From NCBI GenBank assembly GCA_031266915.1, contig JAISAB010000001.1, forward strand, positions 37,994 to 101,993: a stretch of DNA of 64,000 nt, in the 5' to 3' direction. Numbering within the stretch: position 1 is the first letter of the stretch; every line of letters begins with the position of its first letter. This DNA is from Rickettsiales bacterium (lineage in GTDB: Bacteria > Pseudomonadota > Alphaproteobacteria > Rs-D84). Below the pieces are notes generated by a model. It saw nothing but the letters and a program-made list of their open reading frames with translations. It had not been told where the DNA came from and made no database searches. A program made the position numbers and the translations under genes. Below, one piece after another: positions 1 to 64,000 of the stretch.

Positions 1-1
1 G

Positions 2-1063
<1,062 letters not shown>

Positions 1064-1065
1064 TA

Positions 1066-1145
1066 GTCAATAGTCTTTAGTGATTAGTTTATAGTGCTAT
1101 GACTAGACAACTATTCACTAACGACTATAGACTAATGATTATTTG
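1066..1145. repeat. Dispersed TAGTC/ATAGT-unit palindromic repeat (family A) immediately 3' of mreB
   Basis: tagtcaatagtc...actatagactaatgat; same architecture at 14001,15888,16345,18650,24252,42903. Confidence 0.6.
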
Positions 1146-1367
1146 CTAATGTTTTTTAGAAATCGGCTTGTCCTGCAAATATGAATCTATGGTTGTGGTT
1201 AAATCGAATATCAGCAGTATCATGCCGATGAAGTAAATCAAATCTCGGAAGTCAAAATCCTGATTTTTCATACGTTCGCTCTTTGAATAAAGATTGCGGG
1301 CACGGGAGGAGCCTATCCAGAACGACAGCGACCCATTCCATCCTAGTAAGACATATTTCCTGCACAC
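1146..1367 (-). CDS. Hypothetical small membrane protein (possibly only the C-terminal 41 aa from Met at 1268)
   Basis: ORF only; hydrophobic segment LIYFIGMILLIFDL; no recognisable family. Confidence 0.2.
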   Translation of the reverse strand: MCRKYVLLGWNGSLSFWIGSSRARNLYSKSERMKNQDFDFRDLIYFIGMILLIFDLTTTIDSYLQDKPISKKH

Positions 1368-1383
1368 CTGTCAATAAAAAATA

Positions 1384-1439
1384 GGTACTGGGTACTAGGT
1401 ATCAGGTACTGCATACCCAATACCTAGTACCCAGTACCC
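1384..1439. promoter_or_regulatory. Perfect 19-bp inverted repeat (ggtactgggtactaggtat / atacctagtacccagtacc) with 18-nt spacer, upstream of xseB
   Basis: Read directly; the arms are exact reverse complements. Confidence 0.4.
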
Positions 1440-1498
1440 AACTATTGCTTTTTAGATTTTAATCTTGTATGCTGGGCCCATCGGCAAAAGGATTGGAA

Positions 1499-1699
1499 AT
1501 GAGCGAAACAAACAAAACAAAATTGTCTTTTGAAGAGGCTTACAAACAGTTGATGGAAATCGTCAAGAAAATGGAATCGGGCGAACTGCCCCTGGCCGAT
1601 TCGGTCGCTGCGTACGAGCAGGGCGTCAAACTAAAGGCTTATTGCGAACAATTGTTGAAAGAAGCAGAACTGAAAATCGAACAGGTCAAAATCAATTAA
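1499..1699 (+). CDS. xseB: Exodeoxyribonuclease VII small subunit
   Basis: 66 aa from Met at 1499 with AAGGA RBS; LSFEEAYKQLMEIVKKMESGELPLADSVAAYEQGVKL matches XseB consensus. Confidence 0.75.
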   Translation: MSETNKTKLSFEEAYKQLMEIVKKMESGELPLADSVAAYEQGVKLKAYCEQLLKEAELKIEQVKIN

Positions 1700-1783
1700 G
1701 AATTAAAAATTAACAATTAAAAATAAATGTGTCGCGCAGCGACATTCCATAATTCTTAATTCTTCATTCTTAATTTTTAATTA
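1693..1783. repeat. aattaagaattaa inverted-repeat element (family B) with a central GC hairpin
   Basis: aattaagaattaaaaattaa...gtgtcgcgcagcgac...taattcttaattcttcattcttaatt; copies at 5921, 28018, 46468. Confidence 0.55.
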
Positions 1784-1798
1784 TTCGGAGCGAATGCA

Positions 1799-4588
1799 AT
1801 GAGCGACAATAAACTTTCCCCCGTCATGCAGCAGTATGTTGATATGAAAGCCGAAAATCCGGATGCTTTGTTATTGTTTCGCCTGGGCGATTTTTACGAG
1901 GTTTTTTTCGAAGACGCCAAAACCGTCAGCGCGGCCATCGGAATTGTCCTGACACACCGCGGCGTCGACGCGAACGGCGACGATATTCCCATGTGCGGAA
2001 TTCCCTGGCATGCGGCGGACAACTATTTCGGCCGGCTGGTTCGTGACGGGTACAAGGTCGCGCTGGTCGAACAGATGGAGACACCCGCCCAGGCCAAGGC
2101 CGCCGGACGAAAATTTGTCACCCGCCAGGTCGTGCGCGTCCTGACGCCGGGCACGCTGACGGACGAGAATCTGCTGACGCCGAAGAATTCGAATTTTCTG
2201 GTCGCGGTCGCTCCCAGGAACAAGGAACAGGAACAAGGAACAGGGGTATTGTCACCCGTTCCTTGTTCCTTTTCCTCGTTCCTGATAGCCGGTTGCGATA
2301 TTTCGACCGGCGAATTCTTTATCGGCGAATCGGCGGCCATACTGGATGATTTGGTCCGCGTCAATCCGGCCGAAATTATTTATCCTGAAACAGACGCGGA
2401 AAACCCAGAAATCATGCGTCTGCGCGACACATTCAAAACGACGCCCGTTTATGAAAAGCTGTACAATCGCGCTGACATCGATCAAATAGTATTTAAGATA
2501 TTCGGACAGAACTTCGCCTCTTCGCGGCAGGTGGAAGAGCGCAGAGTGCAGAGCGCAGTTGAAAAATCGCAGGGCGATTTTTCATCGAATCACGAATCAC
2601 GAGTTACGAGTCACGCCGCCGCCGGTTTGTGTGGCAGCGCGACCTGCAATGGGGCGGTGGCGCTGCTGGCCGGGTATCTGTTCAATACCCAGCGCGACGC
2701 CAATATCGCGTTCCGCGCGCCGTACGCTTTCAAGGCCGGAACGCAATTGCTGGTTGACAGCGCGACTTGGAAAAGCTTGGAAATCGACAGCCCAATCAAC
2801 GACGGCGGAACATGTCTGGTCGACATTCTAGACAAGACCAAAACCGCTGCCGGGGCGCGGCGCCTGCGTTCATATCTGCGCGCGCTGTCGGGCGACATCG
2901 GCGAAATCCGCCGACGCCAGGAACACATCGGCCATCTGATTCTGAACCGCGACGTCATGGGCGGGCTGGAACGGATTCTATCCCGCGTGCCCGACGTCGG
3001 CCGCAGTCTGGCGCGATTGCTGTCGGGACGCGGCGCGCCGCGTGACCTGCGCGTGGCGGCCGATTTTATGGTCATGCTTGGCGATGCAAAATCCATGGGC
3101 GCCCGCTTGGATTCAGATTTGGCGGCCAAGTTCGCAAACATCGACACGCATGACGCGCTGGCGGGTGAATTGAAATTTGCGCTGAACGACGAACTGCCGA
3201 CTTTTTTCCGCGACGGCGGAATCATCCGCGCCGGATTCGACCCGTCGCTGGACAATATGAAAGAACTGGCGAACGGCGCCAAGGAAACAATCGCCGGCCT
3301 GCAGGCTCAGTACGCTGCTGCGACCGGTGTGGGCGCGCTGCGGATAAAATACAACAACATACTCGGGTATTTTATCGAGGTCCCCAGCCCCCGCGCCGAC
3401 GCGCTGATGAATCCTGAAAACGGATTTATTCATCGCCAGACAATGGCCGGCAACATGCGCTTTACCACGCCGCGTTTAATCGATTTGGACAATGATGTCC
3501 GCAGCGCCGCCGAAAAAGCCGGGGCAATCGAATCTGAAATCATTGCGAATCTGATTGAAAAAATCCGGGCGGCGGCCGACGATTTGCTGAACACGGCGGA
3601 ATTAATCGCGGACGCAGACGTGTGGCGCGCGCTGGCCGATGTGGCCGACGAATATTCATGGGTGCGCCCCGCCGTGACCGAATCCCGAGCGTTCGACGTG
3701 CGCGGCGGCCGCCATCCGGTTATCGAGGCCGTTCTGCGTTCCCGCGGCGACGCGTTCGTTAAAAACGACTGCGTCCTGGACGGGCGGCAAATCGCGCTGT
3801 TGACCGGTCCGAACATGGCCGGAAAATCCACCTATCTGCGCCAGAACGCGCTGATTGTCGTGCTGGCGCATCTGGGCGCGTTCGTGCCGGCAGAACGCGC
3901 CACAATCGGCGTCTGCGATCAGCTGTTCAGCCGCGTCGGCGCCAGCGACAACCTGGCCGCGGGCCAGTCAACGTTTATGGTCGAGATGACGGAAACGGCG
4001 AATATTCTGAACCGCGCGACGCGCCAGTCCTTTATCATTTTCGATGAAATCGGCCGCGGAACCGCGACATACGACGGCATGGCGATTGCCCAGGCCGTAC
4101 TGGAATTTTTGGATGACGTCAAACCGCGCACCTTGTTCGCGACACATTATCATGAACTGACCGCGCTGGTACCATCGTCAGAGTTCAAAGTTCAAGGTTC
4201 AAAGTTCAAATATTCCGGTGATGAACCCGGGATCACGATTTCGCAAGACGGTTCGGCTTGCGCCCATCTGAACTCTGTTAACTGTCTGACCATAGAAATT
4301 CGCGAGCATAACGGCGAGATTGTCTTTATGCATAAAATAATTCCCGGCGTGGCCAGCCGCTCCTATGGAATACACGTTGCAAAAATGGCCGGCATACCAA
4401 TATCGGTGATAAATCGCGCCGAAGACGTCCTGAACGCGCTAGAAACCCGGACCGACGCGCCTGCGCGAAAAACGCCGCCTGCGGTCAAAAAGGTCGAAGA
4501 TGTCGACATGATTGTCGACGAGCCGGGCGTAAAACCGCAAAAAGTCGCGGCGCCTGCAAACAAAACACAGCTTTCCCTGTTTGGATAA
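1799..4588 (+). CDS. mutS: DNA mismatch repair protein MutS (carries three in-frame repeat insertions)
   Basis: 929 aa; MQQYxxxK...LFRLGDFYE N-terminus, Walker A GPNMAGKST, TFMVEMTETA; insertions at 2213-2283, 2521-2615, 4181-4210. Confidence 0.9.
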   Translation: MSDNKLSPVMQQYVDMKAENPDALLLFRLGDFYEVFFEDAKTVSAAIGIVLTHRGVDANGDDIPMCGIPWHAADNYFGRLVRDGYKVALVEQMETPAQAKAAGRKFVTRQVVRVLTPGTLTDENLLTPKNSNFLVAVAPRNKEQEQGTGVLSPVPCSFSSFLIAGCDISTGEFFIGESAAILDDLVRVNPAEIIYPETDAENPEIMRLRDTFKTTPVYEKLYNRADIDQIVFKIFGQNFASSRQVEERRVQSAVEKSQGDFSSNHESRVTSHAAAGLCGSATCNGAVALLAGYLFNTQRDANIAFRAPYAFKAGTQLLVDSATWKSLEIDSPINDGGTCLVDILDKTKTAAGARRLRSYLRALSGDIGEIRRRQEHIGHLILNRDVMGGLERILSRVPDVGRSLARLLSGRGAPRDLRVAADFMVMLGDAKSMGARLDSDLAAKFANIDTHDALAGELKFALNDELPTFFRDGGIIRAGFDPSLDNMKELANGAKETIAGLQAQYAAATGVGALRIKYNNILGYFIEVPSPRADALMNPENGFIHRQTMAGNMRFTTPRLIDLDNDVRSAAEKAGAIESEIIANLIEKIRAAADDLLNTAELIADADVWRALADVADEYSWVRPAVTESRAFDVRGGRHPVIEAVLRSRGDAFVKNDCVLDGRQIALLTGPNMAGKSTYLRQNALIVVLAHLGAFVPAERATIGVCDQLFSRVGASDNLAAGQSTFMVEMTETANILNRATRQSFIIFDEIGRGTATYDGMAIAQAVLEFLDDVKPRTLFATHYHELTALVPSSEFKVQGSKFKYSGDEPGITISQDGSACAHLNSVNCLTIEIREHNGEIVFMHKIIPGVASRSYGIHVAKMAGIPISVINRAEDVLNALETRTDAPARKTPPAVKKVEDVDMIVDEPGVKPQKVAAPANKTQLSLFG

Positions 4589-4610
4589 ACATTGCGCAAA
4601 GGCATTTGAA

Positions 4611-5600
4611 ATGAACGGATGGATAATCTTGGACAAGCCGTCAGGCATGACCAGCCGCGCCGCGGGCGGGCGCGTCATGCGTATGTTTGGCGCCGAAACG
4701 TTCGGCCATATCGGAACCTTGGACCCGATGGCGTCGGGATTGCTGCCGATTGCGCTGGGCAATGCCACCAAGATGATTCCTTTTTTCGAGAGCGAAGAGC
4801 GTAGAGCGCAGAGCGAAGGTTCCGCCGCTTCGCGGCAGAGCGCAGGTCGCAAGTCGCAGGTAGAAGATGTTGATAATAACGAACCATCTACGCTCTGCGC
4901 TCTTCGCTCTTCGACCTCTAAAGAATATCTATTCAGCGTTCAGTTCGGATTCGAAACTGATACGCTGGATATTACCGGAACGGTTGTCAAGGAAACCAAT
5001 GTTGTCCCATTGCCGGCTCAGGTTATGGCAGCGTGCGCCGCACTGACCGGAACGATTTATCAAACGCCGCCGGCCTATTCCGCGGTGCATGTCGGCGGGC
5101 GGCGCGGCTATGAACTGGCGCGCGCGGGCAAAGAATTCGAAATTCCGCCACGCCCGGTTACCATCGACGCGCTGGAATTGCTGGACGCGGGCAGAAAATC
5201 CTGGCAATTCCGCGTGGTGTGCGCGCCCGGAACATACGTTCGCGCCATTGCCCGCGACATCGCCGCGATGTGCGATACGGTCGCAACCGTGGACATGATA
5301 CGGCGCCTGCGTACCAGCGGCCTGGATATAAAAGATGCGGTCGGGCTTGATTTTTTAGAAAATCTGTTTCATAATGGCGGGAACTTCGAAGATTATTTGA
5401 AGCCTGTGGATTTCGGACTGGGGGACATTCCGGTTCTGAATCTGAACGACGCGGACGCCGGTTTATATAAACAGGGCGGCTTTGTCGAAATTGCGGCGGC
5501 GGGCGAACCGGGATTGGTTCGGGTCTTTTCAAACGGGCGGTTCATCGGAATCGGAACGTTTGACGGCAACCTGTTGAAGCCGAAACGAACACTTAACTAA
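4611..5600 (+). CDS. truB: tRNA pseudouridine(55) synthase TruB with an in-frame 127-bp palindromic insertion
   Basis: [13 protein letters not shown] and [18 protein letters not shown] motifs; start moved to Met11 (4611) to avoid overlap with mutS. Confidence 0.85.
4789..4915. repeat. Family D palindromic element (gagcgaagagcgtagagcgcagagcg ... cgctctgcgctcttcgctcttcgac) inside truB
   Basis: Arms are reverse complements; copies at 27350-27485 (in queH) and 30911-30995 (fabG-mnmG spacer); fragments at 2521-2560 and 35581-35618. Confidence 0.75.
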
Positions 5601-5614
5601 ACAAAGGAAACACA

Positions 5615-5887
5615 ATGTCCATTGCAAAAGCAAAAAAGACTGAACTGATTAACGAATTCAAGACGACCGACGCCGACAACGGCGGCAGCGCGGCGTCCCA
5701 AGTCGCAGTATTGACCGAGCGCATTCGTAATTTGACCGAGCATATGAAGGCAAATCACAAGGACAACCATTCCAAGCGCGGCCTGCTGCTGATGGTCAAC
5801 CGCCGCAAGAAATTATTGGCCTATATCAAAAAGCGCAACGTGGCTGAATACGAAGACTTGATTAAGAAATTGGGTCTGAGAAAATAA
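5615..5887 (+). CDS. rpsO: 30S ribosomal protein S15
   Basis: 90 aa; [34 protein letters not shown] typical S15. Confidence 0.9.
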
Positions 5888-5913
5888 AAAACCGTCCAAT
5901 GGGCGGTTTTTTA
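5888..5913 (+). terminator. Rho-independent terminator after rpsO
   Basis: accgtccaatgggcggt hairpin followed by tttttt. Confidence 0.6.
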
Positions 5914-5920
5914 AAATAGC

Positions 5921-5962
5921 AATTGTTAATTAAGAATTAAAAAATAAGAATTAAGAATATTA
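5921..5962. repeat. Family B aattaagaattaa repeat
   Basis: aattgttaattaagaattaaaaaataagaattaagaat. Confidence 0.5.
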
Positions 5963-5973
5963 TTCCAGATTTT

Positions 5974-6250
5974 GTCATTGCGGGCGCAGCAAAGCAATCC
6001 AGTATAAATGGGTCTTTGGGGGCCGAATGACAGACTTCGTCTTGGAGAGACAACCCCCAAAGATAAAAACCGCGCTTAAATACAAAGGCGGTTGGAGGTT
6101 AAGAACTATCAAGTGAATAGTGCGGTGTATTCGGCAAGCCTTATTCCACCGGCCCTCCAACCGTAGTTGGAGCGTTTAACGTCAGCGCTGACGCACTTGT
6201 GGAGTTCTTAAACTCCGTGATGACAATTCGTCACCACGAAAAGTATTATA
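5974..6250. repeat. Family F ~250-bp structured dispersed element (ggcggttggaggtt ... ccctccaaccgNNggttggagcgtttaacgtcagcgctgacg)
   Basis: Three related copies (5974-6250, 37385-37560, 52411-52745) sharing gtcattgcg start, aaaaaccgcgc, ggcggttggaggtt, ccctccaacc and a gtcagcgctgac palindrome. Confidence 0.6.
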
Positions 6251-6275
6251 CCAAAAACGTATTGAAAATCCACAA

Positions 6276-6304
6276 TAAAAAAACCGCCAGATGGCGGTTT
6301 TTTC
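6276..6304. terminator. Bidirectional hairpin terminator (A-run, accgccagatggcggt, T-run)
   Basis: Symmetric A/T runs flank a GC hairpin. Confidence 0.4.
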
Positions 6305-6317
6305 ATGAATCATAATA

Positions 6318-6408
6318 GGTGGGGTGACCTTGTCCCAAGGTCACCTTGTTTTATAGGAACTTAATAGACATCAATATTAGGCAACCTTAGGGACAAGGTT
6401 GCCCCACC
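6318..6408. repeat. Family G palindromic element (ggtggggtgaccttgtcccaaggtcacc ... ggcaaccttagggacaaggttgccccacc)
   Basis: Second copy in inverted orientation at 52881-52945. Confidence 0.55.
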
Positions 6409-6427
6409 AAACACTAACGACTGCTGA

Positions 6428-6898
6428 CTATTTGTTGTCCGCCAGTTTTTTCCGAAAGTCGTCCAGCGACACGACGCGTTTGTCGTCCGGTATGGTGCCC
6501 GGCGCGTCGCTTAGCGGCAATTCCATATCGTTGCCGGCCGATGGCGCGATTTTTGGTTGGAACGACAGCATAAAGTCTGCAGACGGATCCTTGAATTCAA
6601 TCAGCGCCGAAAACGGAACGCGGATAAAGAACGGACGGCCGTCGAACGTCAGCTGGACGCCGAATTCCTTGTCCGAAATATTCAGGTTGTTGTACGAATA
6701 CTGCAGGACTATCGTCATAATGTCCGGATACCGTATGCGCAGAAAATCCGGCAGAACGACGCCCGGGTCGCGCGTCTTGAACGTGATGAAAAAATGCGTC
6801 CCGTCGCCCAGGCCGTTGAACTGGGCGTGGATCAGCGCGTCTTTCACGACCGACTTCAGCGCGTTATCCAATAATTTCGGATAATCTATTTTCTTCAT
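6428..6898 (-). CDS. Probable ClpXP adaptor SspB-like protein
   Basis: IVLQYSYNNLNISDKEFGVQLTFDGRPFFIRVPFSALIEFKD resembles the SspB core (IVLNI...NL.L..D.V.F.ARF.G....V.VP..AV). Confidence 0.45.
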   Translation of the reverse strand: MKKIDYPKLLDNALKSVVKDALIHAQFNGLGDGTHFFITFKTRDPGVVLPDFLRIRYPDIMTIVLQYSYNNLNISDKEFGVQLTFDGRPFFIRVPFSALIEFKDPSADFMLSFQPKIAPSAGNDMELPLSDAPGTIPDDKRVVSLDDFRKKLADNK

Positions 6899-7161
6899 TT
6901 TTCTTTCACCCGCTGTTTTTGATAAAGCATCATTATGCGAAACGCGTCATCTATTGCCAAAAACGTATCGTACGGAATCTGGTCGTCGAGCATTTCTTTG
7001 CCGAATTGCTTGAACCATACGGCCTTTTTCGCGTCAATATATGCGCACAGTTCACGGAATATTTCGCAGGCCCGTTCGTATTGCTGCTCTGTAATCTTCA
7101 TGCCGTGATTATTAAATAATCTTGCCGTTATCGCAAGCGACAAATATCGCGTCAGGAACAT
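6895..7161 (-). CDS. Hypothetical protein (possibly starting at Met 7101, MKITEQQYE)
   Basis: ORF only; overlaps the recF end. Confidence 0.3.
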   Translation of the reverse strand: MFLTRYLSLAITARLFNNHGMKITEQQYERACEIFRELCAYIDAKKAVWFKQFGKEMLDDQIPYDTFLAIDDAFRIMMLYQKQRVKEK

Positions 7162-8197
7162 AAGCGAACGTGTCCCTGTCCAAACCGGTGGCCCAGACCT
7201 GGGCGCCGGACTTTCCCAATTCGTCGAACATGCGGGCGCGGGCGGCGGCGTCCAGATGCGCCGCGGCCTCGTCCAGCAGGACCAGCGGCGTCTTGCCCGC
7301 GCGCGCGCGCACCAGTTTGGCGTGCGCCAGAATCAAATCGATTAAAACGGCCTTTTGCTGACCGGTGCTGGTCAGGCTGGCCGGCAATTTCAGCGCGTTG
7401 TTATAAACGCCGAAGTCCGATTTATGCGCGCCGTCGACGAGCATTTTGTCGCCCTGCAGCTCGCGGTTCGCAGCCAGATAATTCAGATACGTGCCCTCGG
7501 CGTCGGCCGCCGTCCCGTTCAAGACCAGCGATTCGACCGGGCCAGAAACGGACACGGCGCAATTTTTGAAAAAATAGTTTATTTCGCCGGCATATCGGAT
7601 GCGCGCCGCGGCGACGGCGACGGCTGTCCGGGCAATTTGGACATCCAGCGCGGCCAGCCAGTCTGTGTCCGCCCCGCTTTTTAACGCGAATCCGCGTTCC
7701 GACAGCAGTTTCGATAATTTCGCGACGCGGCCCGAATGAACATGGTCAAAACTGGAAACCAGACGGTCGAAAAACGCGCGCCGCTCGGACGCGGAATCGA
7801 CGAACAGCCGGTCTTCCCTGGGCGTCAGCCAAACAATCCGCAGGCGCGACGACAAGTCCGACAGGGCGGCATTGTCGCCGTCGACGCGCGCGCGGCGGTT
7901 CGAATCGCCGGGATTGAAACAAACTGAGATTTCCGTATCGTCGGCCAGTTCGGCAAACACCGAAAAGCCGCCGGCCGGCGCCATGCGTCCAGCGACGAAA
8001 TCCGGCGCGAAACGCGCGATTTCGGTCATCGGCGCACCACGCAACCCGCGGTCGCCGCCCAGCATGGAAATGGCTTCCAATACGGCGGTCTTGCCCGCCC
8101 CGTTCGGCCCTGTGATGACTATGTTTTTTCCCGCCCCGGCGACGATGCGCGACGCCGTATGGTTTCTGAAATCGGTAAGAGTCAGGGTCGTTATCAT
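7112..8197 (-). CDS. recF: DNA replication and repair protein RecF
   Basis: 361 aa; N-terminus L.LTDFRN...ITGPNGAGKTAVLEAI Walker A as in RecF. Confidence 0.85.
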   Translation of the reverse strand: MITTLTLTDFRNHTASRIVAGAGKNIVITGPNGAGKTAVLEAISMLGGDRGLRGAPMTEIARFAPDFVAGRMAPAGGFSVFAELADDTEISVCFNPGDSNRRARVDGDNAALSDLSSRLRIVWLTPREDRLFVDSASERRAFFDRLVSSFDHVHSGRVAKLSKLLSERGFALKSGADTDWLAALDVQIARTAVAVAAARIRYAGEINYFFKNCAVSVSGPVESLVLNGTAADAEGTYLNYLAANRELQGDKMLVDGAHKSDFGVYNNALKLPASLTSTGQQKAVLIDLILAHAKLVRARAGKTPLVLLDEAAAHLDAAARARMFDELGKSGAQVWATGLDRDTFAYVPDAIFVACDNGKII

Positions 8198-8245
8198 GAT
8201 TTCTGATTTAGGATTTATGATTTCTGATTTAAAAAATCAGAAATA
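8194..8245. repeat. gatttctgattta / gatttatgattt short tandem repeats (family I)
   Basis: tcatgatttctgatttaggatttatgatttctgatttaaaaaatcagaaata; related copies at 14612-14647 and 16419-16470. Confidence 0.45.
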
Positions 8246-8247
8246 AG

Positions 8248-8322
8248 GTGGAGGCCTGGGTCGGAATCGAACCGGCATACAAGGATTTGCAGTCCTCTGC
8301 ATAACCACTCTGCCACCAGGCC
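8248..8322 (-). tRNA. tRNA-Cys (GCA)
   Basis: Reverse complement GGCCTGGTGGCAGAGTGGTTATGCAGAGGACTGCAAATCCTTGTATGCCGGTTCGATTCCGACCCAGGCCTCCA; close to E. coli tRNA-Cys; anticodon loop CUGCAAA. Confidence 0.8.
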
Positions 8323-8489
8323 ATCTTCGGGGGTCAGAGTAAAACATCGGCCGCGACTATTCAAGATAAAAATTCGCGCAACTGACATGAATATAAAAAT
8401 TAAAAACAAATGATGAAAAAGGAATAATTGTGATATAATGCACACCGGTCGGGGCAAATGTGCCGCCCTGACAAAAGGGATAAAGAGAG

Positions 8490-9815
8490 ATGAAAAAAAT
8501 ATTAATGGCAATTCTTTGCCTGTATCCGGCGGTTTCGTTCGCCGCAGACGATTGCCTGTCCAGAAAAGACGTGCCGGCGGATCAGATGTCCCTGAGCCAA
8601 GTAATCGATTTGGGACTGTGCAGAAACCCGCAGACAGCCAGCGCCTATCTGACGGCTGAGGCTGCGCGCCTGAACAAAAACGCCGGATACGCCGACTATC
8701 TGCCCAGTGTCAGCGCGTCTGCATCCGTCAACAAGAATTACCGCAATAAAAAACTGGACGACGACTGGTCGACGGGGGCTTCGCTGTCCGCGTCTTATCT
8801 GATTTTCGATTTCGGCAAGCGACTGGCCGATTTGAACGCGCTGGCGGCCACTTGGCGCGCAACAGGGTTTGATTACGACGAATCCGTCCAGAATTACGTT
8901 TACAGCGTTATCGGGTCGTACTACGCGCTGCTGAACACGGACGCCGACGTAGCGACGGCGGAAAGCCTGCGCAAGGTGGCGCAGACCGCCAAGGACACCG
9001 CCGACAAGAAATTCAAGGCCGGATCGGTCGCCAAGGCCGACGTGCTGAAGGCCGAAACCACGCTGGCCAGCCGCGACTTGGAACTGGAGCGCGCCAAGAA
9101 CAACCGTGAAATCGCCAAGGGAACATTGTTGTCCAAGCTGTCCTTTCCCGCGAACCAAGACATTCAAATCACCGACATGCCGTCCGATTTCGGACGCGCC
9201 ACGGAAAACAAGAGCATCGACGAATTAATCGAAATGGCCCGTAAAACCCGGCCGGATTTACTGCGCGCGACCGCGAACAAGGACGCCGCATGGCACCGCC
9301 GCAACAGTTCGCTGTTGAAAAATCTGCCCAGCATTTCAGCCAGCGGTTCGCTGTCTTGGAACGACAATCCGTCAGATATATACAACGCAGGTTCGGACAA
9401 GGTGTCCGGCAGTATCGGGGTGCGCGCATCTATGCCGATATTCGCGGGCTTTGCCAATCTGTACGGCTTGCGCGCGGCCGAGGCCAACTATGACCGCGCC
9501 AAAGAGCAGGAACGCCAATCGAATGATTCTGCCGAGTTGGACATCTTCGCTGCGTATCAGAACTATAAAACCGCCCAAACGGTGCTGGTGCAGACGGAAA
9601 GCCTGTTGAAATCCGCGACGGAAAGCGAAAAGGCGACGGCCGGCATGTACAAGGTGGGACGCGCCACCATGCTGGACTGGCAGCAGGGCCAGGCCGACCT
9701 GGCGTCCGCGCAAAAGCAAAACAACGCCGCGAAGTACGACCTGTTCACCAAGCGCGCGGCCGTCGCGCTGGCCATCGGTGACATCAAGGCGGAACTTGAG
9801 ACAAGGAATCAGTAA
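8490..9815 (+). CDS. TolC-family outer membrane efflux protein
   Basis: 441 aa, signal peptide MKKILMAILCLYPAVSFA; helical-repeat outer membrane factor pattern; first gene of the efflux operon. Confidence 0.75.
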   Translation: MKKILMAILCLYPAVSFAADDCLSRKDVPADQMSLSQVIDLGLCRNPQTASAYLTAEAARLNKNAGYADYLPSVSASASVNKNYRNKKLDDDWSTGASLSASYLIFDFGKRLADLNALAATWRATGFDYDESVQNYVYSVIGSYYALLNTDADVATAESLRKVAQTAKDTADKKFKAGSVAKADVLKAETTLASRDLELERAKNNREIAKGTLLSKLSFPANQDIQITDMPSDFGRATENKSIDELIEMARKTRPDLLRATANKDAAWHRRNSSLLKNLPSISASGSLSWNDNPSDIYNAGSDKVSGSIGVRASMPIFAGFANLYGLRAAEANYDRAKEQERQSNDSAELDIFAAYQNYKTAQTVLVQTESLLKSATESEKATAGMYKVGRATMLDWQQGQADLASAQKQNNAAKYDLFTKRAAVALAIGDIKAELETRNQ

Positions 9816-9828
9816 AAAGGAATCAGAG

Positions 9829-11034
9829 ATGAAGAAAGATAACAAAGCACAGAGAAACAGATTTGGCTTTTTAAAGAAAACATGGTCTTGGATTAAACAC
9901 CGCAGGCGGTTGGCGATTATTGTCGCCGTATGCGCTGTGGGCGGCGCGCTGTGGCTTTTTGCCGGCGCTCAAAAATCCGTCCCGTCCCAATTTGCGTCGA
10001 CCGCGGTAACCAAGGGCGATTTGCGCCAGGTTGTCACCGCGACCGGCGAAATCAGGCCGATTAACACCATCAAGGTCGGTTCTCAGGTCAGCGGCACCAT
10101 CGAAAAAATCTATGTCGATTATAATTCCAAGGTCAAAAAAGGCGACGTTTTGCTGGAAATCGATCCTTCGGTCTTGCAGGCCTCGGTGGACGAAGCCAAA
10201 GCGTCCTTGGTCAGCGCCGAATCCCAGCGCAATTACGCGAAAAACGAATATACGCGTAACAAAACCCTGTACGGCGACGGATTTATCGCGCGCGCGGAAA
10301 TGGAGCAATCGCAGACAAACTACGAACAAGCCGACCAATCCGTCAAACGTATGAAATCCCAATACGACCGCGCGGTCACGAATCTGGGCTATGCGACGAT
10401 TACATCTCCGGTCGACGGCACCGTCATATCGCGCAAAGTGGACAAGGGCCAGACGGTCGCGGCCAGCTTTCAGACGCCTGACCTGTTCGAAATCGCCGAG
10501 GATTTGTCCCAAATGCAAATCGAAACATCCGTATCCGAGGCCGACATCGGCATGATTAAAGACGGCCAGGCCGTGACATTCACCGTGGACGCGTACCCGA
10601 CCCAGGTCTTCAACGGCCAGGTCCGTCAAATCCGCCTGTCGCCGACGACCACGTCGAACGTCGTTGTTTATACTGTCGTCATCAACCTGGACAATTCCGA
10701 TTTGCGCCTGATGCCGGGAATGACCGCCTTTGTGACGATTGTAATCGCCGAAAAGCATGATGTGTGGAAGGCCCAGAACTCGGCGTTCCTTATGCGCAGT
10801 TTCAGCGGCATTACCGACGCGCCGGACGATGTTACGCCGAAAACGCACCTGGCCGTCGAACGCGGCGGCAAGATAACGCTGGTTCCGTATAAAAAAGGCC
10901 TGATAACCGCGACCGAAACGGAAATTATCGCGGACGACCTGCGCGATGGCGACAGAATCGTCACCGGCAAACTGGGCCAGGCCGGCGCCGCCAACGTCCA
11001 GATGAGAATGGGCGGCGGCGGCGGACGCAGATAG
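9829..11034 (+). CDS. HlyD/MacA-family periplasmic adaptor (membrane fusion protein)
   Basis: Start set at Met 9829 with AAAAGGA RBS just after the tolC stop; N-terminal TM, biotinyl-lipoyl-like GTIEKIYV...GDVLLEID, beta-barrel region. Confidence 0.8.
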   Translation: MKKDNKAQRNRFGFLKKTWSWIKHRRRLAIIVAVCAVGGALWLFAGAQKSVPSQFASTAVTKGDLRQVVTATGEIRPINTIKVGSQVSGTIEKIYVDYNSKVKKGDVLLEIDPSVLQASVDEAKASLVSAESQRNYAKNEYTRNKTLYGDGFIARAEMEQSQTNYEQADQSVKRMKSQYDRAVTNLGYATITSPVDGTVISRKVDKGQTVAASFQTPDLFEIAEDLSQMQIETSVSEADIGMIKDGQAVTFTVDAYPTQVFNGQVRQIRLSPTTTSNVVVYTVVINLDNSDLRLMPGMTAFVTIVIAEKHDVWKAQNSAFLMRSFSGITDAPDDVTPKTHLAVERGGKITLVPYKKGLITATETEIIADDLRDGDRIVTGKLGQAGAANVQMRMGGGGGRR

Positions 11035-11037
11035 AAA

Positions 11038-11610
11038 ATGAAAAACATAAAATCGCTGATATACGAAATCCGCGGCGCTCAGGTCATGCTTGACGGCGAC
11101 TTGGCCCAATTGTACGGAATGGAAGCAAAACGACTAAATGAATCAGTCAAACGCAACATCGGTAAATTCCCACCGGAATTTATGTTTCAAATTACATTGG
11201 GAGAATGGGATGACTTGAAGTCGCAAATTGCGACCTCAAGTTTGAATAACATTTCAATCTTGAAGTCACAAATTGTGACTTCAAGATGGGGAGGCCGTAG
11301 AAAGCCGCCTTTCGTCTTTACCGAACACGGTGTCGTCATGCTGGCGTCCGTTCTGAACAGTCCGGCCGCCATCCAGATGAATATAGCAATAGTCAAATCC
11401 TTTATAAGCATGCGCGACTACGTTTCCCAGCCGATTCACAAAAAATTGGAAGACTTGGAAAAAATTCTTATGCTGCATATCGACGACACAAGTTTGAATT
11501 TTGCCGGCCATTCCGATGCAATCAATGAGATTATTGACAAATTGAACAACATGATGGAACATCCGCGCCCAAAACGGCAAATAGGATTTAAACTGGAAAA
11601 TTCGAAATGA
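11038..11610 (+). CDS. ORF6N-domain protein (phage/plasmid-type DNA-binding domain) inserted in the efflux operon
   Basis: IRGAQVMLDGDLAQLYGMEAKRLNESVKRNIGKFPPEFMFQ...LKSQIVTSRWGGRRKPPFVFTEHGVVMLASVL matches the ORF6N consensus; AT-rich; stop and start overlap the neighbours. Confidence 0.6.
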   Translation: MKNIKSLIYEIRGAQVMLDGDLAQLYGMEAKRLNESVKRNIGKFPPEFMFQITLGEWDDLKSQIATSSLNNISILKSQIVTSRWGGRRKPPFVFTEHGVVMLASVLNSPAAIQMNIAIVKSFISMRDYVSQPIHKKLEDLEKILMLHIDDTSLNFAGHSDAINEIIDKLNNMMEHPRPKRQIGFKLENSK

Positions 11611-12326
11611 AAGAGCCGAAAAATATTATCTCAATGGATAAAATCTGCAAAAGCTTTCCCATCGAAATGGGCGGCCAGCAGCAGGTCTTGTTCGACATAA
11701 CCTTCGATGTCCAGGCCGGCGAGTTCGTCGCCATCATGGGCCCGTCGGGCAGCGGAAAATCCACCTGTATGAATATCATCGGGGCGCTGGACACGCCGAC
11801 TTCCGGCGTATACAGGCTGTACGGCGACGACGTCACCCACATGTCGTCCGACGGGCTGGCGTTGATGCGAAACGAGCATATCGGGTTCGTCTTTCAGAAT
11901 TTCAACCTGCTGTCGAAACGCAACGTGCTGGACAACGTCATGCTGCCGCTGATGTATCGCGGCCTGTCGACGGACGAGCGCGTCGAACGCGCGCGCGCCA
12001 TGCTGCGGCGCGTGGGCTTGGAAAACTTCGAGACCTATCTGCCGCCGCAGCTGTCGGGCGGCATGCGCCAGCGCGTGGCCATCGCGCGCGCCTTGGCCGG
12101 CGACCCAAAGCTGATTTTGGCGGACGAGCCGACCGGCGCCCTGGACAGCAAGATGGGCAACGAAATCCTGCAATTCTTCAAGAAATTGAATAAAGAGATG
12201 GGCATTACCATCGTCATGATTACCCATGAATTCGACATCGCGAAATACGCCGGGCGCCTGATTCACATCCGCGACGGCCGCATAAACTATGACGGCGCCA
12301 TACCAAAGGACGATAGGAACCTGTAG
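11607..12326 (+). CDS. MacB/LolD-type ABC transporter ATP-binding protein
   Basis: Walker A GPSGSGKST, signature LSGGMRQRVAIARAL, Walker B LILADEPTGALD. Confidence 0.85.
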   Translation: MKEPKNIISMDKICKSFPIEMGGQQQVLFDITFDVQAGEFVAIMGPSGSGKSTCMNIIGALDTPTSGVYRLYGDDVTHMSSDGLALMRNEHIGFVFQNFNLLSKRNVLDNVMLPLMYRGLSTDERVERARAMLRRVGLENFETYLPPQLSGGMRQRVAIARALAGDPKLILADEPTGALDSKMGNEILQFFKKLNKEMGITIVMITHEFDIAKYAGRLIHIRDGRINYDGAIPKDDRNL

Positions 12327-12758
12327 GAGATAGTAGATACTAGATACGAGATAGGAGATATGCAACAATGTCCAAAGACAGCATTGCGCTTGAAAAAAGC
12401 AAAAAGTTTTCAGTCCGGATAATAAGATTCAGCAAATATTTGGGCGACAAACGGCGTGAATATGTTATGTCTAAACAGATATTGAGGTCCGGCACAGGAA
12501 TAAGCGCAAATCTATCTGAAGCAATTTATGCCGTTAGCAGAAGCGATTTTTTATCTAAACTGTATATCGCGCTAAAGGAATGTTCGGAAACGTTGCATTG
12601 GTTGGAATTGCTAAACGAATCAGGATACATAACCGATTTGCAATATACGAGTATGCATTCTGATTGTGAAGAAATACGCAAAATGTTGTCATCCGCAACA
12701 AAAACCGTACGGGAAGTGTGATTGGTATCTTGTATCTCCTATCTACTATCTCGTATCT
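12325..12758 (+). mobile_element. Candidate miniature insertion: four-helix-bundle gene flanked by imperfect inverted repeats (ggagatagtagatactagatacgagataggagata / tatcttgtatctcctatctactatctcgtatct)
   Basis: Inverted gagata/gtagata-unit repeats at 12325-12360 and 12725-12758 bracket an AT-rich gene that splits the ABC ATPase from its permease. Confidence 0.35.
12368..12721 (+). CDS. Four-helix-bundle protein (23S rRNA intervening-sequence protein family)
   Basis: KQILRSGTGISANLSEAIYAVSRSDFLSKLYIALKECSETLHWLELL matches the family core (RSGTSIGANI.EA..A.S..DFI.K..IALKEA.ET.YWL). Confidence 0.65.
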   Translation: MSKDSIALEKSKKFSVRIIRFSKYLGDKRREYVMSKQILRSGTGISANLSEAIYAVSRSDFLSKLYIALKECSETLHWLELLNESGYITDLQYTSMHSDCEEIRKMLSSATKTVREV

Positions 12759-12775
12759 AAAAAACGGAGTTTTTT

Positions 12776-13993
12776 ATGACTTTCAACGACATTTTAAAGG
12801 AATCCTGGCTGTCCATCAGCGGGAACAAGATTCGCAGCTTCCTGACCGTCCTGGGCATCATTATAGGCGTCATGGCGGTGGTGATTATGGTCGCCGTCGG
12901 CGAAACGGTGGAAAAGCAAATCAGCGACCAATTCTCGTCGCTGGGGACCAACACCATCGTGATTCGCGCCGGCGCGGCCCAGACCGGCGGCGTGCGAACC
13001 GGAAACCGCCAGACGCTGACCATTCAAGACGCCGAGGTCATCGCCCGACTGCCCGACGTCGCGGCGACCAGCCCGGTTCAATCCAGCGCGGGACAGATTA
13101 TTTACGGAAACAAGAACTGGTCCTCGTCGATTAACGGTGTTTATCCGGATTACGCCAACGTCCAGAATATTGAAATCGAATTTGGAACCATATTCGACCA
13201 GGCGGCGGTCCGGAACGCATCCACCTATGCCGTCATCGGCCCCAAGACCGCGCGCGAATTGGAAATGCCCGATAATCCCGTGGGCGAGGTTATACGCGTC
13301 CAAAACACGCCCTTTGTCATCATAGGCGTTACCAAAGAGCGCGGCGACAGCGCCATGGGTTCCCAGGACGACATGCTGATTATCCCGATTACAACGCTGA
13401 AAAAGCGCCTGCAGGGCAGCCGTTTCCCCAACGCTGTCAATATGATTGCACTGAAGCTGTATGCCGAATCCGACAATATTCTGACAACGGAACTTATCAC
13501 ATCGCTGCTGCGCGAACGGCACAAGCTGAAAGATTCCGACGAAGACGACTTTCAGATTATGGACATGAAACAGGTTCTGGAAACCATGAACACCATCACG
13601 GGATATATGAAGCTGCTGCTGATTGCGATTGCAGGCGTGTCGCTGCTGGTGGGTTCCATTGGAATTATGAATATGATGTTGGTCTCGGTGGCCGAGCGCA
13701 CGCGCGAAATCGGCATACGCAAGGCCATCGGCGCGCGCGAAAAGCATATCATTATCCAATTTCTGTCCGAATCCATTATGATTTCTTTTCTGGGCTCGAT
13801 GGTGGGCATGCTGCTGGGCATAGGATTGTCCCAGGGCGTGGGGCGTCTGGTTCTGCATTACAGCGTTCCGTTCAGCGCCTGGCCGGTTGTACTGTCGTTC
13901 AGCGTGGCGGTCGTGGTCGGCCTGGCGTCGGGCGTGACGCCCGCGATGAAGGCCGCGAAATTGAACCCCATCGACAGCCTGCGACATGAGTAA
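12776..13993 (+). CDS. MacB-type ABC transporter permease (FtsX-like)
   Basis: 405 aa; N-terminal TM, large periplasmic domain, C-terminal FtsX-like 3-TM with IGIRKAIGA motif. Confidence 0.85.
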   Translation: MTFNDILKESWLSISGNKIRSFLTVLGIIIGVMAVVIMVAVGETVEKQISDQFSSLGTNTIVIRAGAAQTGGVRTGNRQTLTIQDAEVIARLPDVAATSPVQSSAGQIIYGNKNWSSSINGVYPDYANVQNIEIEFGTIFDQAAVRNASTYAVIGPKTARELEMPDNPVGEVIRVQNTPFVIIGVTKERGDSAMGSQDDMLIIPITTLKKRLQGSRFPNAVNMIALKLYAESDNILTTELITSLLRERHKLKDSDEDDFQIMDMKQVLETMNTITGYMKLLLIAIAGVSLLVGSIGIMNMMLVSVAERTREIGIRKAIGAREKHIIIQFLSESIMISFLGSMVGMLLGIGLSQGVGRLVLHYSVPFSAWPVVLSFSVAVVVGLASGVTPAMKAAKLNPIDSLRHE

Positions 13994-14000
13994 AACACTA

Positions 14001-14102
14001 GCGGATAGTCAATAGTCATTGGTCTATAGTCAATAGTTAATAAAGCCGTCGGCTTCGCCGACACATTCACTACCAACTAACGACTATAGACTACTGACTA
14101 TG
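14001..14102. repeat. Family A element with central terminator-like hairpin (gccgtcggcttcgccgac)
   Basis: atagtcaatagtcattggtctatagtcaatagtt ... aactaacgactatagactactgactat. Confidence 0.6.
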
Positions 14103-14353
14103 TAAATAACCTCTGGATTTATCTGGCAATTGCGGTATAATGTTCGTCGACAGGCGCGTTGCCTGTTATGGAATTAACAATCCATCACCAAAAGGGTCTT
14201 GAACAGACCATAAACCTTCACCCAAAAGGGGTGGAGGGCGGCGTTATAAGGCTTGCCGAAGGCGTTGCACTATACTTTTGGATAGTTTGTTAATCTCCAT
14301 CCCACCTTGATTTTTAAAGGTGGTTTTCTTTTTGAAAAAAAAAGGGGGATTCG

Positions 14354-14584
14354 ATGGGACGGCAAATCACAGATGACGAAATTCAATTCAACAAAGCGCT
14401 GGGACTGGTGATACGTGTTGCCAGAATAAAGCTTGGCGTGTCGCAAAAGATACTGGGAGAAGTCGTTGGCGTATCCCTGCAGCAGATTCAAAAGTACGAA
14501 GCCGGGGAAGACGGCGTCTCTGTCGCCCGGTTTAACAAAATGGCGACTTATCTGGAAATCCCGTTTAGAATATTTGAAAAATAG
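14354..14584 (+). CDS. XRE-family helix-turn-helix transcriptional regulator
   Basis: 76 aa; LGVSQKILGEVVGVSLQQIQKYEAG is an HTH_3 signature. Confidence 0.6.
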   Translation: MGRQITDDEIQFNKALGLVIRVARIKLGVSQKILGEVVGVSLQQIQKYEAGEDGVSVARFNKMATYLEIPFRIFEK

Positions 14585-14692
14585 CGATCAGCAAACATCA
14601 AATATGCGTTTATTTAAGATTTATGATTTACGGATTTAAGATTTAGTTCAAGTGACAGGAATATATCTTTTTGGTCCCAAAACCTCAAGACT

Positions 14693-14765
14693 CGTCATTC
14701 CCGCTTGGACCACCCACGAAAAACAGTCGTTTTTCGCGGGGCCTGGTGGCGGGAATCCAATGTAT
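14693..14765. repeat. Family H 68-bp hairpin element
   Basis: cccgcttggaccacccacgaaaaacagtcgtttttcgcggggcctggtggcgggaa; near-identical copy, reverse-complemented, at 28086-28152. Confidence 0.7.
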
Positions 14766-15238
14766 TCAAGCTGTGAACAATGCCCGTATGATGAATACAT
14801 TGGATACCGGCCTTCGCCGGGGCTAAAGGCACCCGAGGTGACAATTTTTATTGTCATCGCTTCGCGATGCTTTACGTACCTGCGCTAGGCGTGACAAAAG
14901 TTTGTTTTAATTTAAGGCACATCCCTGTCGGTTGAGCGATAAACTATACGCTATCTGCCATATGCTATTTTTTCCTATTTTTCCATTGTGCTGAAAATTC
15001 GCACGCGCTATAGTTGTCTTGTCGACGGGTGTTCCGTCGATGGGGTCTGATAACCCTTTATTGTGCGTCGTGAATAATCACCGCGCTTTTGCGCCGTTTT
15101 TATTTCGACGAAAAACAACTCCTGACTCGGTCAGGAGGGCGCGATATATCTGAATAAGCGCGCAATTCACAATATTGTTATCAGCCTCCTGACCGCCTAT
15201 TTTCGGCGGTTTTTACTTAACTGCAACAGGAGGATATT

Positions 15239-15460
15239 ATGGGGAAAATTTTGCTGCTTTTGATAATCGCCGCTTTCGCGTCCATTGGCTCGTCGCCATC
15301 GCATGCGGTACAATCATACCAAAGTATAGCGGCATGCACCAATGCGGGCGGGGTGGTTTATGACGGCTGCATGTGCAAGGTCGCAAAAACCACCACGAAC
15401 TACGGCGTCATAACCACCAGCACGGAATGCGGTACCATAGCCGGTCTGGCCTGCATCTAA
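15239..15460 (+). CDS. Small cysteine-rich secreted protein
   Basis: Signal peptide MGKILLLLIIAAFASIGSSPSHA; six Cys in 50 residues; RBS AGGAGG. Confidence 0.4.
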   Translation: MGKILLLLIIAAFASIGSSPSHAVQSYQSIAACTNAGGVVYDGCMCKVAKTTTNYGVITTSTECGTIAGLACI

Positions 15461-15473
15461 AAAAGGATTAAAA

Positions 15474-15857
15474 ATGTCTAGATTTGTCTCTGTTTTTTCC
15501 GGGCTGTCGTTGCTGTCTGGGGCGGCGGCCAGCGCGCCGCCGCCGACTTCGCTTGGCGACGAATGCGACACGAAATCATATACCTGCGCGAACGGATATT
15601 ACGGCACGCCGACCGATAGTTCTACCGGATGTACGCTATGCCCCGAGCACGCTACATGCGCCGGCACGGGCAACACAACATTCATATGTATTTCAGGATA
15701 TTATAAAATTGGCGCCACGTGTGCGCCCTGCCCCGATGGCGGCACATCAATTGCGGGCGCGCGGGCGATAACCGATTGTTATCTGCCCACTGGAACATCA
15801 TTTGAAGATGCGTACGGAACTTTTGAATTGACCGACAAGTGTTATTATAGCAATTAA
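15474..15857 (+). CDS. Cysteine-rich secreted protein (eukaryote-like CxxCP / GYY repeats)
   Basis: Signal peptide; CTLCPEHATCAGTGNTTFICISGYYKIGATCAPCPDGG; followed by a terminator. Confidence 0.5.
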   Translation: MSRFVSVFSGLSLLSGAAASAPPPTSLGDECDTKSYTCANGYYGTPTDSSTGCTLCPEHATCAGTGNTTFICISGYYKIGATCAPCPDGGTSIAGARAITDCYLPTGTSFEDAYGTFELTDKCYYSN

Positions 15858-15884
15858 AAAACCGGCAAAAAAGCCGGTTTTTTA
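15858..15884 (+). terminator. Rho-independent terminator
   Basis: accggcaaaaaagccggt hairpin followed by tttttt. Confidence 0.6.
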
Positions 15885-15887
15885 ATA

Positions 15888-15982
15888 AATAGTCGTTAGT
15901 CTATAGTCATTAGTGAATAGTGCTTAGTTTATAGTGCATAGTTAATAGTTCACTAATCACTATGCACTATTCACTAGTGATT
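15888..15982. repeat. Family A element
   Basis: atagtcgttagtctatagtcattagtgaatagtgcttagtttatagtgcatag...cactattcactagtgat. Confidence 0.55.
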
Positions 15983-16029
15983 AAAAAAACCATCATCCCC
16001 CAAGTTTTTGTAACGCTGACGCTAACAAA

Positions 16030-16330
16030 AACTTTCCCCCTTTATCAAGGGGGACAAGTGCTAAACCAAGGGGTAAAAGAGCTGAGCCAAATGGGATAAG
16101 TGCCAAACCGAGGGGGGAAAAGAGCTGAACAAATTGGATAAGAGCCGAATCAAGGAAGACAAGTGCCAAGTTTTGTGCCAGTGCGCTGTTCTGGGCTGTT
16201 GCCCCTTTCATTTCACGCTTGTTCCCAGCAACCTGGCGCCAGCCACTCTTGTTTCATACTTGTTCCTAGAACTTGGCGCTGGCCCCTCTTGTTAAAGAGG
16301 GGTGAAAATCTTGGCAACTTGTTGCCATAG
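16030..16330. repeat. Degenerate ~38-nt tandem units (acaagtgctaaaccaagggg...) followed by an inverted counterpart
   Basis: Three tandem units around 16045-16170, then cttgttcc...cttggcgctggcccctcttgtt on the other arm; non-coding. Confidence 0.4.
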
Positions 16331-16344
16331 ATTTTCGGGGAGAT

Positions 16345-16470
16345 TAATAGTTAGTCAACAGTCATTGGTCTATAGTCAGTAGTGTATAGCAAATAGCACA
16401 TACAATTAGGTGGTTATTTCAGATTTATGATTTAAGATATAAGATTTAGGCGACATTAAATCTTAAATTT
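16345..16470. repeat. Family A unit followed by family I gatttatgatttaagat repeats
   Basis: tagtcaacagtcattggtctatagtcagtagtg; agatttatgatttaagatataagatttag...taaatcttaaattt. Confidence 0.5.
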
Positions 16471-16537
16471 TCCATTTGCTATTTGATATTTGCTAATTGA
16501 TATTTAAAAAAAGCCGGCCTTTTTGACGATTTTTGCA

Positions 16538-17413
16538 TTATTTTATCAGTTTGTCCACCAGTTCCTGCATCTGGGTGCGGGTGTCGAATTTCAAGACGAT
16601 TTCCCCTGCTCCGCCGCGCTTTTCGCGCAATTTCGCCGATACCCCCAGCGTCTTTTTGATACTGGATTCGATTTCCTTGACGGTGTCCGCGGCAATCGAT
16701 TTTGACGAAAAAGACCGGCTTTTTGATGATCGAACCGAATCTTTGACCTTTTTTTCCGTGTCCGACACGGACAGTTTTTTCTCGATGATTTCGCGCGCCA
16801 GCCCCTCGGCGTTTTCGGCTACGGCAATTGTGCGGGCATGGGACGCGCTGATTTCGCCCCGCTGGACCATTATTTTGACGGATTTAGGCAAGACATCCAG
16901 GCGCATGATGTTCCGAATATAGCTTTCCGATTTTCCAATCAAACGGGAAACATCGGCCAATTCATAGCCGCACTTTTCCATCAGGTTTTTATAAGCCGAC
17001 GCTTCTTCTATCGGGTTCAGGTTTTCGCGCTGGACGTTTTCAATCAATGCGATTTCCATCGCGTTTTCATCCGTAATGGTCTTGACCAAGGCCGGGATTT
17101 CAGCCAGTCCGGCCAGTTTGCTGGCGCGGAATCGGCGCTCGCCGGCGACGATTTCATACTGATGCGCCCTGCCCTTGACCGCGCGCAGCAAAATCGGCTG
17201 CAGAACGCCTTTTTCCCTGATTGACGCCGCCAGGTCCGCCAATTCGCTTTCCGTAAAAGTCTTGCGCGGCTGGTCCGGATTCGCGCCGATTTGAATCAGC
17301 GGAACCTGGCGGACGGCGACGCGCTCGCCGCCGGTCAGAACGGAAATATCCGGCATATTGCCCATTTCCGCCTTTAAATCCGCCAATCCTTTGCCTAGTC
17401 CGAATTTTGACAT
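16538..17413 (-). CDS. parB: Chromosome partitioning protein ParB
   Basis: IQIGANPDQPRKTFTESELADLAASIREKGVLQPILLR and HTH region typical of ParB. Confidence 0.9.
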   Translation of the reverse strand: MSKFGLGKGLADLKAEMGNMPDISVLTGGERVAVRQVPLIQIGANPDQPRKTFTESELADLAASIREKGVLQPILLRAVKGRAHQYEIVAGERRFRASKLAGLAEIPALVKTITDENAMEIALIENVQRENLNPIEEASAYKNLMEKCGYELADVSRLIGKSESYIRNIMRLDVLPKSVKIMVQRGEISASHARTIAVAENAEGLAREIIEKKLSVSDTEKKVKDSVRSSKSRSFSSKSIAADTVKEIESSIKKTLGVSAKLREKRGGAGEIVLKFDTRTQMQELVDKLIK

Positions 17414-17456
17414 TGTCGCTCCTTTTTTTTTCGTGACACGCGATACGTAATACGAA

Positions 17457-17828
17457 CTATTTTGTTATACTTTTCAATAATCCCGTCAGCATTTGATTTA
17501 TTCTTTCTATATCGCTTGTCAGTGTTTCAAACATGTTTTTATTTATAAAATTCAAATCCGACGCCAGCATAATCTGGCATTTTAATTCTGCGGCTGAACC
17601 TCTTGCAATACCAATAAACTGCTTTAACTCTCCGGTTGTAATCCTCGCGCCGCCCTCTGATAAATTAGAACAAACTGAAACCGCCGCACGGCGCATCTGA
17701 CTTGTTAATCCGAATTTTTCATCCTGCGGGAATTCTTTTGTAATTTCATAAATAACCTTTACAAAATTCCTAGATATTTTAAACACATCAAGTTCTTCTA
17801 TCGATTTCATTTTAGCCCCACGTATCAC
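17457..17828 (-). CDS. Four-helix-bundle protein (23S rRNA IVS protein family), second copy, between parA and parB
   Basis: LDVFKISRNFVKVIYEITKEFPQDEKFGLTSQMRRAAVSVCSNLSEGGAR...FIGIARGSAAELKCQIMLA closely matches the family consensus; AT-rich; start may be Met 17810. Confidence 0.65.
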   Translation of the reverse strand: MIRGAKMKSIEELDVFKISRNFVKVIYEITKEFPQDEKFGLTSQMRRAAVSVCSNLSEGGARITTGELKQFIGIARGSAAELKCQIMLASDLNFINKNMFETLTSDIERINQMLTGLLKSITK

Positions 17829-18586
17829 GCTTTCTCAACTATCTCCGTCGCGACGCGCAGGTACGCCTGGGCGCCGGCGGAGCCGAAATCATAGAATAAC
17901 GCCGGCTTGCCGTGGCTGGGGGCCTCGGAAACGCGGACGTTGCGCGGCACGACCGTTTTAAAGACCTTGTCGCCAAAGGTGTTGCGAACGTCTTCCTCGA
18001 CCGCCTTGGTCAATCCATAGCGTCGATCATACATCGTCAGCAAAACGCCCAGGATTTCCAAATTCGGATTCCAATTTTTGCGGATTTCCGAAATCGTATT
18101 GACCAGATGCTGGACGCCTTCCAGCGCAAAGAACTCGCATTGCAGCGGCACGACAATCGAATCGGCCGTCGTCAGCGCGTTCAGCGTCAGATAGCCCAGC
18201 GCCGGCGGACAGTCCAACAATATGTAATCGTAATGGCCGCGCACCGGTTCCAACGCGTCGCGTAGACGGTATTCGCGGTTGTCCATATCCAGCAGCTCGG
18301 CCTCGGCACCCGACAAGGCCGGACTGGCCGGCAGGATGTGCATGCCCGGAACGGCGGTGGACAGAATATTGTCGGCCGCGCTGGCGGTTCCCATGATAAC
18401 GCCGTACACGCTTTGACGATGGGCGGCGCGGACAAACCCCAGACCTGTTCCGGCGTTGCCCTGCGGGTCCAGGTCTATCAGCAGGACGCGCTTTTTGATG
18501 GCGGCCAGGGACGCCCCGATATTGATGGCCGTCGTAGTCTTGCCGACGCCGCCCTTTTGGTTGGCAAACGCGATAATCTTTGTCAT
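17825..18586 (-). CDS. parA: Chromosome partitioning ATPase ParA
   Basis: KIIAFANQKGGVGKTTTAINIGASLA deviant Walker A; 253 aa. Confidence 0.9.
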   Translation of the reverse strand: MTKIIAFANQKGGVGKTTTAINIGASLAAIKKRVLLIDLDPQGNAGTGLGFVRAAHRQSVYGVIMGTASAADNILSTAVPGMHILPASPALSGAEAELLDMDNREYRLRDALEPVRGHYDYILLDCPPALGYLTLNALTTADSIVVPLQCEFFALEGVQHLVNTISEIRKNWNPNLEILGVLLTMYDRRYGLTKAVEEDVRNTFGDKVFKTVVPRNVRVSEAPSHGKPALFYDFGSAGAQAYLRVATEIVEKA

Positions 18587-18649
18587 TTAATATTCCTGGG
18601 TGCTTTACGGGCATAGAATAGAAAATCAGACCGATTCGGTCAAGCAGAT

Positions 18650-18750
18650 TAGTCAATAGTGGATAGCAAATAGCATATAGAAAATAACAAAATTCTAAAC
18701 AAAATACTACCGACTATAGACTACTGACTAATGACTAATGACTAATACTA
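18650..18750. repeat. Family A element
   Basis: tagtcaatagtggatagcaaatagcatatag...ctaccgactatagactactgactaatgactaatgactaat. Confidence 0.55.
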
Positions 18751-18857
18751 CCGTTTCCGGCTCACAAAAAACAAACATTTATTAATAAACTCTTAGCTAT
18801 TTCATACGAAATTATATTTAGACTTGACAAAAACACCATTCGTAGTACTTTGACCGC

Positions 18858-19784
18858 ATGACTTTTCGCAAATTATATTCTTTGGGAATTAAAATCGCTT
18901 TGGGGACGGGGCTTGTCCTGATTCCAGCATGGTTTGTGCGACCTTTGGACACACCGACAGTTTCGACCAACCATGTATTCAAGCCGGCCTATGACGATAT
19001 TGTGTTCAAAACTGATACAAATTACATCACAGATGAAATTTATAACGATTTGGCTGGCAAAATCCGAAATTATGTTGAAAAACCACGAACAAAACGAACA
19101 TTAGCTTGGGGCATTTCATATCCGTACGCGAACAAGATTGTCATCTATTACAATATAACTAACAGCAAATCCCCAGCGGTCCAGCGCTATGTCGACTATT
19201 CGAACAGCCAAATTCGCCTGACAAAACGCCACGAGTTGGAACACGCCAGAAAATCGGCCTTTGTTCACGGCGTAGAGAACAATTTGCCATTCATACGCGG
19301 AAAAATCGCCATGATGAACGAGGTGATGGCGCCTGCCGGCGAGATAATCGAAGCCTTGGATCATCACGCCGAAACAGGCGAAGTTTATCCGAACGCACCG
19401 AACCAGATAAAATCCGCAGACGCCGCAATCATGCGCATTCTGGGACAAGACAAATTAACTGGTCCCGTTGATTTCAACAACCAACAGATTGCGGACATCG
19501 TCATGGAACACGCGCTGGCGAAATTCTTATTCCATTACAACCACGGCATATACCACTGGACAATCAGCAACGCTAAAAAAACCTTTAAATTCAAAAGCCC
19601 GCCAAAAAATTCCGAATATATGAAATACAGCGGCTATTCCTTTTTTCCGTTATTTAACGACTGGCAGGCACTGTGGGTCTTCGAAACCAAACGCGGAATG
19701 GCCGATTTGTGGAAAAATGCGTCAGACGAACAGAAAAAACGTCTTATCGCCACCACAGATTCCATTGTTAAACTAACACGATAA
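18858..19784 (+). CDS. AT-rich hypothetical membrane-anchored protein with HExxH motif (putative Zn metallopeptidase/effector)
   Basis: 308 aa; N-terminal TM LGIKIALGTGLVLIPAWFV; TKRHELEHARK; ~40% GC versus ~60% in flanking genes. Confidence 0.5.
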   Translation: MTFRKLYSLGIKIALGTGLVLIPAWFVRPLDTPTVSTNHVFKPAYDDIVFKTDTNYITDEIYNDLAGKIRNYVEKPRTKRTLAWGISYPYANKIVIYYNITNSKSPAVQRYVDYSNSQIRLTKRHELEHARKSAFVHGVENNLPFIRGKIAMMNEVMAPAGEIIEALDHHAETGEVYPNAPNQIKSADAAIMRILGQDKLTGPVDFNNQQIADIVMEHALAKFLFHYNHGIYHWTISNAKKTFKFKSPPKNSEYMKYSGYSFFPLFNDWQALWVFETKRGMADLWKNASDEQKKRLIATTDSIVKLTR

Positions 19785-19817
19785 TTCAAACAAATAACTT
19801 CTATTTCATATGAAATA

Positions 19818-20435
19818 TCAAGTGTCGTGACGGCAAAGTGGCCGGACGTTTTCAACCTGGATAACAAAGCCGTCGCCTGTCTGGGATGGCGTCAGCACAT
19901 AGTCAAAATCATAGCGTGTTTTCGCGGCCGCAATTTCAGTCTCTATTTCCCGGCCTTTTAATAGAAAAAGCCGGCATTTTGTAATCGCAACGTAATCCAA
20001 AATTTTCAGCAGGGGTGCGAACGCTCTGGCGGTAAAAATCAATTCTTTACCGGCTTTTTCGACGGTTTTTATAAAATCCTCGACCCGGCCGTGATATATT
20101 GTCAAATTCGGCAAATCCAATTTTTCTTTCAACATTTTTAAAAAGTTCGCCTTTTTGCCGACTGATTCGATACAAACCACGTCCCAGCCGCATACGGCCA
20201 GCACAACACCCGGGAATCCCGCCCCGCTGCCTAAATCCGCAATTCGGACGTTTTCCGGCAAAATGCCGGCCAATTGCATAGAATCGGCGAAATGACGCGA
20301 CTGTATGTCGTTCAAGGTGCTTGGGGCGACCAAATTCATCCTTTGCGACCAATCGCGTAGCAGACGTTCGTATTCGATAAATTTTTCTGGCGTATCCATA
20401 GATATTATTGTAGCATACATAGCGCAGATAAGCAA
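19818..20435 (-). CDS. rsmG: 16S rRNA (guanine527-N7)-methyltransferase RsmG (GidB)
   Basis: IADLGSGAGFPGVVLAV SAM motif and RsmG-length product; start may be Met 20399. Confidence 0.85.
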   Translation of the reverse strand: MLICAMYATIISMDTPEKFIEYERLLRDWSQRMNLVAPSTLNDIQSRHFADSMQLAGILPENVRIADLGSGAGFPGVVLAVCGWDVVCIESVGKKANFLKMLKEKLDLPNLTIYHGRVEDFIKTVEKAGKELIFTARAFAPLLKILDYVAITKCRLFLLKGREIETEIAAAKTRYDFDYVLTPSQTGDGFVIQVENVRPLCRHDT

Positions 20436-20450
20436 AAATTTTAAAACCCA

Positions 20451-22082
20451 TTGCGGAAAACCATGAGAAAATTAGAAGCTCTTTTCGTCTATACCATCCT
20501 GTTTGCCGTCATTATCGTGACCGGTGGCGCCGTTTGGCGCTTTGCCCTGCCCCAACCCAGCACAGAACAGGTTTACGAATATCCGGCGGGCAAATTCGGC
20601 GCATTTTTGGCCGGACAGCACGCTATATACGCGAACGATTTCGACCGGGCCGCACAATTCGCCCGGGACTTGGAAGACACGGACCTGCCGATTGTCCTGA
20701 ATACCGCCATTCTGGCCGATTTTCTAAGCGGAAAAATGCCTGCCAAGGCGGATATGCTGAAAGATGAAAAAGGGGCGGCGGCCCGGCTGATTTACGACGC
20801 GTACCTGGTGCGCCGGAATGATTGGAAGGCCGTTTACGACAGGCATAAAAACGACGATTCCGCACTGACCGCGCCGCTGCGCGTCTGGTCGTCGGTCGCC
20901 GTGGACAAATCCGGCGAAGCACTGAAATTCATCGACAGACTGAAAACGAACGATTCATGGAAGGCCTTTGTCCGCGGCCAGATTTATGCCGAAACCGGCC
21001 GGACAGACGCGGCCGCGCGGGAATTCGGCAGGGTATCTGTCGACTTTATGAACATCAACGATTACCTGTATATCCTTTCGTTTTATAAACACCACGGAAT
21101 GGATGGGGCCGCAGACGCGCTGCGGGCGGATTTCACTGGGCGACCGGGGGGCATGTATATGCTGAACGTCCGTGTTCCCGCCGATTGGAAAAATTATGCC
21201 GGGAACGGCAACGCCCTGGCCTTCAGCCTGATTCAAAACGTTTCCCACACCCAGATAATGATGTATTCCGATTTGTCGCTGCTGTTGCTGCGCTTTGCCG
21301 AATTGGCCGGGGATGACGGGGCAGGGGGGGTGGACGCGTTGCATTACTATCTTGGCCAGTATTTTTACAACAACGGCGGCGATTACGAGAAATATTTCCG
21401 CGCCATTGATTCAAACAGTCCTTTTCATTCCTTCGCGATGATGAAAGTGGCCGAGAAAACTGACGACATCGACGCGCTTCGCGCGGCGGCCGCGGCCAAC
21501 CCGCTGTTCGTGCCCGCGGTGAACAAGCTGGTGTCGAAATACGTTCAAACCGGGGACAAGAAAAAGGCCCTGGCGGTTGTCGACCGCGCCCTGAAAAACG
21601 CCAATCTGACCGAAGGCGGCCGGGCGTTCTTTTTCAAGACGCGCGCCAATATCCATCTGACGTTCGATGACTTGGAATCGGCCCAAGCGGACGTTCGCGC
21701 GGCCGCTGACGCCTTGCCGGCCGATGCCGGAATTCTGGCGATTCAGTCAAAAATATGGTCCACTCAGCGGCGCGAGTTGGATACGGCCTATGAATACGCC
21801 ATCGCGCTGGTGCGCCAAAACCCAACGGACATCGAATCCTGGGACGTGCTGGGCATGGCGGTCTGGGCGCGCGAAGGGGCCGCGGCCAGCCTGGAAGTCA
21901 TCGAAAGAGTAGGGCAAATATCTGAAACCTGTTCGGTTTTATTCGAACACCTGGGGGATTTGCACGTGGAAATGGGAAATAAAAAGCTGGCGCGGGACGC
22001 CTATCTGCGGGCCGTAGATTTATCGGCGGACGGCCTGACGGTCTTGCCCGTGCTGGAAAAGAAAATAAAAAACCTGAAGTAA
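20451..22082 (+). CDS. Conserved hypothetical membrane-anchored repeat (TPR-like) protein
   Basis: 543 aa; N-terminal TM; Ala/Leu-rich helical repeats; no specific family recognised. Confidence 0.45.
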   Translation: MRKTMRKLEALFVYTILFAVIIVTGGAVWRFALPQPSTEQVYEYPAGKFGAFLAGQHAIYANDFDRAAQFARDLEDTDLPIVLNTAILADFLSGKMPAKADMLKDEKGAAARLIYDAYLVRRNDWKAVYDRHKNDDSALTAPLRVWSSVAVDKSGEALKFIDRLKTNDSWKAFVRGQIYAETGRTDAAAREFGRVSVDFMNINDYLYILSFYKHHGMDGAADALRADFTGRPGGMYMLNVRVPADWKNYAGNGNALAFSLIQNVSHTQIMMYSDLSLLLLRFAELAGDDGAGGVDALHYYLGQYFYNNGGDYEKYFRAIDSNSPFHSFAMMKVAEKTDDIDALRAAAAANPLFVPAVNKLVSKYVQTGDKKKALAVVDRALKNANLTEGGRAFFFKTRANIHLTFDDLESAQADVRAAADALPADAGILAIQSKIWSTQRRELDTAYEYAIALVRQNPTDIESWDVLGMAVWAREGAAASLEVIERVGQISETCSVLFEHLGDLHVEMGNKKLARDAYLRAVDLSADGLTVLPVLEKKIKNLK

Positions 22083-22117
22083 ACCGATACTTTTTCACAA
22101 GATAAGGAAAACATATC

Positions 22118-22981
22118 ATGCAAATCGGTGTCCTGGGCGCGGGCGCGTGGGGAACAGCTTTATCAATCGTATCCGCCAGAAGCGGAAACGACGTGATTTT
22201 ATGGTCTTACGATGGGCAATACGCACGGTTTGATGGCCCGCGGATGCCGGAAAATATCACGATTACGAACGCTATGGCCGATTTGGCGTCGACCGACGCA
22301 TGGCTGGTGGTAACACCGGCGGCCTTTTTTCGTGAAACGCTGACGGCCGCAAGGCCAATTTACAAGGGCCAGCCCATTATAATCTGCACCAAGGGGATAG
22401 AGATATCCACGCACAAATTCATGTCCGAGATAATGGCCCACGAATTGCCGGAATGCGCGGATTGCGGCGTTTTGTCCGGCCCGCAGTTCGCGGCCGAGGT
22501 CGTGCGCGGCATCCCGACCGGCAGCACGCTGGCCGGCACGGCCGTGGCGATTGCCGCCGGAACGCAGGCGTTGGGGGACCTGCGCCTGGACGCGTCGGAC
22601 GACGTTATCGGCGCCGAGATATGCGGCGTCGGCAAAAATGCCGTGGCGCTGCTTGCCGGATTTTCCAGCGTCGAAATCCAGGGCGAAAACCAAAAGGCGC
22701 TGCTATTCACGCGGGCCTGGGGTGAAGTCGTAACATTCGGTCTGGCCCGCGGCGCGAAAATAGAGACATTTTTGGGACTGTGCGGCCTGGGCGATTTATA
22801 TCTGTCCGCAACCTCGGCGACCAGCCGAAATTATTCCGCGGGCGCCGCCATTGCGAAAGGCGAACCGGTCGTCGGAACGGTCGAGGGAATCGCCGCTTTG
22901 AACGGCTTGGTCCGCCGCGCGGCTGCGCAGAATATCGATTTGCCTATCCTGCGAGGCATGCGCGACAAGACAAATCTGTAA
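22118..22981 (+). CDS. gpsA: NAD(P)H-dependent glycerol-3-phosphate dehydrogenase
   Basis: MQIGVLGAGAWGTALSIVSARSGNDVILWSYD; GLCGLGDLYLSATSATSRNYSAG. Confidence 0.85.
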   Translation: MQIGVLGAGAWGTALSIVSARSGNDVILWSYDGQYARFDGPRMPENITITNAMADLASTDAWLVVTPAAFFRETLTAARPIYKGQPIIICTKGIEISTHKFMSEIMAHELPECADCGVLSGPQFAAEVVRGIPTGSTLAGTAVAIAAGTQALGDLRLDASDDVIGAEICGVGKNAVALLAGFSSVEIQGENQKALLFTRAWGEVVTFGLARGAKIETFLGLCGLGDLYLSATSATSRNYSAGAAIAKGEPVVGTVEGIAALNGLVRRAAAQNIDLPILRGMRDKTNL

Positions 22982-23004
22982 ATAAAATCAAACAAAAAAA
23001 CACC

Positions 23005-23031
23005 TATGCGCTGCCAGCGCATTTTTTTATC
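23005..23031 (+). terminator. Rho-independent terminator after gpsA
   Basis: atgcgctgccagcgcat hairpin followed by ttttttt. Confidence 0.55.
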
Positions 23032-24251
23032 ACAAAAAAAGTTGCAAAAAAGCCGGGAAGTTAAGCAGCAAAAATTTAACAAAAACAGTAAAATACCGGC
23101 CGTTTCGTATGAAATTGAATAAAAAACACATTGTTAAACATGCTTTTGGGCACATATCGTCGATATTTATGCAAAAAAGCCGGTAAAAACCGTTAAAATC
23201 ACCGGGAAAAGGCCGCAAACTCAGGCGGGCAGGGCGCAAACAATGGAAAAACATTATCCAAATAGGAAAAATACCGGCCTTTTTGATAGTTTTTTAAATT
23301 TCAAACGCCAAATTAAAATGCCGCGGGCCACACGGCGCACGGTGCAAAATGACGGTCAGCGTCGCTGGAAAAATGGAATTTTTGACATCAATGGGTCGCG
23401 TTTTGAAAAAAGCCCGTCCGATAGATTTATCCGGCGCAATTTTGACGAATCGATTTTTTACGTCGAATTATTTGTCGGATTTCACCTCGATTCCTTTTTC
23501 AGCCAATCGAATTCTTGAAAAACGAATCTATTTTCGGACATCCGCGGCATCGGATTTTGCAACTAAAAACGCCGAATTATTTTCATGGCCAAGACATATT
23601 TTTTACACAAAATGTCCGACGAAAATCAGGCATCCGCGACACCGAATTCGGCGAACAAAAAAGTCAAATTATTTTATGACCAAGGCACCGTTTTTCACGT
23701 TGAACATCATGTGCGAAATCGCCCCGATATTTTATATCGCCATGACGTCGAATCATGACGCGACGACGCGCCTTGACGCGGTCAAAACAGGCCATGCGGC
23801 AACCATAAAACCGCATGCCGCTTCGCACCTTGTTTTTCAAGGTCAAAAAATAGCGATTTTCAAACTGGACATGAATTCAAAAAAATGCTTTTTTGTCAAT
23901 TTTAAGCCTCAAACTGGTATTATCGGTTGCAAAAACAACCGGATTTTCGGTCTTGTCAGATTATATTCGTGAAAATACGCGTTTTTTATACAGGAACATA
24001 TTGCCGTATATTTTTGTCGTTTATTTTTAATAAAACCTATTGTTTTTCACATAAATCGATTCAAAAAACACGCCTGTTTATTCAACGCGTGCAACAGAAA
24101 AACACGTGGTCGAAACAGTCGGACCAGATTTGAAAAACCATATCGGAATTTTGACGTCGTATGAGTAAACCGGCGGCAAATTTCTTATCGATGATTTCGT
24201 GCGCCGCTTTGTCTTGTTTTAGAAAAATTTCTGAGGTAACATCATACCTGA

Positions 24252-24370
24252 TATAGTCTATAGTCAGTAGTCATTAGTGAATGTGTCGCGCAACCTGTCC
24301 ACCGAAGCCTTGGCGAAGGTGGAAGCGCGACGACTTTATTGACTATTGACTATATGATTATTGACTTTTC
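24252..24370. repeat. Family A element with central GC hairpin (gtgtcgcgcaacc...ccaccgaagccttggcgaaggtgg...gcgcgac)
   Basis: atagtctatagtcagtagtcattagtgaat ... attgactattgactatatgat. Confidence 0.6.
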
Positions 24371-24410
24371 ATTTGCAATTAAAATTCGGTTTGTTATAAT
24401 CCGCCGGTCC

Positions 24411-24487
24411 GGGTGTGTAGCTCAGTTGGCTAGAGCGTTACGTTGACATCGTAGAGGTCGTTGGTTCGAGCCCAATCACACCCACCA
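24411..24487 (+). tRNA. tRNA-Val (GAC)
   Basis: GGGTGTGTAGCTCAGTTGGCTAGAGCGTTACGTTGACATCGTAGAGGTCGTTGGTTCGAGCCCAATCACACCCACCA; anticodon loop TTGACAT. Confidence 0.8.
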
Positions 24488-24510
24488 ATTTGCAATCCGG
24501 CTTTGGCTTC

Positions 24511-24586
24511 GGATGGTTAGCTCAGCTGGTAGAGCACATCGTTCACATCGATGGGGTCGTTGGTTCGAGTCCAATACCATCCACCA
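24511..24586 (+). tRNA. tRNA-Val (CAC)
   Basis: GGATGGTTAGCTCAGCTGGTAGAGCACATCGTTCACATCGATGGGGTCGTTGGTTCGAGTCCAATACCATCCACCA; anticodon loop TTCACAT. Confidence 0.75.
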
Positions 24587-24894
24587 CCCTTCGCGTCTGC
24601 GACGCTTCGGGTGGCTGCGCTACGGGCGAGATTTAAGAATTTTGAGTACCACGACGTAGTCCGCCAAAGGCGCGACAAAGACGGGTTGATTCAAAATATG
24701 AGTGCCCGCCATATCCCGCAGGGCAAAGTGCGGCTGCTCGGGCGGGACAAAGACAGACGCGGAATATTAAATCATGACTTGTGATTATGGATTCTTTGCG
24801 GTTTTTATGATGCGCGCCGGCGCATAAGTTCTTCTATTTTTCCTTTACACTTTGATTTCTCCGTTTTAAACTCTTGAACATAAAGAGGCTTTTC

Positions 24895-26934
24895 ATGACC
24901 AAGAAAAAATACCTGATAACCAGCGCATTGCCCTATGTGAACAATATTCCGCATATCGGAAACTTTGTCGGCAGCGTTCTGCCGTCCGACGTGTACGCCA
25001 GATTCTGCCGCGCACGCTTTGGTTCGGAAAATGTTTTGTTTGTCTGTGGCGCGGACGCGCACGGCAGCCCGATTGTCATCCAGGCGAAGAAAGAGGGCGT
25101 CAGCCCCGCCGAACTGGTTGCGAAATACCACGCTTTGCACGCGAAAATTTTTCAGGATTTCGATATTTCCTTTGACGGCGGATACGGAACAACCCATACG
25201 GAACTGCAGGTAAATCTGGTTCACGATTTGTTCAGCGCTTTGGATAAAAACGGATTTATAGAGGAAAAGACGACAATCCAACCGTTTTCGGTCGACGACA
25301 ACATATTTTTGGCGGACAGGCAGATAGAGGGAACATGCCCGAAATGCGGTTACAACAAGGCGCGCGGCGACCAATGCGACAAGTGCGGCGAATTGCTGGA
25401 CCCGGCGGACCTGATAAACCCCTATGCTGCGGACAGCGGCAGCAGAAATATTGAAATGCGGGAAACAAAAAATCTTTTCTATCGCGCCGACAAGGTCAAG
25501 GATTCGGTTTCCGCCTGGGTTTTCAAGACCGCCGAGAAAAACAAGTGGTCGCGCTCGGCATTCGCGGCGACGAAAAAATATCTGTCCGAAGACGTTCCGA
25601 ATCCGTCGGTCTCGCGCGATTTGCCATGGGGCATTCCAGTAAACAAGCCGGGCTATGAAGACAAGGTTTTTTATGTCTGGTTCGACGCGCCGTGGGGCTA
25701 TGTTTCGATTTCCCAGGCGGCAAAACCCGGTCGCGCCGCAGCAAACGGCGAAGGCGGATGGGCCGATTGGTGGCACGGCGGCGAAAACTGCCACTATGCG
25801 CAATTCATGGGCAAGGATAACATAAAATTCCATTCGCTGTTCTTTCCGGGCCAGGAAATCGCCTGGGCGGACGGGAATTGGAAAAAGGTCGATTTGCTCA
25901 AAGGCATGAACTTTTTGAATTTCGAGGGCAATAAAATATCCAAAAGCATGGGGAACGGCATCGATTTGTCTCAGGCACTGACGGCTGCGCCGGCCGATTG
26001 CTGGCGCTATGCGCTGATTGCCAGCGCGCCGGAAACCGACGATACCGACTTTACCGTCCGCCGGTTCGCAGACATCGTGAACAAGGATTTGAACGGCATG
26101 CTGGGCAACTTCGTGTCTCGCGTGGCCAAGCTGACCGAAAAGAATTTCGGGCTGACAGTACCCACATTCCAAAAAGGATTCGAAACTCCAATTGAAACAA
26201 TGAACGCACATTTGGCCGATTTGAGCGCCGCGCTGGAGGCCTGCGAATTTCGAAAATCAATCGAGGCGCTGCGTTCCATGTGGGCTGTCGCGAACGAGTA
26301 TATGACATCAAAGGCGCCGTGGACGCTGGTTAAAAACGGCGAAATGATTGCAGCCGGCGCAGTCTTGAACGAATGCTTTCAGATGATAGATTTCTTCGCG
26401 CGCGTGTCCGCGCCGTTTATTCCGGGTGCCGCGGAAAAAATTCAGAATATTTTCCCCGCCAGACACGACCTTTCTTGGCCAACCGAATATGAATGGCGTA
26501 TTCAGGACGGTGAAGAATTTACTGTGCCGGAAAATCTGTTCGAGCGAATCGACGACGCGCGCGTGGCGCAGCTGACCGAAAAATATTCGTCCAAGCCGAC
26601 CGACGCGCTGAAAATCGTCATCGCCAAAATCCTGACCGCAACACCGCACCCGACGCGCGAAGGCCTGTCCGTACTTTCGGTTGACGCAGGCGATGCGGCG
26701 CCTTTGCAAATCGTATGCGGCGCGCCGAACGTCCGCGCCGGTTTTATCGGCGTTCTGGCGCACGTCGGCGCCACACTGCCGGGACAAAAGAAACCGCTGG
26801 CCAAGCGCGCGGTGGCCGGCGTCGAATCGCATGGCATGATGTGCAGCGCGGCGGAACTGGGCGTCGGCGCGGACGACGACAATATTTTGGAACTGGGCGC
26901 AGATTCCAAAATCGGCGAAGAATTCAAGAAATAA
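24895..26934 (+). CDS. metG: Methionyl-tRNA synthetase with C-terminal tRNA-binding (EMAP/Trbp111-like) domain
   Basis: Start Met 24895 (AAAGAGG RBS); LITSALPYVNNIPHIGN HIGH motif; KISKSMGN KMSKS motif; zinc knuckle CPKCG...CDKCG. Confidence 0.9.
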   Translation: MTKKKYLITSALPYVNNIPHIGNFVGSVLPSDVYARFCRARFGSENVLFVCGADAHGSPIVIQAKKEGVSPAELVAKYHALHAKIFQDFDISFDGGYGTTHTELQVNLVHDLFSALDKNGFIEEKTTIQPFSVDDNIFLADRQIEGTCPKCGYNKARGDQCDKCGELLDPADLINPYAADSGSRNIEMRETKNLFYRADKVKDSVSAWVFKTAEKNKWSRSAFAATKKYLSEDVPNPSVSRDLPWGIPVNKPGYEDKVFYVWFDAPWGYVSISQAAKPGRAAANGEGGWADWWHGGENCHYAQFMGKDNIKFHSLFFPGQEIAWADGNWKKVDLLKGMNFLNFEGNKISKSMGNGIDLSQALTAAPADCWRYALIASAPETDDTDFTVRRFADIVNKDLNGMLGNFVSRVAKLTEKNFGLTVPTFQKGFETPIETMNAHLADLSAALEACEFRKSIEALRSMWAVANEYMTSKAPWTLVKNGEMIAAGAVLNECFQMIDFFARVSAPFIPGAAEKIQNIFPARHDLSWPTEYEWRIQDGEEFTVPENLFERIDDARVAQLTEKYSSKPTDALKIVIAKILTATPHPTREGLSVLSVDAGDAAPLQIVCGAPNVRAGFIGVLAHVGATLPGQKKPLAKRAVAGVESHGMMCSAAELGVGADDDNILELGADSKIGEEFKK

Positions 26935-26970
26935 CCGGGAAGAGGAGAGATAAAAACAAAGGATTATAAT

Positions 26971-27291
26971 ATGTATATGACATCAAAAGAACTTCCAGCA
27001 ATGCATAAACTTGCCATACGTGGTTCAGGCAGTTTAGGCGGCAATATGGTGCAGTTTTTCTGCGGGGACCATTGCAAAAACTATCATAACGGAATATGCG
27101 AAAAATATTGCGAGTTTAGTGAAGTCTTTCTTAAGAGGGTGTACATTTCCGATACCCCGTTTGTCATTACCGGCTATTCACCGAATGTTTTTCTGACCAC
27201 CAGCAATGAATCTGATAGAACGAAAATTTTAAATATGTTTAACCAGACAATGGCACAATTCGCAAAGCAAAACGATGGACGCAATGCATGA
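26971..27291 (+). CDS. Hypothetical AT-rich Cys/His-rich small protein
   Basis: ORF only; FFCGDHCKNYHNGICEKYCEF; ~38% GC; overlaps the queH start. Confidence 0.3.
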   Translation: MYMTSKELPAMHKLAIRGSGSLGGNMVQFFCGDHCKNYHNGICEKYCEFSEVFLKRVYISDTPFVITGYSPNVFLTTSNESDRTKILNMFNQTMAQFAKQNDGRNA

Positions 27292-28000
27292 AAAAATCCG
27301 CCTTGTTTTGTTGTCGTGCTGCGCGCCGTGTTCCTGCGGCGCTATAAAAGAGTTAGTAGAGTGTAGAGCGCAGAGCGAAGGTTTCGCCGCTTCGCGGCAG
27401 AGTGAATGTCGCAGGTCGCAGGTAGAAGGTGTTGATAATGACGAACCACCTACGCTCTGCGACCTGCGATCTACGCTCTTCGACTTTATCGTCTTGTTCT
27501 ATAACCCTAATATTTATCCCGATACCGAATACCAGAAACGGTTGGCGGAACAAATCAGATACTGCGAATCATTGGATGTGAAATATGCCGTCGGCGATTA
27601 TGACCACGCCGCGTGGCTGAATTCCGTGCGCGGCCTAGAATCAGAGCCTGAGCGTGGCAAGCGCTGCACGCAGTGTTTCCGCCACAGATTTCGTTTCGCA
27701 AAACAGTGGGCGATGGAAAACGGATACAACGCTATCGCGTCCGTTCTGGGCGTGTCACGTCACAAAGACCAGGCACAGGTCGACAGCGCGGCGCGGGAAG
27801 AAATAGGGAACGGGGAACCCGCCTTCGCCATCCACCTTCGCCGAGGCTACGGGGGACAAGAGGCTACGGCGGGCAGGCAGGAACAAGGAATAATTTATCT
27901 GCCTATCAAATTGGATGAAAGTCTGCGCCAGGAAATTAGCAAAAAGGCCGGCTTTTACCGCCAGAATTACTGCGGCTGCGAGTTTTCAATGCGAAAATAA
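27275..28000 (+). CDS. queH: Epoxyqueuosine reductase QueH (DUF208) with two in-frame repeat insertions
   Basis: LLSCCAPCS, LFYNPNIYPDTEY, RCTQCFRHRF, YRQNYCGCEFS hallmarks of QueH; insertions at 27350-27485 (family D) and 27805-27895 (family E). Confidence 0.7.
   Translation: MDAMHEKIRLVLLSCCAPCSCGAIKELVECRAQSEGFAASRQSECRRSQVEGVDNDEPPTLCDLRSTLFDFIVLFYNPNIYPDTEYQKRLAEQIRYCESLDVKYAVGDYDHAAWLNSVRGLESEPERGKRCTQCFRHRFRFAKQWAMENGYNAIASVLGVSRHKDQAQVDSAAREEIGNGEPAFAIHLRRGYGGQEATAGRQEQGIIYLPIKLDESLRQEISKKAGFYRQNYCGCEFSMRK
27350..27485. repeat. Family D palindromic element inside queH
   Basis: agagcgcagagcgaaggtttcgccgcttcgcggcagag...ggtagaaggtgttgataatgacgaaccacctacgctctgcg; co-linear with the truB copy. 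Confidence 0.75.
27805..27895. repeat. Family E element (ccttcgccgaggctacggcgggcaggcaggaacaaggaa) inside queH
   Basis: Reverse complement of 40094-40186; shares the ggaacaaggaacagg core with mutS 2213-2283. Confidence 0.65.
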
Positions 28001-28017
28001 GCCTTTTGATTATATAT

Positions 28018-28085
28018 CAATTAAGAATTAAAAGTAAATGGGCCGCGCAGCGGCAAGCCGCAATTCATAATTCTTAATTTTTAAT
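28018..28085. repeat. Family B aattaagaattaa element
   Basis: caattaagaattaaaagtaaatgggccgcgcagcggcaagccgcaattcataattcttaattttta. Confidence 0.55.
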
Positions 28086-28152
28086 ACATTGGATTCCCGC
28101 CACCAGGCCCCGCGAAAAACGACTGTTTTTCGTGGGTGGTCCAAGCGGGAAT
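28086..28152. repeat. Family H 68-bp hairpin element (reverse orientation)
   Basis: Reverse complement is ~identical to 14693-14765. Confidence 0.7.
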
Positions 28153-28214
28153 TATATTTGCGAATTGAAAAACATCAGGCTATAATAACCCCGACATCAT
28201 CAGGAGTACAAATT

Positions 28215-29114
28215 ATGTCGTCTATTTTTATCTTCCCCGGCCAAGGCAGCCAATCCGTCGGCATGGGCAAGGATTTGTATGACAGCAACGCGGCCGCGCG
28301 CGCCGTGTTCGACGAAGTCGACGACGCGCTGGACCAGAAACTATCCGATATTATTTTTGGCGGCCCGTCCGACGAACTGACGCTGACCGCGAACGTCCAG
28401 CCCGCGATTATGGCCGTATCGATGGCGATGCTGCGCGCGGCCGGCCCGGAAATGACGACGTACGTCGCGGGCCACAGCCTGGGCGAATACACAGCGCTGT
28501 GTGCGGCGGGCGCATTGACGCTGGCGGATACGGCCCGACTGCTGCGGCTGCGCGGCGACGCGATGCAGCGCGCCGTGCCCGTCGGCCAGGGCGCTATGGC
28601 GGTCGTATTGGGACTGGATATTGAAACATTGACCGATGTATGCCACCGGGCCGAGGCCAAGGTCGGCGGGGACATGGTCTGCGACATCGCGAACGACAAT
28701 GCGCCGGGTCAGGTCGTCATATCCGGCTCTCGACCCGCGATTGAGGCCGCAATGGAACTGGCCAAAGAGATTGGCGCCAAGCGCGCGATGTTGTTGCCAT
28801 TGTCGGTGCCGCCGCATTCGCGCCTGATGGCGCCCGTCGCCGAAGAGATGCTGGGCGCCCTGGACGAGATTCATATCGAAACCCCAACCGTTCCACTGAT
28901 TTCGAACAAGACCTGCGCGCCGATGTCCGACGTCGCCGACACCAAAGAGGCGCTGGTTTATCAAATCACGCACGGCGTGCGCTGGCGCGAGACGATTCTG
29001 GCCCTGCCGGCGCTGGGCGTTACCGAGACAATCGAGGTCGGACCGGGCAGCGTTCTGACCGGCTTGACAACGCGCATCAACCCAAATTTAACCGCAAAAA
29101 AACTGGAAGTATAA
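28215..29114 (+). CDS. fabD: Malonyl-CoA:ACP transacylase
   Basis: Start Met 28215 (AGGAG RBS); FIFPGQGSQSVGMGKDLY and GHSLGEYTALCAAG active-site motif; the upstream ORF-track extension covers repeats. Confidence 0.85.
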   Translation: MSSIFIFPGQGSQSVGMGKDLYDSNAAARAVFDEVDDALDQKLSDIIFGGPSDELTLTANVQPAIMAVSMAMLRAAGPEMTTYVAGHSLGEYTALCAAGALTLADTARLLRLRGDAMQRAVPVGQGAMAVVLGLDIETLTDVCHRAEAKVGGDMVCDIANDNAPGQVVISGSRPAIEAAMELAKEIGAKRAMLLPLSVPPHSRLMAPVAEEMLGALDEIHIETPTVPLISNKTCAPMSDVADTKEALVYQITHGVRWRETILALPALGVTETIEVGPGSVLTGLTTRINPNLTAKKLEV

Positions 29115-29115
29115 A

Positions 29116-29895
29116 ATGAGCATTTTTTCTTTGGATGGAAAAGTAGCACTTGTCACCGGCGCGTCGGGGGTAATCGGTGGCGCTGTTGCGCGCGCGATGT
29201 ATGAAAACGGCGCGACCGTTGTCTTGAATGGGCGCAACACCGAGAAGCTGAACGCTTTGAAAGAAAACTTGACAAACGGGGGGGGGGTACAAACTTCCCT
29301 TTCTTCCCAAGAAGCACATACTGTCGCATTAAGTCTGATGGATGTCGACGCGACGAAAAAATTGGTCAAGTCCGCGACCGAGTTGACCGGAAAAAACATC
29401 GATATTTTAGTGAATGTGGCGGGGCTGCATCAGTTGAAAGTTTTTGGAAAAATATCCAAAGACCTGCTGTACAACATTATGAATATAAATTTTACGATTC
29501 CGTTCATTCTGTGCCAAGAGGTTATGCCCGCGATGGTCCAAAACAAGTTCGGTCGGATTATCAATTTTTCATCCGTTGCGGCGCACGGCGCGGCCGGGCA
29601 GGCGCATTATAATTCGTCGAAATCCGCGGTCGAGGGACTGACATGCTCGTTGGCGTCGAACGAAAACTTCGTCAAAAACGGCGTCACAATAAACGCTATC
29701 GCGCCCGGAATCATCGATTCGGATATGTCGAAAATGATTCGCGGCAAGGCCAAGGAACGCAACCTTATGATGATTCCTATGGAACGTTTCGGCCGGCCCG
29801 AAGAAGTCGCCGGCGCCGCCGTCTTTTTGGCCAGCAATGCCGCAAGTTATATAAACGGCCAGATTATTCGCGTCGACGGTGGAATGGTCCGGTAA
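29116..29895 (+). CDS. FabG-like short-chain dehydrogenase/reductase (paralog), contains a G10 homopolymer
   Basis: GKVALVTGASGVIGGAVA Rossmann motif, YNSSK catalytic motif; poly-G at 29278-29287. Confidence 0.7.
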   Translation: MSIFSLDGKVALVTGASGVIGGAVARAMYENGATVVLNGRNTEKLNALKENLTNGGGVQTSLSSQEAHTVALSLMDVDATKKLVKSATELTGKNIDILVNVAGLHQLKVFGKISKDLLYNIMNINFTIPFILCQEVMPAMVQNKFGRIINFSSVAAHGAAGQAHYNSSKSAVEGLTCSLASNENFVKNGVTINAIAPGIIDSDMSKMIRGKAKERNLMMIPMERFGRPEEVAGAAVFLASNAASYINGQIIRVDGGMVR

Positions 29896-29907
29896 AAGGA
29901 AAACGCC

Positions 29908-30192
29908 ATGCCTGATTTTTTGATTACGATTTCTGAAATCATGATATTTATTTGCGGCGCGGGTTCGATTCTGTTGCTGAACCTGAACAACAAGTATTCA
30001 AAATACGGCGTGTTTATCGGACTGCTGAGCCAGCCTTTTTGGTTCATATCGGCCGCAAACAGCCAATCGTGGGGAATTTTTGCGGTTTCATTTATTTATA
30101 CCGCGTCTTATCTGACAGGCATTTACAATTTTTGGATAAGAATCAATCGGACAAACAAAATAAAAAAAGGAAAGGAAAAATGTTCTCGTTAA
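29908..30192 (+). CDS. Hypothetical small membrane protein between the two fabG paralogs
   Basis: ORF only; three hydrophobic segments; AT-rich. Confidence 0.3.
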   Translation: MPDFLITISEIMIFICGAGSILLLNLNNKYSKYGVFIGLLSQPFWFISAANSQSWGIFAVSFIYTASYLTGIYNFWIRINRTNKIKKGKEKCSR

Positions 30193-30908
30193 AAGACAAA
30201 GTGGCGCTGGTGACCGGCGCGACGGGCGGAATCGGCGTTTGCGTCGCCAAGAAACTGCATGACGCGGGCGCGACGGTTGTCGTGACCGGCCGCAATATTG
30301 ACAAGCTGAACGCCGAGTTCGACGACGCCTATATCAAGATTCCATCCGACCTATCGCTGGATGGCGCGGCGGATGAATTGGTTGCAAAAACTATCGAAAA
30401 GGCCGGTAAAATCGATATTTTAATCAACAACGCCGGCATTACAAAAGACACCCTGATAATGCGCATGACGGACCAGCAGTTCGACGACGTCATCAACACC
30501 AATTTGCGCTCGACCTTCAAAATGTGCCGCGCGGCGGTGCTGCCGATGGCGAAGAACAAATTTGGCCGCATTATCAACATGGCGTCCATCATCGGCGTCA
30601 TCGGCAACGCGGGCCAGGCGAACTATGCCGCGTCCAAGGGCGGAATGATTGCGATGACTAAATCCATCGCAGCAGAGATGGGCAAAAAAGGCATCACGGC
30701 GAACTGCGTCGCGCCTGGATTTATCCGCACGCCGATGACGGATGTTTTGACCGACGAGCAAAAGGAAGCATATCTGAAGCAAATCCCCGCGGGGCGTTTC
30801 GGCGAGCCTGAAGACATCGCCTGCGCATGCGTTTTCCTGGCCAGCGACGGCGCATCGTACATCAACGGCCAGACGCTGCACGTCAACGGCGGGCTGGGAC
30901 GGTTTTAA
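30180..30908 (+). CDS. fabG: 3-oxoacyl-[ACP] reductase
   Basis: Start Met 30180; KVALVTGATGGIGVCVA, NAG, YAASKGG; 243 aa like FabG. Confidence 0.85.
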   Translation: MFSLKDKVALVTGATGGIGVCVAKKLHDAGATVVVTGRNIDKLNAEFDDAYIKIPSDLSLDGAADELVAKTIEKAGKIDILINNAGITKDTLIMRMTDQQFDDVINTNLRSTFKMCRAAVLPMAKNKFGRIINMASIIGVIGNAGQANYAASKGGMIAMTKSIAAEMGKKGITANCVAPGFIRTPMTDVLTDEQKEAYLKQIPAGRFGEPEDIACACVFLASDGASYINGQTLHVNGGLGRF

Positions 30909-30910
30909 CA

Positions 30911-30995
30911 AGTTCGAAGAGCGCAGAGCGTAGAGCGCAGGTGGAGTATATTGATAATAAGGAACCACCTTCGCTCTACGCTCTGCGAATTTCGA
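30911..30995. repeat. Family D palindromic element (intergenic copy)
   Basis: caagttcgaagagcgcagagcgtagagcgcaggtggagtatattgataataaggaaccaccttcgctctacgctctgcgaa. Confidence 0.7.
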
Positions 30996-31007
30996 TCTGA
31001 GGAAAAA

Positions 31008-32660
31008 ATGATAAACTACGACGTCATCATTATCGGCGGCGGGCATGCCGGCGTTGAAGCTGCGGCCGCCGCGGCGCGGCGCGGCGCGAAAACATTGTTG
31101 CTGACTCAGTCGGAAACCGACCTGGGCGCGATGTCGTGTAATCCGTCCATCGGCGGACCGGGCAAATCGCAGATGGTCGCAGAAATCGACGCGCTGGGCG
31201 GAATCATGCCGGTCGCGGCCGATATGTCGGGAATCCACTGGCGCATGCTGAACGCCACGCACGGTGCGGCGACGCGGGCCCTGCGCGCGCAAATCGACAG
31301 GGCTTTGTATTGCAAAGCAATACAAAGAGAGTTAGAGAGTAAAAGAGTTGGAGAGTTAAAGATAGTATTTGAATTCGTGACCGATTTGGATTTAGAAAAC
31401 AAAACCGTCAATAAAAAATACGCCGCGAAATCCATTGTTCTGACCACGGGAACTTTTATGCGCGGGCTGGTTCATCGCGGCGACGAAAAAATTGAATCGG
31501 GCCGTTTGCGGGATGACGGCACCTACCAGGACGCCGACAAAAACATATCGAAAATACTCGAAAAGGCCGGCTTTTCGCTGCTGCGGCTGAAGACAGGAAC
31601 GCCTGCGCGCCTGCGCCGCGATTCGATTGATTTCAGCGGTTTGGAAATCCAGCCCGGCGATGCCGAACATGAATGGTTTTCCGGCGGGGGCGACGAAGAC
31701 GCTGGCCAGGTTTCATGCTTTATCACGCACACAACCCCGGCCACGCACGACATCATCCGCGAAAACATCAATGCGTCGCCGATGTACAATGGCGACATCC
31801 GCGGCACCGGCCCGCGATACTGCCCATCGCTGGAAGACAAGGTCATGCGCTTTCCCGAACACCAAACGCACCATGTTTTTCTGGAACCCGAAGGCCTGGA
31901 CAGCGACCAGATATATCCCAACGGGGTTTCGACCAGCTTTGGCGCCGACATTCAGGAAAAATGGCTGCGCACCATTCCAGGCCTGGAAAACGTGCATATA
32001 GCGCGATTCGGCTACGCCATCGAATACGACGCGATTGATGCGCGGGCGCTGAATGCGAATCTGGAATCCAGAGACATTCCAGGGCTGTTCTTCGCCGGGC
32101 AAATCAACGGAACATCCGGATATGAAGAGGCCGCCGCCCAAGGCGTTGTTGCGGGCGCGAACGCCGCCGCGCGCGCGCTGGGGTTGCAAACGCTGGACCT
32201 GGACCGCACGAATTCTATGATAGGCGTGCTGATTGACGACATCACGACGCTGGGCGTGGACGAGCCGTATCGCATGTTCACATCGCGCGCGGAATACCGG
32301 TTGAGTCTGCGCAGCGACAACGCGATTGCGCGGCTGGGGCCGATGGCCGCGCGGCTGGGATTGATTCCGCAAGCGCGTTATGAAAAAATCTTAAATCTGA
32401 AATTCGAAATCATAAATCGCAACGATGAATTCTATGCCGGGTATATCGCGCGCAACGCGCGCGAAATCGCCGCGTATCGGCGCGACGCCGCCATGGCCGT
32501 TCCATCGGATTTCGATTATAAATCCATGCCCGGACTGACCAATGAATTGATTGAAAAGCTGACACGTGCCCGTCCGCGCAGCATCGCGGCGCTGGGGCGC
32601 ATTCCGGGCATGACGCCGGCCGGCGTCATGGTCGTCCTGCGCAGGATAAAAAACGGCTGA
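31008..32660 (+). CDS. mnmG: tRNA uridine 5-carboxymethylaminomethyl modification enzyme MnmG (GidA)
   Basis: Start Met 31008; YDVIIIGGGHAGVEAAAAAARRGAKTLLLT FAD motif; 551 aa; contains the perfect palindrome ctttgtattgcaaagcaatacaaag at 31305-31329. Confidence 0.9.
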   Translation: MINYDVIIIGGGHAGVEAAAAAARRGAKTLLLTQSETDLGAMSCNPSIGGPGKSQMVAEIDALGGIMPVAADMSGIHWRMLNATHGAATRALRAQIDRALYCKAIQRELESKRVGELKIVFEFVTDLDLENKTVNKKYAAKSIVLTTGTFMRGLVHRGDEKIESGRLRDDGTYQDADKNISKILEKAGFSLLRLKTGTPARLRRDSIDFSGLEIQPGDAEHEWFSGGGDEDAGQVSCFITHTTPATHDIIRENINASPMYNGDIRGTGPRYCPSLEDKVMRFPEHQTHHVFLEPEGLDSDQIYPNGVSTSFGADIQEKWLRTIPGLENVHIARFGYAIEYDAIDARALNANLESRDIPGLFFAGQINGTSGYEEAAAQGVVAGANAAARALGLQTLDLDRTNSMIGVLIDDITTLGVDEPYRMFTSRAEYRLSLRSDNAIARLGPMAARLGLIPQARYEKILNLKFEIINRNDEFYAGYIARNAREIAAYRRDAAMAVPSDFDYKSMPGLTNELIEKLTRARPRSIAALGRIPGMTPAGVMVVLRRIKNG

Positions 32661-32716
32661 ATTCCGTTTTATTTTGCTTGAAATTGGCCGCGAGCGGGGA
32701 TATACTCTTGTCCAGC

Positions 32717-32792
32717 GCCGATGTAGCTCAGCTGGTAGAGCATCTCATTCGTAATGAGGGGGTCGCAGGTTCGAATCCTGTCATCGGCACCA
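32717..32792 (+). tRNA. tRNA-Thr (CGT)
   Basis: GCCGATGTAGCTCAGCTGGTAGAGCATCTCATTCGTAATGAGGGGGTCGCAGGTTCGAATCCTGTCATCGGCACCA; anticodon loop TTCGTAA. Confidence 0.8.
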
Positions 32793-33130
32793 CCATTTTT
32801 GTCCGAACGAAGCGAGGAATACAAAAATGAGTGCCCGCCGGAGCCTGAATTTCGGCGTAGCGCGAAGTGCGAAGTGCGGAGACAAATGGCGAAGGCTTGG
32901 CTGGCCAAGTTTGGAAAGCATCCGCCAAGAAGTGCAATCCGTCAGTAAATTTTTGTGGAAATCGTCAGAAACTTGTACTAGGATTATCGCCGATGGCAAC
33001 ACAAACGGTTATTATTATAGAATAAACAGGCACGCGCTTTGGCGGATGCCCGGGTGCAATGCGCCCGTTTTTTTATCCCGCCCGCGGGGCCGCGAAACGG
33101 GCGGAAAAAGAGTTAAAAAGGAAATACACG

Positions 33131-36181
<3,051 letters not shown>

Positions 36182-36191
36182 AGAAACAAAA

Positions 36192-36935
36192 ATGAAAATA
36201 ACATTGACGCCTGAAATTTATTTTACAAAAGTGCCGCCTACGCTGGATATGAACGTGCGCAGCGAATTGTACAGCACCAACGAATTCACTTTCGCAGTGG
36301 CGGTCATCCTGTCGGCCCAGGCCACGGATAAAAAGGTGAACGAAGTCACGCCCGCGCTATTCGCCGAAGCCCCGACGCCCGAAGCGATGCTGATATTGGG
36401 CGAGGACGGCCTGAAAAAACATATCAAGGTTATATCTTTTTTTAACAACAAGGCGAAAAATATTATCGGACTGGCGCAAATGCTTGTCTCCCCCCTCTTG
36501 GGGGGGAATACCCGCGGAGCGGGGGAGGGGGAGCTCCCCCCAGTCTCGCTCCGCGAGACAGCCCCCCTCAAAGAGGGGGGCACATGGCGCTTTCCGGACG
36601 AATATCATAACCAGCGGGCGCTGATGGCGCTGCCCGGAATCGGGCAAAAGACCGCCAACGTCGTCATGAACGTCTTATGGGGCGCGCCGATGATTGGCGT
36701 GGACACGCATGTTTTCCGCAATGCGCATCGCTACGGATGGGTCGGCGCATCCGACGACACGCCCGAAAAGGTCGAGGCGAAACTGCTGAAACTGATTCCG
36801 AAAAAATACCACGCGATGGTCAACCACGTGATGGTCCTGCACGGGCGTTATACCTGCAAGGCATTGCGACCGCGATGCGCGGACTGCCCAGTTGCGCAAT
36901 GGTGCAACGCGCCTGACAAGAATCTGCCGATATAA
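36192..36935 (+). CDS. nth: Endonuclease III (Nth) with ~100-bp in-frame G/C-rich palindromic insertion
   Basis: HhH motif LPGIGQKTANVVMNVLWG and FeS cluster C-x6-C-x2-C-x5-C at the C-terminus; insertion at 36486-36585. Confidence 0.8.
   Translation: MKITLTPEIYFTKVPPTLDMNVRSELYSTNEFTFAVAVILSAQATDKKVNEVTPALFAEAPTPEAMLILGEDGLKKHIKVISFFNNKAKNIIGLAQMLVSPLLGGNTRGAGEGELPPVSLRETAPLKEGGTWRFPDEYHNQRALMALPGIGQKTANVVMNVLWGAPMIGVDTHVFRNAHRYGWVGASDDTPEKVEAKLLKLIPKKYHAMVNHVMVLHGRYTCKALRPRCADCPVAQWCNAPDKNLPI
36486..36585. repeat. Family J G/C-rich palindromic element (gtctcccccctcttggggggg ... cccccctcaaagaggggggcac) inside nth
   Basis: Related cccccctcttgggggg segment at 52490-52512. Confidence 0.6.
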
Positions 36936-36941
36936 TTCAAT

Positions 36942-36974
36942 ATCGAATTACGAGTCACGAATTACGAATCTCGA
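36942..36974. repeat. Family C cgaattacgagtcacgaattacgaatc repeat
   Basis: Copies at 2586, 37604, 41862, 45208, 50491, 52951; usually next to terminator hairpins. Confidence 0.55.
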
Positions 36975-36975
36975 A

Positions 36976-37003
36976 AAAACCGGCCGCGGCCGGTTTTTTT
37001 TAC
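36976..37003. terminator. Bidirectional terminator (aaccggccgcggccggtt with flanking A/T runs)
   Basis: Serves nth on + and the small genes on -. Confidence 0.55.
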
Positions 37004-37071
37004 CCGACCATATATCCGCATATAAATATCGCAACCGCGGCGATAGCGAATACAAACATTTTTGCTTTCAT
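37000..37071 (-). CDS. 23-aa hydrophobic micropeptide MKAKMFVFAIAAVAIFICGYMVG
   Basis: Perfect SD TAAGGAGG 9 nt upstream of the ATG, overlapping the stop of the upstream gene; followed by a terminator. Confidence 0.4.
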   Translation of the reverse strand: MKAKMFVFAIAAVAIFICGYMVG

Positions 37072-37089
37072 GATTTTTTTTCCTCCTTA

Positions 37090-37368
37090 TTACCAGCCGC
37101 CTTTTAGCTTTTCGGCGCACCCAACCGATTCGCTGCCCATCAAGAAACTGATGCCGATACCGATTGCAAACAGCAGCGCGAATCCGACCAGCATTGGGAT
37201 GCCTTTGGATTTCAGGGTTTCCATAACGGTCGTTTTCCCGTCCGTCGTAATCAGCCCCCACGCCATGTTGGCCAGGACGAATCCCGCGCCGACAAACGCC
37301 AGAACGCGCAGCGTCTGGAATACACCCTGCATCGAGTCTATAAGATTGCATAATCCTGATTCGTTCAT
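37090..37368 (-). CDS. Two-TM small membrane protein, possibly VirB2/TrbC-like pilin
   Basis: 92 aa from Met 37368 (GGAGG SD); LIDSMQGVFQTLRVLAFVGAGFVLANMAWG resembles the VirB2 core (NNICTFILGPFGQSLAVLGIVAIGISWMFG); a second hydrophobic helix follows. Confidence 0.4.
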   Translation of the reverse strand: MNESGLCNLIDSMQGVFQTLRVLAFVGAGFVLANMAWGLITTDGKTTVMETLKSKGIPMLVGFALLFAIGIGISFLMGSESVGCAEKLKGGW

Positions 37369-37384
37369 TTCAAACCTCCGTGTT

Positions 37385-37560
37385 TTACGAACAAAAAAAC
37401 CGCGCAATTGTGTGGCGGTTGGAGGTTCATGACAATTTTTGGGAATTGTGCCGCTTATTCAATATATTCGCAGGCCCTCCAACCGACGGTTGGAGTTTTT
37501 CGTCGAAACACCGACGCCCAAAACAGAGGTCATGACACCCCATCGCAGGAACACCCCGCG
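37385..37560. repeat. Family F structured element (short copy)
   Basis: aaaaaccgcgc...ggcggttggaggtt...ccctccaaccgacggttggag. Confidence 0.55.
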
Positions 37561-37633
37561 ACAAACTGATTATATCAGAATATAAGACAATTACAAATAA
37601 AATATCGAATCACGAGTCACGAATTACGAATCA

Positions 37634-37662
37634 CGAAAAAAACCGCCGAACGGCGGTTTTTT
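37634..37662. terminator. Bidirectional terminator downstream of pheT
   Basis: aaaaaaaccgccgaacggcggttttttt. Confidence 0.6.
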
Positions 37663-37666
37663 TATT

Positions 37667-40072
37667 TCACGTCCGCAGTTTTGCGTCGCAACTTTTTTCA
37701 ACCAGCGCGATAACCGAATTCTGAATTTCCATCAATTCCGCATCCGCGATATTGCCCAGCGGCTGCAGCACGATTTCAAACGCTATTGATTTTTTTCCGT
37801 CCGGCAAATCGAATATGTCGAACACATTCGTCTCGATAATGCGGTCGTCCGCGCCACGCGCGATTTCCGCCAATTCGGCCGGCTCGACATTATTCGCCGC
37901 GATAAACGCAAAATCGCGCGTAATCAGCGGGAATTCCGCCAACTCAATTTTGTCCAGCGCCGGGGCGTCCGCCGTCCATGGCGAATAAGACGCCAAAGAC
38001 GACACATCGTCGACCAATCCCAGCGCGACATTCGTCTTGATGCCGAACTTTTTCGCAACTGACGGGTGCAATTCAGCGAACACGGCGACCGTTTTGTTAT
38101 CCAAAATCAATTTTCCGGCACGATACGGATGCGCCCACAATGGCGGATTGTCGTCGTTTTCCGCGACTGCGCCCGGAAACAGGGACATCAAATCGTCGCG
38201 AATATCATAGACAGACGCATCGCGGCCGTGCTTTACGCCGATTTTTCCGCCCAGGATGCCCGTGCGCACGACTATCAATTGGTCGTGCTGCCACCCGGGG
38301 ACCGGACCGTCGAACACAGCCGCCAGTTCGAACAGAGACAAATTCGAACGGCGGAATCTGTCGTTGCCGGCAACAACGTCCAGCATCGATTGAACCAAAG
38401 AGTTCCGCGCCGTATCGAACGTATCGATAATCGGATTCAAGACGCGGACGCTTTCCTTGTACGACAGGATTTTTTCCTTTTTCGAATCTCCGAAGCCGTA
38501 ATTCATGCATTCGTAATATCCCATCGCCGCCAGCTGTTTTTTCACGGACGGGGCGCGCGCGGTGAAATCTATTTTGGCAGCGTTTTCATCCCTGACGATA
38601 TTGTCGTATCCGTATAATCTTATCAGCTCCGAGACAATGTTCTCGGGAATCGCCACGTCCACGCGCGCGGGCCTGGGGGTAATGGTCCATATGTCGTTAT
38701 TTTCTTCGACGACAAACCCCAGGGCTTCCAGAATCCGTTTCTGCATCGCCGCGTCCAATTCGATTCCGGTCTTTTTCTTGAACAGCGCCGGAGTATATTC
38801 TATGCGGCGCGGTTCCATAATTTTCAGCCATTCGGCGCCGCTTATATTTTTCATCGAATCCGGCGTTTCAGACATAAACGTCAGCTTCGGATTTTTTTCG
38901 TCCCAAACATAACGCGGCGTCATGGCGATTCCGCCGCACGCGTCCGTGATTATTTTCACGGCCTGCAGAATGCCTTGGGGCGCGATTGTCGGGTCTATGC
39001 CGCGCTCGTACCTGTAAGACGCGTCCGTGCTTATTCCGATTCGTTTGGCGGTCCTGCGCACGGTCACCGGGTCGAAATATGCGCTTTCCAGTAAAATATT
39101 TTTCGTCGCATCGGTCGTCATGCCACGCGCGCCGCCGATAACGCCTGCCAGCGCCAGAATCCCGGCCGCGTCCGCAATCACCAAATCGGTTTCTACTAAT
39201 TCGTGCTCGGCGCCGAACAGGTCGGTGAATTTCTCGCCCCGCTTCGCGTTGCGAACGATAATATCGCCGTGAATTTCGTCGGCGTCAAAGCAATGCATAG
39301 GCTGCCCCAGATCATAGCAGATATAATTAGTCGCGTCGATTGGAGCGTTCTTTGGGTTGATTCCGATGGCCGCCAGGCGCGCGGCAATCTTCGGATTCGA
39401 CGGCGCCATCTTGATGTTCTTAATCTCGCACAGATAATAAACCGGACACGCGTCATAGTTTTCAACAACCGCCCGGCGCGCGCCGTCTTTGAATTCGCCG
39501 GCATAATTGTCGTACCTGTCGATAAATTCGCCGATTCCGGCCGCGGCCAAATCACGCGCGATGCCGCGCACCGCCAGATAGTCCGGACGGTTCGGCGTAA
39601 TGCCGGCGTCAAAAATGGATAATGGACAATGGATGATGGATGATGGAATCTGCCCCAATTTCTCAACCTTTTCATCCAGTTCGATAATGCCGTCGTGGTC
39701 GTCGTTTATGCCCAGTTCCCGGCCCGAACACATCATGCCGTCGGATATAACGCCGCGGATTTTGCCCGATTTGATTTCCATATTGCCAATCTTACATCCG
39801 GGGACCGCCAGCGCGGACACCAATCCGACGCGGACGTTTGGCGCGCCGCACACGACCGTGCGCAATGCGCCGGTGCCGTCGTCGACCCGCAGCACATGCA
39901 GGTGGTCGCTGTCGGGATGCTTTTCGCATTCGACAATCCTGGCCGCAACCGGATGCGCGGTTTCGATTAATTCTTCGACCTCCAGACCGATTCGGGTCAG
40001 GGTGTCGGCAATCTCGGCCGGCGTCGCATTGGTGTCCAAATAATCTTTCAACCAATCATAAGTCCATTTCAT
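37667..40072 (-). CDS. pheT: Phenylalanyl-tRNA synthetase beta subunit
   Basis: 801 aa; N-terminal tRNA-binding domain, B3/B4, B5, C-terminal FDX-ACB-like domain order. Confidence 0.9.
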   Translation of the reverse strand: MKWTYDWLKDYLDTNATPAEIADTLTRIGLEVEELIETAHPVAARIVECEKHPDSDHLHVLRVDDGTGALRTVVCGAPNVRVGLVSALAVPGCKIGNMEIKSGKIRGVISDGMMCSGRELGINDDHDGIIELDEKVEKLGQIPSSIIHCPLSIFDAGITPNRPDYLAVRGIARDLAAAGIGEFIDRYDNYAGEFKDGARRAVVENYDACPVYYLCEIKNIKMAPSNPKIAARLAAIGINPKNAPIDATNYICYDLGQPMHCFDADEIHGDIIVRNAKRGEKFTDLFGAEHELVETDLVIADAAGILALAGVIGGARGMTTDATKNILLESAYFDPVTVRRTAKRIGISTDASYRYERGIDPTIAPQGILQAVKIITDACGGIAMTPRYVWDEKNPKLTFMSETPDSMKNISGAEWLKIMEPRRIEYTPALFKKKTGIELDAAMQKRILEALGFVVEENNDIWTITPRPARVDVAIPENIVSELIRLYGYDNIVRDENAAKIDFTARAPSVKKQLAAMGYYECMNYGFGDSKKEKILSYKESVRVLNPIIDTFDTARNSLVQSMLDVVAGNDRFRRSNLSLFELAAVFDGPVPGWQHDQLIVVRTGILGGKIGVKHGRDASVYDIRDDLMSLFPGAVAENDDNPPLWAHPYRAGKLILDNKTVAVFAELHPSVAKKFGIKTNVALGLVDDVSSLASYSPWTADAPALDKIELAEFPLITRDFAFIAANNVEPAELAEIARGADDRIIETNVFDIFDLPDGKKSIAFEIVLQPLGNIADAELMEIQNSVIALVEKSCDAKLRT

Positions 40073-40093
40073 TGTAAAAAACTCCGTTTTTTT

Positions 40094-40186
40094 AGGAACA
40101 GGAACAAGGTGCGGGAACGGGTTGTCTGTTCCTTGTTCCCGCCTGCCCGCCGTAGCCTCGGCGAAGGAGGGTTCCTCGTTCCTTTT
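40094..40186. repeat. Family E element in the pheT-pheS spacer
   Basis: ggaacaggaacaaggtgcgggaacgggttgtctgttccttgttcccgcctgcccgccgtagcctcggcgaagg. Confidence 0.65.
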
Positions 40187-41170
40187 TCAATTATTCTTCA
40201 GCCACCGAATATCGCCTTCAAAGAATTTGCGGCCGTCCGGCAGTCCGTATTTCAACATTGCAATACGATCCCAGCCGAATCCGAACGCGAAACCCTGGTA
40301 TTTGTCAGGGTCTACGCCGCAGTTTCGCAAAACATTCGGATGAACCATTCCCGCGCCGCCCATTTCCAACCAATCCTTTCCGACGCCGATCCGGCCGGTT
40401 TTTTTATCCCATTGCAAATCGAATTCCACCGACGGTTCGGTAAACGGAAAGTACGACGGGCGTATGCGCAGCGCCATGTCGCGCGCGTCGAAATACGACC
40501 TGAAAAACAGTTTCACATCGTTCACCAAATCCGACAGTGTCGTGTCGGCGTCCACAACCAGGCCCTCGATTTGGCGAAACATCGGGAAATGCGTGGCATC
40601 CATTTCTTTGCGGTACGTCGCGCCGGGACAGAATATCTTAATCGGGACGCCTTCGGATTCCATCGCCCGCACTTGGACCGCCGACGTCTGGGTGCGCAGA
40701 ACGTTGCCGCCGTTGACAAAGAACGTGTCCTGCATGTCGCGGGCGGGATGGTGCGCCGGGGTGTTCAATGCGGTGAAGTTGTGCCAATCGTCCTCGATTT
40801 CAGGCCCGGTGCGAATTTCGTATCCCATCGATTCGAATATGCCGCTGATTTCCGACAAAGCCCGGGTCAGCGGGTGCAGTTTTCCCATTGTTTTTTCCGC
40901 CGGCGCGCCGGTCTTCTCGACCTTGGCGGTTACATCTAGCTTTTGCAGCGCCAGCGACGCAGTCATGACGGCATTTTCGATTTCCAGCTGGCGGACTTTG
41001 AACGCCTCGCGCAGTTCCGCGTTTTCCTGATTCAGCGCCGCGCGCGCATCGTTGTCCAGGTTCTTCATTTCCTTCAGCCGCACGGTCATCGCGCCGTTCT
41101 TGCCAAAGACGGACGCGTGCAGCGCCTGCAGCTTTTCCGGCGAATCAATCTTTTTTATCTGTTCCAACAT
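40187..41170 (-). CDS. pheS: Phenylalanyl-tRNA synthetase alpha subunit
   Basis: 327 aa; class II motifs, FRPSYFPFTEPS and GFAFGFGWDRIAML. Confidence 0.9.
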   Translation of the reverse strand: MLEQIKKIDSPEKLQALHASVFGKNGAMTVRLKEMKNLDNDARAALNQENAELREAFKVRQLEIENAVMTASLALQKLDVTAKVEKTGAPAEKTMGKLHPLTRALSEISGIFESMGYEIRTGPEIEDDWHNFTALNTPAHHPARDMQDTFFVNGGNVLRTQTSAVQVRAMESEGVPIKIFCPGATYRKEMDATHFPMFRQIEGLVVDADTTLSDLVNDVKLFFRSYFDARDMALRIRPSYFPFTEPSVEFDLQWDKKTGRIGVGKDWLEMGGAGMVHPNVLRNCGVDPDKYQGFAFGFGWDRIAMLKYGLPDGRKFFEGDIRWLKNN

Positions 41171-41175
41171 ATTTT

Positions 41176-41212
41176 TTCTCTTTTAAAACAAAAACCGTCC
41201 ATTGGACGGTTC
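41176..41212 (-). terminator. Hairpin plus T-run between rplT and pheS (pheST attenuator-like)
   Basis: Minus strand reads ccgtccaatggacgg followed by tttttgtttt. Confidence 0.45.
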
Positions 41213-41247
41213 TTATTATTACAAACAATCAACCTTACCGCCAAGGC

Positions 41248-41616
41248 TTATTTAGCATCAGCGTTATTAAATCGTTTCGCGGTGTCGACCAGCTTGTCGA
41301 ATCCGGCGTCGCCGGCGTACGCCATTTCGGCCAAAACTTTGCGGTCCAGTTCCACGCCGGCCTTTTTCAAGCCGTTCATGAACTGGCTGTACGTCAGCCC
41401 GGCCGCGCGCGTCGCCGCGTTGATGCGCACAATCCACAGCCCGCGGAATTCACGCTTTTTCACGCGGCGGTCGCGATAGGCGTATTGTCCCGCCTTTTCG
41501 GTCTTTTCGCGCGCGGCGCGGTAAGTCGTGCTGTGGCGGCCCAGGTAACCCTTGGCGCGCGTTAGTATTTTCTTGTGTTTCTGATTTACGGTTGTACCGC
41601 GTTTAACTCTTGCCAT
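41248..41616 (-). CDS. rplT: 50S ribosomal protein L20
   Basis: [38 protein letters not shown] typical L20. Confidence 0.9.
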
Positions 41617-41632
41617 TTTAAGTCCCCTTTTT

Positions 41633-41839
41633 TTATTTCAAGCCGTACGGGGCGAGTAATTTCGCCTGTCCGACCATATTGTCGTTCAAATATTGGGCCT
41701 TGGAGCCCTGGTTGTTTGCACGATTGGACTTTTTTCGCAAAAGTTTCTTATGCGCGTTGCGGGCAACGCGGATTTTTCCCGTCGCCGTTACGCTCGCACG
41801 TTTTTTCATGTACGATTTCGTTTTCATTTTATTAGGCAT
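41633..41839 (-). CDS. rpmI: 50S ribosomal protein L35
   Basis: [25 protein letters not shown]; gene order rpmI-rplT-pheST. Confidence 0.8.
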
Positions 41840-41861
41840 TTTAAAGCTCCTTGCCGTAGCC

Positions 41862-41935
41862 GTGATTCGTAATCGGTAATCGGTAATCCGAATTTTGCGG
41901 TCGGATTACGGATTACGGATTACCAGTCACGAAAT
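41862..41935. repeat. Family C long palindromic form (cgtgattcgtaatcggtaatcgg ... cggattacggattacggattac)
   Basis: Arms reverse-complementary around ttttgcggtc. Confidence 0.55.
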
Positions 41936-42077
41936 TCACCTGATGGCAATGCCTTGCCACTTCGGACCGCGTCAGAATTGCTTGTGACGCCGCAGTATTC
42001 TGACATATTGAAACAAAAAATCAAGTTTTTATTGCCAATCGCTTATTTAAGGGTTAGACTGGTGCACAGAGAATAGG

Positions 42078-42905
42078 TTGGCGATGAACCAGAAAAAAAT
42101 ATCTTCCAAAGTGCTGTCTTATGCGAAATCGGCGCTGGCCGCGGCTGTTTTGCCGGTCTTTTTGATATATGTCATGATTGACAAGCCCGATTACAAGATT
42201 ATCGGCGCCATGTCGCACATTGTCCTGCCGGCGGCGAACTGGGTCGGCGATGTCGTGTCGTGGCCGATACGGGCCGTGGCCAGCGGCGTGGCGGGAATAC
42301 GCGAGCTGTCCAATCTGCGCGGCGAGAACGAAGAACTGCGCGCCAAATTGGACCAGGCCCTGCGCATGCGCAACGAATGCGGCGTGGCAATTTCGGAAAA
42401 CCAAAGGCTGGCCCGAGAGCTGGACATGGTCCGCGCGTCGCCGCAAAAGGCGGTCGCTGCGCTGGTTTCCTATAACAACGACGCGTTTCACCACAGCACG
42501 TTTTTCATAGACAAGGGCGCGCGCGCCGGCATCGAGCCCGGCATGGCCGTCGTTTCGTTTGACGGGCGGCTGGCGGGCATCGTCATCGACGCGGGGCCGA
42601 CCTTTGCCAAGGTCCGCAGCCTGACGGATTCGAAATCGAACATACCCGTCCGCGTCGCCGGGTCCGAGGTCTACGGTTTTCTGCAGGGCAGCGGTTCCGG
42701 CGACCCGACGATGGGATTTTTCAGCGACCCTGAATTCCAGCCAACCCGGGGCTTGAAACTGGTCACCAGCAACATCCGCGGCGTGCTGCCCGACGGAATA
42801 ATCGTGGGCGAGATGTCCAATTCGACGGACGCGTCCGTTCTGCGCCCGACGCGCATGTCCAGCGTTATGGTTCTGCAGTTCGACGGCAAGGACAAATACA
42901 AATAG
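42078..42905 (+). CDS. mreC: Rod shape-determining protein MreC
   Basis: N-terminal TM, coiled coil LRGENEELRAKLDQAL, beta-rich C-terminal domain; followed by mreD-mrdA-rodA. Confidence 0.8.
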   Translation: MAMNQKKISSKVLSYAKSALAAAVLPVFLIYVMIDKPDYKIIGAMSHIVLPAANWVGDVVSWPIRAVASGVAGIRELSNLRGENEELRAKLDQALRMRNECGVAISENQRLARELDMVRASPQKAVAALVSYNNDAFHHSTFFIDKGARAGIEPGMAVVSFDGRLAGIVIDAGPTFAKVRSLTDSKSNIPVRVAGSEVYGFLQGSGSGDPTMGFFSDPEFQPTRGLKLVTSNIRGVLPDGIIVGEMSNSTDASVLRPTRMSSVMVLQFDGKDKYK

Positions 42906-43005
42906 TGAATAGTGATTAGTGCATAGTTTATAGTGACTAGCGGGCTAGCTACAACACTGCAAACTAAACACTAAGCACTATAAACTAAACACTATAAACT
43001 AATGG
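42903..43005. repeat. Family A element
   Basis: atagtgaatagtgattagtgcatagtttatagtgactag...cactataaactaaacactataaactaatgg. Confidence 0.55.
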
Positions 43006-43442
43006 TTTACTTGAAACGCCTTTTTCCGTTCTTCGCTGTGCTGTTGCTGTGGCGGCTGTCGTTTCCGTTTTGGAATCCGGGCGGCATTCTGGCCCTGATT
43101 CCGATTTTTTATTATTCCTTTATCAAACCTGTCGACTGGTTTGTCCTTTTCGCGGCCGCCTTTTGTTTTCTGATTGACTACAAGTCCGACACGCTGCTGT
43201 TCTGGACGGCCGTCTATTGCTTTTTCTACTCCGTCAACGGCTTTCAGAACTTCGTCGATTTGACGCGGCAGAAAAACGATGGACTGCCGGTGTTTATGGC
43301 GTATTTCGGCGTCCCGGCGCTGATTCTGGCCGCCGTGGGATGGACCTGGGTCGGCTTTATCCGCGCCGCGTGGCTGCTGTGCTGGCTAAGCGTCCTATAC
43401 ATTCCTTTCGCGGCGCTGGCAAAAAGGGTGAACGATGATTGA
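43002..43442 (+). CDS. mreD: Rod shape-determining protein MreD (polytopic membrane protein)
   Basis: 146 aa, five hydrophobic segments; position between mreC and mrdA. Confidence 0.6.
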   Translation: MVYLKRLFPFFAVLLLWRLSFPFWNPGGILALIPIFYYSFIKPVDWFVLFAAAFCFLIDYKSDTLLFWTAVYCFFYSVNGFQNFVDLTRQKNDGLPVFMAYFGVPALILAAVGWTWVGFIRAAWLLCWLSVLYIPFAALAKRVNDD

Positions 43443-45210
43443 CACCGAAGTCGCGCGCCTTTTCGACAGACGCTCGGCCCTGTTTCTGACAACGGGCGCG
43501 GTTCTGACGTCCGCGTTGGTGCTGCGCATGCTGCAGATGCAGTTCTTCGGCTATAACGAGTACAAGCGCAAATCCGAAAACAATTCCTTTCGCATTCAAA
43601 TCAACATGCCCGAGCGCGGAAAAATACTCAGCGCGTCCGGCGCGCCCATTTCGCGCGACACGCCCATTTATCGGATTTATATTATTCCCGAAGAGGCCGA
43701 AGACCTGGACGCGCTGATTGGCCTGGTCGCGCGCGAGTTGAAACTGAATAAAAAGAAATCGGACAGAATCCACGCCAGGATTCGCCGCCAGGCCCGGTTC
43801 CAGCCTGTCTTGGTCAGCGAGAATTCCGACTGGAACAAACTGGCCGAACTGCAGGCGCAGAATCTTCCCGGCCTGCATATCCGCAGCGGATTCGCGCGCG
43901 TCTACGAATTGGGGCCGGCCGGCGCTCAGGTCTTCGGCTATGTCGGCATGCCGGACAAGCCCGTGGCCAACGCGCCGTTCTATACCGCCGGCATAACTGG
44001 GCTGGAAAAAACGTTCAACACAGAATTGCTGGGCGCGCCCGGCCAGACCGTCATGATTGCCAACGCCGTCGGGCGCATCACCGGCGAGGACAAGTCCCAA
44101 TTCATCGAGGCCCAAAGCGGCGAAAGCATTAAAACGACGATTGTCGACGGCGTTCAAAAGAAACTGTACGACGCGCTGTCGATGCAGCGCTCTGGGTGCG
44201 GCGCGGCGATTGAAATCGCGACGGGCAATGTTGTCGCGATGGTGTCGACCCCCAGCTTCGACCCGAACAATTTCCGCAACGACGACGGCGAGGAATACAT
44301 CGCCGAACTGCGTAAGGACGCCGCCAAGCCATTTATGAACAAGGCGCTGGAGGGATTGTATCCGCCGGGCTCGACATTTAAAATCGTCGTGGCGCTGGCG
44401 GCGCTGGAATCGGGCGCCGTGACGCCGGGCGAAAAAATCTTCTGCCCGGGCCACTGGGATTACGGCGACCGGCGGTACCACTGCTGGGAATCGAAAGGTC
44501 ATGGGCACGTCGACCTGGTTGGCGCGCTGAAGCATTCGTGCGACACGTACTTTTACCAAATCGCGCTGCGCATCGGAATCGACGCAATAAAATCCATGGC
44601 GCTGCGGCTGGGGCTGGCGGAAACGTTCATGCACGACATATTGCCGCGGGAAATGGCCGGCGTCGTTCCGGACAGATTGTGGAAAGAAAAACACGTCGGC
44701 GCACGCTGGGTGCACGGCGATACCATTATTTCGGGAATCGGCCAGGGATTCATCCTGTCCAATTGCCTGCAGCTGGCGGTCATGATGGCGCGCGCGGCCA
44801 GCAACAGCGCCATAGTGCCGCGCCTGGTGGCCGGCGGCGACGGGCGGGCCGCGGGATTCGGCCCCTTGGGGCTGCAGAAGAAAAACATCGACATCGTGCT
44901 GAAAGGCCTGGAACAGGTCACGCAGCCTGGCGGCACCGCCGCGGGCGGCGCCATCAATGTCGGCGGAAAAAAGATGGGTGGCAAGACCGGCACGTCCCAG
45001 GTGCGCAGCATTTCGCGCAGCGAACGCGACAGCGGCGTTTTGTCCAACGAGCAGTTGAAATGGAACCTGCGGAATCACGGACTGTTCGTCGGATACGCGC
45101 CGACCGTCAATCCCAGGTACGCCGTCTGCGCGATTACGGAACACTCGGGCGGCTCGGGTCCGGCGGCGCGCGCCGCGGCGGCCGCAATGAGGGAACTATT
45201 AAAGTCGTGA
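43435..45210 (+). CDS. mrdA: Penicillin-binding protein 2 (peptidoglycan D,D-transpeptidase MrdA)
   Basis: STFK active-site serine motif (YPPGSTFKIVVALAALE), SCD, KTG; 591 aa. Confidence 0.9.
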   Translation: MIDTEVARLFDRRSALFLTTGAVLTSALVLRMLQMQFFGYNEYKRKSENNSFRIQINMPERGKILSASGAPISRDTPIYRIYIIPEEAEDLDALIGLVARELKLNKKKSDRIHARIRRQARFQPVLVSENSDWNKLAELQAQNLPGLHIRSGFARVYELGPAGAQVFGYVGMPDKPVANAPFYTAGITGLEKTFNTELLGAPGQTVMIANAVGRITGEDKSQFIEAQSGESIKTTIVDGVQKKLYDALSMQRSGCGAAIEIATGNVVAMVSTPSFDPNNFRNDDGEEYIAELRKDAAKPFMNKALEGLYPPGSTFKIVVALAALESGAVTPGEKIFCPGHWDYGDRRYHCWESKGHGHVDLVGALKHSCDTYFYQIALRIGIDAIKSMALRLGLAETFMHDILPREMAGVVPDRLWKEKHVGARWVHGDTIISGIGQGFILSNCLQLAVMMARAASNSAIVPRLVAGGDGRAAGFGPLGLQKKNIDIVLKGLEQVTQPGGTAAGGAINVGGKKMGGKTGTSQVRSISRSERDSGVLSNEQLKWNLRNHGLFVGYAPTVNPRYAVCAITEHSGGSGPAARAAAAAMRELLKS

Positions 45211-45285
45211 TTGGTAATTGGTAATCCGTAATCGGTAATTCGAACATTGCGGTCGGATTACCGATTACGAATCACGAGTCACGGC
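45208..45285. repeat. Family C long palindromic form
   Basis: gtgattggtaattggtaatccgtaatcggtaattcgaacattgcggtcggattaccgattacgaatcacgagtcacg. Confidence 0.55.
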
Positions 45286-45307
45286 GAAAATACGGAGTAT
45301 TTTTGCA

Positions 45308-46453
45308 ATGTCCAGACAAACCAGAGTCTCTAATGCGAACATGATGACGATGGCGGAAAAGCTGAAGCGTTTTTCGCCGGCGCTGTTTGTGTCCATGATC
45401 TTGGCGATGGCGGTTTCGCTGATTGTTCTGTATTCGGCGGGCGGCGGCTCGTGGCGGCCGTTCGCGTTGTCGCAGATGGGCAAGATGGCCGTGGGATTCG
45501 CCGTTTTCTTTTTCGCAGCGTTTTCGAACATCAAGCTGTGGATAAAATCGGCCTATCTCATTTACGCGGCCGCGCTGATACTGATTGTGCTGGTCACGTT
45601 CGTGGGCCATACGGGAATGGGCGCGCAGCGGTGGCTGGATTTCGGCGTGTTTCATTTCCAGCCGTCCGAATTTATAAAAATCGCGCTGGTGCTAGTGCTG
45701 GCGCGCTATTTCGCCTGGATGAACTCTGTCGAATCGACCAAGCTGGAAAACTATCTGATTCCGGCGGGCCTGGTGCTGGTGCCGTTCGCGCTGATTGCGG
45801 CCCAGCCTGATTTGGGCACGGCGCTGTCGCTGGGGATGATTGCGGCCGGCATGCTTTATATTGCGGGCGCGCAAAAGAAATGGTTCGCCATCATGGCGAT
45901 ACTGGCGGTTCTGGCCGCGCCGGCGGTGTGGTTCGGCGGCCTGCACGATTACCAGCGCGAGCGCATCGTCACGTTCGTCGACCCGGGCCACGACGCACGC
46001 GGGTCGGGGTACCAGATAAACCAGGCCAAAATCGCGTTCGGTTCCGGCGGTATGGTCGGCAAGGGATACCTGTCCGGCACCCAGTCCCAGCAGCAGTTCC
46101 TGCCGGAAAAACAGACCGACTTTATCTTCACCATGCTGGGCGAGGAATTCGGATTCGCGGGCGCGGCGTCGCTGCTGCTGTTGTACGGCGCCATCGTGGC
46201 GTTCCTGTTCTGGACGGCCAAAACGTGCCGGAACAGATTCGGCCAACTGTTGTGTTTTGGATTTATGTTGAATTTTTTCATTTATTACTTTATAAATATT
46301 TCCATGGTTTTGGGTCTGATGCCGACGGTGGGGGTGCCGCTGCCGCTGATGTCGTTCGGGGGCAGTTCGCTGCTGTCGCTGATGTTCGGGTTCGGCCTGT
46401 GCCAGAACGCGCATATAAACAAAGACCAGCAGCTTTCAGCAAAAGGCTTTTAG
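45308..46453 (+). CDS. rodA: Peptidoglycan glycosyltransferase RodA (SEDS family)
   Basis: 381 aa, about 10 TM; GHTGMGAQRWLDFGVFHFQPSEF typical of FtsW/RodA. Confidence 0.9.
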   Translation: MSRQTRVSNANMMTMAEKLKRFSPALFVSMILAMAVSLIVLYSAGGGSWRPFALSQMGKMAVGFAVFFFAAFSNIKLWIKSAYLIYAAALILIVLVTFVGHTGMGAQRWLDFGVFHFQPSEFIKIALVLVLARYFAWMNSVESTKLENYLIPAGLVLVPFALIAAQPDLGTALSLGMIAAGMLYIAGAQKKWFAIMAILAVLAAPAVWFGGLHDYQRERIVTFVDPGHDARGSGYQINQAKIAFGSGGMVGKGYLSGTQSQQQFLPEKQTDFIFTMLGEEFGFAGAASLLLLYGAIVAFLFWTAKTCRNRFGQLLCFGFMLNFFIYYFINISMVLGLMPTVGVPLPLMSFGGSSLLSLMFGFGLCQNAHINKDQQLSAKGF

Positions 46454-46467
46454 CCTTTTGCTGAAAG
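46433..46467. other. Perfect 15-bp-arm stem-loop spanning the rodA stop (ctttcagcaaaaggc / gccttttgctgaaag)
   Basis: Read directly; no T-run follows. Confidence 0.4.
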
Positions 46468-46542
46468 CAATTAAGAATTAATAATTAAGAATTACATTTG
46501 CAAATTTAATTATTAATTCTTAACTCTTAATTCTTAATTAAA
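46468..46542. repeat. Family B aattaagaattaa palindromic element
   Basis: aattaagaattaataattaagaattacatttgcaaatttaattattaattcttaactcttaattcttaatt. Confidence 0.6.
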
Positions 46543-46556
46543 TAAACGAGTTTGAA

Positions 46557-48818
46557 ATGAAATTATTAATCGTAGAATCTCCGTCCAAGGCGAAAACCAT
46601 CGGAAAATATCTGGGGGCGGGATGGCGCGTCGTCGCGTCGGTCGGCCATGTGCGCGACCTGGTGCCTGAAAACGGCAGCGTGGATGTCGACAACGACTTC
46701 GCCATGAAATGGCAGATTATGCCCGGCAAGGAAAAACAAATCAAACAGATTACCGACGAATTGAAAAAGGCCGACGCGGTATATCTGGCGTCCGACCCCG
46801 ACCGCGAGGGCGAAGCAATCGCCTGGCACATCCTGGATATTCTGAAAGACAAAAAGGCGCTGAACGGAAAAACTGTCTACCGCGTCGCGTTCCATGAAAT
46901 CACGAAAAAGGCCGTTCTGGCCGCGCTGGAAAATCCGCGCGAAATCGACGGGAATTTGGTCGACGCGTATCTGGTCCGGCGCGCGCTGGATTATCTGATT
47001 GGATTCGGAGTCTCGCCGCTGCTGTGGCGCAAGCATCTGGGCCGCAGCGCGGGCCGCGTGCAATCGGTCGCGGTCAAGCTGGTCGTTGACCGCGAGCGCG
47101 AAATCGAGGCCTTCCGCGCCAAAGAATACTGGTCGCTGGAGGCTGACTGTCTGAAAGAAAAATCCGCATTCGTGGCAAAACTGTCGCAGTTCGATGGCAA
47201 GAAAATCGAAAAGATGTCTATCGAGAACAAAGAACAGATGGACAAAATCCTGTCTGTGCTGCGTGTACCGATTGCCGCGTCCGTCACGAACATAGAAAAG
47301 AAAAAAATCAGCCGACGGCCGGCCGCGCCGTTCACGACGTCGACCCTGCAGCAAGAGGCCGCGCGCAAACTGTACTTCTCGTCCAAGCGCACCATGTCCG
47401 CCGCCCAGAAATTGTACGAGCAGGGCCTTATCACCTACATGCGCACCGACGCGACGAATTTGTCCGCGGACAGCGTGGCCGACATCCGCGGATTTATTTC
47501 CGGAAACTACGGCGCCGCGTTCCTGCCGAAAACGCCGAACGTCTACGTCACAAAATCCAAGAACGCGCAAGAGGCGCACGAGGCCATACGCCCCACGCAT
47601 TTTGAATCGGCGGCGCGCGACCTAGCCGGCGACGAAGCGAAACTCTACGACCTGATTTGGAAACGCACAATCGCGTGCCAGATGACGAACGCCGAATTCG
47701 ATTCCGTGGCCGTCGACATAACCGAATCCAACAGCGGCGCCGTTTTCCACGCGGTCGGCACGACTCGCACCTTTGACGGATTTATGAAAGTCTATATCGA
47801 AGACAGTGACGACGCGGTCGACGAAGACGGCGAAACCCGGTTGCCGGCGCTGGCGGTCGGCGACAGCGTCTCGATTGAAAAGCTGAATCCGAACCAGCAC
47901 TTCACCCAGCCGCCCGCCAGATATACCGAGGCGTCTTTGGTCAAAAAACTGGAAGAACTTGGCATCGGCCGCCCATCCACGTACGCGGCGATTATGTCGA
48001 CCATCGTCGACCGCGATTATGTCGAACAAGACAAACAGCGCCGTTTTCACCCGACAGACGGCGGGTGGATTATTGCCGCCTATCTGAACAAATACTTCGC
48101 CGATTTAATCGACGTGAACTTCACAGCCAGGACCGAAGATATTCTGGACGACGTGTCGAACGGCGCAGCGAAAAAGATTCCGGCGCTGCAAGGCTTTTGG
48201 AATCCGACGCACACGATGATTGAATCGGCCCGGAATATCACCACGACCGAGATTATCGACGTGCTGAATCAAAACCTGCGCGCCCATCTGTTCGGCGACG
48301 GCGACGACAAATGCCCCGAATGCGGCGGAAATCTGGGCTTAAAATTGTCCAAGTACGGCGCGTTTATCGGATGTTCGAATTATCCGGCGTGCAAGTACAC
48401 CCGGCGCCTGGACACGGCGGCCGACGGCGTGATTCATGACACGTCCGAAGAAAAGAATTCGCCGGCGTCCGTCGCGCTGTCCGACGCGATTCAATACAAG
48501 GTCGGACGTTACGGCCCGTATGTGACAGACGGCAAAAAGAACGCGTCCGCCAAGGGCTATACGGCGGAAACCATAACGTTGGACATCGCGAACGAATTGC
48601 TGTCTGCCGAAAAGAAAAAGGCCGAAAGCATCGAATTGGGCGAAAATCCCAAGACCGGAAAAACGATTCTATACTATCCGTCGGGACGCTTCGGCGCATA
48701 TATTTCCAGCAACAAAGTCAATGTTTCGGTCAAGGAACAGCCAACGCTGGACCAGGCCGCCGAATTAATCAACAACAAGAAACCCGGCGTCAAGCGCGGT
48801 TTCACCAAGAAGAAATAA
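46557..48818 (+). CDS. topA: DNA topoisomerase I
   Basis: Toprim N-terminus LLIVESPSKAKTIGKYLG; C-terminal zinc ribbon CPECGG...CSNYPACKYT; 753 aa. Confidence 0.9.
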   Translation: MKLLIVESPSKAKTIGKYLGAGWRVVASVGHVRDLVPENGSVDVDNDFAMKWQIMPGKEKQIKQITDELKKADAVYLASDPDREGEAIAWHILDILKDKKALNGKTVYRVAFHEITKKAVLAALENPREIDGNLVDAYLVRRALDYLIGFGVSPLLWRKHLGRSAGRVQSVAVKLVVDREREIEAFRAKEYWSLEADCLKEKSAFVAKLSQFDGKKIEKMSIENKEQMDKILSVLRVPIAASVTNIEKKKISRRPAAPFTTSTLQQEAARKLYFSSKRTMSAAQKLYEQGLITYMRTDATNLSADSVADIRGFISGNYGAAFLPKTPNVYVTKSKNAQEAHEAIRPTHFESAARDLAGDEAKLYDLIWKRTIACQMTNAEFDSVAVDITESNSGAVFHAVGTTRTFDGFMKVYIEDSDDAVDEDGETRLPALAVGDSVSIEKLNPNQHFTQPPARYTEASLVKKLEELGIGRPSTYAAIMSTIVDRDYVEQDKQRRFHPTDGGWIIAAYLNKYFADLIDVNFTARTEDILDDVSNGAAKKIPALQGFWNPTHTMIESARNITTTEIIDVLNQNLRAHLFGDGDDKCPECGGNLGLKLSKYGAFIGCSNYPACKYTRRLDTAADGVIHDTSEEKNSPASVALSDAIQYKVGRYGPYVTDGKKNASAKGYTAETITLDIANELLSAEKKKAESIELGENPKTGKTILYYPSGRFGAYISSNKVNVSVKEQPTLDQAAELINNKKPGVKRGFTKKK

Positions 48819-50449
48819 TGGCTTCATTCGGCAGCAATTTCACAGACGAACTACGCGCGCGTTTATCGATTGTGGACGTTGTGGGCCGGCGCGTGCCGCT
48901 GGTCAAAAAGGGTCAGAAATTCTGGGGATGCTGTCCGTTCCACAACGAAAAAACACCCAGCTTTACCGTGGACGAGGAACGCGGCCGCTATCACTGCTTC
49001 GGCTGCGGCGAACATGGCGACATAATCTCGTTCGTGATGAAGACCAACAATATGGATTTCAAGGCCGCCATCGCCGAGCTTGCGCAACAGGCCGGATTAA
49101 AACTGCCTGATTACAAACCAAAATCCGCCACGCAAATCGCGGCCGAGGAAAATTATTTTTCCATATCCGAATCAGCGGCGAAAATATACCAGCAGAAACT
49201 GTTCGACGCGGACGGCGCGCACGCATTGGAATATATAAAAAAGCGCGGATTCAGTGCGGATACAATCAAAAAATATCGCCTGGGGTACGCGCCGAAAAAC
49301 AATATAATATCCGCCAAATTCAGTAATACGAAAATTGAAAATTTAATGGCGACGGGCCTTGTGCGCCAGGGAAATTACGGTCCGTACGATTTCTTTCGCG
49401 AAAAGTTAATGTTCCCGATTTTCAATCCAGCGGGCCAGGTCATCGCCTTTTCCGGCCGCAGCCTGGACGGCAGCGAACCGAAATACATCAACACGTCCGA
49501 CACCGAAATGTTTCATAAAAGGGGCACCGTGTTCGGGCTGAACTTCGCGCGGGACGCCATCCACAGAAAAAACCGCAGCATCGTGGTCGAGGGCCAAATC
49601 GACGCAATCCAAATGCAGGTCCACGGATTCGGCGAGACAGTCGCACCGCTGGGCACCGCACTGACCGAGGAACACATAGCAATACTGTGCAAATTAAACC
49701 GCAATATAATATTCTGTTTTGACGGCGACACTGCCGGGCAAAAGGCCGCGGCGCGCGCCTGCGGCATCGTGCTGTCATTCGTGCGCGACACGTCGGACAT
49801 CCGCTTCGCCTTTATGCCGCGCGGCGCGGACCCGGACGAAGTTTTAAAATCGCCCGGCGGCGCGAACGCAATGGCGAAAATCATCGACAGCGCCCAGCAC
49901 CTGACCGACTATTTCTGGGACATGGCGAACAAATCCTTTGTCACGGCCACGCCGGGCGGCCGGACCCAAGCTGAGAAATTTATTAAAAAAGAATTGGAAA
50001 AAATCACGGATTCCGCCTTGCGCGGCGAATTCGAAAAGGAATACAATACCCGAAAATTCAACCAATGGCACAAATGGACCAGGACCAAAGGCGATGGGCA
50101 AAAAGCCCCGATTCCCAGCGTCGACGCGCTGACGCAAAAAACGCTGGGCGGCATTTGCGCCGCATACCCCGAACTGATTGAAAAGCACGCCGAATTTTTT
50201 ATCAGCGCCGGTATTAACCTTGACACCGACGAATTACCCGATACCCAATACCCATTACCCATCGAGGACGCCGAAAAGTTTATCGTGTCGCTGAAGTTGA
50301 AAAAGTATTTGGAAAAATTGAAAATTGAAAAACGCGAATTGACGAACAAATTGCTGACAGGCGATGAAACGGCGCGCGGCCGGATTTCCGCCATCGACGC
50401 CGAGATTGATAAATCGTCGCAGCGCTTGAATTTGATAACTGGGGACTGA
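48818..50449 (+). CDS. dnaG: DNA primase
   Basis: Zinc-binding CPFHNEKTPSFTV...YHCFGCGEHGD; Toprim EGQIDAIQ and DGDTAGQKAA. Confidence 0.9.
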   Translation: MASFGSNFTDELRARLSIVDVVGRRVPLVKKGQKFWGCCPFHNEKTPSFTVDEERGRYHCFGCGEHGDIISFVMKTNNMDFKAAIAELAQQAGLKLPDYKPKSATQIAAEENYFSISESAAKIYQQKLFDADGAHALEYIKKRGFSADTIKKYRLGYAPKNNIISAKFSNTKIENLMATGLVRQGNYGPYDFFREKLMFPIFNPAGQVIAFSGRSLDGSEPKYINTSDTEMFHKRGTVFGLNFARDAIHRKNRSIVVEGQIDAIQMQVHGFGETVAPLGTALTEEHIAILCKLNRNIIFCFDGDTAGQKAAARACGIVLSFVRDTSDIRFAFMPRGADPDEVLKSPGGANAMAKIIDSAQHLTDYFWDMANKSFVTATPGGRTQAEKFIKKELEKITDSALRGEFEKEYNTRKFNQWHKWTRTKGDGQKAPIPSVDALTQKTLGGICAAYPELIEKHAEFFISAGINLDTDELPDTQYPLPIEDAEKFIVSLKLKKYLEKLKIEKRELTNKLLTGDETARGRISAIDAEIDKSSQRLNLITGD

Positions 50450-50490
50450 CACGGCCCGCGCGTACGACCTTGAATTGATGTTTTGTCATC

Positions 50491-50549
50491 TTACGAGTCA
50501 CGAGTTACGAATCACGAAAAAAACCGGTCTTTTTGCCGGCTTTTTAATT
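50491..50549. repeat. Family C repeat plus weak hairpin/T-run
   Basis: cttacgagtcacgagttacgaatcacgaaaaaaaccggtctttttgccggcttttt. Confidence 0.4.
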
Positions 50550-51623
50550 ATTGAACAAGAAATGACAAATGTCGCCGTCGTTCATGATGTAATCGCGACC
50601 GACCAGTTTCATTTTGCCGGCCTCTTTGACGGCCGTTTCGCTGCCGAGCGCGATATAGTCCGCCGGCGTTATAACCTCGGCCCGGATAAAGCCCTTTTCG
50701 AAATCAGTATGGATTTTTCCGGCCGCCTGGGGCGCGGTCATGCCGCGGCTGATTGTCCAGGCATGCGCCTCTTTCGGGCCGATTGTATAAAACGTCTGCA
50801 ACCCCAAAGTCTCGTATCCGGTGCGAATCACCTTGTCCAGTCCAGATTCGGACAATCCCAATTCGTCCAGGAACATCCGGCGTTCGGCCACGTCAACAAT
50901 CTGGGAAATTTCCATTTCGATTTTGCCCGATATTACCAGCACCGGCGCGGCGCCGGCGAATTTGTCCGCGACCTGTTTCGAATAGCTGTTGCCGGCCGCA
51001 GCCGCGCTTTCTTCAACGTTGCAGACGTAAATCACCGGCTTTTTTGTTAATAAATTAAAAGGCGTCGCATCGACGGATTGCGCGCGTGCCGGAATTCCGG
51101 CATCCAGGCCCTTTTTCAATTCATTTGCATCGGCCAGCAGTTTCGCGGCATCTTTATCCAAACCGCGGGCCTTTTTTTCCAAGTTCTTAATCTGTTTGTC
51201 CAGGGATTCCAAATCGGCCAGCATCAGTTCGGTTTCGATTGTCTCGATATCCGACAGCGGGTCGATTTTTCCATCCACATGAACGATGTCGTCGTTCTGA
51301 AAACACCGGACTACATGAATTATCGCGTCCGTCGCCAGAATGTTGCCCAAGAATTTGTTGCCTAATCCCTCGCCGGCCGAGGCGCCCCGCACCAAGCCGG
51401 CGATGTCCACGATTTCCAATTGCGTCGGCAGAATTTTGGCCGAGCCCGCGACCCGCGCCAAATCATGTAGCGTCGCATCCGGCACGACGACGCGGCCGGT
51501 GTTCGGCTCGATAGTGCAGAATGGATAATTCTGCGCATCGGCCGCCGCGCTGGCCGTCAGCGCATTAAACAAAGTCGATTTCCCGACATTCGGCAATCCG
51601 ACAATTCCGCAGTTGAATCCCAT
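50544..51623 (-). CDS. ychF: Ribosome-binding ATPase YchF
   Basis: CGIVGLPNVGKSTLFNALT G1 motif; 359 aa; TGS-like C-terminus. Confidence 0.9.
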   Translation of the reverse strand: MGFNCGIVGLPNVGKSTLFNALTASAAADAQNYPFCTIEPNTGRVVVPDATLHDLARVAGSAKILPTQLEIVDIAGLVRGASAGEGLGNKFLGNILATDAIIHVVRCFQNDDIVHVDGKIDPLSDIETIETELMLADLESLDKQIKNLEKKARGLDKDAAKLLADANELKKGLDAGIPARAQSVDATPFNLLTKKPVIYVCNVEESAAAAGNSYSKQVADKFAGAAPVLVISGKIEMEISQIVDVAERRMFLDELGLSESGLDKVIRTGYETLGLQTFYTIGPKEAHAWTISRGMTAPQAAGKIHTDFEKGFIRAEVITPADYIALGSETAVKEAGKMKLVGRDYIMNDGDICHFLFNN

Positions 51624-52332
51624 TCTTTACACCTTGCGATTTATGATTTATAATGCGCCTACTATGAACTACCTTTGGCAAGAATTCAATATAAAAACCT
51701 TTCCGGCAGAAACCATCGTTTTCAAAGACGGTGTTTTTATGCCGGAATTATCGACCCTGGAATCGTGCATTATCGATAAAAAGTACGATTTGCCCGTCCA
51801 TATTATTTATGCGGGCGAAATTGCCGGCGAAAACAACATAAATATAGAAATCAATATCCCCGGCCAAAAGGTGTTTTTAACGGCAAAAATTCAAAATAAT
51901 TTACCGGCCTTTTTGAACATTTTTGTTAAAAACACCGGGAAAAAATCTTTTTTTCGCGGCCAGGTTTTGGCCCAGAATTATTCCGAATTGAACATAAGCG
52001 CCCATGGGCACCATTTGGCGCCGGAAACCGGTATAATCCTGTCGACCAAAGTCGTCGCCCATTCGGGCAGCGTTTCAAAACTGACGGGCGCGGCGGAAAT
52101 TGAAAAAAATTGCACAGATTGCGATTCCGATATTGGATTCAGTGCGCTGGCGGCGCCGAACGCCCGAATTGAATTTACCCCGAAACAGCTGATAAGGTCG
52201 ACCCCGGCCGCGGCCGGGCATTCCGCGTCCTTGTACCGCGGCAGCCGGCACCAGATTGAATATCTGCGCGAATCGGGCTTGTCCGGGGCTGAGGTAAAAG
52301 CTGTGCTGGAAGAGGCGTTTTTATTCTGTTAA
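51613..52332 (+). CDS. Hypothetical protein, weak resemblance to the SufD C-terminal beta-helix (truncated?)
   Basis: HHLAPETGIILSTKVVAHSGSVSKLTGAAEI...ARIEFTPKQLIRS...LYRGSRHQIEYLRESGLSGAEVKAVLEEAFL loosely follows the SufB/SufD C-terminal pattern; only ~220 aa. Confidence 0.3.
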   Translation: MNPILYTLRFMIYNAPTMNYLWQEFNIKTFPAETIVFKDGVFMPELSTLESCIIDKKYDLPVHIIYAGEIAGENNINIEINIPGQKVFLTAKIQNNLPAFLNIFVKNTGKKSFFRGQVLAQNYSELNISAHGHHLAPETGIILSTKVVAHSGSVSKLTGAAEIEKNCTDCDSDIGFSALAAPNARIEFTPKQLIRSTPAAAGHSASLYRGSRHQIEYLRESGLSGAEVKAVLEEAFLFC

Positions 52333-52410
52333 CAATTAACAGAGCAGAGATAACAGTTAACAAATAATAAAGAATAGAGAATAAAGAATAAATAACATTA
52401 TCACCAGTGT

Positions 52411-52745
52411 GTCATTGCGAGGGGCGTCAGCCCCGCGGCAATCCAGTAAAACAAATTCGTGCGCCCAATGGGCGCACTCTCTTTTTTTCTCCCCCCTCTT
52501 GGGGGGCAAATGCAAAATAATCACAAATTAGGTCTTTTGGGGTCGAATGACACACTTATATCTTGGAGAGAAATAACAACCCCCAAAGGTAAAAACCGCG
52601 CTTTGCAAATTAAAGGCGGTTGGAGGTTAGTTACTACTATATAGAATAGTGCGGTGTTTTTGGACAAGTCCTTATGGCACCGACCCTCCAACCGATGGTT
52701 GGAGCGGTTTAACGTCAGCGCTGACGCTATATAGAAGGGTAACTA
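52411..52745. repeat. Family F structured element (long copy, with nested cccccctcttgggggg segment)
   Basis: gtcattgcg...ggtcttttggggtcgaatgacac...aaaaaccgcgctttgcaaattaaaggcggttggaggtt...ccctccaaccgatggttggagcggtttaacgtcagcgctgacgc. Confidence 0.6.
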
Positions 52746-52880
52746 CACCCCCGTCGCCGGACGAGTATATCATCCGCCGACCTAGGTATTATACACGAAT
52801 ATATTTGAAAAATCTACAAATTAAAAAATTAATGTTTCTTTTATGCCGGTATGACGCCAAATGAGAAGAATGTCGAAAAA

Positions 52881-52945
52881 GGTGGGGCAACCTTGGGACA
52901 AGGTTGCCTGAAAAAGGTGACCTTGTCCCCAAGGTCACCCCACCC
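52881..52945. repeat. Family G element (inverted relative to 6318-6408)
   Basis: ggtggggcaaccttgggacaaggttgcc...ggtgaccttgtccccaaggtcaccccacc. Confidence 0.55.
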
Positions 52946-53532
52946 AATATTTCGGATTACGATTCACGAAAAAAATCGCGCCCGTTGGGCGCGATACTTT
53001 AAATACAAGGGATTCCCATCTTCATGGGAATTTCCTTACTTTTTCTTAAAACCCTGTTTCGCCTTGAATTTGGGATTGTCTGGGTCAATAAGAATAACTT
53101 GTTTGCCGCGGCGAATCTGTTTTACATTGCCGCGCTTTTTCCAAGCCTTCAAAGAACTTAAGAACTTCATGTCATATTCCTTTTTGCCATGCGATTATAA
53201 CCGCTTTTTATAAGAAATCAACCAAAACTTCTAATAATAGTTTAATATTCGCTATACATTCAACCGTTATATGAAATTTCAATTTCTTATTAATATATTG
53301 TTGTTGTTTTTATACAGGTTAAAATTGTTAAAAACGCTTTTAATTTTTTTATCAACTGATTTTCAACAAAAAAAGCCGGTGTTTTCGCGCCTGTTTATAA
53401 AAATGTTAAAAAATATCGCCGGTAATCAACAGTTGAAAAACATATAAGTTTCCGGCTTTTTCAACAAATTTTTCAGATTTGTTTTTATGCTTGTTGAAAA
53501 ATGTTGAAATTGTTATAATTAACCCGTACCGA

Positions 53533-53844
53533 ATGGAGACGAGAGAATTGCGGCAACAAGTCCTGAAAGCTTTGGCGAACCCATCGCGCATATTTTATGT
53601 GCCCTATACGCTGGCGGTTTTAAATTTCGTGCTGCAGTTTCTGGTATTCATCGTCATTTTCATAGGCGGTCTGATAATTTCCGGCGGCGGCGTGGGAATA
53701 AACCCTCTGGCGTTTTTAATATCCGTGATGGCGGTTCATTCGATTTTGGCCGGCTTTTCCAAACGAGAGCCTCAGCTGGCGCAGATTATCGCGGCCAAAT
53801 TGCGCCTATTTAAATCGCGCGCCCCGAACAAGTTGACGGCATGA
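53533..53844 (+). CDS. virB3: Type IV secretion system protein VirB3-like
   Basis: ~104 aa; IFYVPYTLAVLNFVLQFLVFIVIF ... VMAVHSILAGFSKREPQLAQI fits the VirB3 pattern; immediately upstream of virB4. Confidence 0.6.
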   Translation: METRELRQQVLKALANPSRIFYVPYTLAVLNFVLQFLVFIVIFIGGLIISGGGVGINPLAFLISVMAVHSILAGFSKREPQLAQIIAAKLRLFKSRAPNKLTA

Positions 53845-53845
53845 T

Positions 53846-56254
53846 ATGAATCAATTCTTGGAATATTTTATCACTGGGGGATTTTCGATGACATCGGTCA
53901 TTCTGGCCATGGCCGTCGTTTTCGTGTTCATTATCCTGATGTTGTACGTTCCTACAATCGCGCTGTGGATTTTCCCAAAGTTCGGATACAAGAAATATTC
54001 TCAATACCTGCCGTTCGCGACGGTGTTCACGGACAATTCGATTCAGCTGACCGACGGGTCCTTGATAAGGGCTTATAAAATCGACGGTGTTCAAACCAGC
54101 ATGCAGGACGAGAAAACCCGCAACCAATTCCTGGATTTGCGCGCACAGCTGTTCAACCAAATCAACGACCCCGGCGTTACCCTGCGCTTTTACACAATTC
54201 GCGATTTCGCGGCCGATAAGACTGATTACGAATTCGACGGGCCGACGCTGCAGAAAATTTACGACAAGTGGAACAGCCAGGGGTTGAAGATTTTCACGAA
54301 CAGCTATTATGTGGTTCTGTCGGTTGGCGGGTCGAACGCCAGAGAAAAGCTGAACCAGTACGGCAACTATATCGAATCCATACTGGCCGCGTACGGACCC
54401 AGCGTTCTGGACAACGCGCGCCCGGAAAATATGGCGAAATTGTTCGCCCGAATCCTATCGCCGATCACCAAGCCGCGGCCTGCACGGTGCGACCAAAGAA
54501 TCGCGGAAACAATAACCGTCGACGATGTGGAATTTCTGGGCAACGGACTGATCCGGTATTCCAGCGGCGCCAAAAAATCGTACGCCGCGACCGTATCGTT
54601 CAAGGTGTCCCCGGATTATCTGGACGAGGAATTCTTCAACACCGTGTCCACCATCCAATGCGAGATGATAACCATGAACGGATTCCGCATTATGGGCGCG
54701 GCCGATATAGGCAACGTCATCCGCCAACGGCGCGCCACGTCCGATAATAACGACGACGCGGCCGAGGAACAAATCCGCGACGCGCAATCCGCGATGGACG
54801 AGAACGCGGCCGGCACGCAGACGCTGCTGAACTATTACCCGCTGTTCGTTCTGTTCGGCGACACGGTCGAATCTCTGCAGGACGGCGTCGACGAATTCAA
54901 AAAGATTTCGGCGGCTTTCGGCATATCGCCGGTTGTGGAAAACTTTGCGTCCAAGGTTTCGTGGTTCTCGCAGATTCCTGGATTCGACGTGTTTCCGCGC
55001 AGTTTCAAAATGCTGTCGAAAACAGCCGCGGTCAGCATACCAATGTCATCGACGCCCAAAGGCGTCGCGAATTCAGACTGGGGTCCGGGCCCGCTGGTCG
55101 TATTTCCGACAGCCCAGGGAACGCCGTATATGTTCCAATTCCACGTATCCGCCGCGCCCGCGGCCGTGGGCCATACGCTGACGGTCGGCCCGACGGGCGG
55201 CGGAAAAACGACGCTGTTCTCGTTCCTGATAGCGCAATCGCTGCGACATCCGAAATTAAAGGCTTTCTTTTTCGACCGGAACAAGGGCGCCGAAATCTTC
55301 ACGCTGTCGGTCGGCGGAAAATACGTGACCATGCAGAACAAGGAAAAATCCGCCGGCATGGGATTCGAGGCGCATTTGAATCCACTGAAGATGGAGGACA
55401 GTGTCGCCAACCGCGCGTTCCTGCGCCGATGGCTCGCGATGATTTCGGGGCAGTCCGACACGCGTTCCGCGGACGAAATCGCACGCGCGGTATCCGTCAA
55501 TTTCGATTACTTGGGCGACAAGGACCGGATGTTGAAAAGCCTATGGGAAAGCTGCTTTTCGTCCGAGGGCAATATGCGCGGCGCGCTGAAAAAATGGGTC
55601 GACCCGCTGCAATACGGCGAAATATTCAATGAAACCGCCGATACGCTGGATTTGCAGTCGCGTCTGACCACGTTCGATTTTACCGAAATTCTGCAGGACC
55701 AGACATTGTCGCCGGCCGTGATTTCATACATCCTGCACCGGATAAACAACACGACCGTGTCGGGCGGAAATCCGTCGCTGATTATGATTGACGAAACGGC
55801 GCCGATGCTGGAAAACAAGATGTTCCGCGACAACTTTATCGTCGGCCTGCAAGAGGGCCGCAAAAACCGCCAGGCCTATATGGTGGCCTTTCAGCGCGCG
55901 AACGTGCTGGACAAGCTGGGTATCGGCGACGTGGTGCGCGGCCAGGCGCAGACGGTTTTATTCTTCCGCAATCCGGCGGCCGACGCGAACGATTACCAGT
56001 ACTGGAATCTCAATCCCTTGGAAATGGCGTTCATCCAGGGCAAGGCTTATCCGAACCTGAAGCGCGCGGTGCTGCTCTCGCGCCCGGTAAATGGCGAATC
56101 AGTGATTCTGAATACGGAGCTCGGCGGATTGGGCAGTTTGCTGCGCCTGTTCGAATCCGGCCGCTCCAGCGTGCTTTTGGCCGAAGAGCTGTACAGGCAG
56201 TACGGGAATAATTTCGTCGGCGAATACTTGCGCAAACAGGGCGCGGTGGAATAA
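53846..56254 (+). CDS. virB4: Type IV secretion system ATPase VirB4
   Basis: 802 aa; Walker A TVGPTGGGKTTLFSFL; Walker B LIMIDETAPML; N-terminal TM region. Confidence 0.9.
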   Translation: MNQFLEYFITGGFSMTSVILAMAVVFVFIILMLYVPTIALWIFPKFGYKKYSQYLPFATVFTDNSIQLTDGSLIRAYKIDGVQTSMQDEKTRNQFLDLRAQLFNQINDPGVTLRFYTIRDFAADKTDYEFDGPTLQKIYDKWNSQGLKIFTNSYYVVLSVGGSNAREKLNQYGNYIESILAAYGPSVLDNARPENMAKLFARILSPITKPRPARCDQRIAETITVDDVEFLGNGLIRYSSGAKKSYAATVSFKVSPDYLDEEFFNTVSTIQCEMITMNGFRIMGAADIGNVIRQRRATSDNNDDAAEEQIRDAQSAMDENAAGTQTLLNYYPLFVLFGDTVESLQDGVDEFKKISAAFGISPVVENFASKVSWFSQIPGFDVFPRSFKMLSKTAAVSIPMSSTPKGVANSDWGPGPLVVFPTAQGTPYMFQFHVSAAPAAVGHTLTVGPTGGGKTTLFSFLIAQSLRHPKLKAFFFDRNKGAEIFTLSVGGKYVTMQNKEKSAGMGFEAHLNPLKMEDSVANRAFLRRWLAMISGQSDTRSADEIARAVSVNFDYLGDKDRMLKSLWESCFSSEGNMRGALKKWVDPLQYGEIFNETADTLDLQSRLTTFDFTEILQDQTLSPAVISYILHRINNTTVSGGNPSLIMIDETAPMLENKMFRDNFIVGLQEGRKNRQAYMVAFQRANVLDKLGIGDVVRGQAQTVLFFRNPAADANDYQYWNLNPLEMAFIQGKAYPNLKRAVLLSRPVNGESVILNTELGGLGSLLRLFESGRSSVLLAEELYRQYGNNFVGEYLRKQGAVE

Positions 56255-56940
56255 TGTTCAAGGTTCAAAGTTCAAAGTTCAAAGAATTGTCGCGCCGGCG
56301 ATTGCCTGTATTGAAGTTCAATCTTTTATATATATATCTTATCTCGTATCTCGTATCTGGTATCTCATACGCGGACGATTGTCTGCCTTATAAATTAAAT
56401 CCTGAAATCGAGGTATTGACGCCGTCCTGGCACAAGGAGGTTGTCCAGCCGCTGAAACCTATGGAATTGTTGGACGGGCTGCATGGAAACGTAGTGGCCA
56501 CATTGGATAACGATTATGAGGTAACGGGCGACACGACGTCCGTCGAGGACGGTTTCTGCGTTTCGCTGAAATCGGTATCGGCGACCATCGGGTACAGCGG
56601 ATTCCAGGTCGGGATAGATTCGCGCCATGCGCCGGAATCATGCGTATACAACGCGATTTTAACGCACGAGGACGAACATATACGGGCCTATCTGTCGGTG
56701 ATAGACGATTACAGTGACGATATTCGGACGGCGGTCCGCGCGGCGGCGAACTCGGTCATGCCGATTTTCGTCCGAACCGGGACAGAGGCAGAATCGGCCC
56801 TTGATTCGCTGCACGACAGCCTGCAAAGCCATCCGGAATTGATTCTGATGAACCAGCGCATCCAGGCCGAACAGGAAATTAGAAACAAGCGCGTGGACCA
56901 GGTCGAAACCGGCAGTCATCTTAAGATGTGTATGGAATAA
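56254..56940 (+). CDS. Hypothetical secreted protein with HExxH motif (LTHEDEHIRAY) downstream of virB4
   Basis: 228 aa; the N-terminal 40 codons are built from family K (gttcaaggttcaaagttcaaa) and tatctcgtatct repeats; the true start may lie downstream. Confidence 0.4.
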   Translation: MFKVQSSKFKELSRRRLPVLKFNLLYIYLISYLVSGISYADDCLPYKLNPEIEVLTPSWHKEVVQPLKPMELLDGLHGNVVATLDNDYEVTGDTTSVEDGFCVSLKSVSATIGYSGFQVGIDSRHAPESCVYNAILTHEDEHIRAYLSVIDDYSDDIRTAVRAAANSVMPIFVRTGTEAESALDSLHDSLQSHPELILMNQRIQAEQEIRNKRVDQVETGSHLKMCME

Positions 56941-57061
56941 ATATTATATTATGTATAAATGGTCAGATTCTTTAGAGAATAACAACAATGTATTCAACAG
57001 TTGGTTGAATGTTTTTTAGAAATAGGTTCTTGTAACAATATGAATAAAAATGAGCCGTTTT

Positions 57062-60061
57062 TTATCCAATTTCTTTCATTATGTTATCGGTTTCCAACAA
57101 GATAGCGATTATCTTTTGGTAGTGAATAACGTCTTCAAATGACAATGTGCGGCCACGGCGGTCTTTCAACCACTTTTGCGCCGGCTGATAGCCGCCGATA
57201 AAAAATTCCCATGCAGTATCCGGCACATTATCAAAATATTGGGTTTTGTTTATATAAACTCGGTTGCCATCTCGTACAACCTTTTCAACAGTGTCATCTC
57301 CGGATATAGGATAGGTACAGGTTGTCGCGGGGACAAATTCCATCAGGTGCAGCTTTCGCAGGCGTTCGCCCAGTTTTGCCAGTCGTTCAAATTCTTTGAC
57401 ATCTTTCGGATATGGAATCTTTGGAAAATCTATTTTTAGAAATTCACGATATTTTTCCCGATATGACGGACTGTGCAGCACCGCATAAATATAATCAAAT
57501 ATTTCAACAGCATCTGCATCACGCCCGATGGATTTAGATATTTGATTTACTATACGCTGGTCCAAGTTTGATTCCGGCCGTTCGCCAAAGTATGTATATA
57601 ACGGAAATATAACATATGAAGCAAAAGGCTGAGATGATATTTCAGATAATTTGTCAGTTATAAAAGATATAAAATGTTTTTTAGCGCCAAATTGACGAGT
57701 CGCTATTAAAGCAATGTTTGGCTTTAACATATGTTGCATGACGCTATATCTGTGTCTGACAACTTTATCCAAATCATAATTTATCCATCTGGTATCAAAT
57801 GGTCTGTAAGAAATTTTTTGGTTAAACTTGGTATCAAATGCATTAAAAGAAATCAATTCAGAATCATTATGTGTTTTTATACCGGTCGTGTTTATTTGAA
57901 ACAAATCTGTCAAAGAAAACCCATTATCATACACGTTTCTTTCTGATAAGTCTTTGTCCACAAAAAAGCAATACGGTTCAATCGGTTTTAGCTCTTTATA
58001 TTTTGTTGAGTCTAAATCATTCTTGCTTAAAAAGTCGTATTTCTCATTGCGTTTTCCATAAATATCATTATAAAAAACCTTGCCTAGAGTTTTCTTTTTA
58101 TCCAATGTTTTTATAAATATATTGATGGACACACCCTGCATAATATCAAACACGTTTTCATCCTTGCCGCCGTCCGGTATGGTTTCGCCAATATTTGAAT
58201 TCCCGTGTAAATTTAATATATAAATTTTATCGAATGTTTCCATCAGCGATTTGCGCATCTGACGATGTATCACGCCGTCAAGAAAACTATTGTTTGTGAT
58301 AAACGCCAGTATTCCGGAACCGTTCTTTTCTATAAAGTTCTGACCCAGCGCAATAAACTTTATATAATCATCCGAAAGCGGCTGAATATTTCTCTCGTTT
58401 AAGTCTTCTTTGTATTTTTTAATCAAATGCTTGGCATAATCGTTATTGTTCGAGCTGCTGACGCTATACGGCGGATTTCCTATCACGCACATCACCGGAG
58501 TATCTTGTTTGATAGTATTCGCCTCGCGCGCTTCGTTGGACAGCCACTGGGCAAAGAAAAGCGTCTGTGTGTTCGGGTCGGCTTCTTCAAGGCTGTTGGT
58601 CAGATATACCCCCAAGCGTTGAGTTGAGTTTTTTATCACGGCATTCTTGCCGATATCGGCCAATTTATTATCAAACAAATCATCTTGCCGGAACATCTTT
58701 TCATTAATTGGCGCATCGTCCTGAATATATCCGGTTTCGCGTAATACCAAGTCTAACTTCAAATGTGCCATGGCATAACTGGCCATCAATAATTCAAACC
58801 CATGAATGCGCGGCAACAAATGCTCATCAACGTACTTTGTCCAAAGCCCGGTATTGTTTTCAAAACTCTTGTGTATAAAGCGAATTGTTTCGGCCAAAAA
58901 AGTTCCGGTTCCGGTCGCGGGGTCAAGAACCTGAACGCGATGAAATTCTTTGTCTATCGGCTTATTCGTGCCTTGGGTGTTTGTCTTCTTGATAATTTTT
59001 GAATTATCGGCCAATCCCAAAGGCAATTCAAAGTCTGTCTTTAATATATTGTCAACCGCGCGGACTATATAATCAACCACAGGTTGCGGGGTATAGAAAA
59101 CGCCACGGCTTTTCCGCAAAGCCGGATTGTATTCAGCAAGGAACGTCTCATAGAAATGTATAATAGGGTCGCTTGTTTTTGTCTTGCGTCCAAAGTCGCG
59201 CATAATATCCGCAACATCTGTGTACGAGAAAATCTCGGCAAGGTTATCAACCACCAAAACAATTCGTTCATCTATTTCCGTGCCGGCGATATATCCGAAT
59301 AAATTACGCAAAAATGGATTTGTTTTCGGTATAAGGCTTGCGGCTTCAACGCGTGTAAAAGTGCTTAGCGACTTATCATGTAAACGAGCCGCAAACATTC
59401 CATAGGCTATAGTTTGCGCATACACGTCGGCAAATTCGCTGGTGGTTATATCATGTATCAGCATTTCTTGGAAGACTGTCATTTGCTCGCGCAGTGATGA
59501 ATTACTCTTACCGTCTTTTTCCAAAGCCTCATTGATAACGTTGGCAACCAGTTTTGCTTTGCCGGCCATCAATTCGGCCAGTCTTGACGCAGATTTAATG
59601 GTTGTGGTTTTCTTGATATAAAAATCACGTAGCAAATTTTCCAAGAAATCATAGTGTTCTGGTATCGGCGTAATTGTTTTGCTGTCAAAATCGGCAATTC
59701 TTACGCGTTTAAAAACAATGCCGCTTTTATAAAAGATAAAATCAAAGTAATCCGTATAAATTAAATTATCAAATCCGTTGCGATAGCGTTCCAACTGGTC
59801 TTTTTCATACCCGTGCAGGTTATCAAGGCGAGACACGCCGATACCTTTAGTTTCAATATATCCAACAGCAACGTCTTTAAGTTTTATTACGAAATCCGGT
59901 GCACCGAAAGTCCCGCGAGTCGGCTCGTTTATAGCAATTATGTCCGGGTTTAAAGATTCCAGCAATTTCTTCAGATGCGGACGATATGTATGTTCATTCG
60001 CTTCGCCTGTTTTCCATTCCCGTTCAATCGCAGAGATATAGTTTGTAAATAACTGTGACAT
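57062..60061 (-). CDS. Type IIG restriction-modification enzyme (MmeI-like: N-terminal PD-ExK nuclease fused to N6-adenine methyltransferase and TRD)
   Basis: 999 aa; PDFVIKL...GYIETKGIG aligns with MmeI D..WPGILLIEMKSRG; FYTPQPVVDYIV resembles AHYTSE; GNPPY catalytic motif; AT-rich. Confidence 0.75.
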   Translation of the reverse strand: MSQLFTNYISAIEREWKTGEANEHTYRPHLKKLLESLNPDIIAINEPTRGTFGAPDFVIKLKDVAVGYIETKGIGVSRLDNLHGYEKDQLERYRNGFDNLIYTDYFDFIFYKSGIVFKRVRIADFDSKTITPIPEHYDFLENLLRDFYIKKTTTIKSASRLAELMAGKAKLVANVINEALEKDGKSNSSLREQMTVFQEMLIHDITTSEFADVYAQTIAYGMFAARLHDKSLSTFTRVEAASLIPKTNPFLRNLFGYIAGTEIDERIVLVVDNLAEIFSYTDVADIMRDFGRKTKTSDPIIHFYETFLAEYNPALRKSRGVFYTPQPVVDYIVRAVDNILKTDFELPLGLADNSKIIKKTNTQGTNKPIDKEFHRVQVLDPATGTGTFLAETIRFIHKSFENNTGLWTKYVDEHLLPRIHGFELLMASYAMAHLKLDLVLRETGYIQDDAPINEKMFRQDDLFDNKLADIGKNAVIKNSTQRLGVYLTNSLEEADPNTQTLFFAQWLSNEAREANTIKQDTPVMCVIGNPPYSVSSSNNNDYAKHLIKKYKEDLNERNIQPLSDDYIKFIALGQNFIEKNGSGILAFITNNSFLDGVIHRQMRKSLMETFDKIYILNLHGNSNIGETIPDGGKDENVFDIMQGVSINIFIKTLDKKKTLGKVFYNDIYGKRNEKYDFLSKNDLDSTKYKELKPIEPYCFFVDKDLSERNVYDNGFSLTDLFQINTTGIKTHNDSELISFNAFDTKFNQKISYRPFDTRWINYDLDKVVRHRYSVMQHMLKPNIALIATRQFGAKKHFISFITDKLSEISSQPFASYVIFPLYTYFGERPESNLDQRIVNQISKSIGRDADAVEIFDYIYAVLHSPSYREKYREFLKIDFPKIPYPKDVKEFERLAKLGERLRKLHLMEFVPATTCTYPISGDDTVEKVVRDGNRVYINKTQYFDNVPDTAWEFFIGGYQPAQKWLKDRRGRTLSFEDVIHYQKIIAILLETDNIMKEIG

Positions 60062-60848
60062 TCTTGCGTCCTATTTTATATTATTCCTAGTATAGCACTA
60101 ATAAATGGCATAAAACAAGTTTTTATAGGGTTTAAAGAATATCAGATTTTTCGCTTATCATCTTTTTTTGCGGAATTAAAGGCGTGTCAGACTATTGTTG
60201 CCGCGATATAATCCGGCGATGTAAACATTTCTAGATGCCATCTGGAACGAAAGTGCAAAAATGAGTTTTCCATAAAGCATAATTTTGAAGTGGATGCAGA
60301 GCCATCAATCAACGAACTAAACGAATCCAAAGGCCTTTTTAAAGCATTGGAAGATTATAAAATAAAAGTATCTAAAGATAACCCAGTTTTTTTAGTATCC
60401 TGCGCTTGAATTTGCAAAATTAAAAAACTCTCTATAATTACATAGAACTAAATTTGGTTGTTCGCAATAGACAAAGTTCTAACCAACCATGTGTACGAGT
60501 TGGTAGATTTTATAAACCAGTAAAATCCCTTTCGGGAACTGTTATCTATCGAGCACAATGAACTAATATCTATAGCCACCAGAAACCGTAATTAATAGCA
60601 ATAATCTACCTCAAACATCCAATTTTTACCCAAACCTTGATAATAACACCAATTTTCACTCCCAAGGCTTTCAGACCTTTTGTTTCGTTTATAACCTATT
60701 AATATTTCTTAGTAATCTTAAATAACAATTGATTTTATGCAGATTGTAGGATATTGTAAAATTAATAAAGCGCGGTGGCAAATAACCAAAATTGGTAGCA
60801 AAAAGCACCCGTGGTAGCAAATAGGTAGAAAAAAAATGAAAAGGTAAT

Positions 60849-61646
60849 GTGTCAGAAAAGGCAATGAAAATGGAATATAAATTAAAAAATAGATATAAGG
60901 CCGATTTAGAAAAACAACTAAATAGATTATGTTGTCATACCATGGAGGCGGTGGTTGATTTAGAGATGTTTTTTTATCCTTTGCGAGATCCCAGCGTACA
61001 TAATGATAGCTTTGCATTTAAACATTCTTTAGATATATTTTTTGAGAGAGCTCTCTTGTCTATAAGAAAGCTCGTAGAGCCGTCACAGAAAAATGACAAA
61101 GCAACTTTGAATTCAATAGGCAAGATAATCTTGCAGCCTGATTTTTACTTGATCCCAGATGAGGATTCAGATTGGACAGATGTTTTAAGAACAGTGGGAA
61201 GAGCAGAAGAAGTTATAGACCTTGCACAAAGGCATGCAGAGAAGTTTTTTCAAAAAAACTATGGGGATGCATTGCAAAAATTATCCAAAAATATTATGGC
61301 CTTTTTAAACTCAGAACAAGCGTTGCGAATAAAAGACTATAGAGATTATTCTTGTCACATATTATTGAACAAGCCAAAAAGCGTTTCATTTGAAATTTAT
61401 GATAATATGTCCAATACTCTAAACAAAACAGTCGATTTTTTATCAAGATTACATGATTTTGTCTTTGATGAAAAAGCAGACTTCTTTAAACAAATAGCCA
61501 TTTTAGCCCCCGTGCTTGCTGAAAATTACTGGAAAACCATCAACGAAGGGGCAAAATTGGTTGAAAATAAAAAACAAGAAAGAGAAACCTTAGCAGAGAT
61601 TTTAAAGAGAGCATCTAATAATTCTGGGGTAAGAAATAACCAATAA
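60849..61646 (+). CDS. Hypothetical island protein with candidate HEPN-type Rx4H motif (RDYSCH)
   Basis: 265 aa, predicted all-helical; preceded by TGGYAGCAAA direct repeats at 60770-60830; no family confidently recognised. Confidence 0.4.
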   Translation: MSEKAMKMEYKLKNRYKADLEKQLNRLCCHTMEAVVDLEMFFYPLRDPSVHNDSFAFKHSLDIFFERALLSIRKLVEPSQKNDKATLNSIGKIILQPDFYLIPDEDSDWTDVLRTVGRAEEVIDLAQRHAEKFFQKNYGDALQKLSKNIMAFLNSEQALRIKDYRDYSCHILLNKPKSVSFEIYDNMSNTLNKTVDFLSRLHDFVFDEKADFFKQIAILAPVLAENYWKTINEGAKLVENKKQERETLAEILKRASNNSGVRNNQ

Positions 61647-61668
61647 AATCAACTTTACCGAACGTGTA

Positions 61669-62803
61669 TTGGAAAATATGCCAGTTCCGACTGATAAACA
61701 GACTGTATATTACGACAGTGGCAGTAAAGATGGCCTGTGTGTCATCGTGACATATGGTGGGGCAAAGACTTATTATGCTTACATGAAGTTCCAAGGTGTC
61801 CCAAAACGTATCAAAATTGGTCGTATGGGACAAATTAAACTGATCAAAGCACGCGAAATTGCACATAGCCTTAAAGAACATCAACCCTTGGCTAAGATCC
61901 CAGCGCAAAGCGTAAAGAAGATTTAAAAGACATAACATTAAAGCAGTTTTACGAAACGGCTTATAAACCGGAGTATTCTTTGTTGTACAAAAAGTCGGGG
62001 TCAGTGGCAAATGATGACAGTTTGTTTAATCACAGGCTGAAAGATTTTTAAAACAGGCGGTTATTAAGCATAAAATCGGAGGAGATTGAAAAACTACATA
62101 ATAAAACAAAGAAAGAGTTATCTCCATACACAGCAAATCGCGTTTTGTCATTGATAAAACATGTTTATGTAATTGCTATAAAGCACGGCCACATCCGCAG
62201 AGATGCAAATCCGGCAGAATTAATCCGTAAATTTCCAGAGGCTAGCCGCGATCGATTCTTAAAATCAGATGAAATGAAACGATTTTTTGATGCGCTTACG
62301 GTCGAAGATAACCCAGTGTTTAAAAACTATATATTATTGTCGTTGTTTACAGGTCAACGCCGCAATAATGTGTTGACGATGCGCTGGGATAACATAGACC
62401 TTAAGAATGTTTTATTTACTTTCCTGACTCCAAGAATGGCGAACCGCCGCAAGTTCCCATGACAACACAGGTAAAAGAACTGCTGGGATCAATGGAACAC
62501 GATTCTGACAGCGAATGGGTATTGCCAAGCAAAAAGTCCGCTAGCGGACACCTTGAAGACCCAAAACGTCCATGGCAAGATCTGTTGGCGCGCGCCGGTA
62601 TAGAAAACCTGCGCCTACATGATTTACGGCGCACACAGGGCAGCTATCAGGCTATTACTGGTTCCAGCTTACATATCATCGGAAAGTCCCTAGGACATAA
62701 ATCGCCCAGCGCAACAGAGTTGTATTCTAGACTAACCACCGATCCAATCCGCGAATCTATGCAACGCGCTACTGATAAAATGTTAGAGTTTACGGAAGGC
62801 TAA
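61669..62803 (+). pseudogene. Frameshifted/interrupted P4-type tyrosine integrase
   Basis: Three collinear fragments: N-terminal arm-binding (DUF4102-like, 61669-61926), core-binding (62145-62462), catalytic (62459-62803; HDLRRT ... ELYSRL). The 61927-62144 gap translates as integrase in another frame. Confidence 0.7.
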
Positions 62804-63010
62804 CAATTATTAAGGCAGGCTATATTATGTATTAAATTACTCGAAGTAGTTGATATCTGATAAGAAGATGATAAACTTCATGCAAAAATGAAGGAATGGC
62901 AAATGGCAGTTCGTATTGATATAAATAATAACAGCGAGGCTTTGGACTATGATTTAAGGAAGTATTTTCAATCTGGTAAGCTCAACTTTCTAATTGGATA
63001 AGGCGCATCT

Positions 63011-63967
63011 ATGCCGGCCATATCAGCAGGTGGCAATATAGAAAATGAATTAAAAGAGTTGGCAAGCGACCCTGAGCAGAGCAATGAATACGAGAAAAAA
63101 CTCTATGGATTTTTGGCTGGGGTTCAGAAAGCCCAAAACGATATTATAGCGGGAAGTTTTATTGATGGCGCAGGAGCAAACAATACGGGTAATACGCTAT
63201 CAAATTATGAGAAATTTATAACTACCATCGTATCACTTTTACTGGCCAGGAATAACCCTATCATTCTAAAGCGAATGAACATATTTTCGACAAATTATGA
63301 TATGTTTATTGAGAAGGCTGTTGAAGAAGTTTCGCCACTACATGTAAATGACGGTTTTGTTGGGAGTTGTAGAATTGATGCGAAATTTCCATTCTCGACG
63401 CACACATTTTCTAATTGTATGCATAATGCCGGAGATTATTACAAAACATATATACCGACAATCAACATAATAAAATTACACGGTTCATTGTCATGGCAAT
63501 CGAATGAGGTGGGTAAAATTTTCTTTGGTAATAATTCGTTACCAGAACTTTCGAATGATGACATTAATGATTTAGACACATTGAAAGAACGTAATAAAAA
63601 GTACAGCAATATAATTATTCCAACTTTGAAAAAATTTGAAGATACTGTCCTTATGCAAACATATTACGATTTACTACGGATATATTCAAACGAGCTAGAT
63701 AAAGAGAATAGCGTTATGTTTGTATTTGGTTTTTCATTCAATGATGAACGCATTTTAGAGATCACAAAACGGGCATTAAAAAACACTACTCTTGAAGTCA
63801 TCATCTTTGCTTATGGCGCTGCTGAAGTTGCAGATTTTGAAAGAAAGTTTACTGGGTTTCAAAATGTGAAAATTGTTTATGATTCAGCAAATGATGCAAA
63901 TATTAGTTTTGAGCGGTTGAACTCAATCTTTTCAGATATAAAACCAGCAGAAGGCCAAGATGTCTAA
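63011..63967 (+). CDS. SIR2-like (SIR2_2 family) protein, probable NAD+-depleting defense effector
   Basis: 318 aa; DGAGAN, IFSTNYDMFIE, IIKLHGSLSW, FVFGFSFNDERI match ThsA/DSR-type SIR2 motifs (GAGxS, TTNYD..LE, KLHGS, hFIGYSxxD). Confidence 0.65.
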   Translation: MPAISAGGNIENELKELASDPEQSNEYEKKLYGFLAGVQKAQNDIIAGSFIDGAGANNTGNTLSNYEKFITTIVSLLLARNNPIILKRMNIFSTNYDMFIEKAVEEVSPLHVNDGFVGSCRIDAKFPFSTHTFSNCMHNAGDYYKTYIPTINIIKLHGSLSWQSNEVGKIFFGNNSLPELSNDDINDLDTLKERNKKYSNIIIPTLKKFEDTVLMQTYYDLLRIYSNELDKENSVMFVFGFSFNDERILEITKRALKNTTLEVIIFAYGAAEVADFERKFTGFQNVKIVYDSANDANISFERLNSIFSDIKPAEGQDV

Positions 63968-64000
63968 TTTGGAAAAAATTGTTCAGCAAAACACAATCCT
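63960..64000 (+). CDS. Partial gene (MSNLEKIVQQNTI...) overlapping the SIR2 stop by 8 nt; truncated by the window edge
   Basis: ATG at 63960 in the +1 frame relative to the SIR2 stop; translational coupling implied. Confidence 0.3.
   Translation, partial: MSNLEKIVQQNTI

Follow-up and report, generated by a model that had tools for sequence, protein, structure and literature searches.

A four-helix-bundle gene between inverted heptamer arrays in an operon spacer: a probable selfish element of the rRNA intervening-sequence type

Intervening sequences (IVS) that bear an open reading frame occur in the 23S rRNA genes of Coxiella burnetii (with S23p), Leptospira and Brucella, and the label of selfish element has been applied to rRNA intervening sequences since the early 1990s. 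Such ORF-bearing 23S rRNA sequences were reportedly described by Ralph and McClelland in 1993. The four-helix-bundle family is abundant in cyanobacteria and Bacteroidetes. A second kind of small selfish sequence, the Rickettsia palindromic elements (RPEs), is said to have been described by Ogata and colleagues in 2000 as short palindromic repeats that lie both between genes and in frame within conserved protein genes. RPEs measure about 100-150 nt, are conserved in sequence and contain no ORF.

The Coxiella IVS is 428-444 nt long, has a 28-bp terminal stem and carries tandem GACAGAT heptamers ahead of the S23p start; it is cleaved by RNase III in vitro, and S23p is probably not even translated in this organism (Warrier et al., 2016, PMC4990558). 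Heptanucleotide repeats are also described from intergenic DNA, as the STRR of heterocystous cyanobacteria, GGGAATC of Xanthomonas (with 70-75 convergent inverted pairs of arrays) and GGGGA(T/C)T of Nostoc (Rehm et al., 2015, PMC4692102) and as TAACTGA repeats in Beggiatoaceae, Cyanobacteria and Bacteroidetes (MacGregor, 2015, PMC4679880). These two papers report no tie of the repeats to four-helix-bundle genes or rRNA IVS. S23p genes are documented in the Xanthomonas lineage, and a Xanthomonas S23p is reported to be a pentamer (Lin et al., 2006). In the literature searched, rRNA intervening sequences are treated as a peculiarity of rRNA genes, and no link of free-standing PF05635/S23p genes to heptamer arrays or operon junctions was found.

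The window (the whole 64-kb stretch of DNA analysed here) contains such a gene, 4HB1, in a macAB-type operon; no rRNA match was found within the window. The preliminary description had presented it as a low-GC four-helix-bundle gene with imperfect inverted repeats on both sides, placed as a selfish insertion between an ABC ATPase gene and its permease gene. The unit comprises:

12324-12360, forward strand: left arm, 5.3 units of 7 nt (TAGGAGA TAGTAGA TACTAGA TACGAGA TAGGAGA TA)
12368-12721, forward strand: 4HB1, four-helix-bundle gene (S23p / 23S rRNA-IVS protein family), 117 aa, GC 0.39, with profile matches
12723-12759, forward strand: right arm, 4.9 units (GTATCTT GTATCTC CTATCTA CTATCTC GTATCTA), reverse complement of the left arm
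12760-12775, forward strand: AAAAACGGAGTTTTTT module, directly ahead of the permease ATG (12776), with a GGAG ribosome-binding site

The gene proved real: 4HB1 matches PF05635 (E=5.6e-27, 94.5 bits; curated cut-off 33.8) and TIGR02436, 'four helix bundle protein' (E=1.1e-29, 102.8 bits; cut-off 24), and its best structural relative is PDB 2RLD (E=7e-32), whose one entry has 5 chains. The ORF is intact and keeps all family-invariant residues. As described, the gene upstream encodes an ABC ATPase (PF00005) and the one downstream a permease (MacB_PCD+FtsX); GC is 0.39 in 4HB1 vs 0.57 and 0.56 in these flanking genes. The closest homologues are at most 68% identical, and the named ones (Ruminococcus, Oscillospiraceae, Clostridia, Endomicrobium) include no alphaproteobacteria. 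Profile searches, including PADLOC, found no transposase domain in the ORF, and PADLOC defence profiles matched neither 4HB1 nor the second four-helix-bundle gene of the window. A neighbouring ORF6N gene matches the PADLOC profile PDC-S05.

The repeats on both sides were confirmed as inverted period-7 tandem arrays of the unit (G/T)AGATA(G/C). Aligned locally, they reach a score of 40, whereas shuffled sequences reach at most 28. In the repeat search the arms are 82-95% complementary over six registers, with arms of 33-37 nt at 82-89%; the right arm starts at 12723 or 12725. The predicted RNA duplex of the arms has -37.2 kcal/mol, and the minimum-free-energy fold of the element is closed by them (-122 kcal/mol, z = -3.6). 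From arm to arm the unit measures 436 nt. It matched no Rfam family and gave no promoter or terminator signal above chance. The first triplet of the left arm, TAG, is the ATPase stop codon, and, as read directly from the sequence, the arm holds stop codons in all three frames. The left array stops 7 nt short of the 4HB1 ATG and contains the Shine-Dalgarno AGGAGA (12352-12357), 10 nt ahead of this ATG. The AAAAACGGAGTTTTTT 16-mer on the other side recurs after the right arm of a related element (L014) and after a gene-less hairpin at 40076-40091.

Comparison with 79 related genomes, gut alphaproteobacteria of the 'Ca. Enterousia' type, shows that the unit at the ATPase/permease junction is an insertion. 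The gap between the two genes is 449 nt in the window and -4 to +28 nt in 76 of the 79 relatives, none of these 76 having a gene-less hairpin at the junction. As these empty sites show, the element has replaced the whole spacer from stop codon to ATG. The same gene at the same position in all relatives, as vertical inheritance would have it, was not found: at this junction 4HB1 is missing from 78 of the 79, and in L013 and L015 the junction holds an unrelated gene, which matched neither Pfam nor PADLOC. These data also bear on the view that 4HB1 is a small gene, vertically inherited and beneficial to the host, for instance by regulating the transporter or acting as its RNA chaperone. The intact ORF, the invariant residues and the Shine-Dalgarno would suit such a gene, but this absence from the junction, the foreign GC, nearest relatives in another phylum and homologues in functionally unrelated operons make it extremely unlikely.

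A search for the marks of conventional transposition gave little. No target-site duplication is visible: the flanks ...AACCTG/TAGGAGA and GTATCTA/AAAAACGG (at the very borders, TG/TAGGAGA and GTATCTA/AAAAAC) share no direct repeat. Nor is there a second full copy in the 64-kb window, where tblastn with the 4HB1 and 4HB2 proteins retrieves only themselves. The 4HB1 arm word occurs once more in the window, as a solo array with neither partner arm nor 4HB gene:

56333-56365, forward strand: solo array built from the TATCT(C/T)G word of the right arm of 4HB1, located 80 nt beyond a VirB4-like gene

A classical DNA transposon or MITE, moved by a transposase in trans through cut-and-paste with duplication of the target, would account for terminal inverted repeats and empty sites, and gene-less hairpins look like its non-autonomous derivatives. 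Against it stand the lack of a flanking direct repeat and of a transposase domain in the ORF, the lack of several same-ended copies within 64 kb, and arm words that are diverse while the 7-nt period is constant, unlike transposase-specific ends. This origin is therefore considered highly improbable.

Evidence for a mobile unit also comes from a survey of 64 distinct metagenomic relatives, in which arrays were sought within 110 nt of the gene. A lag-7 array is found upstream in 45/64, downstream in 45/64 and on both sides in 33/64, while control lags of 4-6, 8, 10 and 12 gave none and lags of 9 and 11 one each. The flanks are mutually complementary above all shuffles in 55 of the 64. Array density reaches 6.1 per kb in the 4HB flanks vs 0.28 per kb elsewhere in the same contigs (~22x). 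The median element is 456 nt long and the median array has 4.7-4.9 units. The arm words vary widely between elements, yet complementarity within each element and the 7-nt period are kept. Homologous genes keep homologous arms at unrelated loci, in line with the mobile unit first proposed. L109, the closest relative of 4HB1 among the metagenomic ones (60% identity), lies upstream of a purD-like gene and has arms of the same AGATA/TATCT word, the right arm being identical at 29/36 positions. L173, downstream of tolB, has a gene 76% identical to 4HB2, between perfect arms of 31 nt built from the CGTGATA word that 4HB2 also has. The genes L143 and L145 lie inside LSU (23S) rRNA genes, with the same kind of arms. 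Judged from these sequences, gene and arms travel as one from locus to locus and from phylum to phylum, and the four-helix-bundle gene family is characterised across phyla by inverted 7-nt repeat arrays. Two homologues from phage records, 35-47% identical, lack both arrays and annotation and are thus uninformative.

Other relatives lie at mod/res, cas2/cas1, lepB/rnc and mraY/ftsW or ahead of purD, and 52 of 60 have the orientation of the upstream gene. Gene junctions are thus the usual home of these genes, as the preliminary description had it. The 'targeting' of operon junctions that it also proposed is better called an association than a shown preference, with elements in 23S rRNA as well and gene-less arrays inside ORFs. 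Mismatches between the arms of 53 elements comprise 24 G:U vs 37 A:C on the sense strand (P=0.12). Since G:U is not favoured over A:C, this test does not support pairing specific to sense RNA; the counts would suit just as well a pairing at the level of DNA or one arm having been copied recently from its partner.

Heptamer arrays are also common away from such genes, and the arms of 4HB1 are members of a genome-wide class of arrays that is far more numerous than the four-helix-bundle genes. The window holds about 35-40 arrays of period 7 vs at most 1 at any other period, in about ten different words. Many are gene-less hairpins with loops of 7-67 nt, some of which (41858-41923 and 45203-45283) form repeated families whose loops are conserved, and inverted arrays also bracket whole operons such as parAB. 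Three arrays lie in frame inside mutS; the greedy ORF calling used here assigns too much of the window (0.89) to coding sequence, and the count of arrays 'inside genes' is reliable only for mutS, which was checked against homologues. Because 33 of 35 window arrays have no adjacent four-helix-bundle gene, arrays can evidently exist and spread without one. Across 81 related loci only two have a 4HB gene, and both belong to the three array-rich loci (hypergeometric P about 0.001). Distant arrays number 0.21 per kb in 4HB-bearing contigs vs 0.024 per kb in 4HB-free loci (about 9x).

This abundance, with its gene-less hairpins, repeated families, arrays in mutS and bracketed operons, is what would be expected if the arms were a generic genomic heptamer hairpin, REP-/MITE-like or regulatory, and a 4HB gene had landed in its loop or prefers it. 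Such an arrangement is nevertheless improbable. In the metagenomic contigs, which come from other organisms, array density beside the 4HB gene is about 22 times that elsewhere, the homologous arms of L109 and L173 accompany homologous genes, the same design is found inside 23S rRNA, and no gene-less hairpin occupies the ATPase/permease junction in any of the 76 relatives.

The second four-helix-bundle gene of the window, 4HB2, lies in the parAB operon, as the preliminary description had noted:

17457-17810, reverse strand: 4HB2, second four-helix-bundle gene, 117 aa from ATG 17810, of a different subfamily, between parA and parB
17819-17829, reverse strand: upstream arm of the 4HB2 element, a remnant (CGTGATACGTG) containing the parA stop codon TGA (17825-17827)
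17432-17459, reverse strand: degenerate downstream arm of the 4HB2 element (TAGTTCG TATTACG TATCGCG TGTCACG)

4HB2 matches PF05635 (E=9e-36, 122.7 bits) and TIGR02436 (111.3 bits); both window genes thus exceed the curated cut-offs of the S23p / 23S rRNA-IVS protein family and belong to it. The initial account of 4HB2 needs three adjustments. The start is more likely ATG 17810 than 17828, as in the ORF 17457-17828, and, as no BLASTP similarity to 4HB1 was found, the two genes form one family only at the profile level. Third, the arms of 4HB2 are short remnants that alone are not significant (score 15 vs shuffle maximum 16), and the downstream one matches the perfect arm of the L173 element at 18 of 23 positions; it is followed by AAAAAAAAAGGAGCGACA and then by the parB ATG at 17413. 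The same design is found for this subfamily in L014, L173, L174 and L176. What lies between parA and parB is a decayed element, and it belongs to another subfamily than 4HB1.

Empty sites exist here too. Among 49 genomes (48 relatives and the window), 47 have parA and parB separated by -8 to +14 nt, the exceptions being the window itself (411 nt) and L014 (429 nt). In both of these the parA stop codon comes from the element arm; ParA ends in TEIVE-KA* in the window vs TEIVEGINSE* at the empty site of L015. A single ancestral insertion common to the window and L014 was considered and set aside: the two four-helix-bundle proteins are 55% identical, vs 90% between the ParA proteins, the arms are built from different words and the elements were inserted at points a few nucleotides apart. 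Shared ancestry of the two insertions is doubtful, independent insertion or replacement being about as likely.

4HB2 is also weakly similar to Avd, the accessory protein of diversity-generating retroelements (DGRs), reaching 34.5 bits with PF22296 (cut-off 40) and 31.7 bits with NF033474 (E=1.5e-7; cut-off 80). These matches to bAvd profiles, together with the homology of the four-helix-bundle family with Avd noted elsewhere (PMC10053308), raise the question of whether the elements are remnants or satellites of a DGR. This has next to no probability: the 4HB2 scores stay under the curated cut-offs and no Avd profile matches 4HB1, the two genes have ATPase/permease or parA/parB as neighbours, with no reverse transcriptase beside either, and the heptamer arms are the only repeats, with no template/variable pair.

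The 4HB1 element is thus most probably an intervening-sequence-type selfish element, of the same kind as the ORF-bearing 23S rRNA IVS but in an operon spacer. Its layout is a left heptamer array, an S23p gene, an inverted right array and a short A-rich/GGAG/T-rich ribosome-binding module. With no promoter or terminator of its own, the element would be transcribed by read-through of the macAB-type operon. The left arm, as its sequence shows, halts upstream translation in any frame by its stop codons and serves the 4HB gene with a Shine-Dalgarno, and the module after the right arm, a recurrent motif, may give the downstream host gene a ribosome-binding site, so that the insertion would not be polar. 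In the transcript the arms are predicted to pair into a stem of about 33 bp, which RNase III might cut to free the 4HB RNA, by analogy with rRNA intervening sequences. Gene and arms shift together among loci and phyla, as the comparison of loci shows.

Since target duplication and a recognisable transposase are lacking, the pentameric four-helix-bundle protein is the one product of the element that might, speculatively, serve in its mobility or maintenance. A broader and rather unlikely extension is that S23p pentamers act in trans as the mobility or maintenance factor of heptamer-array elements across phyla, the ORF-bearing units being autonomous and the gene-less hairpins and arrays non-autonomous. 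Hints in this direction are the agreement of about five units per array with a pentameric protein, the 4HB gene in 2 of 3 array-rich loci and the about 9-fold excess of distant arrays in 4HB contigs. If true, it would give one origin to rRNA IVS, to the function of 'four helix bundle protein' genes and to heptanucleotide over-representation (STRR, GGGAATC, TAACTGA).

The window and the survey indicate that an IVS-type unit also colonises ordinary operons, and the operon insertion looks built to be harmless, with stops in every frame on entry, a host ribosome-binding site on exit and no terminator. A very common 'hypothetical' protein family becomes tied to an unexplained excess of heptanucleotide repeats in bacterial genomes, and the arms, the protein and RNase III offer concrete experimental handles. 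Such insertions interrupt operons whose contiguity is taken for granted by annotation pipelines and operon predictors, and in-frame arrays make conserved proteins such as MutS longer.

Among known systems, classical TIR transposons and MITEs share neither target duplication nor, within the 64 kb, a transposase or multiple same-ended copies with the 4HB1 element. Avd (PDB 4DWL) and S23p are homologous in fold, each being a four-helix bundle that forms pentamers. Unlike Avd systems, 4HB1 and 4HB2 come with no reverse transcriptase or template/variable repeats, and Avd profiles miss them or fall below cut-off; neither gene is likely to be a DGR component. The gene-less heptamer hairpins in mutS are like RPEs in lying in frame within a conserved gene, in a host labelled Rickettsiales; the window arrays have 7-nt units, in contrast to the conserved 100-150 nt or so of RPEs. 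The window arrays also recall STRR, GGGAATC and TAACTGA repeats: short imperfect 7-nt tandems, mostly intergenic, often right before start codons and frequently in convergent inverted pairs, with a patchy distribution suggesting horizontal spread. The words of those repeats differ from the window's, and several of those genomes have one dominant word vs about ten here.

The rRNA IVS themselves differ from the 4HB1 element in place, being located in helix 25 or 45 of 23S rRNA rather than between two protein genes of an operon, and the element provides, unlike them, a stop codon for the upstream gene and a ribosome-binding module for the downstream one. RNase III cleavage, described in vitro for the Coxiella IVS, is extended to 4HB1 by analogy, from its predicted stem. 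Like rRNA IVS, the 4HB1 element has a GC below its host's and lies in sense orientation in the host transcript. With the Coxiella IVS it shares the protein family (PF05635/TIGR02436), the size (436 nt vs 428-444 nt), inverted repeats that pair over about 30 bp around the ORF, as predicted for 4HB1, and tandem heptamers immediately before the ORF start (PMC4990558), here in 5.3 units.

The four-helix-bundle gene 4HB1, which separates the two genes of a macAB-type ATPase-permease pair, encodes a 117-aa protein. Profile searches assign it to PF05635 '23S rRNA-intervening sequence protein' (E=5.6e-27) and TIGR02436 'four helix bundle protein' (E=1.1e-29), and it also matches 2RLD (E=7e-32), an uncharacterised structure with five chains in a single entry. 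An inverted-repeat search places arms on both sides of the gene:

11607-12326, ABC ATPase gene, upstream of 4HB1
12324-12360, left arm
12368-12721, + strand, 4HB1 ORF
12723-12759, right arm, inverted relative to the left
12776-13993, MacB_PCD+FtsX permease gene, downstream of 4HB1

The arms match in six different registers with 82-95% complementarity because each consists of 7-nt units in tandem (Tandem Repeats Finder: TAGGAGA x5.3 on the left, GTATCTC x4.9 on the right); aligned locally with gaps they score 40, where shuffles reach at most 28. From outer arm end to outer arm end the element measures 436 nt. The GC content of 4HB1 is 0.39, and that of the neighbouring ATPase and permease genes 0.57 and 0.56. 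Profiles, repeat alignment and GC thus bear out the preliminary description of a four-helix-bundle gene enclosed by inverted repeats between ATPase and permease. The best homologues of the protein share at most 68% identity, and the named ones come from Ruminococcus, Oscillospiraceae, Clostridia and Endomicrobium, a range that fits transfer within gut communities.

For comparison of the junction, the permease was scanned against one genome per species, which returned 80 loci (76-92% identity) from MAGs of gut alphaproteobacteria, many of which bear the name 'Candidatus Enterousia'; 79 hold both ATPase and permease. The empty site that the preliminary description had proposed to seek at the macAB locus is common: in 76 of the 79 the distance from the ATPase stop to the permease ATG is -4 to +28 nt, vs 449 nt in the window. 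Relative to empty sites, the 4HB1 element replaces the entire spacer between these codons, and its left array begins at the ATPase stop itself (TAG in the window, TAA in the closest relatives). The target-site duplication that had also been proposed as a check was found neither in the flanking sequence nor versus empty sites, and no transposase was found for the element. In the two closest relatives the gap measures 858 nt (L013) and 716 nt (L015), and a low-GC gene unlike 4HB1 resides there (L013:2173-2892, 239 aa; L015:5392-6069, 225 aa; mutual identity 37%). Start codon and ATPase stop overlap in TAATG, the gene matches no Pfam or PADLOC profile, and there are no heptamer arrays at it. An unrelated gene at the same site indicates that this junction has been colonised more than once. 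L013 has a second copy of ~30 nt from around the permease start, 3' of the inserted gene (~2910-2945, 3025-3060). The same operon in the window also carries an ORF6N-domain gene (11038-11610, 190 aa, GC 0.43; PADLOC candidate defence family PDC-S05, E=8e-49) between the membrane-fusion and ATPase genes, starting 4 nt past the upstream stop codon and overlapping the ATPase start at its end. No copy was detected by tblastn in the 80 relatives' loci, and heptamer arms are absent; it represents another junction insertion, independent of the 4HB1 element and different in kind.

Because the window itself abounds in period-7 arrays, the flanks of 4HB1 relatives were surveyed in 80 metagenomic loci (47-60% identity), comprising 64 distinct genes with both flanks. 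A lag-7 array occurs within 110 nt upstream in 45/64, downstream in 45/64 and on both sides in 33/64, while in the same flanks a single array each was seen at lags 9 and 11, and no array at lags 4-6, 8, 10 and 12. Array density in these contigs is 6.1 per kb in the flanks vs 0.28 per kb elsewhere, and the complementarity of upstream and downstream flanks exceeds every shuffle for 55 of the 64 genes. The 7-nt words vary among elements (TTAGGAG, GAGTGGA, CAGTTGA, GCGCAAT, ACGAAGG and others), with complementarity retained within each; the median element size is 456 nt. L109, at 60% identity the nearest of the metagenomic relatives, uses the AGATA/TATCT arm word of the window, its right arm is identical at 29/36 positions, and it precedes a purD-like gene. 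A homologous gene with homologous arms at another locus implies that arms and gene travel together. Other members of the 4HB1 subfamily are found between type III mod and res and before purD. The surveyed genes are co-oriented with the upstream neighbour in 52/60 cases (median distance 45 nt) but with the downstream neighbour in only 27/53. The empty sites and the same unit at other loci support the proposal of the preliminary description that the 4HB1 element would be a miniature selfish insertion, placed between cognate genes and akin to the intervening sequences (IVS) of rRNA.

As in the window, four-helix-bundle genes of other bacteria lie at cognate or conserved gene pairs (L003-L012, L174-L184, L102/L107/L119/L128). 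One contig (L002, GCA_965344665.1) contains two such genes 2.5 kb apart (2950-3371 and 5802-6213), each with its own inverted heptamer arms (words GAGTGGA and GAGTTAA), and more arrays in nearby intergenic regions.

The left arm of the 4HB1 element holds stop codons in all three frames, since its TAG-containing unit shifts frame at each successive copy, and ends in AGGAGA 10 nt before the 4HB1 ATG. Between the right arm and the permease ATG lies AAAAACGGAGTTTTTT (12760-12775, +). The identical 16-mer follows the element of L014, a locus with a related insertion before parB (L014:13241-13256, -), and recurs at 40076-40091 (-) between a gene-less hairpin and a gene starting at 40072 (-); a 2-mismatch variant (45288-45303, +) follows the hairpin 45203-45283. 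With 0.14 matches expected by chance in the window, and a position behind the 3' arm of a heptamer hairpin or element directly before the next ATG, the 16-mer may act as a ribosome-binding module that the element brings along. Promoter and terminator consensus matches in the element do not exceed chance. The element would be transcribed by read-through from the operon promoter, end upstream translation cleanly, offer its own gene for translation and re-arm that of the downstream host gene, and so be tolerated between the members of a cognate gene pair. For 12316-12768, the minimum-free-energy fold has the arms as its closing stem (-122 kcal/mol, z = -3.6, unmatched by any shuffle), with a predicted arm duplex of -37 kcal/mol; by analogy with rRNA IVS, the paired arms would be an RNase III substrate. 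Mismatches on the sense strand of 53 elements (G:U 24, A:C 37) give no sign of sense-RNA-specific pairing selection. Arm complementarity could equally well reflect DNA-level recognition or pairing, or the one arm may have been copied recently from its partner.

A second four-helix-bundle gene, 4HB2, lies between parA and parB:

17457-17828, - strand, 4HB2 (PF05635, E=9e-36; Avd-like match sub-threshold)
17819-17829, upstream arm remnant, CGTGATACGTG
17432-17459, downstream arm remnant, four degenerate units

Its start is more probably the ATG at 17810 than 17828. PF05635 membership agrees with the earlier assignment to the family of 4HB1, but BLASTP finds no similarity between the two; 4HB2 therefore represents a different subfamily rather than a second copy. 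Members of its subfamily occupy lepB|rnc, mraY|ftsW and cas2|cas1 junctions elsewhere. The contiguity of parA and parB assumed in the preliminary description, and with it the empty site, is confirmed: 47 of the 49 genomes compared (the window and 48 relatives) have a gap of -8 to +14 nt, vs 411 nt in the window and 429 nt in L014. The L014 gene is 55% identical to 4HB2 and has clear inverted arrays of CGTGAAC units on both sides. The arm remnants of 4HB2 are not significant on their own, yet match the perfect 31-nt arms (CGTGATA-type) of a 76%-identical relative located after tolB in another genome (L173). In the window and L014, the parA stop codon is supplied by an arm and ParA ends a few residues earlier than it does at empty sites (TEIVE-KA* and SEIVNR* vs TEIVEGINSE*). 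The two insertion points differ by a few nucleotides, which makes independent insertion or replacement as likely as common descent. The parB-4HB2-parA operon is enclosed by two nested inverted array pairs (16343-16383/18706-18746 and 16467-16489/18663-18685; scores 42 and 31 vs a shuffle maximum of 24), suggestive of a composite element or of transcript ends pairing at long range.

Across the window, a lag detector finds 19 arrays at lag 7 and at most one at every other lag from 4 to 12; looser thresholds give 35-40 period-7 arrays, the majority lacking a gene inside or alongside, and in all the window holds about 35-60. They comprise 4-5.5 units (narrow distribution, median 4.7) from a limited vocabulary (AGAGCGC, CGAATCA, AATTAAG, GTTCAAA, ATTTAAG, ATAGTGA, ATAGTCA, GTAATCG), and many pair inverted into gene-less hairpins with loops of 7-67 nt. 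Example arrays and hairpins, including those in frame in mutS (1799-4588), are:

1382-1441
1694-1782
2216-2283, in frame in mutS
2534-2615, in frame in mutS
4178-4210, in frame in mutS
4789-4913
15888-15976
41858-41923, copy of the hairpin family of 45203-45283, loop conserved
42901-43002
45203-45283, second copy of that family
46466-46539

The mutS arrays add 16, 35 and 28 residues vs six related genomes; the window MutS is ~95 aa longer than those of the six, and in alignments with these proteins and with E. coli MutS the breaks fall precisely on the arrays. They resemble Rickettsia palindromic elements where these insert in frame. In-frame arrays may likewise be present in ORFs 4581-5600, 33059-36181, 37667-40072 and 48818-50449. 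Away from four-helix-bundle genes, arrays number 0.53 per kb in the window, 0.49 in L014 and 0.21 in metagenomic contigs bearing such genes, vs 0.024 in 79 related loci without one (~20x fewer than the window), a comparison that crosses taxa without phylogenetic control. One locus (L041) is array-rich, yet has no four-helix-bundle gene within its 21 kb. That the protein drives or maintains all these heptamer arrays is attractive but unproven. Intergenic heptamer repeats that lack an explanation, often arranged as convergent pairs, are described in Xanthomonas and Nostoc (PMC4692102) and in Beggiatoaceae, Cyanobacteria and Bacteroidetes (PMC4679880); neither paper mentions the four-helix-bundle family.

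The region from permease to parB (14000-16530) spans 2.5 kb in the window vs ~0.3 kb in L013, and contains a small HTH gene (14354-14584), many heptamer arrays, a pair of cysteine-rich ORFs (15239-15857; weak VSP-like match) and arrays of 21-, 40- and 42-nt repeats (16046-16293). Further on, a VirB4/TrbE-like ATPase ORF (53846-56254, 802 aa, identified by eye) is followed by GTTCAAA and TATCTCG arrays and a Type ISP restriction-modification gene (57062-60061, 999 aa; Type_ISP_C, E=8e-67); these surroundings (53846-60061) may be a mobile or defence region.

Two surveyed genes lie within bacterial LSU rRNA genes by Rfam (L143, 2333 bits; L145, 642 bits), with inverted heptamer arms of the same design as the 4HB1 element. 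Their flanks (...ACCGAAG... and ...GGGGTAGGGGAGCGTTG...) correspond to the helix-45 region of the E. coli sequence. Together with the similar anatomy of the Coxiella burnetii IVS, these genes substantiate the link to 23S rRNA IVS made in the preliminary description. The Coxiella IVS, termed a 'selfish genetic element', is a 428-444 nt insertion in helix 45 with GC below that of the genome, and the inverted repeats at its ends pair into a 28-bp stem (Warrier et al., 2016, PMC4990558). Two to three tandem GACAGAT heptamers plus one degenerate copy, in strain-dependent number, precede the S23p start, and, in vitro, RNase III cuts where the first repeat begins (PMC4990558). The S23p structure from Xanthomonas is a homopentameric toroid, and the IVS ORF was long ago proposed as a mobility component (Ralph and McClelland, 1993; both cited in PMC4990558). 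ORF-bearing IVS as selfish 23S rRNA elements with inverted ends, and heptameric repeats in Coxiella, are thus already known. In the literature searched, no description was found of the unit at operon junctions of protein-coding genes, of inverted period-7 arms as general across subfamilies and phyla, of the stop-in-all-frames and ribosome-binding-module design, or of a link to gene-less heptamer hairpins, in-frame ones included. At 436 nt (survey median 456 nt), the 4HB1 element compares with the 428-444 nt of Coxiella, and is the same kind of element as the rRNA IVS in a different kind of host transcript.

Follow-up and report, generated by a model that had tools for sequence, protein, structure and literature searches.

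The stretch of DNA analysed here (the window, 64,000 nucleotides) contains dispersed inverted-repeat elements whose arms are built from units centred on TAGT, and these elements tend to lie where genes end. What are these elements, how did they reach their present positions, and do they serve the genes beside them? We propose that this group, termed Family A, is one family of genome-wide heptanucleotide-array palindromes of the STRR type that are non-coding, inserted at gene junctions and spread by copying, a reading to which we assign a probability of about 0.7. The elements are probably selfish or neutral passengers in the main, and they would have incidental effects on operon transcripts.

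The sequence-only reading that named Family A listed seven loci, and all seven exist, each with TAGT-centred units far above chance. The pattern TAGTNNNTAGTNNNTAGT (TAGTN3TAGTN3TAGT), searched with at most one mismatch on both strands, gives 44 matches in the window against 0.02 expected, and none of 100 shuffles reaches 44. The matches span 1064-1141, 13999-14100, 15883-15983, 16366-16390, 18650-18744, 24254-24278 and 42903-43001, and one additional weak match falls at 6413. At 24332-24368, the TTGACTA units that form the right arm of the 24252 copy stay below the pattern threshold and pair with the left arm in the fold. The arms had been described as degenerate units in inverted orientation. 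The inverted arrays are present, except that the 16345 copy has a single arm, and the description of the unit has to be corrected to a strict heptamer, TAGTnnn (or, in another phase, nnnTAGT). Period 7 is the only period between 3 and 12 that gives a signal in a lag self-match scan of the window, and TRF returns period 7 for every Family A arm. A Family A element consists of 4-9 tandem TAGTnnn heptamers, a variable loop of 5-60 nt without an ORF, and an inverted nnnACTA array, and it measures about 100 bases. The genome coverage examined comprises the 64 kb window plus short extensions. It holds eight Family A loci, seven in the window and one just left of it (L172:1-112, at the rnpA 3' end), which was found on a same-sample contig reaching 538 nt left of the window. 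At the other end of the window, an island at 56-64 kb contains a Type ISP restriction enzyme, a split integrase and a SIR2 protein.

Of the seven copies in the window, all but the 16345 copy form long imperfect or interrupted hairpins, with energies of -19 to -52 kcal/mol and z-scores of -3.4 to -7.8 against dinucleotide shuffles. The folded stem, whether of single-stranded DNA or of RNA, is A+T-rich, interrupted and 25-35 bp long. The 16345 copy, which has the left arm only, shows no significant fold (z = -0.5). The 14001 copy illustrates the architecture: its left arm reads GATAGTC AATAGTC ATTGGTC TATAGTC AATAGTT, its right arm consists of the inverted units ACTACCA ACTAACG ACTATAG ACTACTG ACTAT, and the short G+C-rich hairpin gccgtcggcttcgccgac lies between the arms. 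GC-rich hairpin cores had been regarded as frequent in the family. They are found in the 14001 and 24252 copies, at the positions given in Table 1, and a small one is found in the 42903 copy, but they are not a general feature. Do the two arms of an element pair specifically with each other? The true register had been expected to pair far better than shifted ones. The best-register arm complementarity is 0.68-0.78, compared with 0.57-0.76 in registers shifted by 7 or 14 nt. This small difference indicates that most of the pairing comes from the shared unit and not from arm-specific covariation, and the arm-register test does not support strong covariation of that kind. At the level of single units, the arms of an element differ by gained and lost units, which puts them out of register. 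An Rfam scan of the whole window at the gathering threshold returns four tRNAs only and no Family A match.

Table 1. Family A copies, elements of other heptamer families and heptamer-flanked IVP genes in the window
Feature	Coordinates	Strand	Description
Family A copy (1066)	1064..1141		5 TAGTnnn units, short loop, 5 inverted units; -30.1 kcal/mol, z = -6.0
Family A copy (14001)	13999..14101		left arm 14004-14043, core 14047-14065, right arm 14069-14101; -37.9 kcal/mol, z = -6.6
Family A copy (15888)	15883..15985		longest left arm, 9 units; 19-bp uninterrupted stem; -38.6 kcal/mol, z = -6.8
Family A half-element (16345)	16345..16390	+	left arm only, no inverted partner
Family A copy (18650)	18650..18752		degenerate left arm (TAGC/TAGA units); z = -3.4
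Family A copy (24252)	24254..24368		nested GC-rich hairpin core ~24283-24331; -51.5 kcal/mol, z = -7.8
Family A copy (42903)	42903..43001		fills the mreC-mreD junction; z = -6.1
Family B element	4785..4921	+	AGAGCGn units, nested arms, GC apex; in frame in truB
Family B element, second copy	27350..27484	+	in frame in queH, same reading frame as the truB copy
Family C hairpin	45205..45285		CGTGATT/GGTAATC units; fills the pbp2-rodA junction; pbp2 TGA inside the first unit
Family D hairpin	46469..46545		AATTAAG units; fills the junction between rodA and the next gene
IVP cassette	12320..12762	+	IVP gene 12368-12721 between the macB ATPase and permease genes
Second IVP gene region	17432..17829	-	IVP gene 17457-17828 between parA and parB; array 17432-17459 downstream, short complementary segment ~17821-17829 upstream

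The elements had been placed usually at gene 3' ends, and this description fits the 1066, 14001, 15888 and 42903 copies and, loosely, the 16345 copy. The 1066 copy begins directly past the stop codon of mreB (TGA at 1061-1063; the gene was assigned by Pfam), and the 14001 copy lies 6-11 nt past the stop of a macB-type permease. The first TAG of the 42903 copy doubles as the stop codon of mreC, and mreD begins after the copy with its ATG at 43002. The 15888 copy comes directly after a canonical terminator hairpin (15860-15886), which stands behind ORF 15474-15857, and the 16345 half-element is located just past a terminator-like hairpin (16312-16327), approximately 150 nt beyond the parB 3' end. 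The description fails for the 18650 copy, which lies between the divergent genes parA (minus strand) and ORF 18858-19784 (plus strand), and for the 24252 copy, which lies approximately 40 nt upstream of tRNA-Val (24411) and is followed by a promoter-like site at 24372-24400. In total, five of the eight known copies are within about 30 nt downstream of a stop codon. Why is there such a bias? In each Family A copy, all six frames are interrupted by stop codons, because TAG, and TGA or TAA on the other strand, cycle through the three frames every three units. Family A therefore survives only outside ORFs, and the 3'-end bias is thus explained. Consistently, no Family A copy lies inside an ORF.

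Family A is one subset of the 47 period-7 arrays that a lag-7 scan detects in the window. The arrays represent at least eight unit families (TAGTnnn, AGAGCGn, CGAATCA/CGTGATT, AATTAAG, GATTTAA, GGTACnn, TTCAAAG and TAGGAGA), and 30 of the 47 are located in non-coding DNA, which makes up 14.6% of the window. For most of them, an inverted partner lies 0-75 nt away. Their arms contain 3-5.5 units, with a median of 4.3 against the five that binding by a pentamer would suggest, and the lower bound of this range is set by the detection threshold. Unlike Family A, the families found inside ORFs keep an open frame. The family B element in truB is 135 nt long, and alignment to E. coli TruB reveals an insertion of approximately 40 residues exactly at 4785-4921; mutS carries further heptamer arrays. 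Heptamer units also provide the ends of genes: a family H unit supplies the TAG at 12324 that serves as the stop of an ABC ATPase gene, and the stop codon of pbp2, which encodes PBP2 (TGA at 45208), comes from a family C unit. For annotation, this means that operon junctions are longer where an element is present, that some stop codons belong to elements and that conserved enzymes gain approximately 45 residues from the sister families.

How did the elements come to occupy gene junctions? The relatives, identified by PBP2 neighbourhoods, are uncultured gut Alphaproteobacteria, MAGs labelled 'Rickettsiales' or Alphaproteobacteria bacterium, and Ca. Enterousia, with PBP2 identities of 66-82%. 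Three junctions of the window measure 96 nt (mreC to mreD, Family A), 97 nt (pbp2 to rodA, family C) and 103 nt (rodA to the next gene, family D), and each is filled almost exactly by one hairpin. The same junctions are 0-14 nt long or overlapping in L003, L006 and most other relatives, and the orthologous mreC-mreD junction is approximately 11 nt in relatives such as L003 and L006. Given junctions of 0-14 nt in the relatives and of 96-103 nt here, the comparison of gene neighbourhoods shows these elements to be insertions into formerly compact gene junctions. No target-site duplication is seen between the three filled junctions and their empty counterparts, where a TA duplication would be indistinguishable from the TAGT...ACTA ends. 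In L005 (GCA_031555055.1), also a relative, all three junctions carry hairpins that are made of different hepta- or hexamer units. Per kb, the window has 0.73 arrays, L005 has 0.44 and the 76 other relatives' loci (988 kb) have 0.030. Close relatives without the elements offer clean filled and empty sites for comparison.

Family A copies also resemble each other beyond the shared unit, since several of them have the unit variants in a common order. CGACTATAGACTAnTGA recurs at 1119, 14083 and 18713, and AGTCATTGGTCTATAGTCA is found in both the 14001 copy (14014) and the 16345 copy (16360). The 14001 copy and the eighth copy are 88.5% identical over 96 nt (14006-14101 and L172:9-104); the 29-nt G+C core and the adjoining loop are identical, and the differences are confined to the arms. 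The shared unit order and loop core show, at the level of sequence comparison, that Family A has spread by copying of whole elements, core included. After copying, the arms drift by gain, loss and mutation of units and change faster than the core, as would be expected of slippage-prone arrays. A Family A-like hairpin is also present in a second genome, between macA and an ABC ATPase gene (L083:14345-14417). Exact-protein look-ups for macB, mreB and mreD returned only same-sample contigs (SRR14710922) that are identical to the window, and no strain-level variation was seen among them.

Heptanucleotide arrays, namely STRRs and their relatives, have been known in cyanobacteria since 1990 and were later found in Beggiatoaceae. 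To our knowledge, they have no accepted origin or function. Mazel et al. reportedly published in 1990 STRR units of the nnnnRGT type, including CCCCAGT, TTGGTCA and CAACAGT. CATTGGT and CAACAGT units are present at 14016 and 16357 of the window, and the published units TTGGTCA and CAACAGT are found within the arrays at 14016-14022 and 16357-16363. When a Family A copy is compared with plasmids by BLAST, Nostoc NIES-3756 and Gloeothece PCC 7822 yield TTAGTCA/TTAGTTA arrays located between genes on the same strand, and Borreliella lp38 yields an array of 13 AATAGTT units. Family A shares with STRRs tandem 7-nt units of the same type, a dispersed and mostly intergenic distribution, same-strand junctions and the capacity to form hairpins. 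Structurally the elements are thus of the STRR kind, whereas the host is a gut alphaproteobacterium and not a filamentous or heterocystous cyanobacterium. In addition, Family A nearly always has two inverted arms, whereas the retrieved cyanobacterial matches are single direct arrays, and the window differs in accommodating at least eight unit families in 64 kb. No cyanobacterial genes are present among the window ORFs scanned. TAGT-type heptamer palindromes are thus found in an uncultured gut alphaproteobacterium unrelated to cyanobacteria, and the phenomenon is not a cyanobacterial one.

The published heptamer arrays occupy a range of positions. In several genera, the region between hupS and hupL contains STRR 7-bp repeats that form hairpins and for which no function is established (PMC2670836), and heptamer repeats are found near Nostoc start codons (bioRxiv 10.1101/2022.06.06.494920). 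According to the title of Vioque 1997, as cited in PMC7593598, STRRs are also located inside the RNase P RNA gene; such an insertion in a structured RNA gene parallels the in-gene insertions of the window. In many bacterial genomes, heptanucleotides outnumber all other long simple repeats (Mrazek et al. 2007, summarised in PMC4679880). TAACTGA heptamer direct repeats occur in marine Beggiatoaceae, some Cyanobacteria and Bacteroidetes (PMC4679880). Similar to the arrays studied here, those of Beggiatoaceae are abundant, intergenic, made of 2-6 copies and scattered across phyla with no evident transfer vehicle (PMC4679880). However, they repeat one unit in direct orientation, apart from one inverted case, and are concentrated shortly before start codons (PMC4679880), whereas the window combines inverted arms and many different units with a position next to stop codons.

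Is there a protein partner for heptamer arrays? Two low-G+C genes of the PF05635/TIGR02436 family (four-helix-bundle 23S rRNA IVS protein, Avd-like; IVP) are wedged into operons of the window, and both are flanked by heptamers. In the cassette at 12320, the arms are inverted, with TAGGAGA-type units at 12320-12367 and TCTCCTA-type units at 12721-12762, and the orthologous macB operon of L083 is devoid of this cassette. L083 carries a parA-IVP-parB arrangement that is orthologous to that of the window and has full inverted heptamer arrays. The further contexts examined (L082, L083, L085, L169 and L171) all contain heptamer-flanked IVP genes. In L085, a contig from Thermodesulfobacteriota, two such genes are embedded in an operon for type II secretion, and the gene order is lepB-IVP-rnc in L169 and mraY-IVP-ftsW in L171.

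A metagenome scan yielded 73 IVP genes with usable flanks, for which an array was counted when it lay within 130 nt. A period-7 array is present upstream of 40 genes, downstream of 37 and on both sides of 29, and 48 of the 73 (66%) have one on either side, compared with 41 of 1877 control windows in the same loci (2.2%). Period-8 arrays flank 16 of the 73 genes on either side, and periods 5, 6, 9 and 10 are represented by 0-1 of 73. The 29 two-sided cases comprise 23 inverted and 6 direct arrangements. The unit sequence varies from locus to locus, and the period is conserved. Furthermore, the IVP contigs contain, away from the IVP gene, 0.235 arrays per kb versus 0.030 in the relatives' loci, an approximately 8-fold difference. 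In these sequences, the link between heptamer arrays and IVP genes thus appears as an association, and a statistically strong one.

Family C units (CGTGATT/CGTAATC) resemble the arms of parA-parB type IVP cassettes, and in L148 and L111 the arms beside IVP genes are of the TAGT type. In this genome (64 kb plus short extensions), no IVP gene with TAGT arms was seen, and no PF05635 gene was found between the inverted arms of Family A, whose architecture is that of the window's two IVP cassettes. We know of no enzymatic activity of the IVP (PF05635) protein. The 23S rRNA IVS of Coxiella and Leptospira, which contains the S23p ORF, combines a long stem with a cargo in the loop, and the IVP cassettes of the window have the same layout; Family A differs in having no ORF and in lying outside rRNA, and any link by descent is conjectural. 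Our search of the literature on PF05635, TIGR02436 and S23p yielded no description of a general association with heptamers. It yielded one related statement: in the 23S IVS of Coxiella, 3-4 heptamers in tandem closely precede the S23p ORF, in the 5' stem and at the RNase III site (PMC4990558).

As part of the proposed reading, although with less certainty than its STRR-type nature, Family A may lack the cargo of a cassette that can hold a four-helix-bundle (23S rRNA IVS/Avd-like) protein gene in its loop; what a binding protein or the machinery of propagation recognises would then be the 7-nt spacing and not a particular sequence. These observations also open a wider possibility, which we regard as tentative and somewhat unlikely. 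Heptamer hairpins may be the cis part of one widespread, undescribed cassette system with a PF05635 gene as optional cargo, and STRRs, 23S IVSs and Family A would all be forms of it. The protein would recognise the 7-nt periodicity of arms of approximately 4-5 units and help the spread or persistence of the cassette, and ORF-less copies would be non-autonomous. If true, this would provide a function for the very large PF05635 family and an origin for STRRs. The association with IVP genes in itself offers a concrete, testable candidate partner for heptamer repeats.

Could Family A instead consist of classical non-autonomous elements of the MITE, REPIN or RPE type, which are unrelated to IVP and owe their movement to an enzyme from another part of the genome, either a transposase or a REP-associated tyrosine transposase? 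Palindromes of approximately 100 nt in dispersed related copies, inserted at junctions, would be consistent with such an origin, and Family A has inverted arms. The sister family that lies in frame within genes also recalls the Rickettsia palindromic elements (RPEs), which were reportedly described by Ogata et al. in 2000 as palindromic repeats of approximately 100-150 nt. The likeness extends to the size of the palindromes, the alphaproteobacterial host and the housekeeping genes truB and queH that accommodate family B in frame; however, RPEs are not known to be built from heptamers, and Family A itself is barred from ORFs by its stops in all frames. REPs are short palindromes of 20-40 nt that have a conserved GTAG head and are tied to RAYT transposases. 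Like REP, BIME and REPIN sequences, Family A elements are dispersed intergenic hairpins just past stop codons within operons, but their arms are 7-nt periodic, the sequence families in the window are many, and no RAYT was found in the 64 kb. The scan of the window ORFs (64 kb) likewise identified no transposase, IS200-like domain or reverse transcriptase, and no related autonomous partner element was seen in the window. The lack of an observed target duplication at the compared junctions would also argue against transposition of this kind. Moreover, many unrelated units share one 7-nt architecture, which would be unexpected if a transposase recognised a particular terminal sequence. We therefore consider an origin as classical transposable elements unlikely.

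Alternatively, the elements may be RNA elements under selection, whose intercistronic double-stranded stems direct RNase III cleavage or protect the upstream mRNA and are kept for that purpose. The stems exceed 20 bp and lie at cistron boundaries within operons. In the Coxiella 23S IVS, the 5' RNase III processing site is located at the start of the first heptamer repeat (PMC4990558), and STRR hairpins have been proposed to act in transcript stability or translational coupling (PMC2670836). However, the sense strand has no folding advantage: folding is not stronger on the transcribed strand (7 versus 8 elements, p = 0.43), which gives no support to selection at the RNA level. The elements are missing at the same junctions in close relatives and are thus not needed there. 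In addition, they have no Rfam match, and some copies are found in divergent regions or in regions that do not look transcribed. Selection as RNA elements is accordingly improbable. Under our own reading, too, transcription inside operons would generate long double-stranded stems, and these could be cut by RNase III or could block 3' exonucleases, as has been suggested for the hairpins of STRR and REP sequences.

It is very unlikely that the arrays were made in place by replication slippage, independently at each locus and with no copying between loci. The unit number and the unit variants do differ between copies, the orthologous junctions of L005 carry arrays of different sequence, and heptanucleotide repeats were attributed to polymerase slippage (Mrazek et al. 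2007, summarised in PMC4679880). Nevertheless, slippage alone yields no inverted second arm. Independent origins are also difficult to reconcile with the specific order of unit variants that is common to Family A copies, with the identical, non-repetitive 29-nt core of one pair, and with the family B copies in truB and queH, which are approximately 85% identical over 135 nt (estimated by eye).

The suggestion that Family A hairpins double as intrinsic terminators or insulators, which stop or separate transcription at gene 3' ends, is the least probable of all, and a terminator role finds no support, because the proximity of five of the eight copies to a stop codon (at most about 30 nt) is accounted for by stop-codon content by itself and because no Family A stem, however stably every full copy folds, combines a G+C-rich stem with a T-run as the intrinsic-terminator consensus does. 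The terminator scan around all copies lists no Family A stem, and the stems are A+T-rich, interrupted and devoid of a T tail; within Family A the scan picks up only the inner GC core of the 14001 copy, on the minus strand. A promoter scan around all copies detects no enrichment of promoter-like matches in the Family A arms. Two positions are also at odds with termination: the 42903 copy lies inside the mreC-mreD-pbp2-rodA cluster, and the 18650 copy lies in a 5'/5' divergent promoter region. The ordinary terminators that stand separately beside the 15888 and 16345 copies indicate that the arrays occur together with terminators and do not take their place. The same neighbourhood of ordinary terminator hairpins is seen for family C arrays with a single arm, at 36939, 37595 and 50489.

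Tandem heptamer arrays, in some cases octamer arrays, characteristically flank the genes for the four-helix-bundle or 23S rRNA intervening sequence (IVS) protein (PF05635, Avd-like), mostly in inverted orientation. Such a flanking array accompanies 48 of the 73 metagenomic IVS protein genes, compared with 2.2% of control windows. The wedged IVS protein genes split conserved operons, including macAB, parAB, lepB-rnc, mraY-ftsW and type II secretion operons. A search of one literature library found no paper on heptamer arrays flanking PF05635 IVS protein genes.

Heptamer palindromes also lie inside reading frames. The family B palindrome, which consists of AGAGCGn outer arms, GCAGGTC inner units and a GC apex, occurs as two 135-nt copies of ~85% identity in truB and queH. 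Both inserts are in frame, use an identical reading frame in the two housekeeping genes and add ~45 residues each to the TruB and QueH proteins. The mutS reading frame holds further heptamer arrays or hairpins (units AGGAACA/GTTCCTT, AGAGCGC plus CGAATCA, and TTCAAAG), and MutS domain II gives only a partial Pfam match in this gene.

What occupies the same sites in related genomes? At the family B position of queH, the sister genome (GCA_031555055.1) carries a different, non-heptamer palindrome, AAACTCCCCCCTTG...CAAGGGGGGAGTTT, and the unlike palindromes therefore suggest an insertion hot spot or a replacement at this site. The close relative Cc175_bin55 (L002) is devoid of heptamer hairpins and contains two related inserts of ~270-300 nt at the junctions of pbp2 with rodA and of rodA with the next gene. 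The two inserts have AATTTGACGGCGCCC...GGCTTTCTGCTTG.ATGTAT in common and seem to be another kind of repeat that colonises gene junctions.

Single-arm family C arrays (CGAATCA/CGAGTCA, four to five units) are located at convergent gene ends at three sites in the window, and directly after each array come an A-run, then a GC hairpin, then a T-run; the three combined resemble a bidirectional terminator. The composite of array and terminator-like element is recurrent. Separately, a pair of near-identical terminator-like hairpins (AAAAAACCG.C.A.TGG.CGGTTTTTT), inverted relative to each other, encloses ~365 nt between rpsO and sspB.

Two copies of Family A, the TAGTnnn hairpin insertion, have longer tandem repeats between them, with 21/42-nt units (CAAGGGGGAAAAGTGCTAAAC-like, ~2.5-4 copies) and 40-nt units (two copies). 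These repeats belong to a low-G+C stretch that the sister genome lacks in its syntenic region. The TAGT unit type of Family A is shared by a spirochaete: on lp38 of Borreliella burgdorferi B31, a perfect AATAGTT array of 13 units lies upstream of plasmid partition genes, and this array recurs on lp38 of many strains.

Wedged between macA and the gene for the ABC ATPase is a weakly Rha-like gene with an ORF6N domain, which the orthologous operon of the sister genome lacks. A 33-nt inverted repeat lies within this gene. The 56-64 kb region is a low-G+C island (34-43% G+C) and probably a defence island; it encodes a Type ISP restriction-modification enzyme, a SIR2-like protein and a phage-type integrase that is split into two ORFs. 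VirB3 and a probable VirB4 are encoded just upstream (of the two, VirB3 alone was scanned). Elsewhere, one minus-strand ORF has no Pfam match; judged by eye, its product resembles a small, hydrophobic and possibly pilin-like protein.

Positions of the features (window coordinates unless a comparison locus is named)
Feature	Position
IVS protein genes with arrays	12320-12762, 17432-17829; loci L082, L083, L085, L086-L165, L169, L171
Family B in truB, queH	4785-4921, 27350-27484
mutS	1799-4588
Arrays/hairpins in mutS	2210-2289, 2526-2619, 4174-4215
queH palindrome, sister genome	L083:290-440
Junction inserts, Cc175_bin55	L002:2350-2650, L002:3800-4060
Single-arm family C arrays	36939-36999, 37595-37665, 50489-50550
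Inverted hairpin pair	5884-5912, 6276-6306
Longer tandem repeats	16046-16155, 16211-16293
Low-G+C stretch	14.0-16.5 kb
lp38 array	L167:1500-1585
ORF6N-domain gene	11038-11610
Its inverted repeat	11214-11285
Genes of the low-G+C island (56-64 kb)	57062-60061, 62145-62803, 63011-63967
VirB3, probable VirB4	53479-56254
Hydrophobic-looking ORF	36962-37351

Follow-up and report, generated by a model that had tools for sequence, protein, structure and literature searches.

The queH gene of an uncultured alphaproteobacterium has probably been colonised twice by dispersed, hairpin-forming repeats of its own genome, which would have been retained as selfish DNA compatible with the function of the enzyme. 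The gene lies in a contig of a metagenome-assembled genome (MAG), of which one stretch of 64 kb, hereafter the window, was analysed. The in-frame interruption of queH announced in the original prediction was borne out: the frame is open, comparison with homologues reveals two insertions, and these belong to two dispersed repeat families, D and E. The features discussed below are collected in Table 1.

Table 1. Positions in the window of queH, its inserts, and related repeats
Feature	Position	Strand	Remark
E-like GGAACAA/GTTCCTT heptamer palindrome in mutS	2210-2289	+	in frame
D-like array (AGAGCGC) and CGAATCA heptamer array in mutS	2513-2615	+	in frame
Second D copy, in truB (ORF 4581-5600)	4781-4925	+	orientation and frame as in queH
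Upstream ORF, 106 aa, four conserved Cys	26971-27291	+	overlaps queH start
queH ORF	27275-28000	+	241 aa; host: uncultured alphaproteobacterium
Insert 1 in queH, D element	27349-27487	+	net +33 aa, about residues 27-69
Insert 2 in queH, E-element derivative	27805-27890	+	net +26 aa, about residues 178-205
Internal addition in insert 2, 30 nt (10 codons)	27830-27859	+	without counterpart in spacer copy
AATTAAG-family hairpin downstream of queH	28019-28087		palindromic element
73-nt palindromic element downstream of queH	28080-28152		99% identical to inverted copy 14697-14769
Short-form D hairpin, fabG-mnmG spacer	30911-30998	+	loop motif as in queH and truB
Complete E-family palindrome, pheT-pheS spacer	40094-40186	-	z = -3.6

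The queH sequence contains zero stop codons or frameshifts and forms a single frame. Translation probably begins with the ATG at 27284, which gives a product of 238 aa and is situated 5 nt ahead of the stop codon of the upstream ORF; the protein MDR1337459.1, annotated as QueH at NCBI, is identical to the product counted from M4. The gene order metG-orf-queH is kept in a related metagenomic sequence (L001) as well as in L002 and L087. The usual length of QueH homologues is 179 aa, and the surplus here consists of the two inserts, which also break the match to the Pfam family PF02677 (QueH/DUF208; 139.9 bits, gathering cut-off 23.5, E = 1.2e-40) into two stretches. The motifs CCAPCS, YNPNIYP, and CGCEFS, claimed to be intact, are all present (C15-C16-A-P-C19-S20, Y76-N-P-N-I-Y-P82, and C233-G-C235-E-F-S238), and alignment with 120 QueH homologues located the two extra segments and showed that all 47 columns invariant among these homologues are kept. 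The product has C15, C16, P18, C19, C97, C131, C134, C233, and C235, which we take to be residues of the metal-centre ligand motifs (CCxPC, CxxC, and CGC), after the Thermotoga maritima structure. Among 88 highly conserved columns three deviate (range in homologues 0-9): W213L, adjoining insert 2, affects a position where at least 90% of homologues have Trp, and Q26E is adjacent to insert 1. Judged by these features, queH still looks functional, with epoxyqueuosine reductase as its predicted product; other genes of the queuosine pathway, tgt and queA, were not seen within the window.

At the site of insert 1 the window has 44 aa, compared to 11 aa in 110 of the 120 homologues surveyed for length. 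The D element found there is a compound hairpin with arms of GYAGAGC-type heptamers and an inner mini-hairpin GCCGC-TTCG-GCGGC. It had been described as palindromic, and the palindrome is real: the minimum free energy of the RNA is -62 kcal/mol, a value that none of 200 shuffles reached (z = -5.0), and folding as DNA gives z = -4.2. The hairpin lies 75 nt into the queH mRNA. A strict hairpin search, which yielded eight elements, missed D because of its long loop and bulges. Rfam matches consisted of four tRNAs in the window and, below threshold, two miRNA hairpins on D; no known RNA family was found, and blastn of D against the PLSDB plasmids gave no match. The predicted insert and junction peptides of QueH are AQSEGFAASR, SQVEGVDNDEPPTLCDLR, and GYGGQEATAGR.

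The second copy of D, located in truB, is 88% identical to that of queH across 118 nt (4796-4913), with no chance matches expected. Its insertion amounts to exactly 39 codons, lacks a counterpart in the 119 other closest TruB sequences, and forms a clean 117-nt block; a contig of a relative (L137) shows the empty site, while the filled site is confirmed by the Logan contig L138, identical to the window at this copy. D was thus mobile recently. Two of the six frames through D are stop-free in both copies, and queH and truB use the same one, so that the two proteins have in common the peptide RAQSEGxAASRQS...SQVExVDNxEPxTLCxLRS. The loop motif TTGATAAT...GAACCAnCT recurs in a third copy, in the fabG-mnmG spacer, which makes three D copies with this motif in 64 kb versus zero expected. 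A search for the loop motif TTGATAATNNNGAACCANCTNCGCTCT gave three matches in the window and none in the genome_contigs and metagenome_contigs sets, this MAG being outside both; alignment of both D peptides against 5.8 billion proteins returned nothing, source proteins included, as the queries were too short. Where D is inserted in queH and truB, the host sequence is similar to a heptamer unit (GAAAGC at the truB target), a resemblance that hints at microhomology-mediated insertion; no target-site duplication was apparent when the occupied truB site was compared with the empty one of L137.

Insert 2 occupies a site with 37 aa in the window and 11 aa in 105 of the 120 homologues. It had been proposed to be a palindromic element matching the pheT-pheS spacer copy in reverse complement. 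The match stood: 27860-27890 corresponds to 40159-40129 with 97% identity (E = 4e-10), and 27807-27829 to 40182-40160 with 91%. As pheT and pheS are both on the minus strand, the spacer element has the same orientation to transcription as the queH copy. The palindrome, on the other hand, was found in the spacer and not in queH, where RNA folding gives z = +0.47 (135 of 200 shuffles fold as well) and DNA folding z = -1.3. The queH stretch covers about two thirds of the spacer element, its distal GTTCC arm is absent, and the internal addition in part duplicates the adjoining CCTTCGCCGAGGCTACGG. Insert 2 is, in short, a truncated and internally expanded form of the palindromic spacer element that is not self-complementary. 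The insertion is probably old, as a shorter E-type tract is found at the corresponding codon position in the queH gene of L001. A search of metagenome_contigs with the E array CAGGAACAAGGAACAGGAA produced 48 matches, which were discarded as heterogeneous, mostly unrelated low-complexity or ribosome-binding-site-like sequences, none of them from the L001 population.

Repeats of this kind are abundant in the window, as part of a proliferation, across the lineage, of hairpins made of heptamer repeats. A TRF-based census revealed 50 arrays of period 7, built from 15 or more distinct units, at a density about 16 times that in relatives; eight pairs of arrays are palindromic, and in one family a non-repetitive interior is conserved. 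In-frame repeat insertion is not peculiar to queH, since truB and mutS are affected too. The mutS gene has three in-frame inserts relative to Escherichia coli MutS (E-like, D-like, and other heptamer arrays): the E-like palindrome encodes the peptide RNKEQEQGTG...PVPCS in the frame also used for the E peptide, and the D-like and CGAATCA arrays together account for about 34 aa that E. coli MutS lacks. Period-7 arrays also occur within ileS, pheT, dnaG, and mnmG, without demonstrated insertion. The consensus unit is stop-free in every coding-strand phase in 15 of 16 intragenic arrays; between genes, no more than 3 of 29 arrays lack stop triplets on both strands. Selection acting as a filter on copies within genes would produce this pattern.

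A broader reading, which we consider unlikely, would make D and E two representatives of a lineage-specific, hitherto undescribed class of 'heptamer-array palindromes', all generated or moved by one heptamer-based mechanism. Many families unrelated in sequence would then share one architecture of three to six tandem 7-nt units, a loop, and an inverted array, and the mechanism could involve either a protein recognising DNA with 7-nt periodicity or slippage followed by template switching at microhomologies. Such elements would flood intergenic DNA, the loops of essential proteins being entered only by families stop-free in all phases on both strands; the gene-entering families D (AGAGCGC) and E (AGGAACA) would represent an ongoing supply of new surface peptides.

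The inserts could also have grown in place, by slippage on heptamers followed by hairpin formation, with no transposition at all. The number, variety, and density of period-7 arrays in the window favor such microsatellite-like expansion, as do the unequal lengths of the E tract in the window and L001 and the similarity of the host sequence to a heptamer unit at the queH and truB sites of D. Many bacteria have an excess of heptamer repeats, for which polymerase slippage has been proposed (PMC4692102). However, the D copies of queH and truB share, over the 118 nt, not only heptamers but also the non-repetitive TTCG mini-hairpin and loop; with the genes 22.5 kb apart, this shared interior is beyond local slippage. 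The clean truB block, absent from all relatives, also speaks against growth in place, which we regard as distinctly improbable as the origin of the inserts. Slippage may have caused later changes of length.

The relatives of the gene bear on its present state. The nearest QueH sequences come from an environmental alphaproteobacterial MAG and from gut genomes similar to 'Candidatus Enterousia'; the NCBI label of the host is 'Rickettsiales bacterium'. In L001 the same two element types occupy the same two sites and codon positions: site 1 has a D-type hairpin of reduced length (z = -6.3), and site 2 has a tract of GGAACAAGGAACAGGAA. Neither the sequence nor the length of the inserts is conserved, site 1 having 44 aa in the window and 37 aa in L001, and site 2 having 37 and 18 aa, respectively; the core, by contrast, shows 81% amino acid identity. 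A different MAG (L002, with its Logan twin L003) also has in-frame inserts at these sites. For the core, dN/dS between the window and L001 is about 0.11 over 162 codons, with dS of 1.15, near saturation; this low ratio argues for purifying selection on the insert-bearing gene, an argument that, as far as selection after insertion is concerned, depends on orthology of the inserts of the window and L001, as opposed to separate insertions at a hot spot.

These data make small the chance that queH is a young pseudogene, inactivated by the insertions and with a frame yet to decay. Synthesis of queuosine is dispensable in many bacteria. The loss of the conserved Trp beside insert 2, one of the three deviating columns, would fit inactivation, and so stable a hairpin near the start of the mRNA could hinder translation; yet all invariant residues are kept, the coupled, overlapping arrangement with the upstream ORF is conserved, and L001, with inserts of equal types at equal sites, shows the constrained core. 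Moreover, mutS and truB carry these elements, and ileS, pheT, and dnaG contain period-7 arrays; the essential ones among these genes cannot all be dead.

In the AlphaFold model of QueH (pTM 0.81) the core has pLDDT above 90 and the inserts 46-67 (48-67 for insert 1); both inserts form low-confidence helix-to-strand loops, and the QueH fold is kept. The top Foldseek matches are 7lc5, 7lc7, and 9d86, all T. maritima QueH (E = 1e-11; TM of 0.81 for 7lc5 on target length). The Rossmann-like topology would place the inserts at a distance from the active site, on the end of the sheet opposite CCAPCS and NPNIYP. Both have lengths divisible by three and are read in the single stop-free frame; given, in addition, sites opposite the motifs, they are presumably translated as floppy hydrophilic surface loops.

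A useful role of these loops, either as peptides that supply a new surface or Cys residues near an Fe-S enzyme or as a hairpin that regulates queH translation, seems very unlikely. Retention of inserts at both sites in two lineages, the three Cys of the D peptide, and the high stability of the hairpin are compatible with such exaptation, but insert sequences and lengths have diverged while the core has been conserved, and model confidence in the inserts is low. Of the three Cys one alone is matched in the truB copy, where TLCALRS corresponds to the TLCDLRS around C62. The same element is found in unrelated proteins, and the same two QueH loops are filled with unrelated insertions in other lineages. 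In work by Abergel and colleagues from 2006, deletion of a Rickettsia palindromic element (RPE) from the guanylate kinase of Rickettsia was reportedly neutral or beneficial.

It is extremely improbable that the inserts are chimeras absent from the cell, created by repeat-induced mis-joins in the MAG. The independent Logan assembly of the same sample (SRR14710922) corresponds to window positions 24424-27400 and 28123-33829 with 0 mismatches; its de Bruijn contigs break at repeats, L139 ending at 27400 inside D and L086 starting at 28123, so 27401-28122 rests on the single MAG assembly, and the QueH protein is recorded from one contig alone. Nevertheless, the start of queH, the left junction of D, and its first ~50 nt are matched by this second assembly, which also contains the truB copy in full. 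The queH and truB copies are not collapsed repeats, because 12% of their positions differ. In-frame inserts at the same sites in an independent metagenome (L001) and another MAG also count against an artefact, and a chimera would keep the frame one third of the time at each of two sites. An intein, intron, or programmed excision was rejected, as no splice-like or intein motifs were present and the inserts are ordinary repeat copies.

Insertion of mobile repeats remains our preferred explanation for both inserts. The E-type element would have come first, entering the loop that precedes the last strand, and would then have decayed, losing one arm and gaining the 10-codon addition. D, with a unit of about 117 nt, would be a copy-and-paste repeat that entered the loop between helix alpha1 and strand beta2. 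Both insertions would have been retained because they did not destroy the enzyme; the elements are probably selfish DNA with no required function, and copies that broke genes would have been purged by purifying selection. From the sequence we infer that the queH protein is made and active, and the manner in which the elements moved is to be understood in the same sense; no transposase was found among the window ORFs, nor was any target-site duplication or other mark of mobility.

The locus pairs a recent event, the truB insertion with its empty site, with an old one, the decayed E tract of queH common to the sister lineage. Two loops of QueH tolerate 20-190 extra residues in several lineages, which could be useful for engineering or tagging the enzyme. 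A rule is suggested for gene-entering repeat families, namely a heptamer unit stop-free in three phases on both strands. For annotation, length outliers and split Pfam matches in such MAGs can be genuine.

Several known systems resemble these elements. First, heptamer arrays of about 3-6 tandem units, lineage-enriched and sometimes paired as inverted repeats, include the cyanobacterial STRR, GGGAATC in Xanthomonas, and GGGGAYT in Nostoc (PMC4692102), as well as GGGACCG x4 in Geobacter metallireducens, where they lie both within and between genes (PMC2700814). They involve one or a few motifs per genome, mostly intergenic, in contrast to the variety of motifs in this window.

Second, miniature inverted-repeat elements (MITEs) are non-autonomous and sometimes inserted in frame in ORFs, e.g., QMITE1/2 of Coxiella (PMC5896051), ERIC, and BOX (PMC10969869). 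D and E likewise are inverted-repeat elements that add residues to a protein in frame. Terminal inverted repeats, target-site duplications, and an ancestral IS are the defining features of MITEs, while neither a duplication nor a parent IS was seen here; the QMITE cases are mostly at gene ends or in hypothetical proteins, whereas here the interior of conserved enzymes is affected.

Third, REPs are single stem-loops of 20-40 bp with a terminal GTAG or CGTC tag, often linked to RAYT (PMC3733652), and intragenic REPs of the GTAG and CGTC super-families have been described (Di Nocera et al., 2013; PMC3733652), the CGTC type predominating in Alphaproteobacteria. The genes hit here likewise include mutS, dnaG, and truB. 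However, D and E are compound hairpins of 90-140 nt; GTAG is found in the left arm of the queH D copy (GTAGAGTGTAGAGC) and is internal in the truB copy, while L001 starts with GTCG. No RAYT (Y1 transposase) was recognised by Pfam among the ORFs of the 64-kb window.

The closest parallel is provided by RPE-1 to RPE-10 (Ogata et al., 2000, 2002; Claverie and Ogata, 2003), characterized in the accounts cited here as interspersed palindromes of 100-150 bp, both intergenic and in frame in housekeeping genes, each family encoding a conserved peptide, with sites compatible with fold and function and with lineage-specific expansion (PMC1779305, PMC10969869, PMC3733652). Old copies are described as retained, such as an RPE-7 remnant of 63-84 bp that all Rickettsia have in pheT. 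D is similar in being a strongly folding palindrome of 117-139 nt (z = -5.0) with three copies in the window; in the E family, the spacer copy has RPE-like size and palindromy (z = -3.6), while the queH copy does not (z = +0.5). The D copies of queH and truB share one frame, and so do the E-type copies of queH, mutS, and L001 queH. Unlike RPEs, the elements described here have arms of tandem heptamers and a host that is not a Rickettsia, and two families are found within one enzyme core of 179 aa. D and E appear to work like RPEs, with which they are compared by description, and we do not file them as such. In-frame repeat insertion in conserved proteins has so far been known mainly from Rickettsia, with scattered REP and MITE cases; by analogy, the queH locus would be another case of selfish DNA inside protein genes, in another uncultured alphaproteobacterial lineage.

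The queH gene forms one uninterrupted ORF of 241 aa, and its match to the Pfam QueH family (139.9 bits, E = 1.2e-40) falls in two stretches. The NCBI protein MDR1337459.1 ('MAG: epoxyqueuosine reductase QueH [Rickettsiales bacterium]', from a 105,578-nt contig) is identical from M4. All QueH hallmarks named in the original prediction were found (C15-C16-A-P-C19-S20, Y76-NPNIYP-82, and C233-GCEFS-238), and in an alignment with 120 homologues 47 of the 47 invariant columns are retained. The protein departs at three of the 88 columns with at least 90% conservation (Q26E, G101D, and W213L), the range in the homologues being 0-9. The last of these, TTG (Leu) for TGG (Trp) at 27911-27913, just past the second insert, is a one-base change; true adaptation, a loosened constraint and an error in the sequence could each explain it. 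A Cys-rich ORF of 100-107 aa with four conserved Cys (CxxxC...CxxxC), for which no Pfam family was found, overlaps the queH start; similar small ORFs occur in the metG-queH interval of many Enterousia-like genomes, and the product could be a putative QueH partner, e.g., in metal or electron delivery.

Nearly all of the closest QueH homologues are ~179 aa long. Between I24-K25 and D70-F71 (site 1) the window protein has 44 aa, compared to 11 aa in 110 of the 120 sequences; between D170 and Y208 (site 2) it has 37 aa, compared to 11 aa in 105 of them. The queH gene is interrupted twice in frame, as had been claimed, with a single open ORF kept. An AlphaFold model built on the 120-homologue alignment (pTM 0.81) has pLDDT >90 in the core and only 46-67 at residues ~31-66 and 180-205; its top PDB matches are T. 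maritima QueH structures 7lc5, 7lc7, and 9d86 (E = 1e-11, TM 0.81 on target length). In the model both inserts lie in helix-to-strand connections, insert 1 between alpha1 (17-35) and beta2 (68-75), insert 2 between helix 166-177 and strand 207-208. Judging from the Rossmann-like topology, the edge bearing them would face away from the strand C-termini that hold CCAPCS and NPNIYP.

Insert 1 contains a D element, a compound hairpin repeat (-62 kcal/mol; z = -5.0, none of 200 shuffles being as good; z = -4.2 as DNA). The arms consist of GYAGAGC-type heptamer runs, and the interior comprises a GCCGC-TTCG-GCGGC mini-hairpin and a loop with TTGATAAT...GAACCA, a motif with three matches in the window where none is expected by chance. 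A second copy, with 88% identity to queH D across 118 nt including the non-repetitive interior, sits in truB, with the orientation and reading frame that D has in queH; the queH peptide reads ..ECRAQSEGFAASRQSECRRSQVEGVDNDEPPTLCDLRS... Of the six possible frames, only two lack stops in both copies, and queH and truB share one of them. The fold and the dispersed copy bear out the predicted palindromic D element. At 329 aa the window TruB is alone among its 120 best homologues (279-296 aa in the others); its residues 72-111 are unmatched in E. coli TruB (1k8w), and the homologues have a clean 39-codon gap opposite the insertion. In L137, the nearest relative, the unoccupied site is AAA GAA AGC CAG CCA AAA GAA; the filled site in the window is GAG AGC [117 nt] ACC TCT AAA GAA, and their comparison revealed no target duplication. 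The target resembles the heptamer unit, which is only a hint at insertion via microhomology. Logan contig L138, from an independent assembly of the same sample (run SRR14710922), matches window 2571-5949 with zero mismatches, so the truB insertion was reproduced by a second assembler. Given this copy, its clean insertion with an empty site in L137, and the second assembly, D is a genuine dispersed repeat, recently mobile in this lineage.

Insert 2 aligns, as predicted, to the reverse complement of the E element, a heptamer palindrome in the pheT-pheS spacer, in two blocks (27807-27829 at 91%, 27860-27890 at 97%, E = 4e-10), between which 30 additional nt (27830-27859) partially repeat CCTTCGCCGAGGCTACGG. 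The copy in the spacer folds as a hairpin (z = -3.6); in the queH copy the distal GTTCC arm is missing, and folding is no better than in shuffles (z = +0.47 as RNA, -1.3 as DNA); the term 'palindromic element' therefore fits the E family, but not its copy in queH. In the queH frame the E peptides are KRNEEPSFAEATAGRREQG.. for the spacer copy (a hypothetical reading), NGEPAFA[..]EATAGRQEQG for queH and RNKEQEQGTG for mutS; intragenic E-type copies thus also use one frame.

In total 50 period-7 tandem arrays, built from no fewer than 15 different units, were identified in the window (7.8 per 10 kb), ~16 times the density in the nearest GTDB genomes (median over 80 loci, 0.49 per 10 kb); besides the window, high density (6-16 per 10 kb) is common to the related loci L001-L004 alone. 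At least eight array pairs form palindromes, with unrelated units such as TAGGTAC, AATTAAG, AGGAACA, AGAGCGA, ATAGTGA, and GTAATCG; some units resemble TAnGAnT variants. Non-coding DNA, 15% of the window, holds 25 arrays, and 20 are inside mutS, truB, queH, mnmG, ileS, pheT, dnaG, and nth, mutS having three in-frame insertions of repeat origin when compared to E. coli MutS (~+13, +34, and +30 aa). As a heptamer run passes through all three phases, intragenic consensus units are stop-free in every coding-strand phase in 15 of 16 arrays; only 3 of 29 intergenic arrays have units stop-free on both strands. This requirement accounts for D and E, specifically, being the families found in genes. No transposase was found among the window ORFs, and no Rfam family matches the elements. 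A further 73-nt palindromic element (GGATTCCCGCC...GGCGGGAAT type) has two inverted copies, 99% identical and 13 kb apart, one directly 3' of queH; Logan contig L086 begins inside the latter.

The queH core of L001, a JGI metagenome contig, has 81% aa identity to the window. At site 1 this gene has, in the codon position used in the window (AIKQ-VAE-RRAQVEG..), a D-type heptamer hairpin (z = -6.3) that is shorter than the window's; at site 2, likewise positioned as in the window, there is a GGAACGAGGAGCAGGAACAAGGAACAGGAA tract. In L002 (MAG GCA_031555055.1) the gene order is that of the window (metG-orf-queH-fabD-fabG-mnmG-ileS), the palindrome at site 1, AAACTCCCCCC...GGGGGGAGTTT (z = -6.9), is unrelated, and site 2 is without insert. 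The simplest reading of the shared site, family and frame would be that the window and L001 inserts are orthologous; if so, queH would have been under purifying selection throughout their carriage (window vs. L001: dN = 0.13, dS = 1.15, dN/dS = 0.11 over 162 core codons). The queH D is close to the young truB copy, yet its interior is very unlike the L001 D, which points either to an older D remnant having been refreshed, by conversion or by a new insertion into it, or to independent hits in two lineages.

It is likely that selfish hairpin-forming repeats land in permissive surface loops, that selection would keep solely in-frame, stop-free copies, and that QueH is probably still active. Growth of the inserts in place by slippage may well explain their later length changes, and is unlikely as their origin; D is also present in truB. 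That queH is a pseudogene is slightly less plausible again; the frame is open and the invariant residues are kept. Still more improbable is an exapted peptide or regulatory hairpin: insert lengths differ between the window and L001 (44 and 37 aa, respectively, at site 1; 37 and 18 aa at site 2) and the sequences are unconserved, which counts against peptide function. An assembly artefact is very improbable, even though de Bruijn contigs of the same run (L139, L086, L138, and L085) stop at or inside repeats (27400 in queH D, 28123, and 2571 in mutS); wherever an assembly of this lineage is fragmented, insert-bearing genes will be cut short systematically.

Sites 1 and 2 of QueH are insertion hot spots across lineages. 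Among the 120 homologues, other inserts occur at site 1 in P0003, P0027, and P0005 (..VIPAQAGT..) and at site 2 in P0037, P0062, and P0092. In two other lineages (proteins P0018 and P0066; locus L087, also L088), ~180 extra aa in frame at site 2 form a complete DUF559 (Vsr-like endonuclease) domain, and the L087 fusion was confirmed by a second assembly. P0037 and P0062 have just the matching 'PPPLAGG/PANGGGN' repeat at site 2; module and bare repeat look like autonomous and solo forms of one loop-inserting element.

Elsewhere in the window, a nearly gene-free region of 2.5 kb beside parB, dense in heptamer hairpins, may be replication-origin or centromere-like. Housekeeping genes flank those for '23S rRNA intervening sequence protein' (bAvd-like four-helix bundle), one of which lies between parA and parB, with like placement in L002. 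After the type IV secretion genes comes what is probably a defence or mobile island.

Coordinates of the features discussed (window positions unless a locus is named)
Feature	Position	Remarks
queH	27275-28000 (+)	
Small Cys-rich ORF	26971-27291 (+)	equivalents: L001 24-347; L002 9702-10004
D element in queH	27349-27487	
D copy in truB	4796-4913	
Short-form D	30911-30998	loop motif in common with queH and truB copies
Insert 2 of queH	27805-27890	
E element, pheT-pheS spacer	40094-40186	
mutS	1799-4588	inserts 2210-2289 (E-like palindrome), 2513-2615 (D-like + CGAATCA arrays), 4178-4210 (TCAAAGT array)
Example heptamer arrays	1382-1441, 1694-1782, 15903-15976, 41869-41923, 42901-43002, 46469-46539	
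73-nt palindromic element	14697-14769, 28080-28152	
Region beside parB	14000-16530	tandem repeats of 21, 40, 42 nt at 16046-16293
23S rRNA intervening sequence protein genes	12368-12721 (+), 17457-17828 (-)	L002 160-501
VirB3 + VirB4	53479-56254	type IV secretion
Probable island	57062-63967	Type ISP restriction-modification enzyme 57062-60061; split phage-integrase gene 62145-62803; SIR2-like protein 63011-63967
QueH + DUF559 fusion	L087 3001-4107 (GCA_031554955.1)	48-nt inverted repeats at 3508-3555 and 3927-3974

The finding is real, and the original prediction was mostly correct. Assignment of the elements to REPs was rejected, as size and tag do not fit, and to MITEs, as target-site duplication is absent. 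Lineage-specific heptamer repeats, at times paired as inverted repeats, are found in Xanthomonas and Nostoc (PMC4692102), and heptanucleotide arrays occur both within and between genes in Geobacter (PMC2700814). That heptamer-array palindromes form a class of their own, sharing a single mechanism, is doubtful; if true, such a class would seed new protein loops. Rickettsia palindromic elements (RPEs) are 100-150 bp repeats of intergenic and coding DNA whose in-frame reading within genes yields a peptide conserved in each family, and their old remnants endure, e.g., an RPE-7 piece in pheT (PMC1779305; PMC10969869). The D and E elements, likewise hairpin-type and both intergenic and in-frame intragenic, behave like RPEs. 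As the closest relatives of the host by QueH come from an environmental alphaproteobacterial MAG and from 'Candidatus Enterousia'-like genomes rather than from Rickettsia, the elements are likened to RPEs in behaviour and not filed among them. The queH inserts add another case to a known phenomenon and are not a new kind of system.

Follow-up and report, generated by a model that had tools for sequence, protein, structure and literature searches.

Why does a conserved enzyme gene carry, in frame, a chain of hairpins built largely from runs of G and C? The question is raised by the endonuclease III gene (nth) of the window, by which is meant the whole 64-kb stretch of Rickettsiales DNA that was analysed; the metagenome-assembled genome (MAG) from which it comes has about 51% GC. 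The open reading frame (ORF) encodes 247 amino acids, matches the Pfam HhH-GPD family with an E value of 6.7e-24 and E. coli Nth (2abk) with an E value of 6.7e-43, and encloses the whole of a 99-nt element (Table 1). A preliminary description had reported a G/C-homopolymer-rich palindrome, inserted in frame in endonuclease III, at 36486-36585. The segment is present as quoted and the ORF translates through it, with 36486-36584 as the repeat unit proper when delimited by nhmmer. The term palindrome is apt in that the segment is G/C-rich and folds strongly (RNA, -77 kcal/mol, z=-4.9 against shuffles; DNA, -38.4 kcal/mol, z=-5.8), but a chain of five separate hairpins describes it better. The window holds 46 runs of five or more G or C, seven of which fall inside these 99 nt. 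Small GC-rich perfect hairpins, mostly terminator-like, are about 4-fold in excess across the window in a hairpin census.

Table 1. Coordinates of the nth gene, the inserted element, its hairpin modules and the related solo hairpin, numbered from the first nucleotide of the window.
Feature	Position	Strand	Basis
nth (endonuclease III), host of the element	36192..36935	+	ORF, Pfam, 2abk match, intact catalytic residues and cysteines
Five-hairpin palindromic element 'type A', 99 nt, in frame, residues 99-131	36486..36584	+	nhmmer E=1.7e-20 against family profile; folding
H1, CCCCCC-TCTT-GGGGGG, constant C/G-run terminal hairpin; (T)GTC tag before it at 36485-36488	36490..36505	+	
H2, CCCGC-GGA-GCGGG, variable module; stem differs between copies, always paired	36511..36523	+	
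H3, GGGGGAGCTCCCCC, constant central palindrome with AGCT centre	36527..36540	+	
H4, GTCTCGC-TCC-GCGAGAC, variable module	36543..36559	+	
H5, CCCCCCTC-AAA-GAGGGGGG, constant C/G-run terminal hairpin; conserved CACA after it at 36581-36584	36562..36580	+	
Solo H1-like hairpin, TCTCCCCCCTCTTGGGGGG, 19 nt, same as 36487-36505	52488..52506	+	exact match; profile match weak, E=1.3

The translated insert reads VSPLLGGNTRGAGEGELPPVSLRETAPLKEGGT. The HMMER match to E. coli Nth comes in two pieces, with residues 24-100 of the query corresponding to E. coli 22-98 and residues 140-243 to E. coli 107-208. Therefore, about 31 additional residues lie directly before the LPGIGQKTANV helix-hairpin-helix (HhH) motif, which bears out the earlier placement of the insert between the region upstream of the HhH and this motif. 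In an AlphaFold model of moderate quality (mean pLDDT 67.8), residues 100-133 alone fall below a pLDDT of 50, and they have no secondary structure. The catalytic residues Lys153 and Asp171 and the four cysteines of the 4Fe-4S cluster are present and are invariant across the family alignment; given that these residues are intact, nth is not a pseudogene.

The window also contains a short relative of the element. The 16-mer CCCCCCTCTTGGGGGG, which extends to the 19-mer given in Table 1, has an exact second occurrence where none is expected by chance, in agreement with the related segment that had been described near 52490. This solo hairpin is intergenic, adjoins the 3' side of a terminator-like hairpin and is some 40 nt away from the CGTC-type REP at 52411-52444, and no repeat of that context was found elsewhere within the window. 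A profile search of the 64 kb found no second full copy of the element, such that the solo hairpin is its sole relative there; dispersal, as described below, is seen in relatives.

The element is ordered as (T)GTC-H1, H2, H3, H4 and H5-CACA. Among copies, H1, H3 and H5 are constant, and the stems of H2 and H4 vary yet stay complementary. MAFFT fails to register the H2 and H4 stems, given their variable length, and the stems were therefore measured directly with shuffle controls. Perfect stems of 5-8 bp are present in 22 of 24 H2/H4 modules, with a mean of 5.96 against 2.81 +/- 0.14 in shuffles, and at least nine different H2 stems occur among the copies. Compensatory changes are also seen between orthologous nth copies, as in the L001 contig, where H4 reads GTCGCGC-TTT-GCGCGAC, a double compensatory change relative to the H4 of the window.

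The right half of the element is a diverged inverted version of the left half, and the two halves join at the AGCT centre of H3, which is also the position of the DUF559 cargo in a queA cassette of the MAG WRCC01. The halves thus act as imperfect terminal inverted repeats, and the copy in mnmG has a perfect terminal inverted repeat of 25 nt. The (T)GTC tag precedes H1 in ten of 12 copies, TGTC opens H2 in eight of 12, and H4 closes with GACAG in most, followed by H5 and CACA. With (T)GTC at the start of H1 and H2, and GAC(A) or CACA at the end of H4 and H5, the tags point outward as in head-to-head dimers. The runs range from C5 to C8 and from G5 to G9 among paralogous copies.

The insertion is not specific to this genome. 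The same element sits at the same nth junction in L001/P0002, which is 84% identical to the window Nth outside the loop, and in WRCC01/P0009, which is 77% identical, and it is dispersed in other genes. In the comparison of Nth orthologues that the earlier account had proposed, the element is absent outside a narrow clade; its other carriers are moderately related sequences, not distant taxa. The spacing from FFNNK to LPGxG is 36-38 amino acids in distant Nth, 42-47 in most of the clade and 69 here. A metagenome scan for Nth relatives gave the spectrum of loop lengths and new insert types, and it turned up no carriers closer than the L001 and WRCC01 set. In other lineages this loop of Nth is occupied by different, unrelated G/C palindromes (types B, C and D). 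Among non-carriers the closest are P0003 and P0004, with 85-87% identity when the loop is set aside, and their loops are ordinary and non-palindromic; a clean empty site was not found in non-carrier nth, where a different loop of 33-60 nt stands in place of a precise gap. The gene order around nth differs among carriers. A neighbor-joining tree of loop-masked Nth was poorly resolved, and pairwise identities and synteny were used instead; within the limits of that tree, a single ancestral insertion in Nth followed by several losses may account for the distribution.

Between the window and L001, identity within the element is 90.9% at every codon position, and in the rest of nth it is 79.4% overall and 59% at third positions. 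These codon-position identities, taken with the different reading frames of the element among copies, show a conservation of the nucleotides rather than of the protein.

The pattern from H3 to H5 was searched for in 185,579 species genomes and is present in only 14 stretches, eight of them in WRCC01 and two in the MAG JAISSM01. A profile search of those pattern loci recovered seven full copies, one truncated copy and three half copies; for WRCC01, the loci retrieved hold seven full, one truncated and two half copies. One contig, L004, terminates within a copy. The host genes in WRCC01 are nth, tatD, PFOR, mnmG, miaA, gatB, rsmE and tgt, and in each the Pfam domain runs on across or beside the insert and the ORF is kept. 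The host ORF is open in all 12 copies examined, and host ORFs read through the element in two of the three frames, with the frame differing between copies. The nth and mnmG copies of one genome share about 55 identical nt, and eight unrelated genes have near-identical constant blocks. No direct repeat that would mark a target-site duplication flanks the 12 copies, which show just a tendency to CTT before GTC. A scan of viral contigs gave no matches, and thus no sign of phage carriage.

The element is in sense orientation in all eight genes that were identified. This bias is not due to stop codons, given that 18 of 33 frames are open in antisense as compared to 22 of 33 in sense, nor is it due to the replication strand, given that GC skew is positive at six copies and negative at six.

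Half-elements also occur at the ends of a coding cassette. The queA gene of WRCC01 is interrupted by a left half (L), then a DUF559 domain (PF04480, E=1e-31) and then an inverted left half, all in frame. The ruvX gene of another MAG carries a DUF559 that is 61% identical to the one in queA, with the same end architecture. Pfam finds just Queuosine_synth and DUF559/MTES_1575 on the queA fusion, with no signature of an intron or an intein. When the window and all loci were searched in six frames with a DUF559 profile, the only matches were the two nested cassettes in queA and ruvX, and the 64-kb window has no DUF559 gene. C/G-run inverted repeats bracket the ORF in five of six DUF559 genes examined, two of the six flanks having been picked because the ends of the protein looked hairpin-encoded; L104 lacks a bracket, and the brackets of L101 and L102 resemble the type-B ends of Nth loops. 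The 99-nt element joins L to a right half (R) that is itself a diverged and inverted form of L. The queA cassette pairs L with inverted L, and the ends of the ruvX cassette are R-like. Given these different arrangements, the 99-nt form is no simple internal deletion of either cassette. DUF559 has been classed in the PD-(D/E)XK clade with Vsr and the homing endonuclease I-Bth0305I (PMC3424549; PMC2677866).

These observations must be weighed against other readings. The hairpin chain could be kept for a role in the mRNA, as a stabilizer against RNases, a translational pause that aids the folding of domains or a binding site, rather than as a result of selfish mobility. The consistent sense orientation, unexplained by stop codons or GC skew, would suit such a role, as would the compensatory changes that preserve hairpins, the very stable RNA fold and the fact that the element is more conserved than adjacent synonymous sites. 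However, Rfam finds no family at threshold over the element, the best being whalefall-1 with 18 bits against a cut-off of 37, and the host genes are functionally unrelated and have close relatives without the element. Half-elements in both orientations as the ends of DUF559 cassettes are the behavior of a DNA element, and the contig break inside a copy is what repeats would give; a role in the mRNA is therefore considered unlikely. The preliminary description drew attention to slippage in the C6-7 and G6-7 tracts, which in its strongest form would make them a contingency switch, with frameshifts silencing and restoring nth, a gene for mutation avoidance. Slippage is an inherent risk of homopolymer runs of 6-7, and run lengths do vary among paralogous copies. 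Yet the suggestion finds no support in the sequences compared: the window and L001 have the same tract lengths although 41% of their third codon positions differ in nth outside the element, and none of the copies examined has closed its host ORF. The hosts are core housekeeping genes, unlike typical contingency loci, and the Nth protein cluster holds one sequence variant only, so that a switch of this kind is very improbable.

A further possibility is that the element is a cluster of the CGTC/TGTC-tagged REPs of Alphaproteobacteria, which include Rickettsia RPE-4 and RPE-6, generated or moved by the machinery that serves those REPs, with DUF559 as a mere neighbor. Such REPs are small tagged hairpins that predominate in Alphaproteobacteria, where they form inverted dimers and clusters, and some lie in frame in DNA-repair and tRNA-modification genes and encode 20-82 amino acids; no dedicated transposase has been identified for them (Di Nocera et al. 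2013, PMC3733652). The outward-facing tags of the element's hairpins resemble those of head-to-head dimers, canonical CGTC REPs are present in the window at 14692-14772, 28080-28152 and 52411-52444, and a left half adjoins a canonical CGTC REP in JAISSM01. CGTC REPs are defined by a terminal CGTC, TGTC or CCTC tag on one side of each hairpin, stems of 8-9 bp that open with A-T pairs, loops of 4-5 nt and a CCA tail (PMC3733652), whereas the stems here are 5-8 bp of G/C only, with loops of 3-4 nt and no CCA tail, and the five hairpins recur together as one fixed unit. The canonical REPs of the same window have the stem, loop and tail that the nth element lacks and look quite different from it, and we consider its membership among them improbable. 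The palindromes could instead have been built in situ, with the Nth loop as a hot spot for template switching or snap-back synthesis, and with convergence or gene conversion behind the likeness across genes. At least four palindrome types occupy this loop in related lineages, and in non-carriers another loop stands in its place instead of a clean gap. Stems can also be kept perfect, with no need for selection, by quasi-palindrome correction. However, the stretch shared by nth and mnmG and the constant blocks shared by eight unrelated genes rule out convergence, and the pattern is nearly absent from the other genomes searched. An in situ process is a plausible contributor to the upkeep of the H2 and H4 stems, and it has very little probability as the sole cause.

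The segment in nth is thus very probably a dispersed selfish palindrome carried in frame. In the fuller form of this reading, which is probable as a whole, it is a selfish palindrome like RPEs and miniature inverted-repeat elements (MITEs), forms a probably disordered and tolerated loop and is plausibly tied to the DUF559 cassettes. The Rickettsia palindromic elements RPE-1 to RPE-10 (Ogata et al. 2000, 2002), as summarized in PMC10969869, are likewise dispersed palindromic repeats of about 100-150 bp in an alphaproteobacterial genome, often in frame in unrelated housekeeping genes and translated as an extra peptide compatible with the fold, and their means of mobilization is given as unknown. 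The 99-nt palindrome shares with that class its strong structure and its in-frame presence in conserved genes, nth here and eight genes in WRCC01, without disruption. It is likened to RPEs by class, not by an RPE consensus sequence, and it differs from them in its G/C-homopolymer hairpins, its non-Rickettsia genome of about 51% GC, its five-hairpin build, in which two of the modules are hypervariable and compensated, and its varying reading frames among copies. No report of a link between RPEs and DUF559 cassettes was found in the literature searched. Bacterial MITEs (PMC10969869) are also small, multicopy and strongly structured, with terminal inverted repeats and a larger partner that shares their ends, for which the queA and ruvX cassettes are candidates. 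The element departs from MITEs in that no target-site duplication was seen and in that its copies are located within genes, not chiefly in the spaces that separate genes. Its candidate partner codes for a Vsr-like endonuclease domain and not a recognized transposase, and DUF559 is at most a putative transposase or homing enzyme.

The Vsr-like (EDxHD) homing endonucleases, such as I-Bth0305I and those of 'fractured genes' (PMC3239194, PMC2677866), similarly place an ORF of the PD-(D/E)XK Vsr clade inside conserved genes of DNA and RNA metabolism. Those enzymes are carried by group I introns or inteins, or they divide the host gene in two, whereas the DUF559 ORF is fused in frame and bounded by hairpins, outside any recognizable intron or intein, and the copy in the window has no ORF of its own. 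An organellar parallel also exists. The GC clusters, double-hairpin elements and 'byp' elements in mitochondria of yeasts and other fungi are likewise G/C-rich hairpins that move about in a genome of alphaproteobacterial ancestry and can lie in protein-coding genes. The likeness to the nth element is one of general description; the fungal elements differ in that their genomes are organellar and AT-rich, and in that the ribosome skips over some of them instead of translating them.

We infer both the mobility of the element and its mechanism from sequence patterns. A non-autonomous repeat of the RPE or MITE kind would have reached fixation in an Nth loop that is permissive to it, where its 33 codons would yield a Gly/Pro/Ser-rich, probably disordered loop between the helix at 84-99 and the HhH region, with the enzyme presumably staying functional despite it. 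In-frame copies would survive because hairpins made solely of G and C seldom give stop codons. In the least certain step, the half-elements would serve as terminal inverted repeats for a small cassette that codes for the DUF559 (Vsr/PD-(D/E)XK-like) endonuclease, and the 99-nt form would be either a cargo-less derivative or scar of that cassette or a landing pad targeted by it. Repair of endonuclease-initiated breaks, with gene conversion or copying of a homing-like kind, might then drive the spread in place of a classical transposase. All-sense derivatives would follow, because a cassette bearing an ORF survives in a gene only in sense orientation. That DUF559 is the mobilizing enzyme of the palindrome family is possible, and we hold it tentatively. 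Held with yet more reserve is the broader proposal that DUF559 genes within C/G-run hairpin inverted repeats form an unrecognized class of mobile cassettes, which insert in frame without an intron or intein and decay into, or home into, 'protein-coding palindromes' of about 100 nt. The class of in-frame repeats itself is already known from Rickettsia RPEs and from intragenic REPs with GTAG or CGTC tags; what appears to be new is the five-hairpin architecture, together with the tie to DUF559. An earlier description of DUF559 or Vsr-like cassettes with inverted-repeat ends was not found in the literature searched, which does not in itself prove novelty.

Palindromic repeats in frame in Rickettsia housekeeping genes have been known since 2000, and neither their mode of movement nor the reason for their tolerance by proteins is settled. 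The present family offers a modular unit with two hairpins whose sequence is free to change while their pairing is always kept, a pattern suggestive of machinery that reads structure or of mutation that restores it. The strict sense orientation, unexplained by translation, is a second handle on in-frame repeats, and the matching ends around the DUF559 ORF in queA and ruvX provide a concrete candidate for the mobilizing activity. For the annotation of MAGs, such inserts inflate and split domain matches, as with HhH-GPD in two pieces here, and such repeats break assemblies, as in the contig that stops inside a copy. If true, the proposal would supply an enzyme that mobilizes in-frame repeats of the RPE kind, and it would assign a biological role to DUF559, an orphan family of very wide distribution.

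The endonuclease III gene (nth) of the window is intact and carries, in-frame, a palindromic unit of five hairpins. The sequence that the preliminary description had quoted as a palindrome within this gene was found in-frame at 36486-36585, and the translation offered for it is exact, corresponding to residues 99-131 of the product (NCBI MDR1337466.1, record 'MAG: Rickettsiales bacterium'). That product matches Pfam HhH-GPD (E=6.7e-24), with weaker matches to HhH and EndIII 4Fe-4S, and E. coli Nth (2abk, E=6.7e-43). The HMMER match to E. coli Nth falls into two blocks, query 24-100 with E. coli 22-98 and query 140-243 with 107-208, and about 31 extra residues relative to E. coli Nth lie directly upstream of LPGIGQKTANV, where the insert had been placed. 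Lys153 and Asp171 correspond to E. coli K120 and D138, and Cys222, Cys229, Cys232 and Cys238 to the cluster ligands (an offset of +33). Given that these catalytic and cluster residues are all invariant across the Nth family alignment, the gene looks functional. An AlphaFold2 model generated with a 26-sequence alignment is of moderate confidence (mean pLDDT 67.8). The insert, residues 100-133, is its sole long low-confidence, structure-free stretch, predicted between helix 84-99 and the helices running into the HhH motif, which is consistent with, rather than proof of, a tolerated, disordered surface loop.

As single-stranded DNA, the 99-nt element folds as five chained hairpins (H1 to H5), not as one long palindrome, with (T)GTC before the chain and CACA after it. 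Compared with shuffles, the fold has z=-4.9 as RNA (-77 kcal/mol) and z=-5.8 as DNA, and the element holds 7 of the 46 runs of five or more G or C in the 64-kb window. Its two halves are imperfect inverted repeats of each other and join at the AGCT centre of H3. The related segment reported near 52490 does recur, as a 19-mer, TCTCCCCCCTCTTGGGGGG, at 52488-52506, with 0 such repeats expected by chance. No Rfam family matches over the element; the halves (36486-36536 and 36534-36583) reach 18 and 14.8 bits against whalefall-1, below its gathering score of 37, and probably reflect composition or a hairpin artefact. Viral contigs scanned for the element gave 0 matches.

Coordinates of the element, its host gene and related features (window positions unless a locus or genome is named)
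Feature	Location	Strand	Details
nth (endonuclease III) ORF	36192..36935	+	247 aa; Pfam and E. coli Nth matches
H1	36490-36505		C6-TCTT-G6
H2	36511-36523		CCCGC-GGA-GCGGG
H3	36527-36540		GGGGGAGCTCCCCC
H4	36543-36559		GTCTCGC-TCC-GCGAGAC
H5	36562-36580		C6TC-AAA-GAG6
Type B palindrome	Nth loop of L004, L006, L038		TTCCCCTCCTGTGGAGGGG...GGGGTGGT...ACCACCCC...CCCCTCCACAGGAGGGGAA
Type C palindrome	Nth loop of L033		
Type D palindrome	Nth loop of L046		
Type-A copies, WRCC01	nth, tatD, PFOR, mnmG, miaA, gatB, rsmE, tgt		host genes
queA half copies, WRCC01	L097 3520-3572 and 3991-4040		inverted to each other
DUF559 proteins with hairpin-type peptide ends	P0128, P0130, P0131, P0142, P0146, P0152, P0154, P0158, P0161, P0185, P0197, P0230		
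GGGGCGCAAATATGCGCCCC-type hairpins, WRCC01	L087:1810-1831, L088:3391-3410, L089:4655-4672, L087:3074-3092		
Canonical CGTC REPs	14692-14772, 28080-28152, 52411-52444		
7-nt-period repeats (examples)	36940-36975, 37600-37640, 50485-50520, 1063-1165, 13998-14110, 15875-15955, 16344-16400, 18649-18746, 42888-43018, 4781-4925, 27358-27479, 30911-30998		36940-36975 directly 3' of nth
Shared intergenic segments	52381-52580 vs 6011-6037; 6110-6154 vs 14236-14280 vs ~52630-52680		
GTC...GAC hairpins (examples)	14048-14062, 11220-11234		14048-14062: GTCGGCTTCGCCGAC
G10 homopolymer	29278-29287		longest mononucleotide G/C run of window

The five-hairpin (type-A) element occupies the identical nth junction in two relatives, L001/P0002 and WRCC01/P0009 (loci L002, L003 and L086). 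The spacing from FFNNK to LPGxG is 36-38 residues in distant Nth, 42-47 in most of the clade and 58-81 in nine loci. Among the orthologous nth copies, H1, H3 and H5 are almost constant; H2 and H4 vary yet remain paired. The H4 stem reads GTCTCGC/GCGAGAC in the window, GTCGCGC/GCGCGAC in L001 and GTCGGC/GCCGAC in WRCC01, and the H2 stem CCCGC/GCGGG in the window and GTCGCCC/GGGCGAC in WRCC01. In other lineages different G/C-run palindromes (types B, C and D) occupy the same loop, all of them strongly folding (down to z=-10.4).

The presence of the type-A element is patchy across the phylogeny. Outside the loop, window Nth is 85-87% identical to the non-carriers P0003-P0006, 84% to the carrier P0002 and 77% to the carrier P0009, and L033 and L038 are 86% identical, yet their elements differ. 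Carriers do not share one gene order around nth, and an upstream DUF5662 gene is common to L001 and the non-carrier L106 but absent from the window. A neighbor-joining tree of Nth is poorly resolved and fits either one gain with losses or several gains. The loops of the closest non-carriers (33 and 60 nt) are ordinary, fold weakly and have no similarity to the element, which leaves neither a clean empty site nor a target duplication to reconstruct.

The unit is dispersed inside many housekeeping genes of related genomes, always read through and always in sense. When the loci compared were scanned for the motif, WRCC01 proved to have another full copy in-frame in mnmG, with its first ~55 nt identical to the WRCC01 nth copy and a 25-nt perfect terminal inverted repeat; the L004 contig end falls inside another copy. 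The pattern GGGGGWGCTCCCCN{12,40}CCCCCTCAA, scanned over 185,579 species genomes, matched 14 stretches only, eight in the MAG WRCC01, two in the MAG JAISSM01 and four elsewhere that appear to be chance matches or members of another family. An nhmmer profile made from the copies confirmed those of the pattern scan and added three half copies; within the 64-kb window its sole matches were the nth copy (E=1.7e-20) and, weakly, the hairpin at 52488. The host ORF reads through every copy; two of the three frames are used among the copies, and in some the frame changes partway through the element. Both JAISSM01 copies lie inside putative ORFs. The WRCC01 mnmG gene (L002/L089) also has a second in-frame site, where the protein segment ...HPWFSSPPLEGCPKGGVVYPNF... 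resembles the product of the left half of type B. The rsmE copy (L096:2500-2560) is without H5; in its place the sequence continues as another kind of G/C hairpin stretch, CCCCCCGACCCGGGGCCCCCGCGCAATCAAAGATTGCGTGGGGTGGG, suggesting that element types have become nested or have recombined. A separate small WRCC01 repeat family consists of the recurrent perfect hairpin GGGGCGCAAATATGCGCCCC and its variants.

All eight copies within identified genes are in sense orientation (two-sided binomial probability ~0.008). Stop codons do not account for this, given that 18 of 33 frames would be open in antisense copies versus 22 of 33 in sense, nor does the replication strand, since local GC skew, taken over 8 kb and noisy, is positive at six copies and negative at six. 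Across 12 copies, 22 of the 24 H2 and H4 modules have perfect stems of 5-8 bp and loops of 3-4 nt, with a mean perfect stem of 5.96 bp versus 2.81 +/- 0.14 in shuffles. H2 stems come in at least nine versions and H4 stems in roughly as many, and identical modules reappear in varied combinations; in H2 and H4, structure rather than sequence is conserved. In the element, window and L001 agree at 90.9% of sites in each of the three codon positions, versus 79.4% overall and 59% at third positions for nth outside it. Nucleotide-level constraint, homogenisation by other copies or a later acquisition leaves this kind of pattern; protein-level selection does not.

Half-units also bound DUF559 cassettes in related genomes. 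Within WRCC01 queA, two inverted half copies (H1-H2-left half of H3, ~50 nt) lie 420 nt apart. The sequence between them codes for a DUF559 domain (PF04480, E=1e-31; MTES_1575 weaker) that is in-frame with Queuosine_synth and divides the Queuosine_synth match in two. A 61%-identical DUF559 is in-frame inside ruvX of another MAG (P0122 = MCL2338662.1, locus L100), and that cassette ends as in queA: C/G-run hairpin, variable hairpin, G-run-CTT, cargo, then C-run, variable hairpin and C/G-run hairpin. Most other DUF559 relatives are free-standing, of 110-140 aa, and many start or finish in hairpin-type peptides. C/G-run inverted repeats bracket three of the four free-standing genes examined (not L104), where L101 and L102 are a biased sample, picked for their protein termini, and L103 was not picked that way. 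The ends of L101 and L102 resemble the type-B ends of Nth loops. In unrelated phyla, many free-standing DUF559 ORFs start or finish in peptides of the kind expected from translated C/G-run hairpins (such as SPSPQSPPLKGGEE, HPPLSPLPSREGK and SLSLEGRGQGEGD), suggesting that in many bacterial lineages the ORF calls extend into palindromes on either side. Besides the queA and ruvX cassettes, no DUF559 gene was found in the 64-kb window or in the other loci compared. The element joins a left half to a diverged right half, the queA cassette has a left half and an inverted left half, and the ruvX cassette ends are right-like; a simple deletion in either cassette would therefore not give the 99-nt form.

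The window contains several other repeats. Its CGTC/TGTC REP-like hairpins, with a CGTC tag, a stem ATTCCCGC...GCGGGAAT beginning with A-T pairs and a CCA tail, are probably the 'family F' of the preliminary description. The first two canonical CGTC REPs in the table, which are unlike the element, are inverted twins (73 nt, 99%), both with a nested inner hairpin. In JAISSM01, a CGTC-type REP directly adjoins a half-element (L094:4740-4790). Runs of 7-nt-period repeats (CGAATTA/CGAGTCA; ATAGTCN/TTAGTGN; AGAGCGC/AGGTCGC; AATTAAG) are a striking genome-wide trait of intergenic regions, often as inverted arms flanking terminator-like hairpins, in several families of 5-12 copies each. Short segments common to intergenic regions, such as AATAGTGCGGTGT...GGCAAGCCTTAT, may represent a small RNA gene or a further repeat family. 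Over the whole window, perfect GC-rich hairpins with a stem of at least 6 and a loop of 3-5 number 57 versus ~14 in mononucleotide shuffles, a ~4-fold excess, and several are of the GTC...GAC type.

The element appears to be selfish and non-autonomous, of the Rickettsia palindromic element (RPE) or MITE kind, with dispersal documented in relatives rather than in the 64-kb window. Retention for a function at the RNA level, a minor possibility, explains the whole pattern less well, as does generation of the palindrome in situ. Rickettsia RPEs are established in-frame palindromic repeats (PMC10969869), and intragenic GTAG/CGTC REPs, likewise in-frame, occur preferentially in genes for repair and tRNA modification, where they encode 20-82 aa (PMC3733652). 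The element works like both, but its stems (length and composition), loop size and tail depart from the CGTC family definition. Membership of the CGTC-type REPs, with REP-type mobilisation as another minor possibility, is also a poorer account of the whole. The G/C tracts had been described as slippage-prone; their equal lengths in the window and L001 argue against frequent fixed slippage, and neither that reading nor a slippage switch is supported.

The unit is probably translated as a disordered loop of Nth. DUF559 cassettes may mobilise or seed it via endonuclease-initiated repair, a link documented in relatives rather than in the window, and the sense-only orientation may be inherited from cassettes able to survive in genes solely in sense. 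Two alternative directions can be proposed, from cassette to scar or by homing of the cassette into the H3 palindrome. DUF559, Vsr and the group-I-intron homing endonuclease I-Bth0305I are classed in one PD-(D/E)XK clade (PMC3424549), and Vsr-like endonucleases are an accepted homing family of introns, inteins and 'fractured genes' (PMC2677866, PMC3239194). A literature search of incomplete coverage returned no earlier account of hairpin-ended DUF559 cassettes or of their in-frame nesting. In short, the feature is real and its class, 'protein-coding palindromes', is already known. What takes it beyond a routine repeat is its hypervariable but compensated modules, its strict sense orientation, the way in which different elements recurrently use one Nth loop and, most of all, its connection with DUF559.
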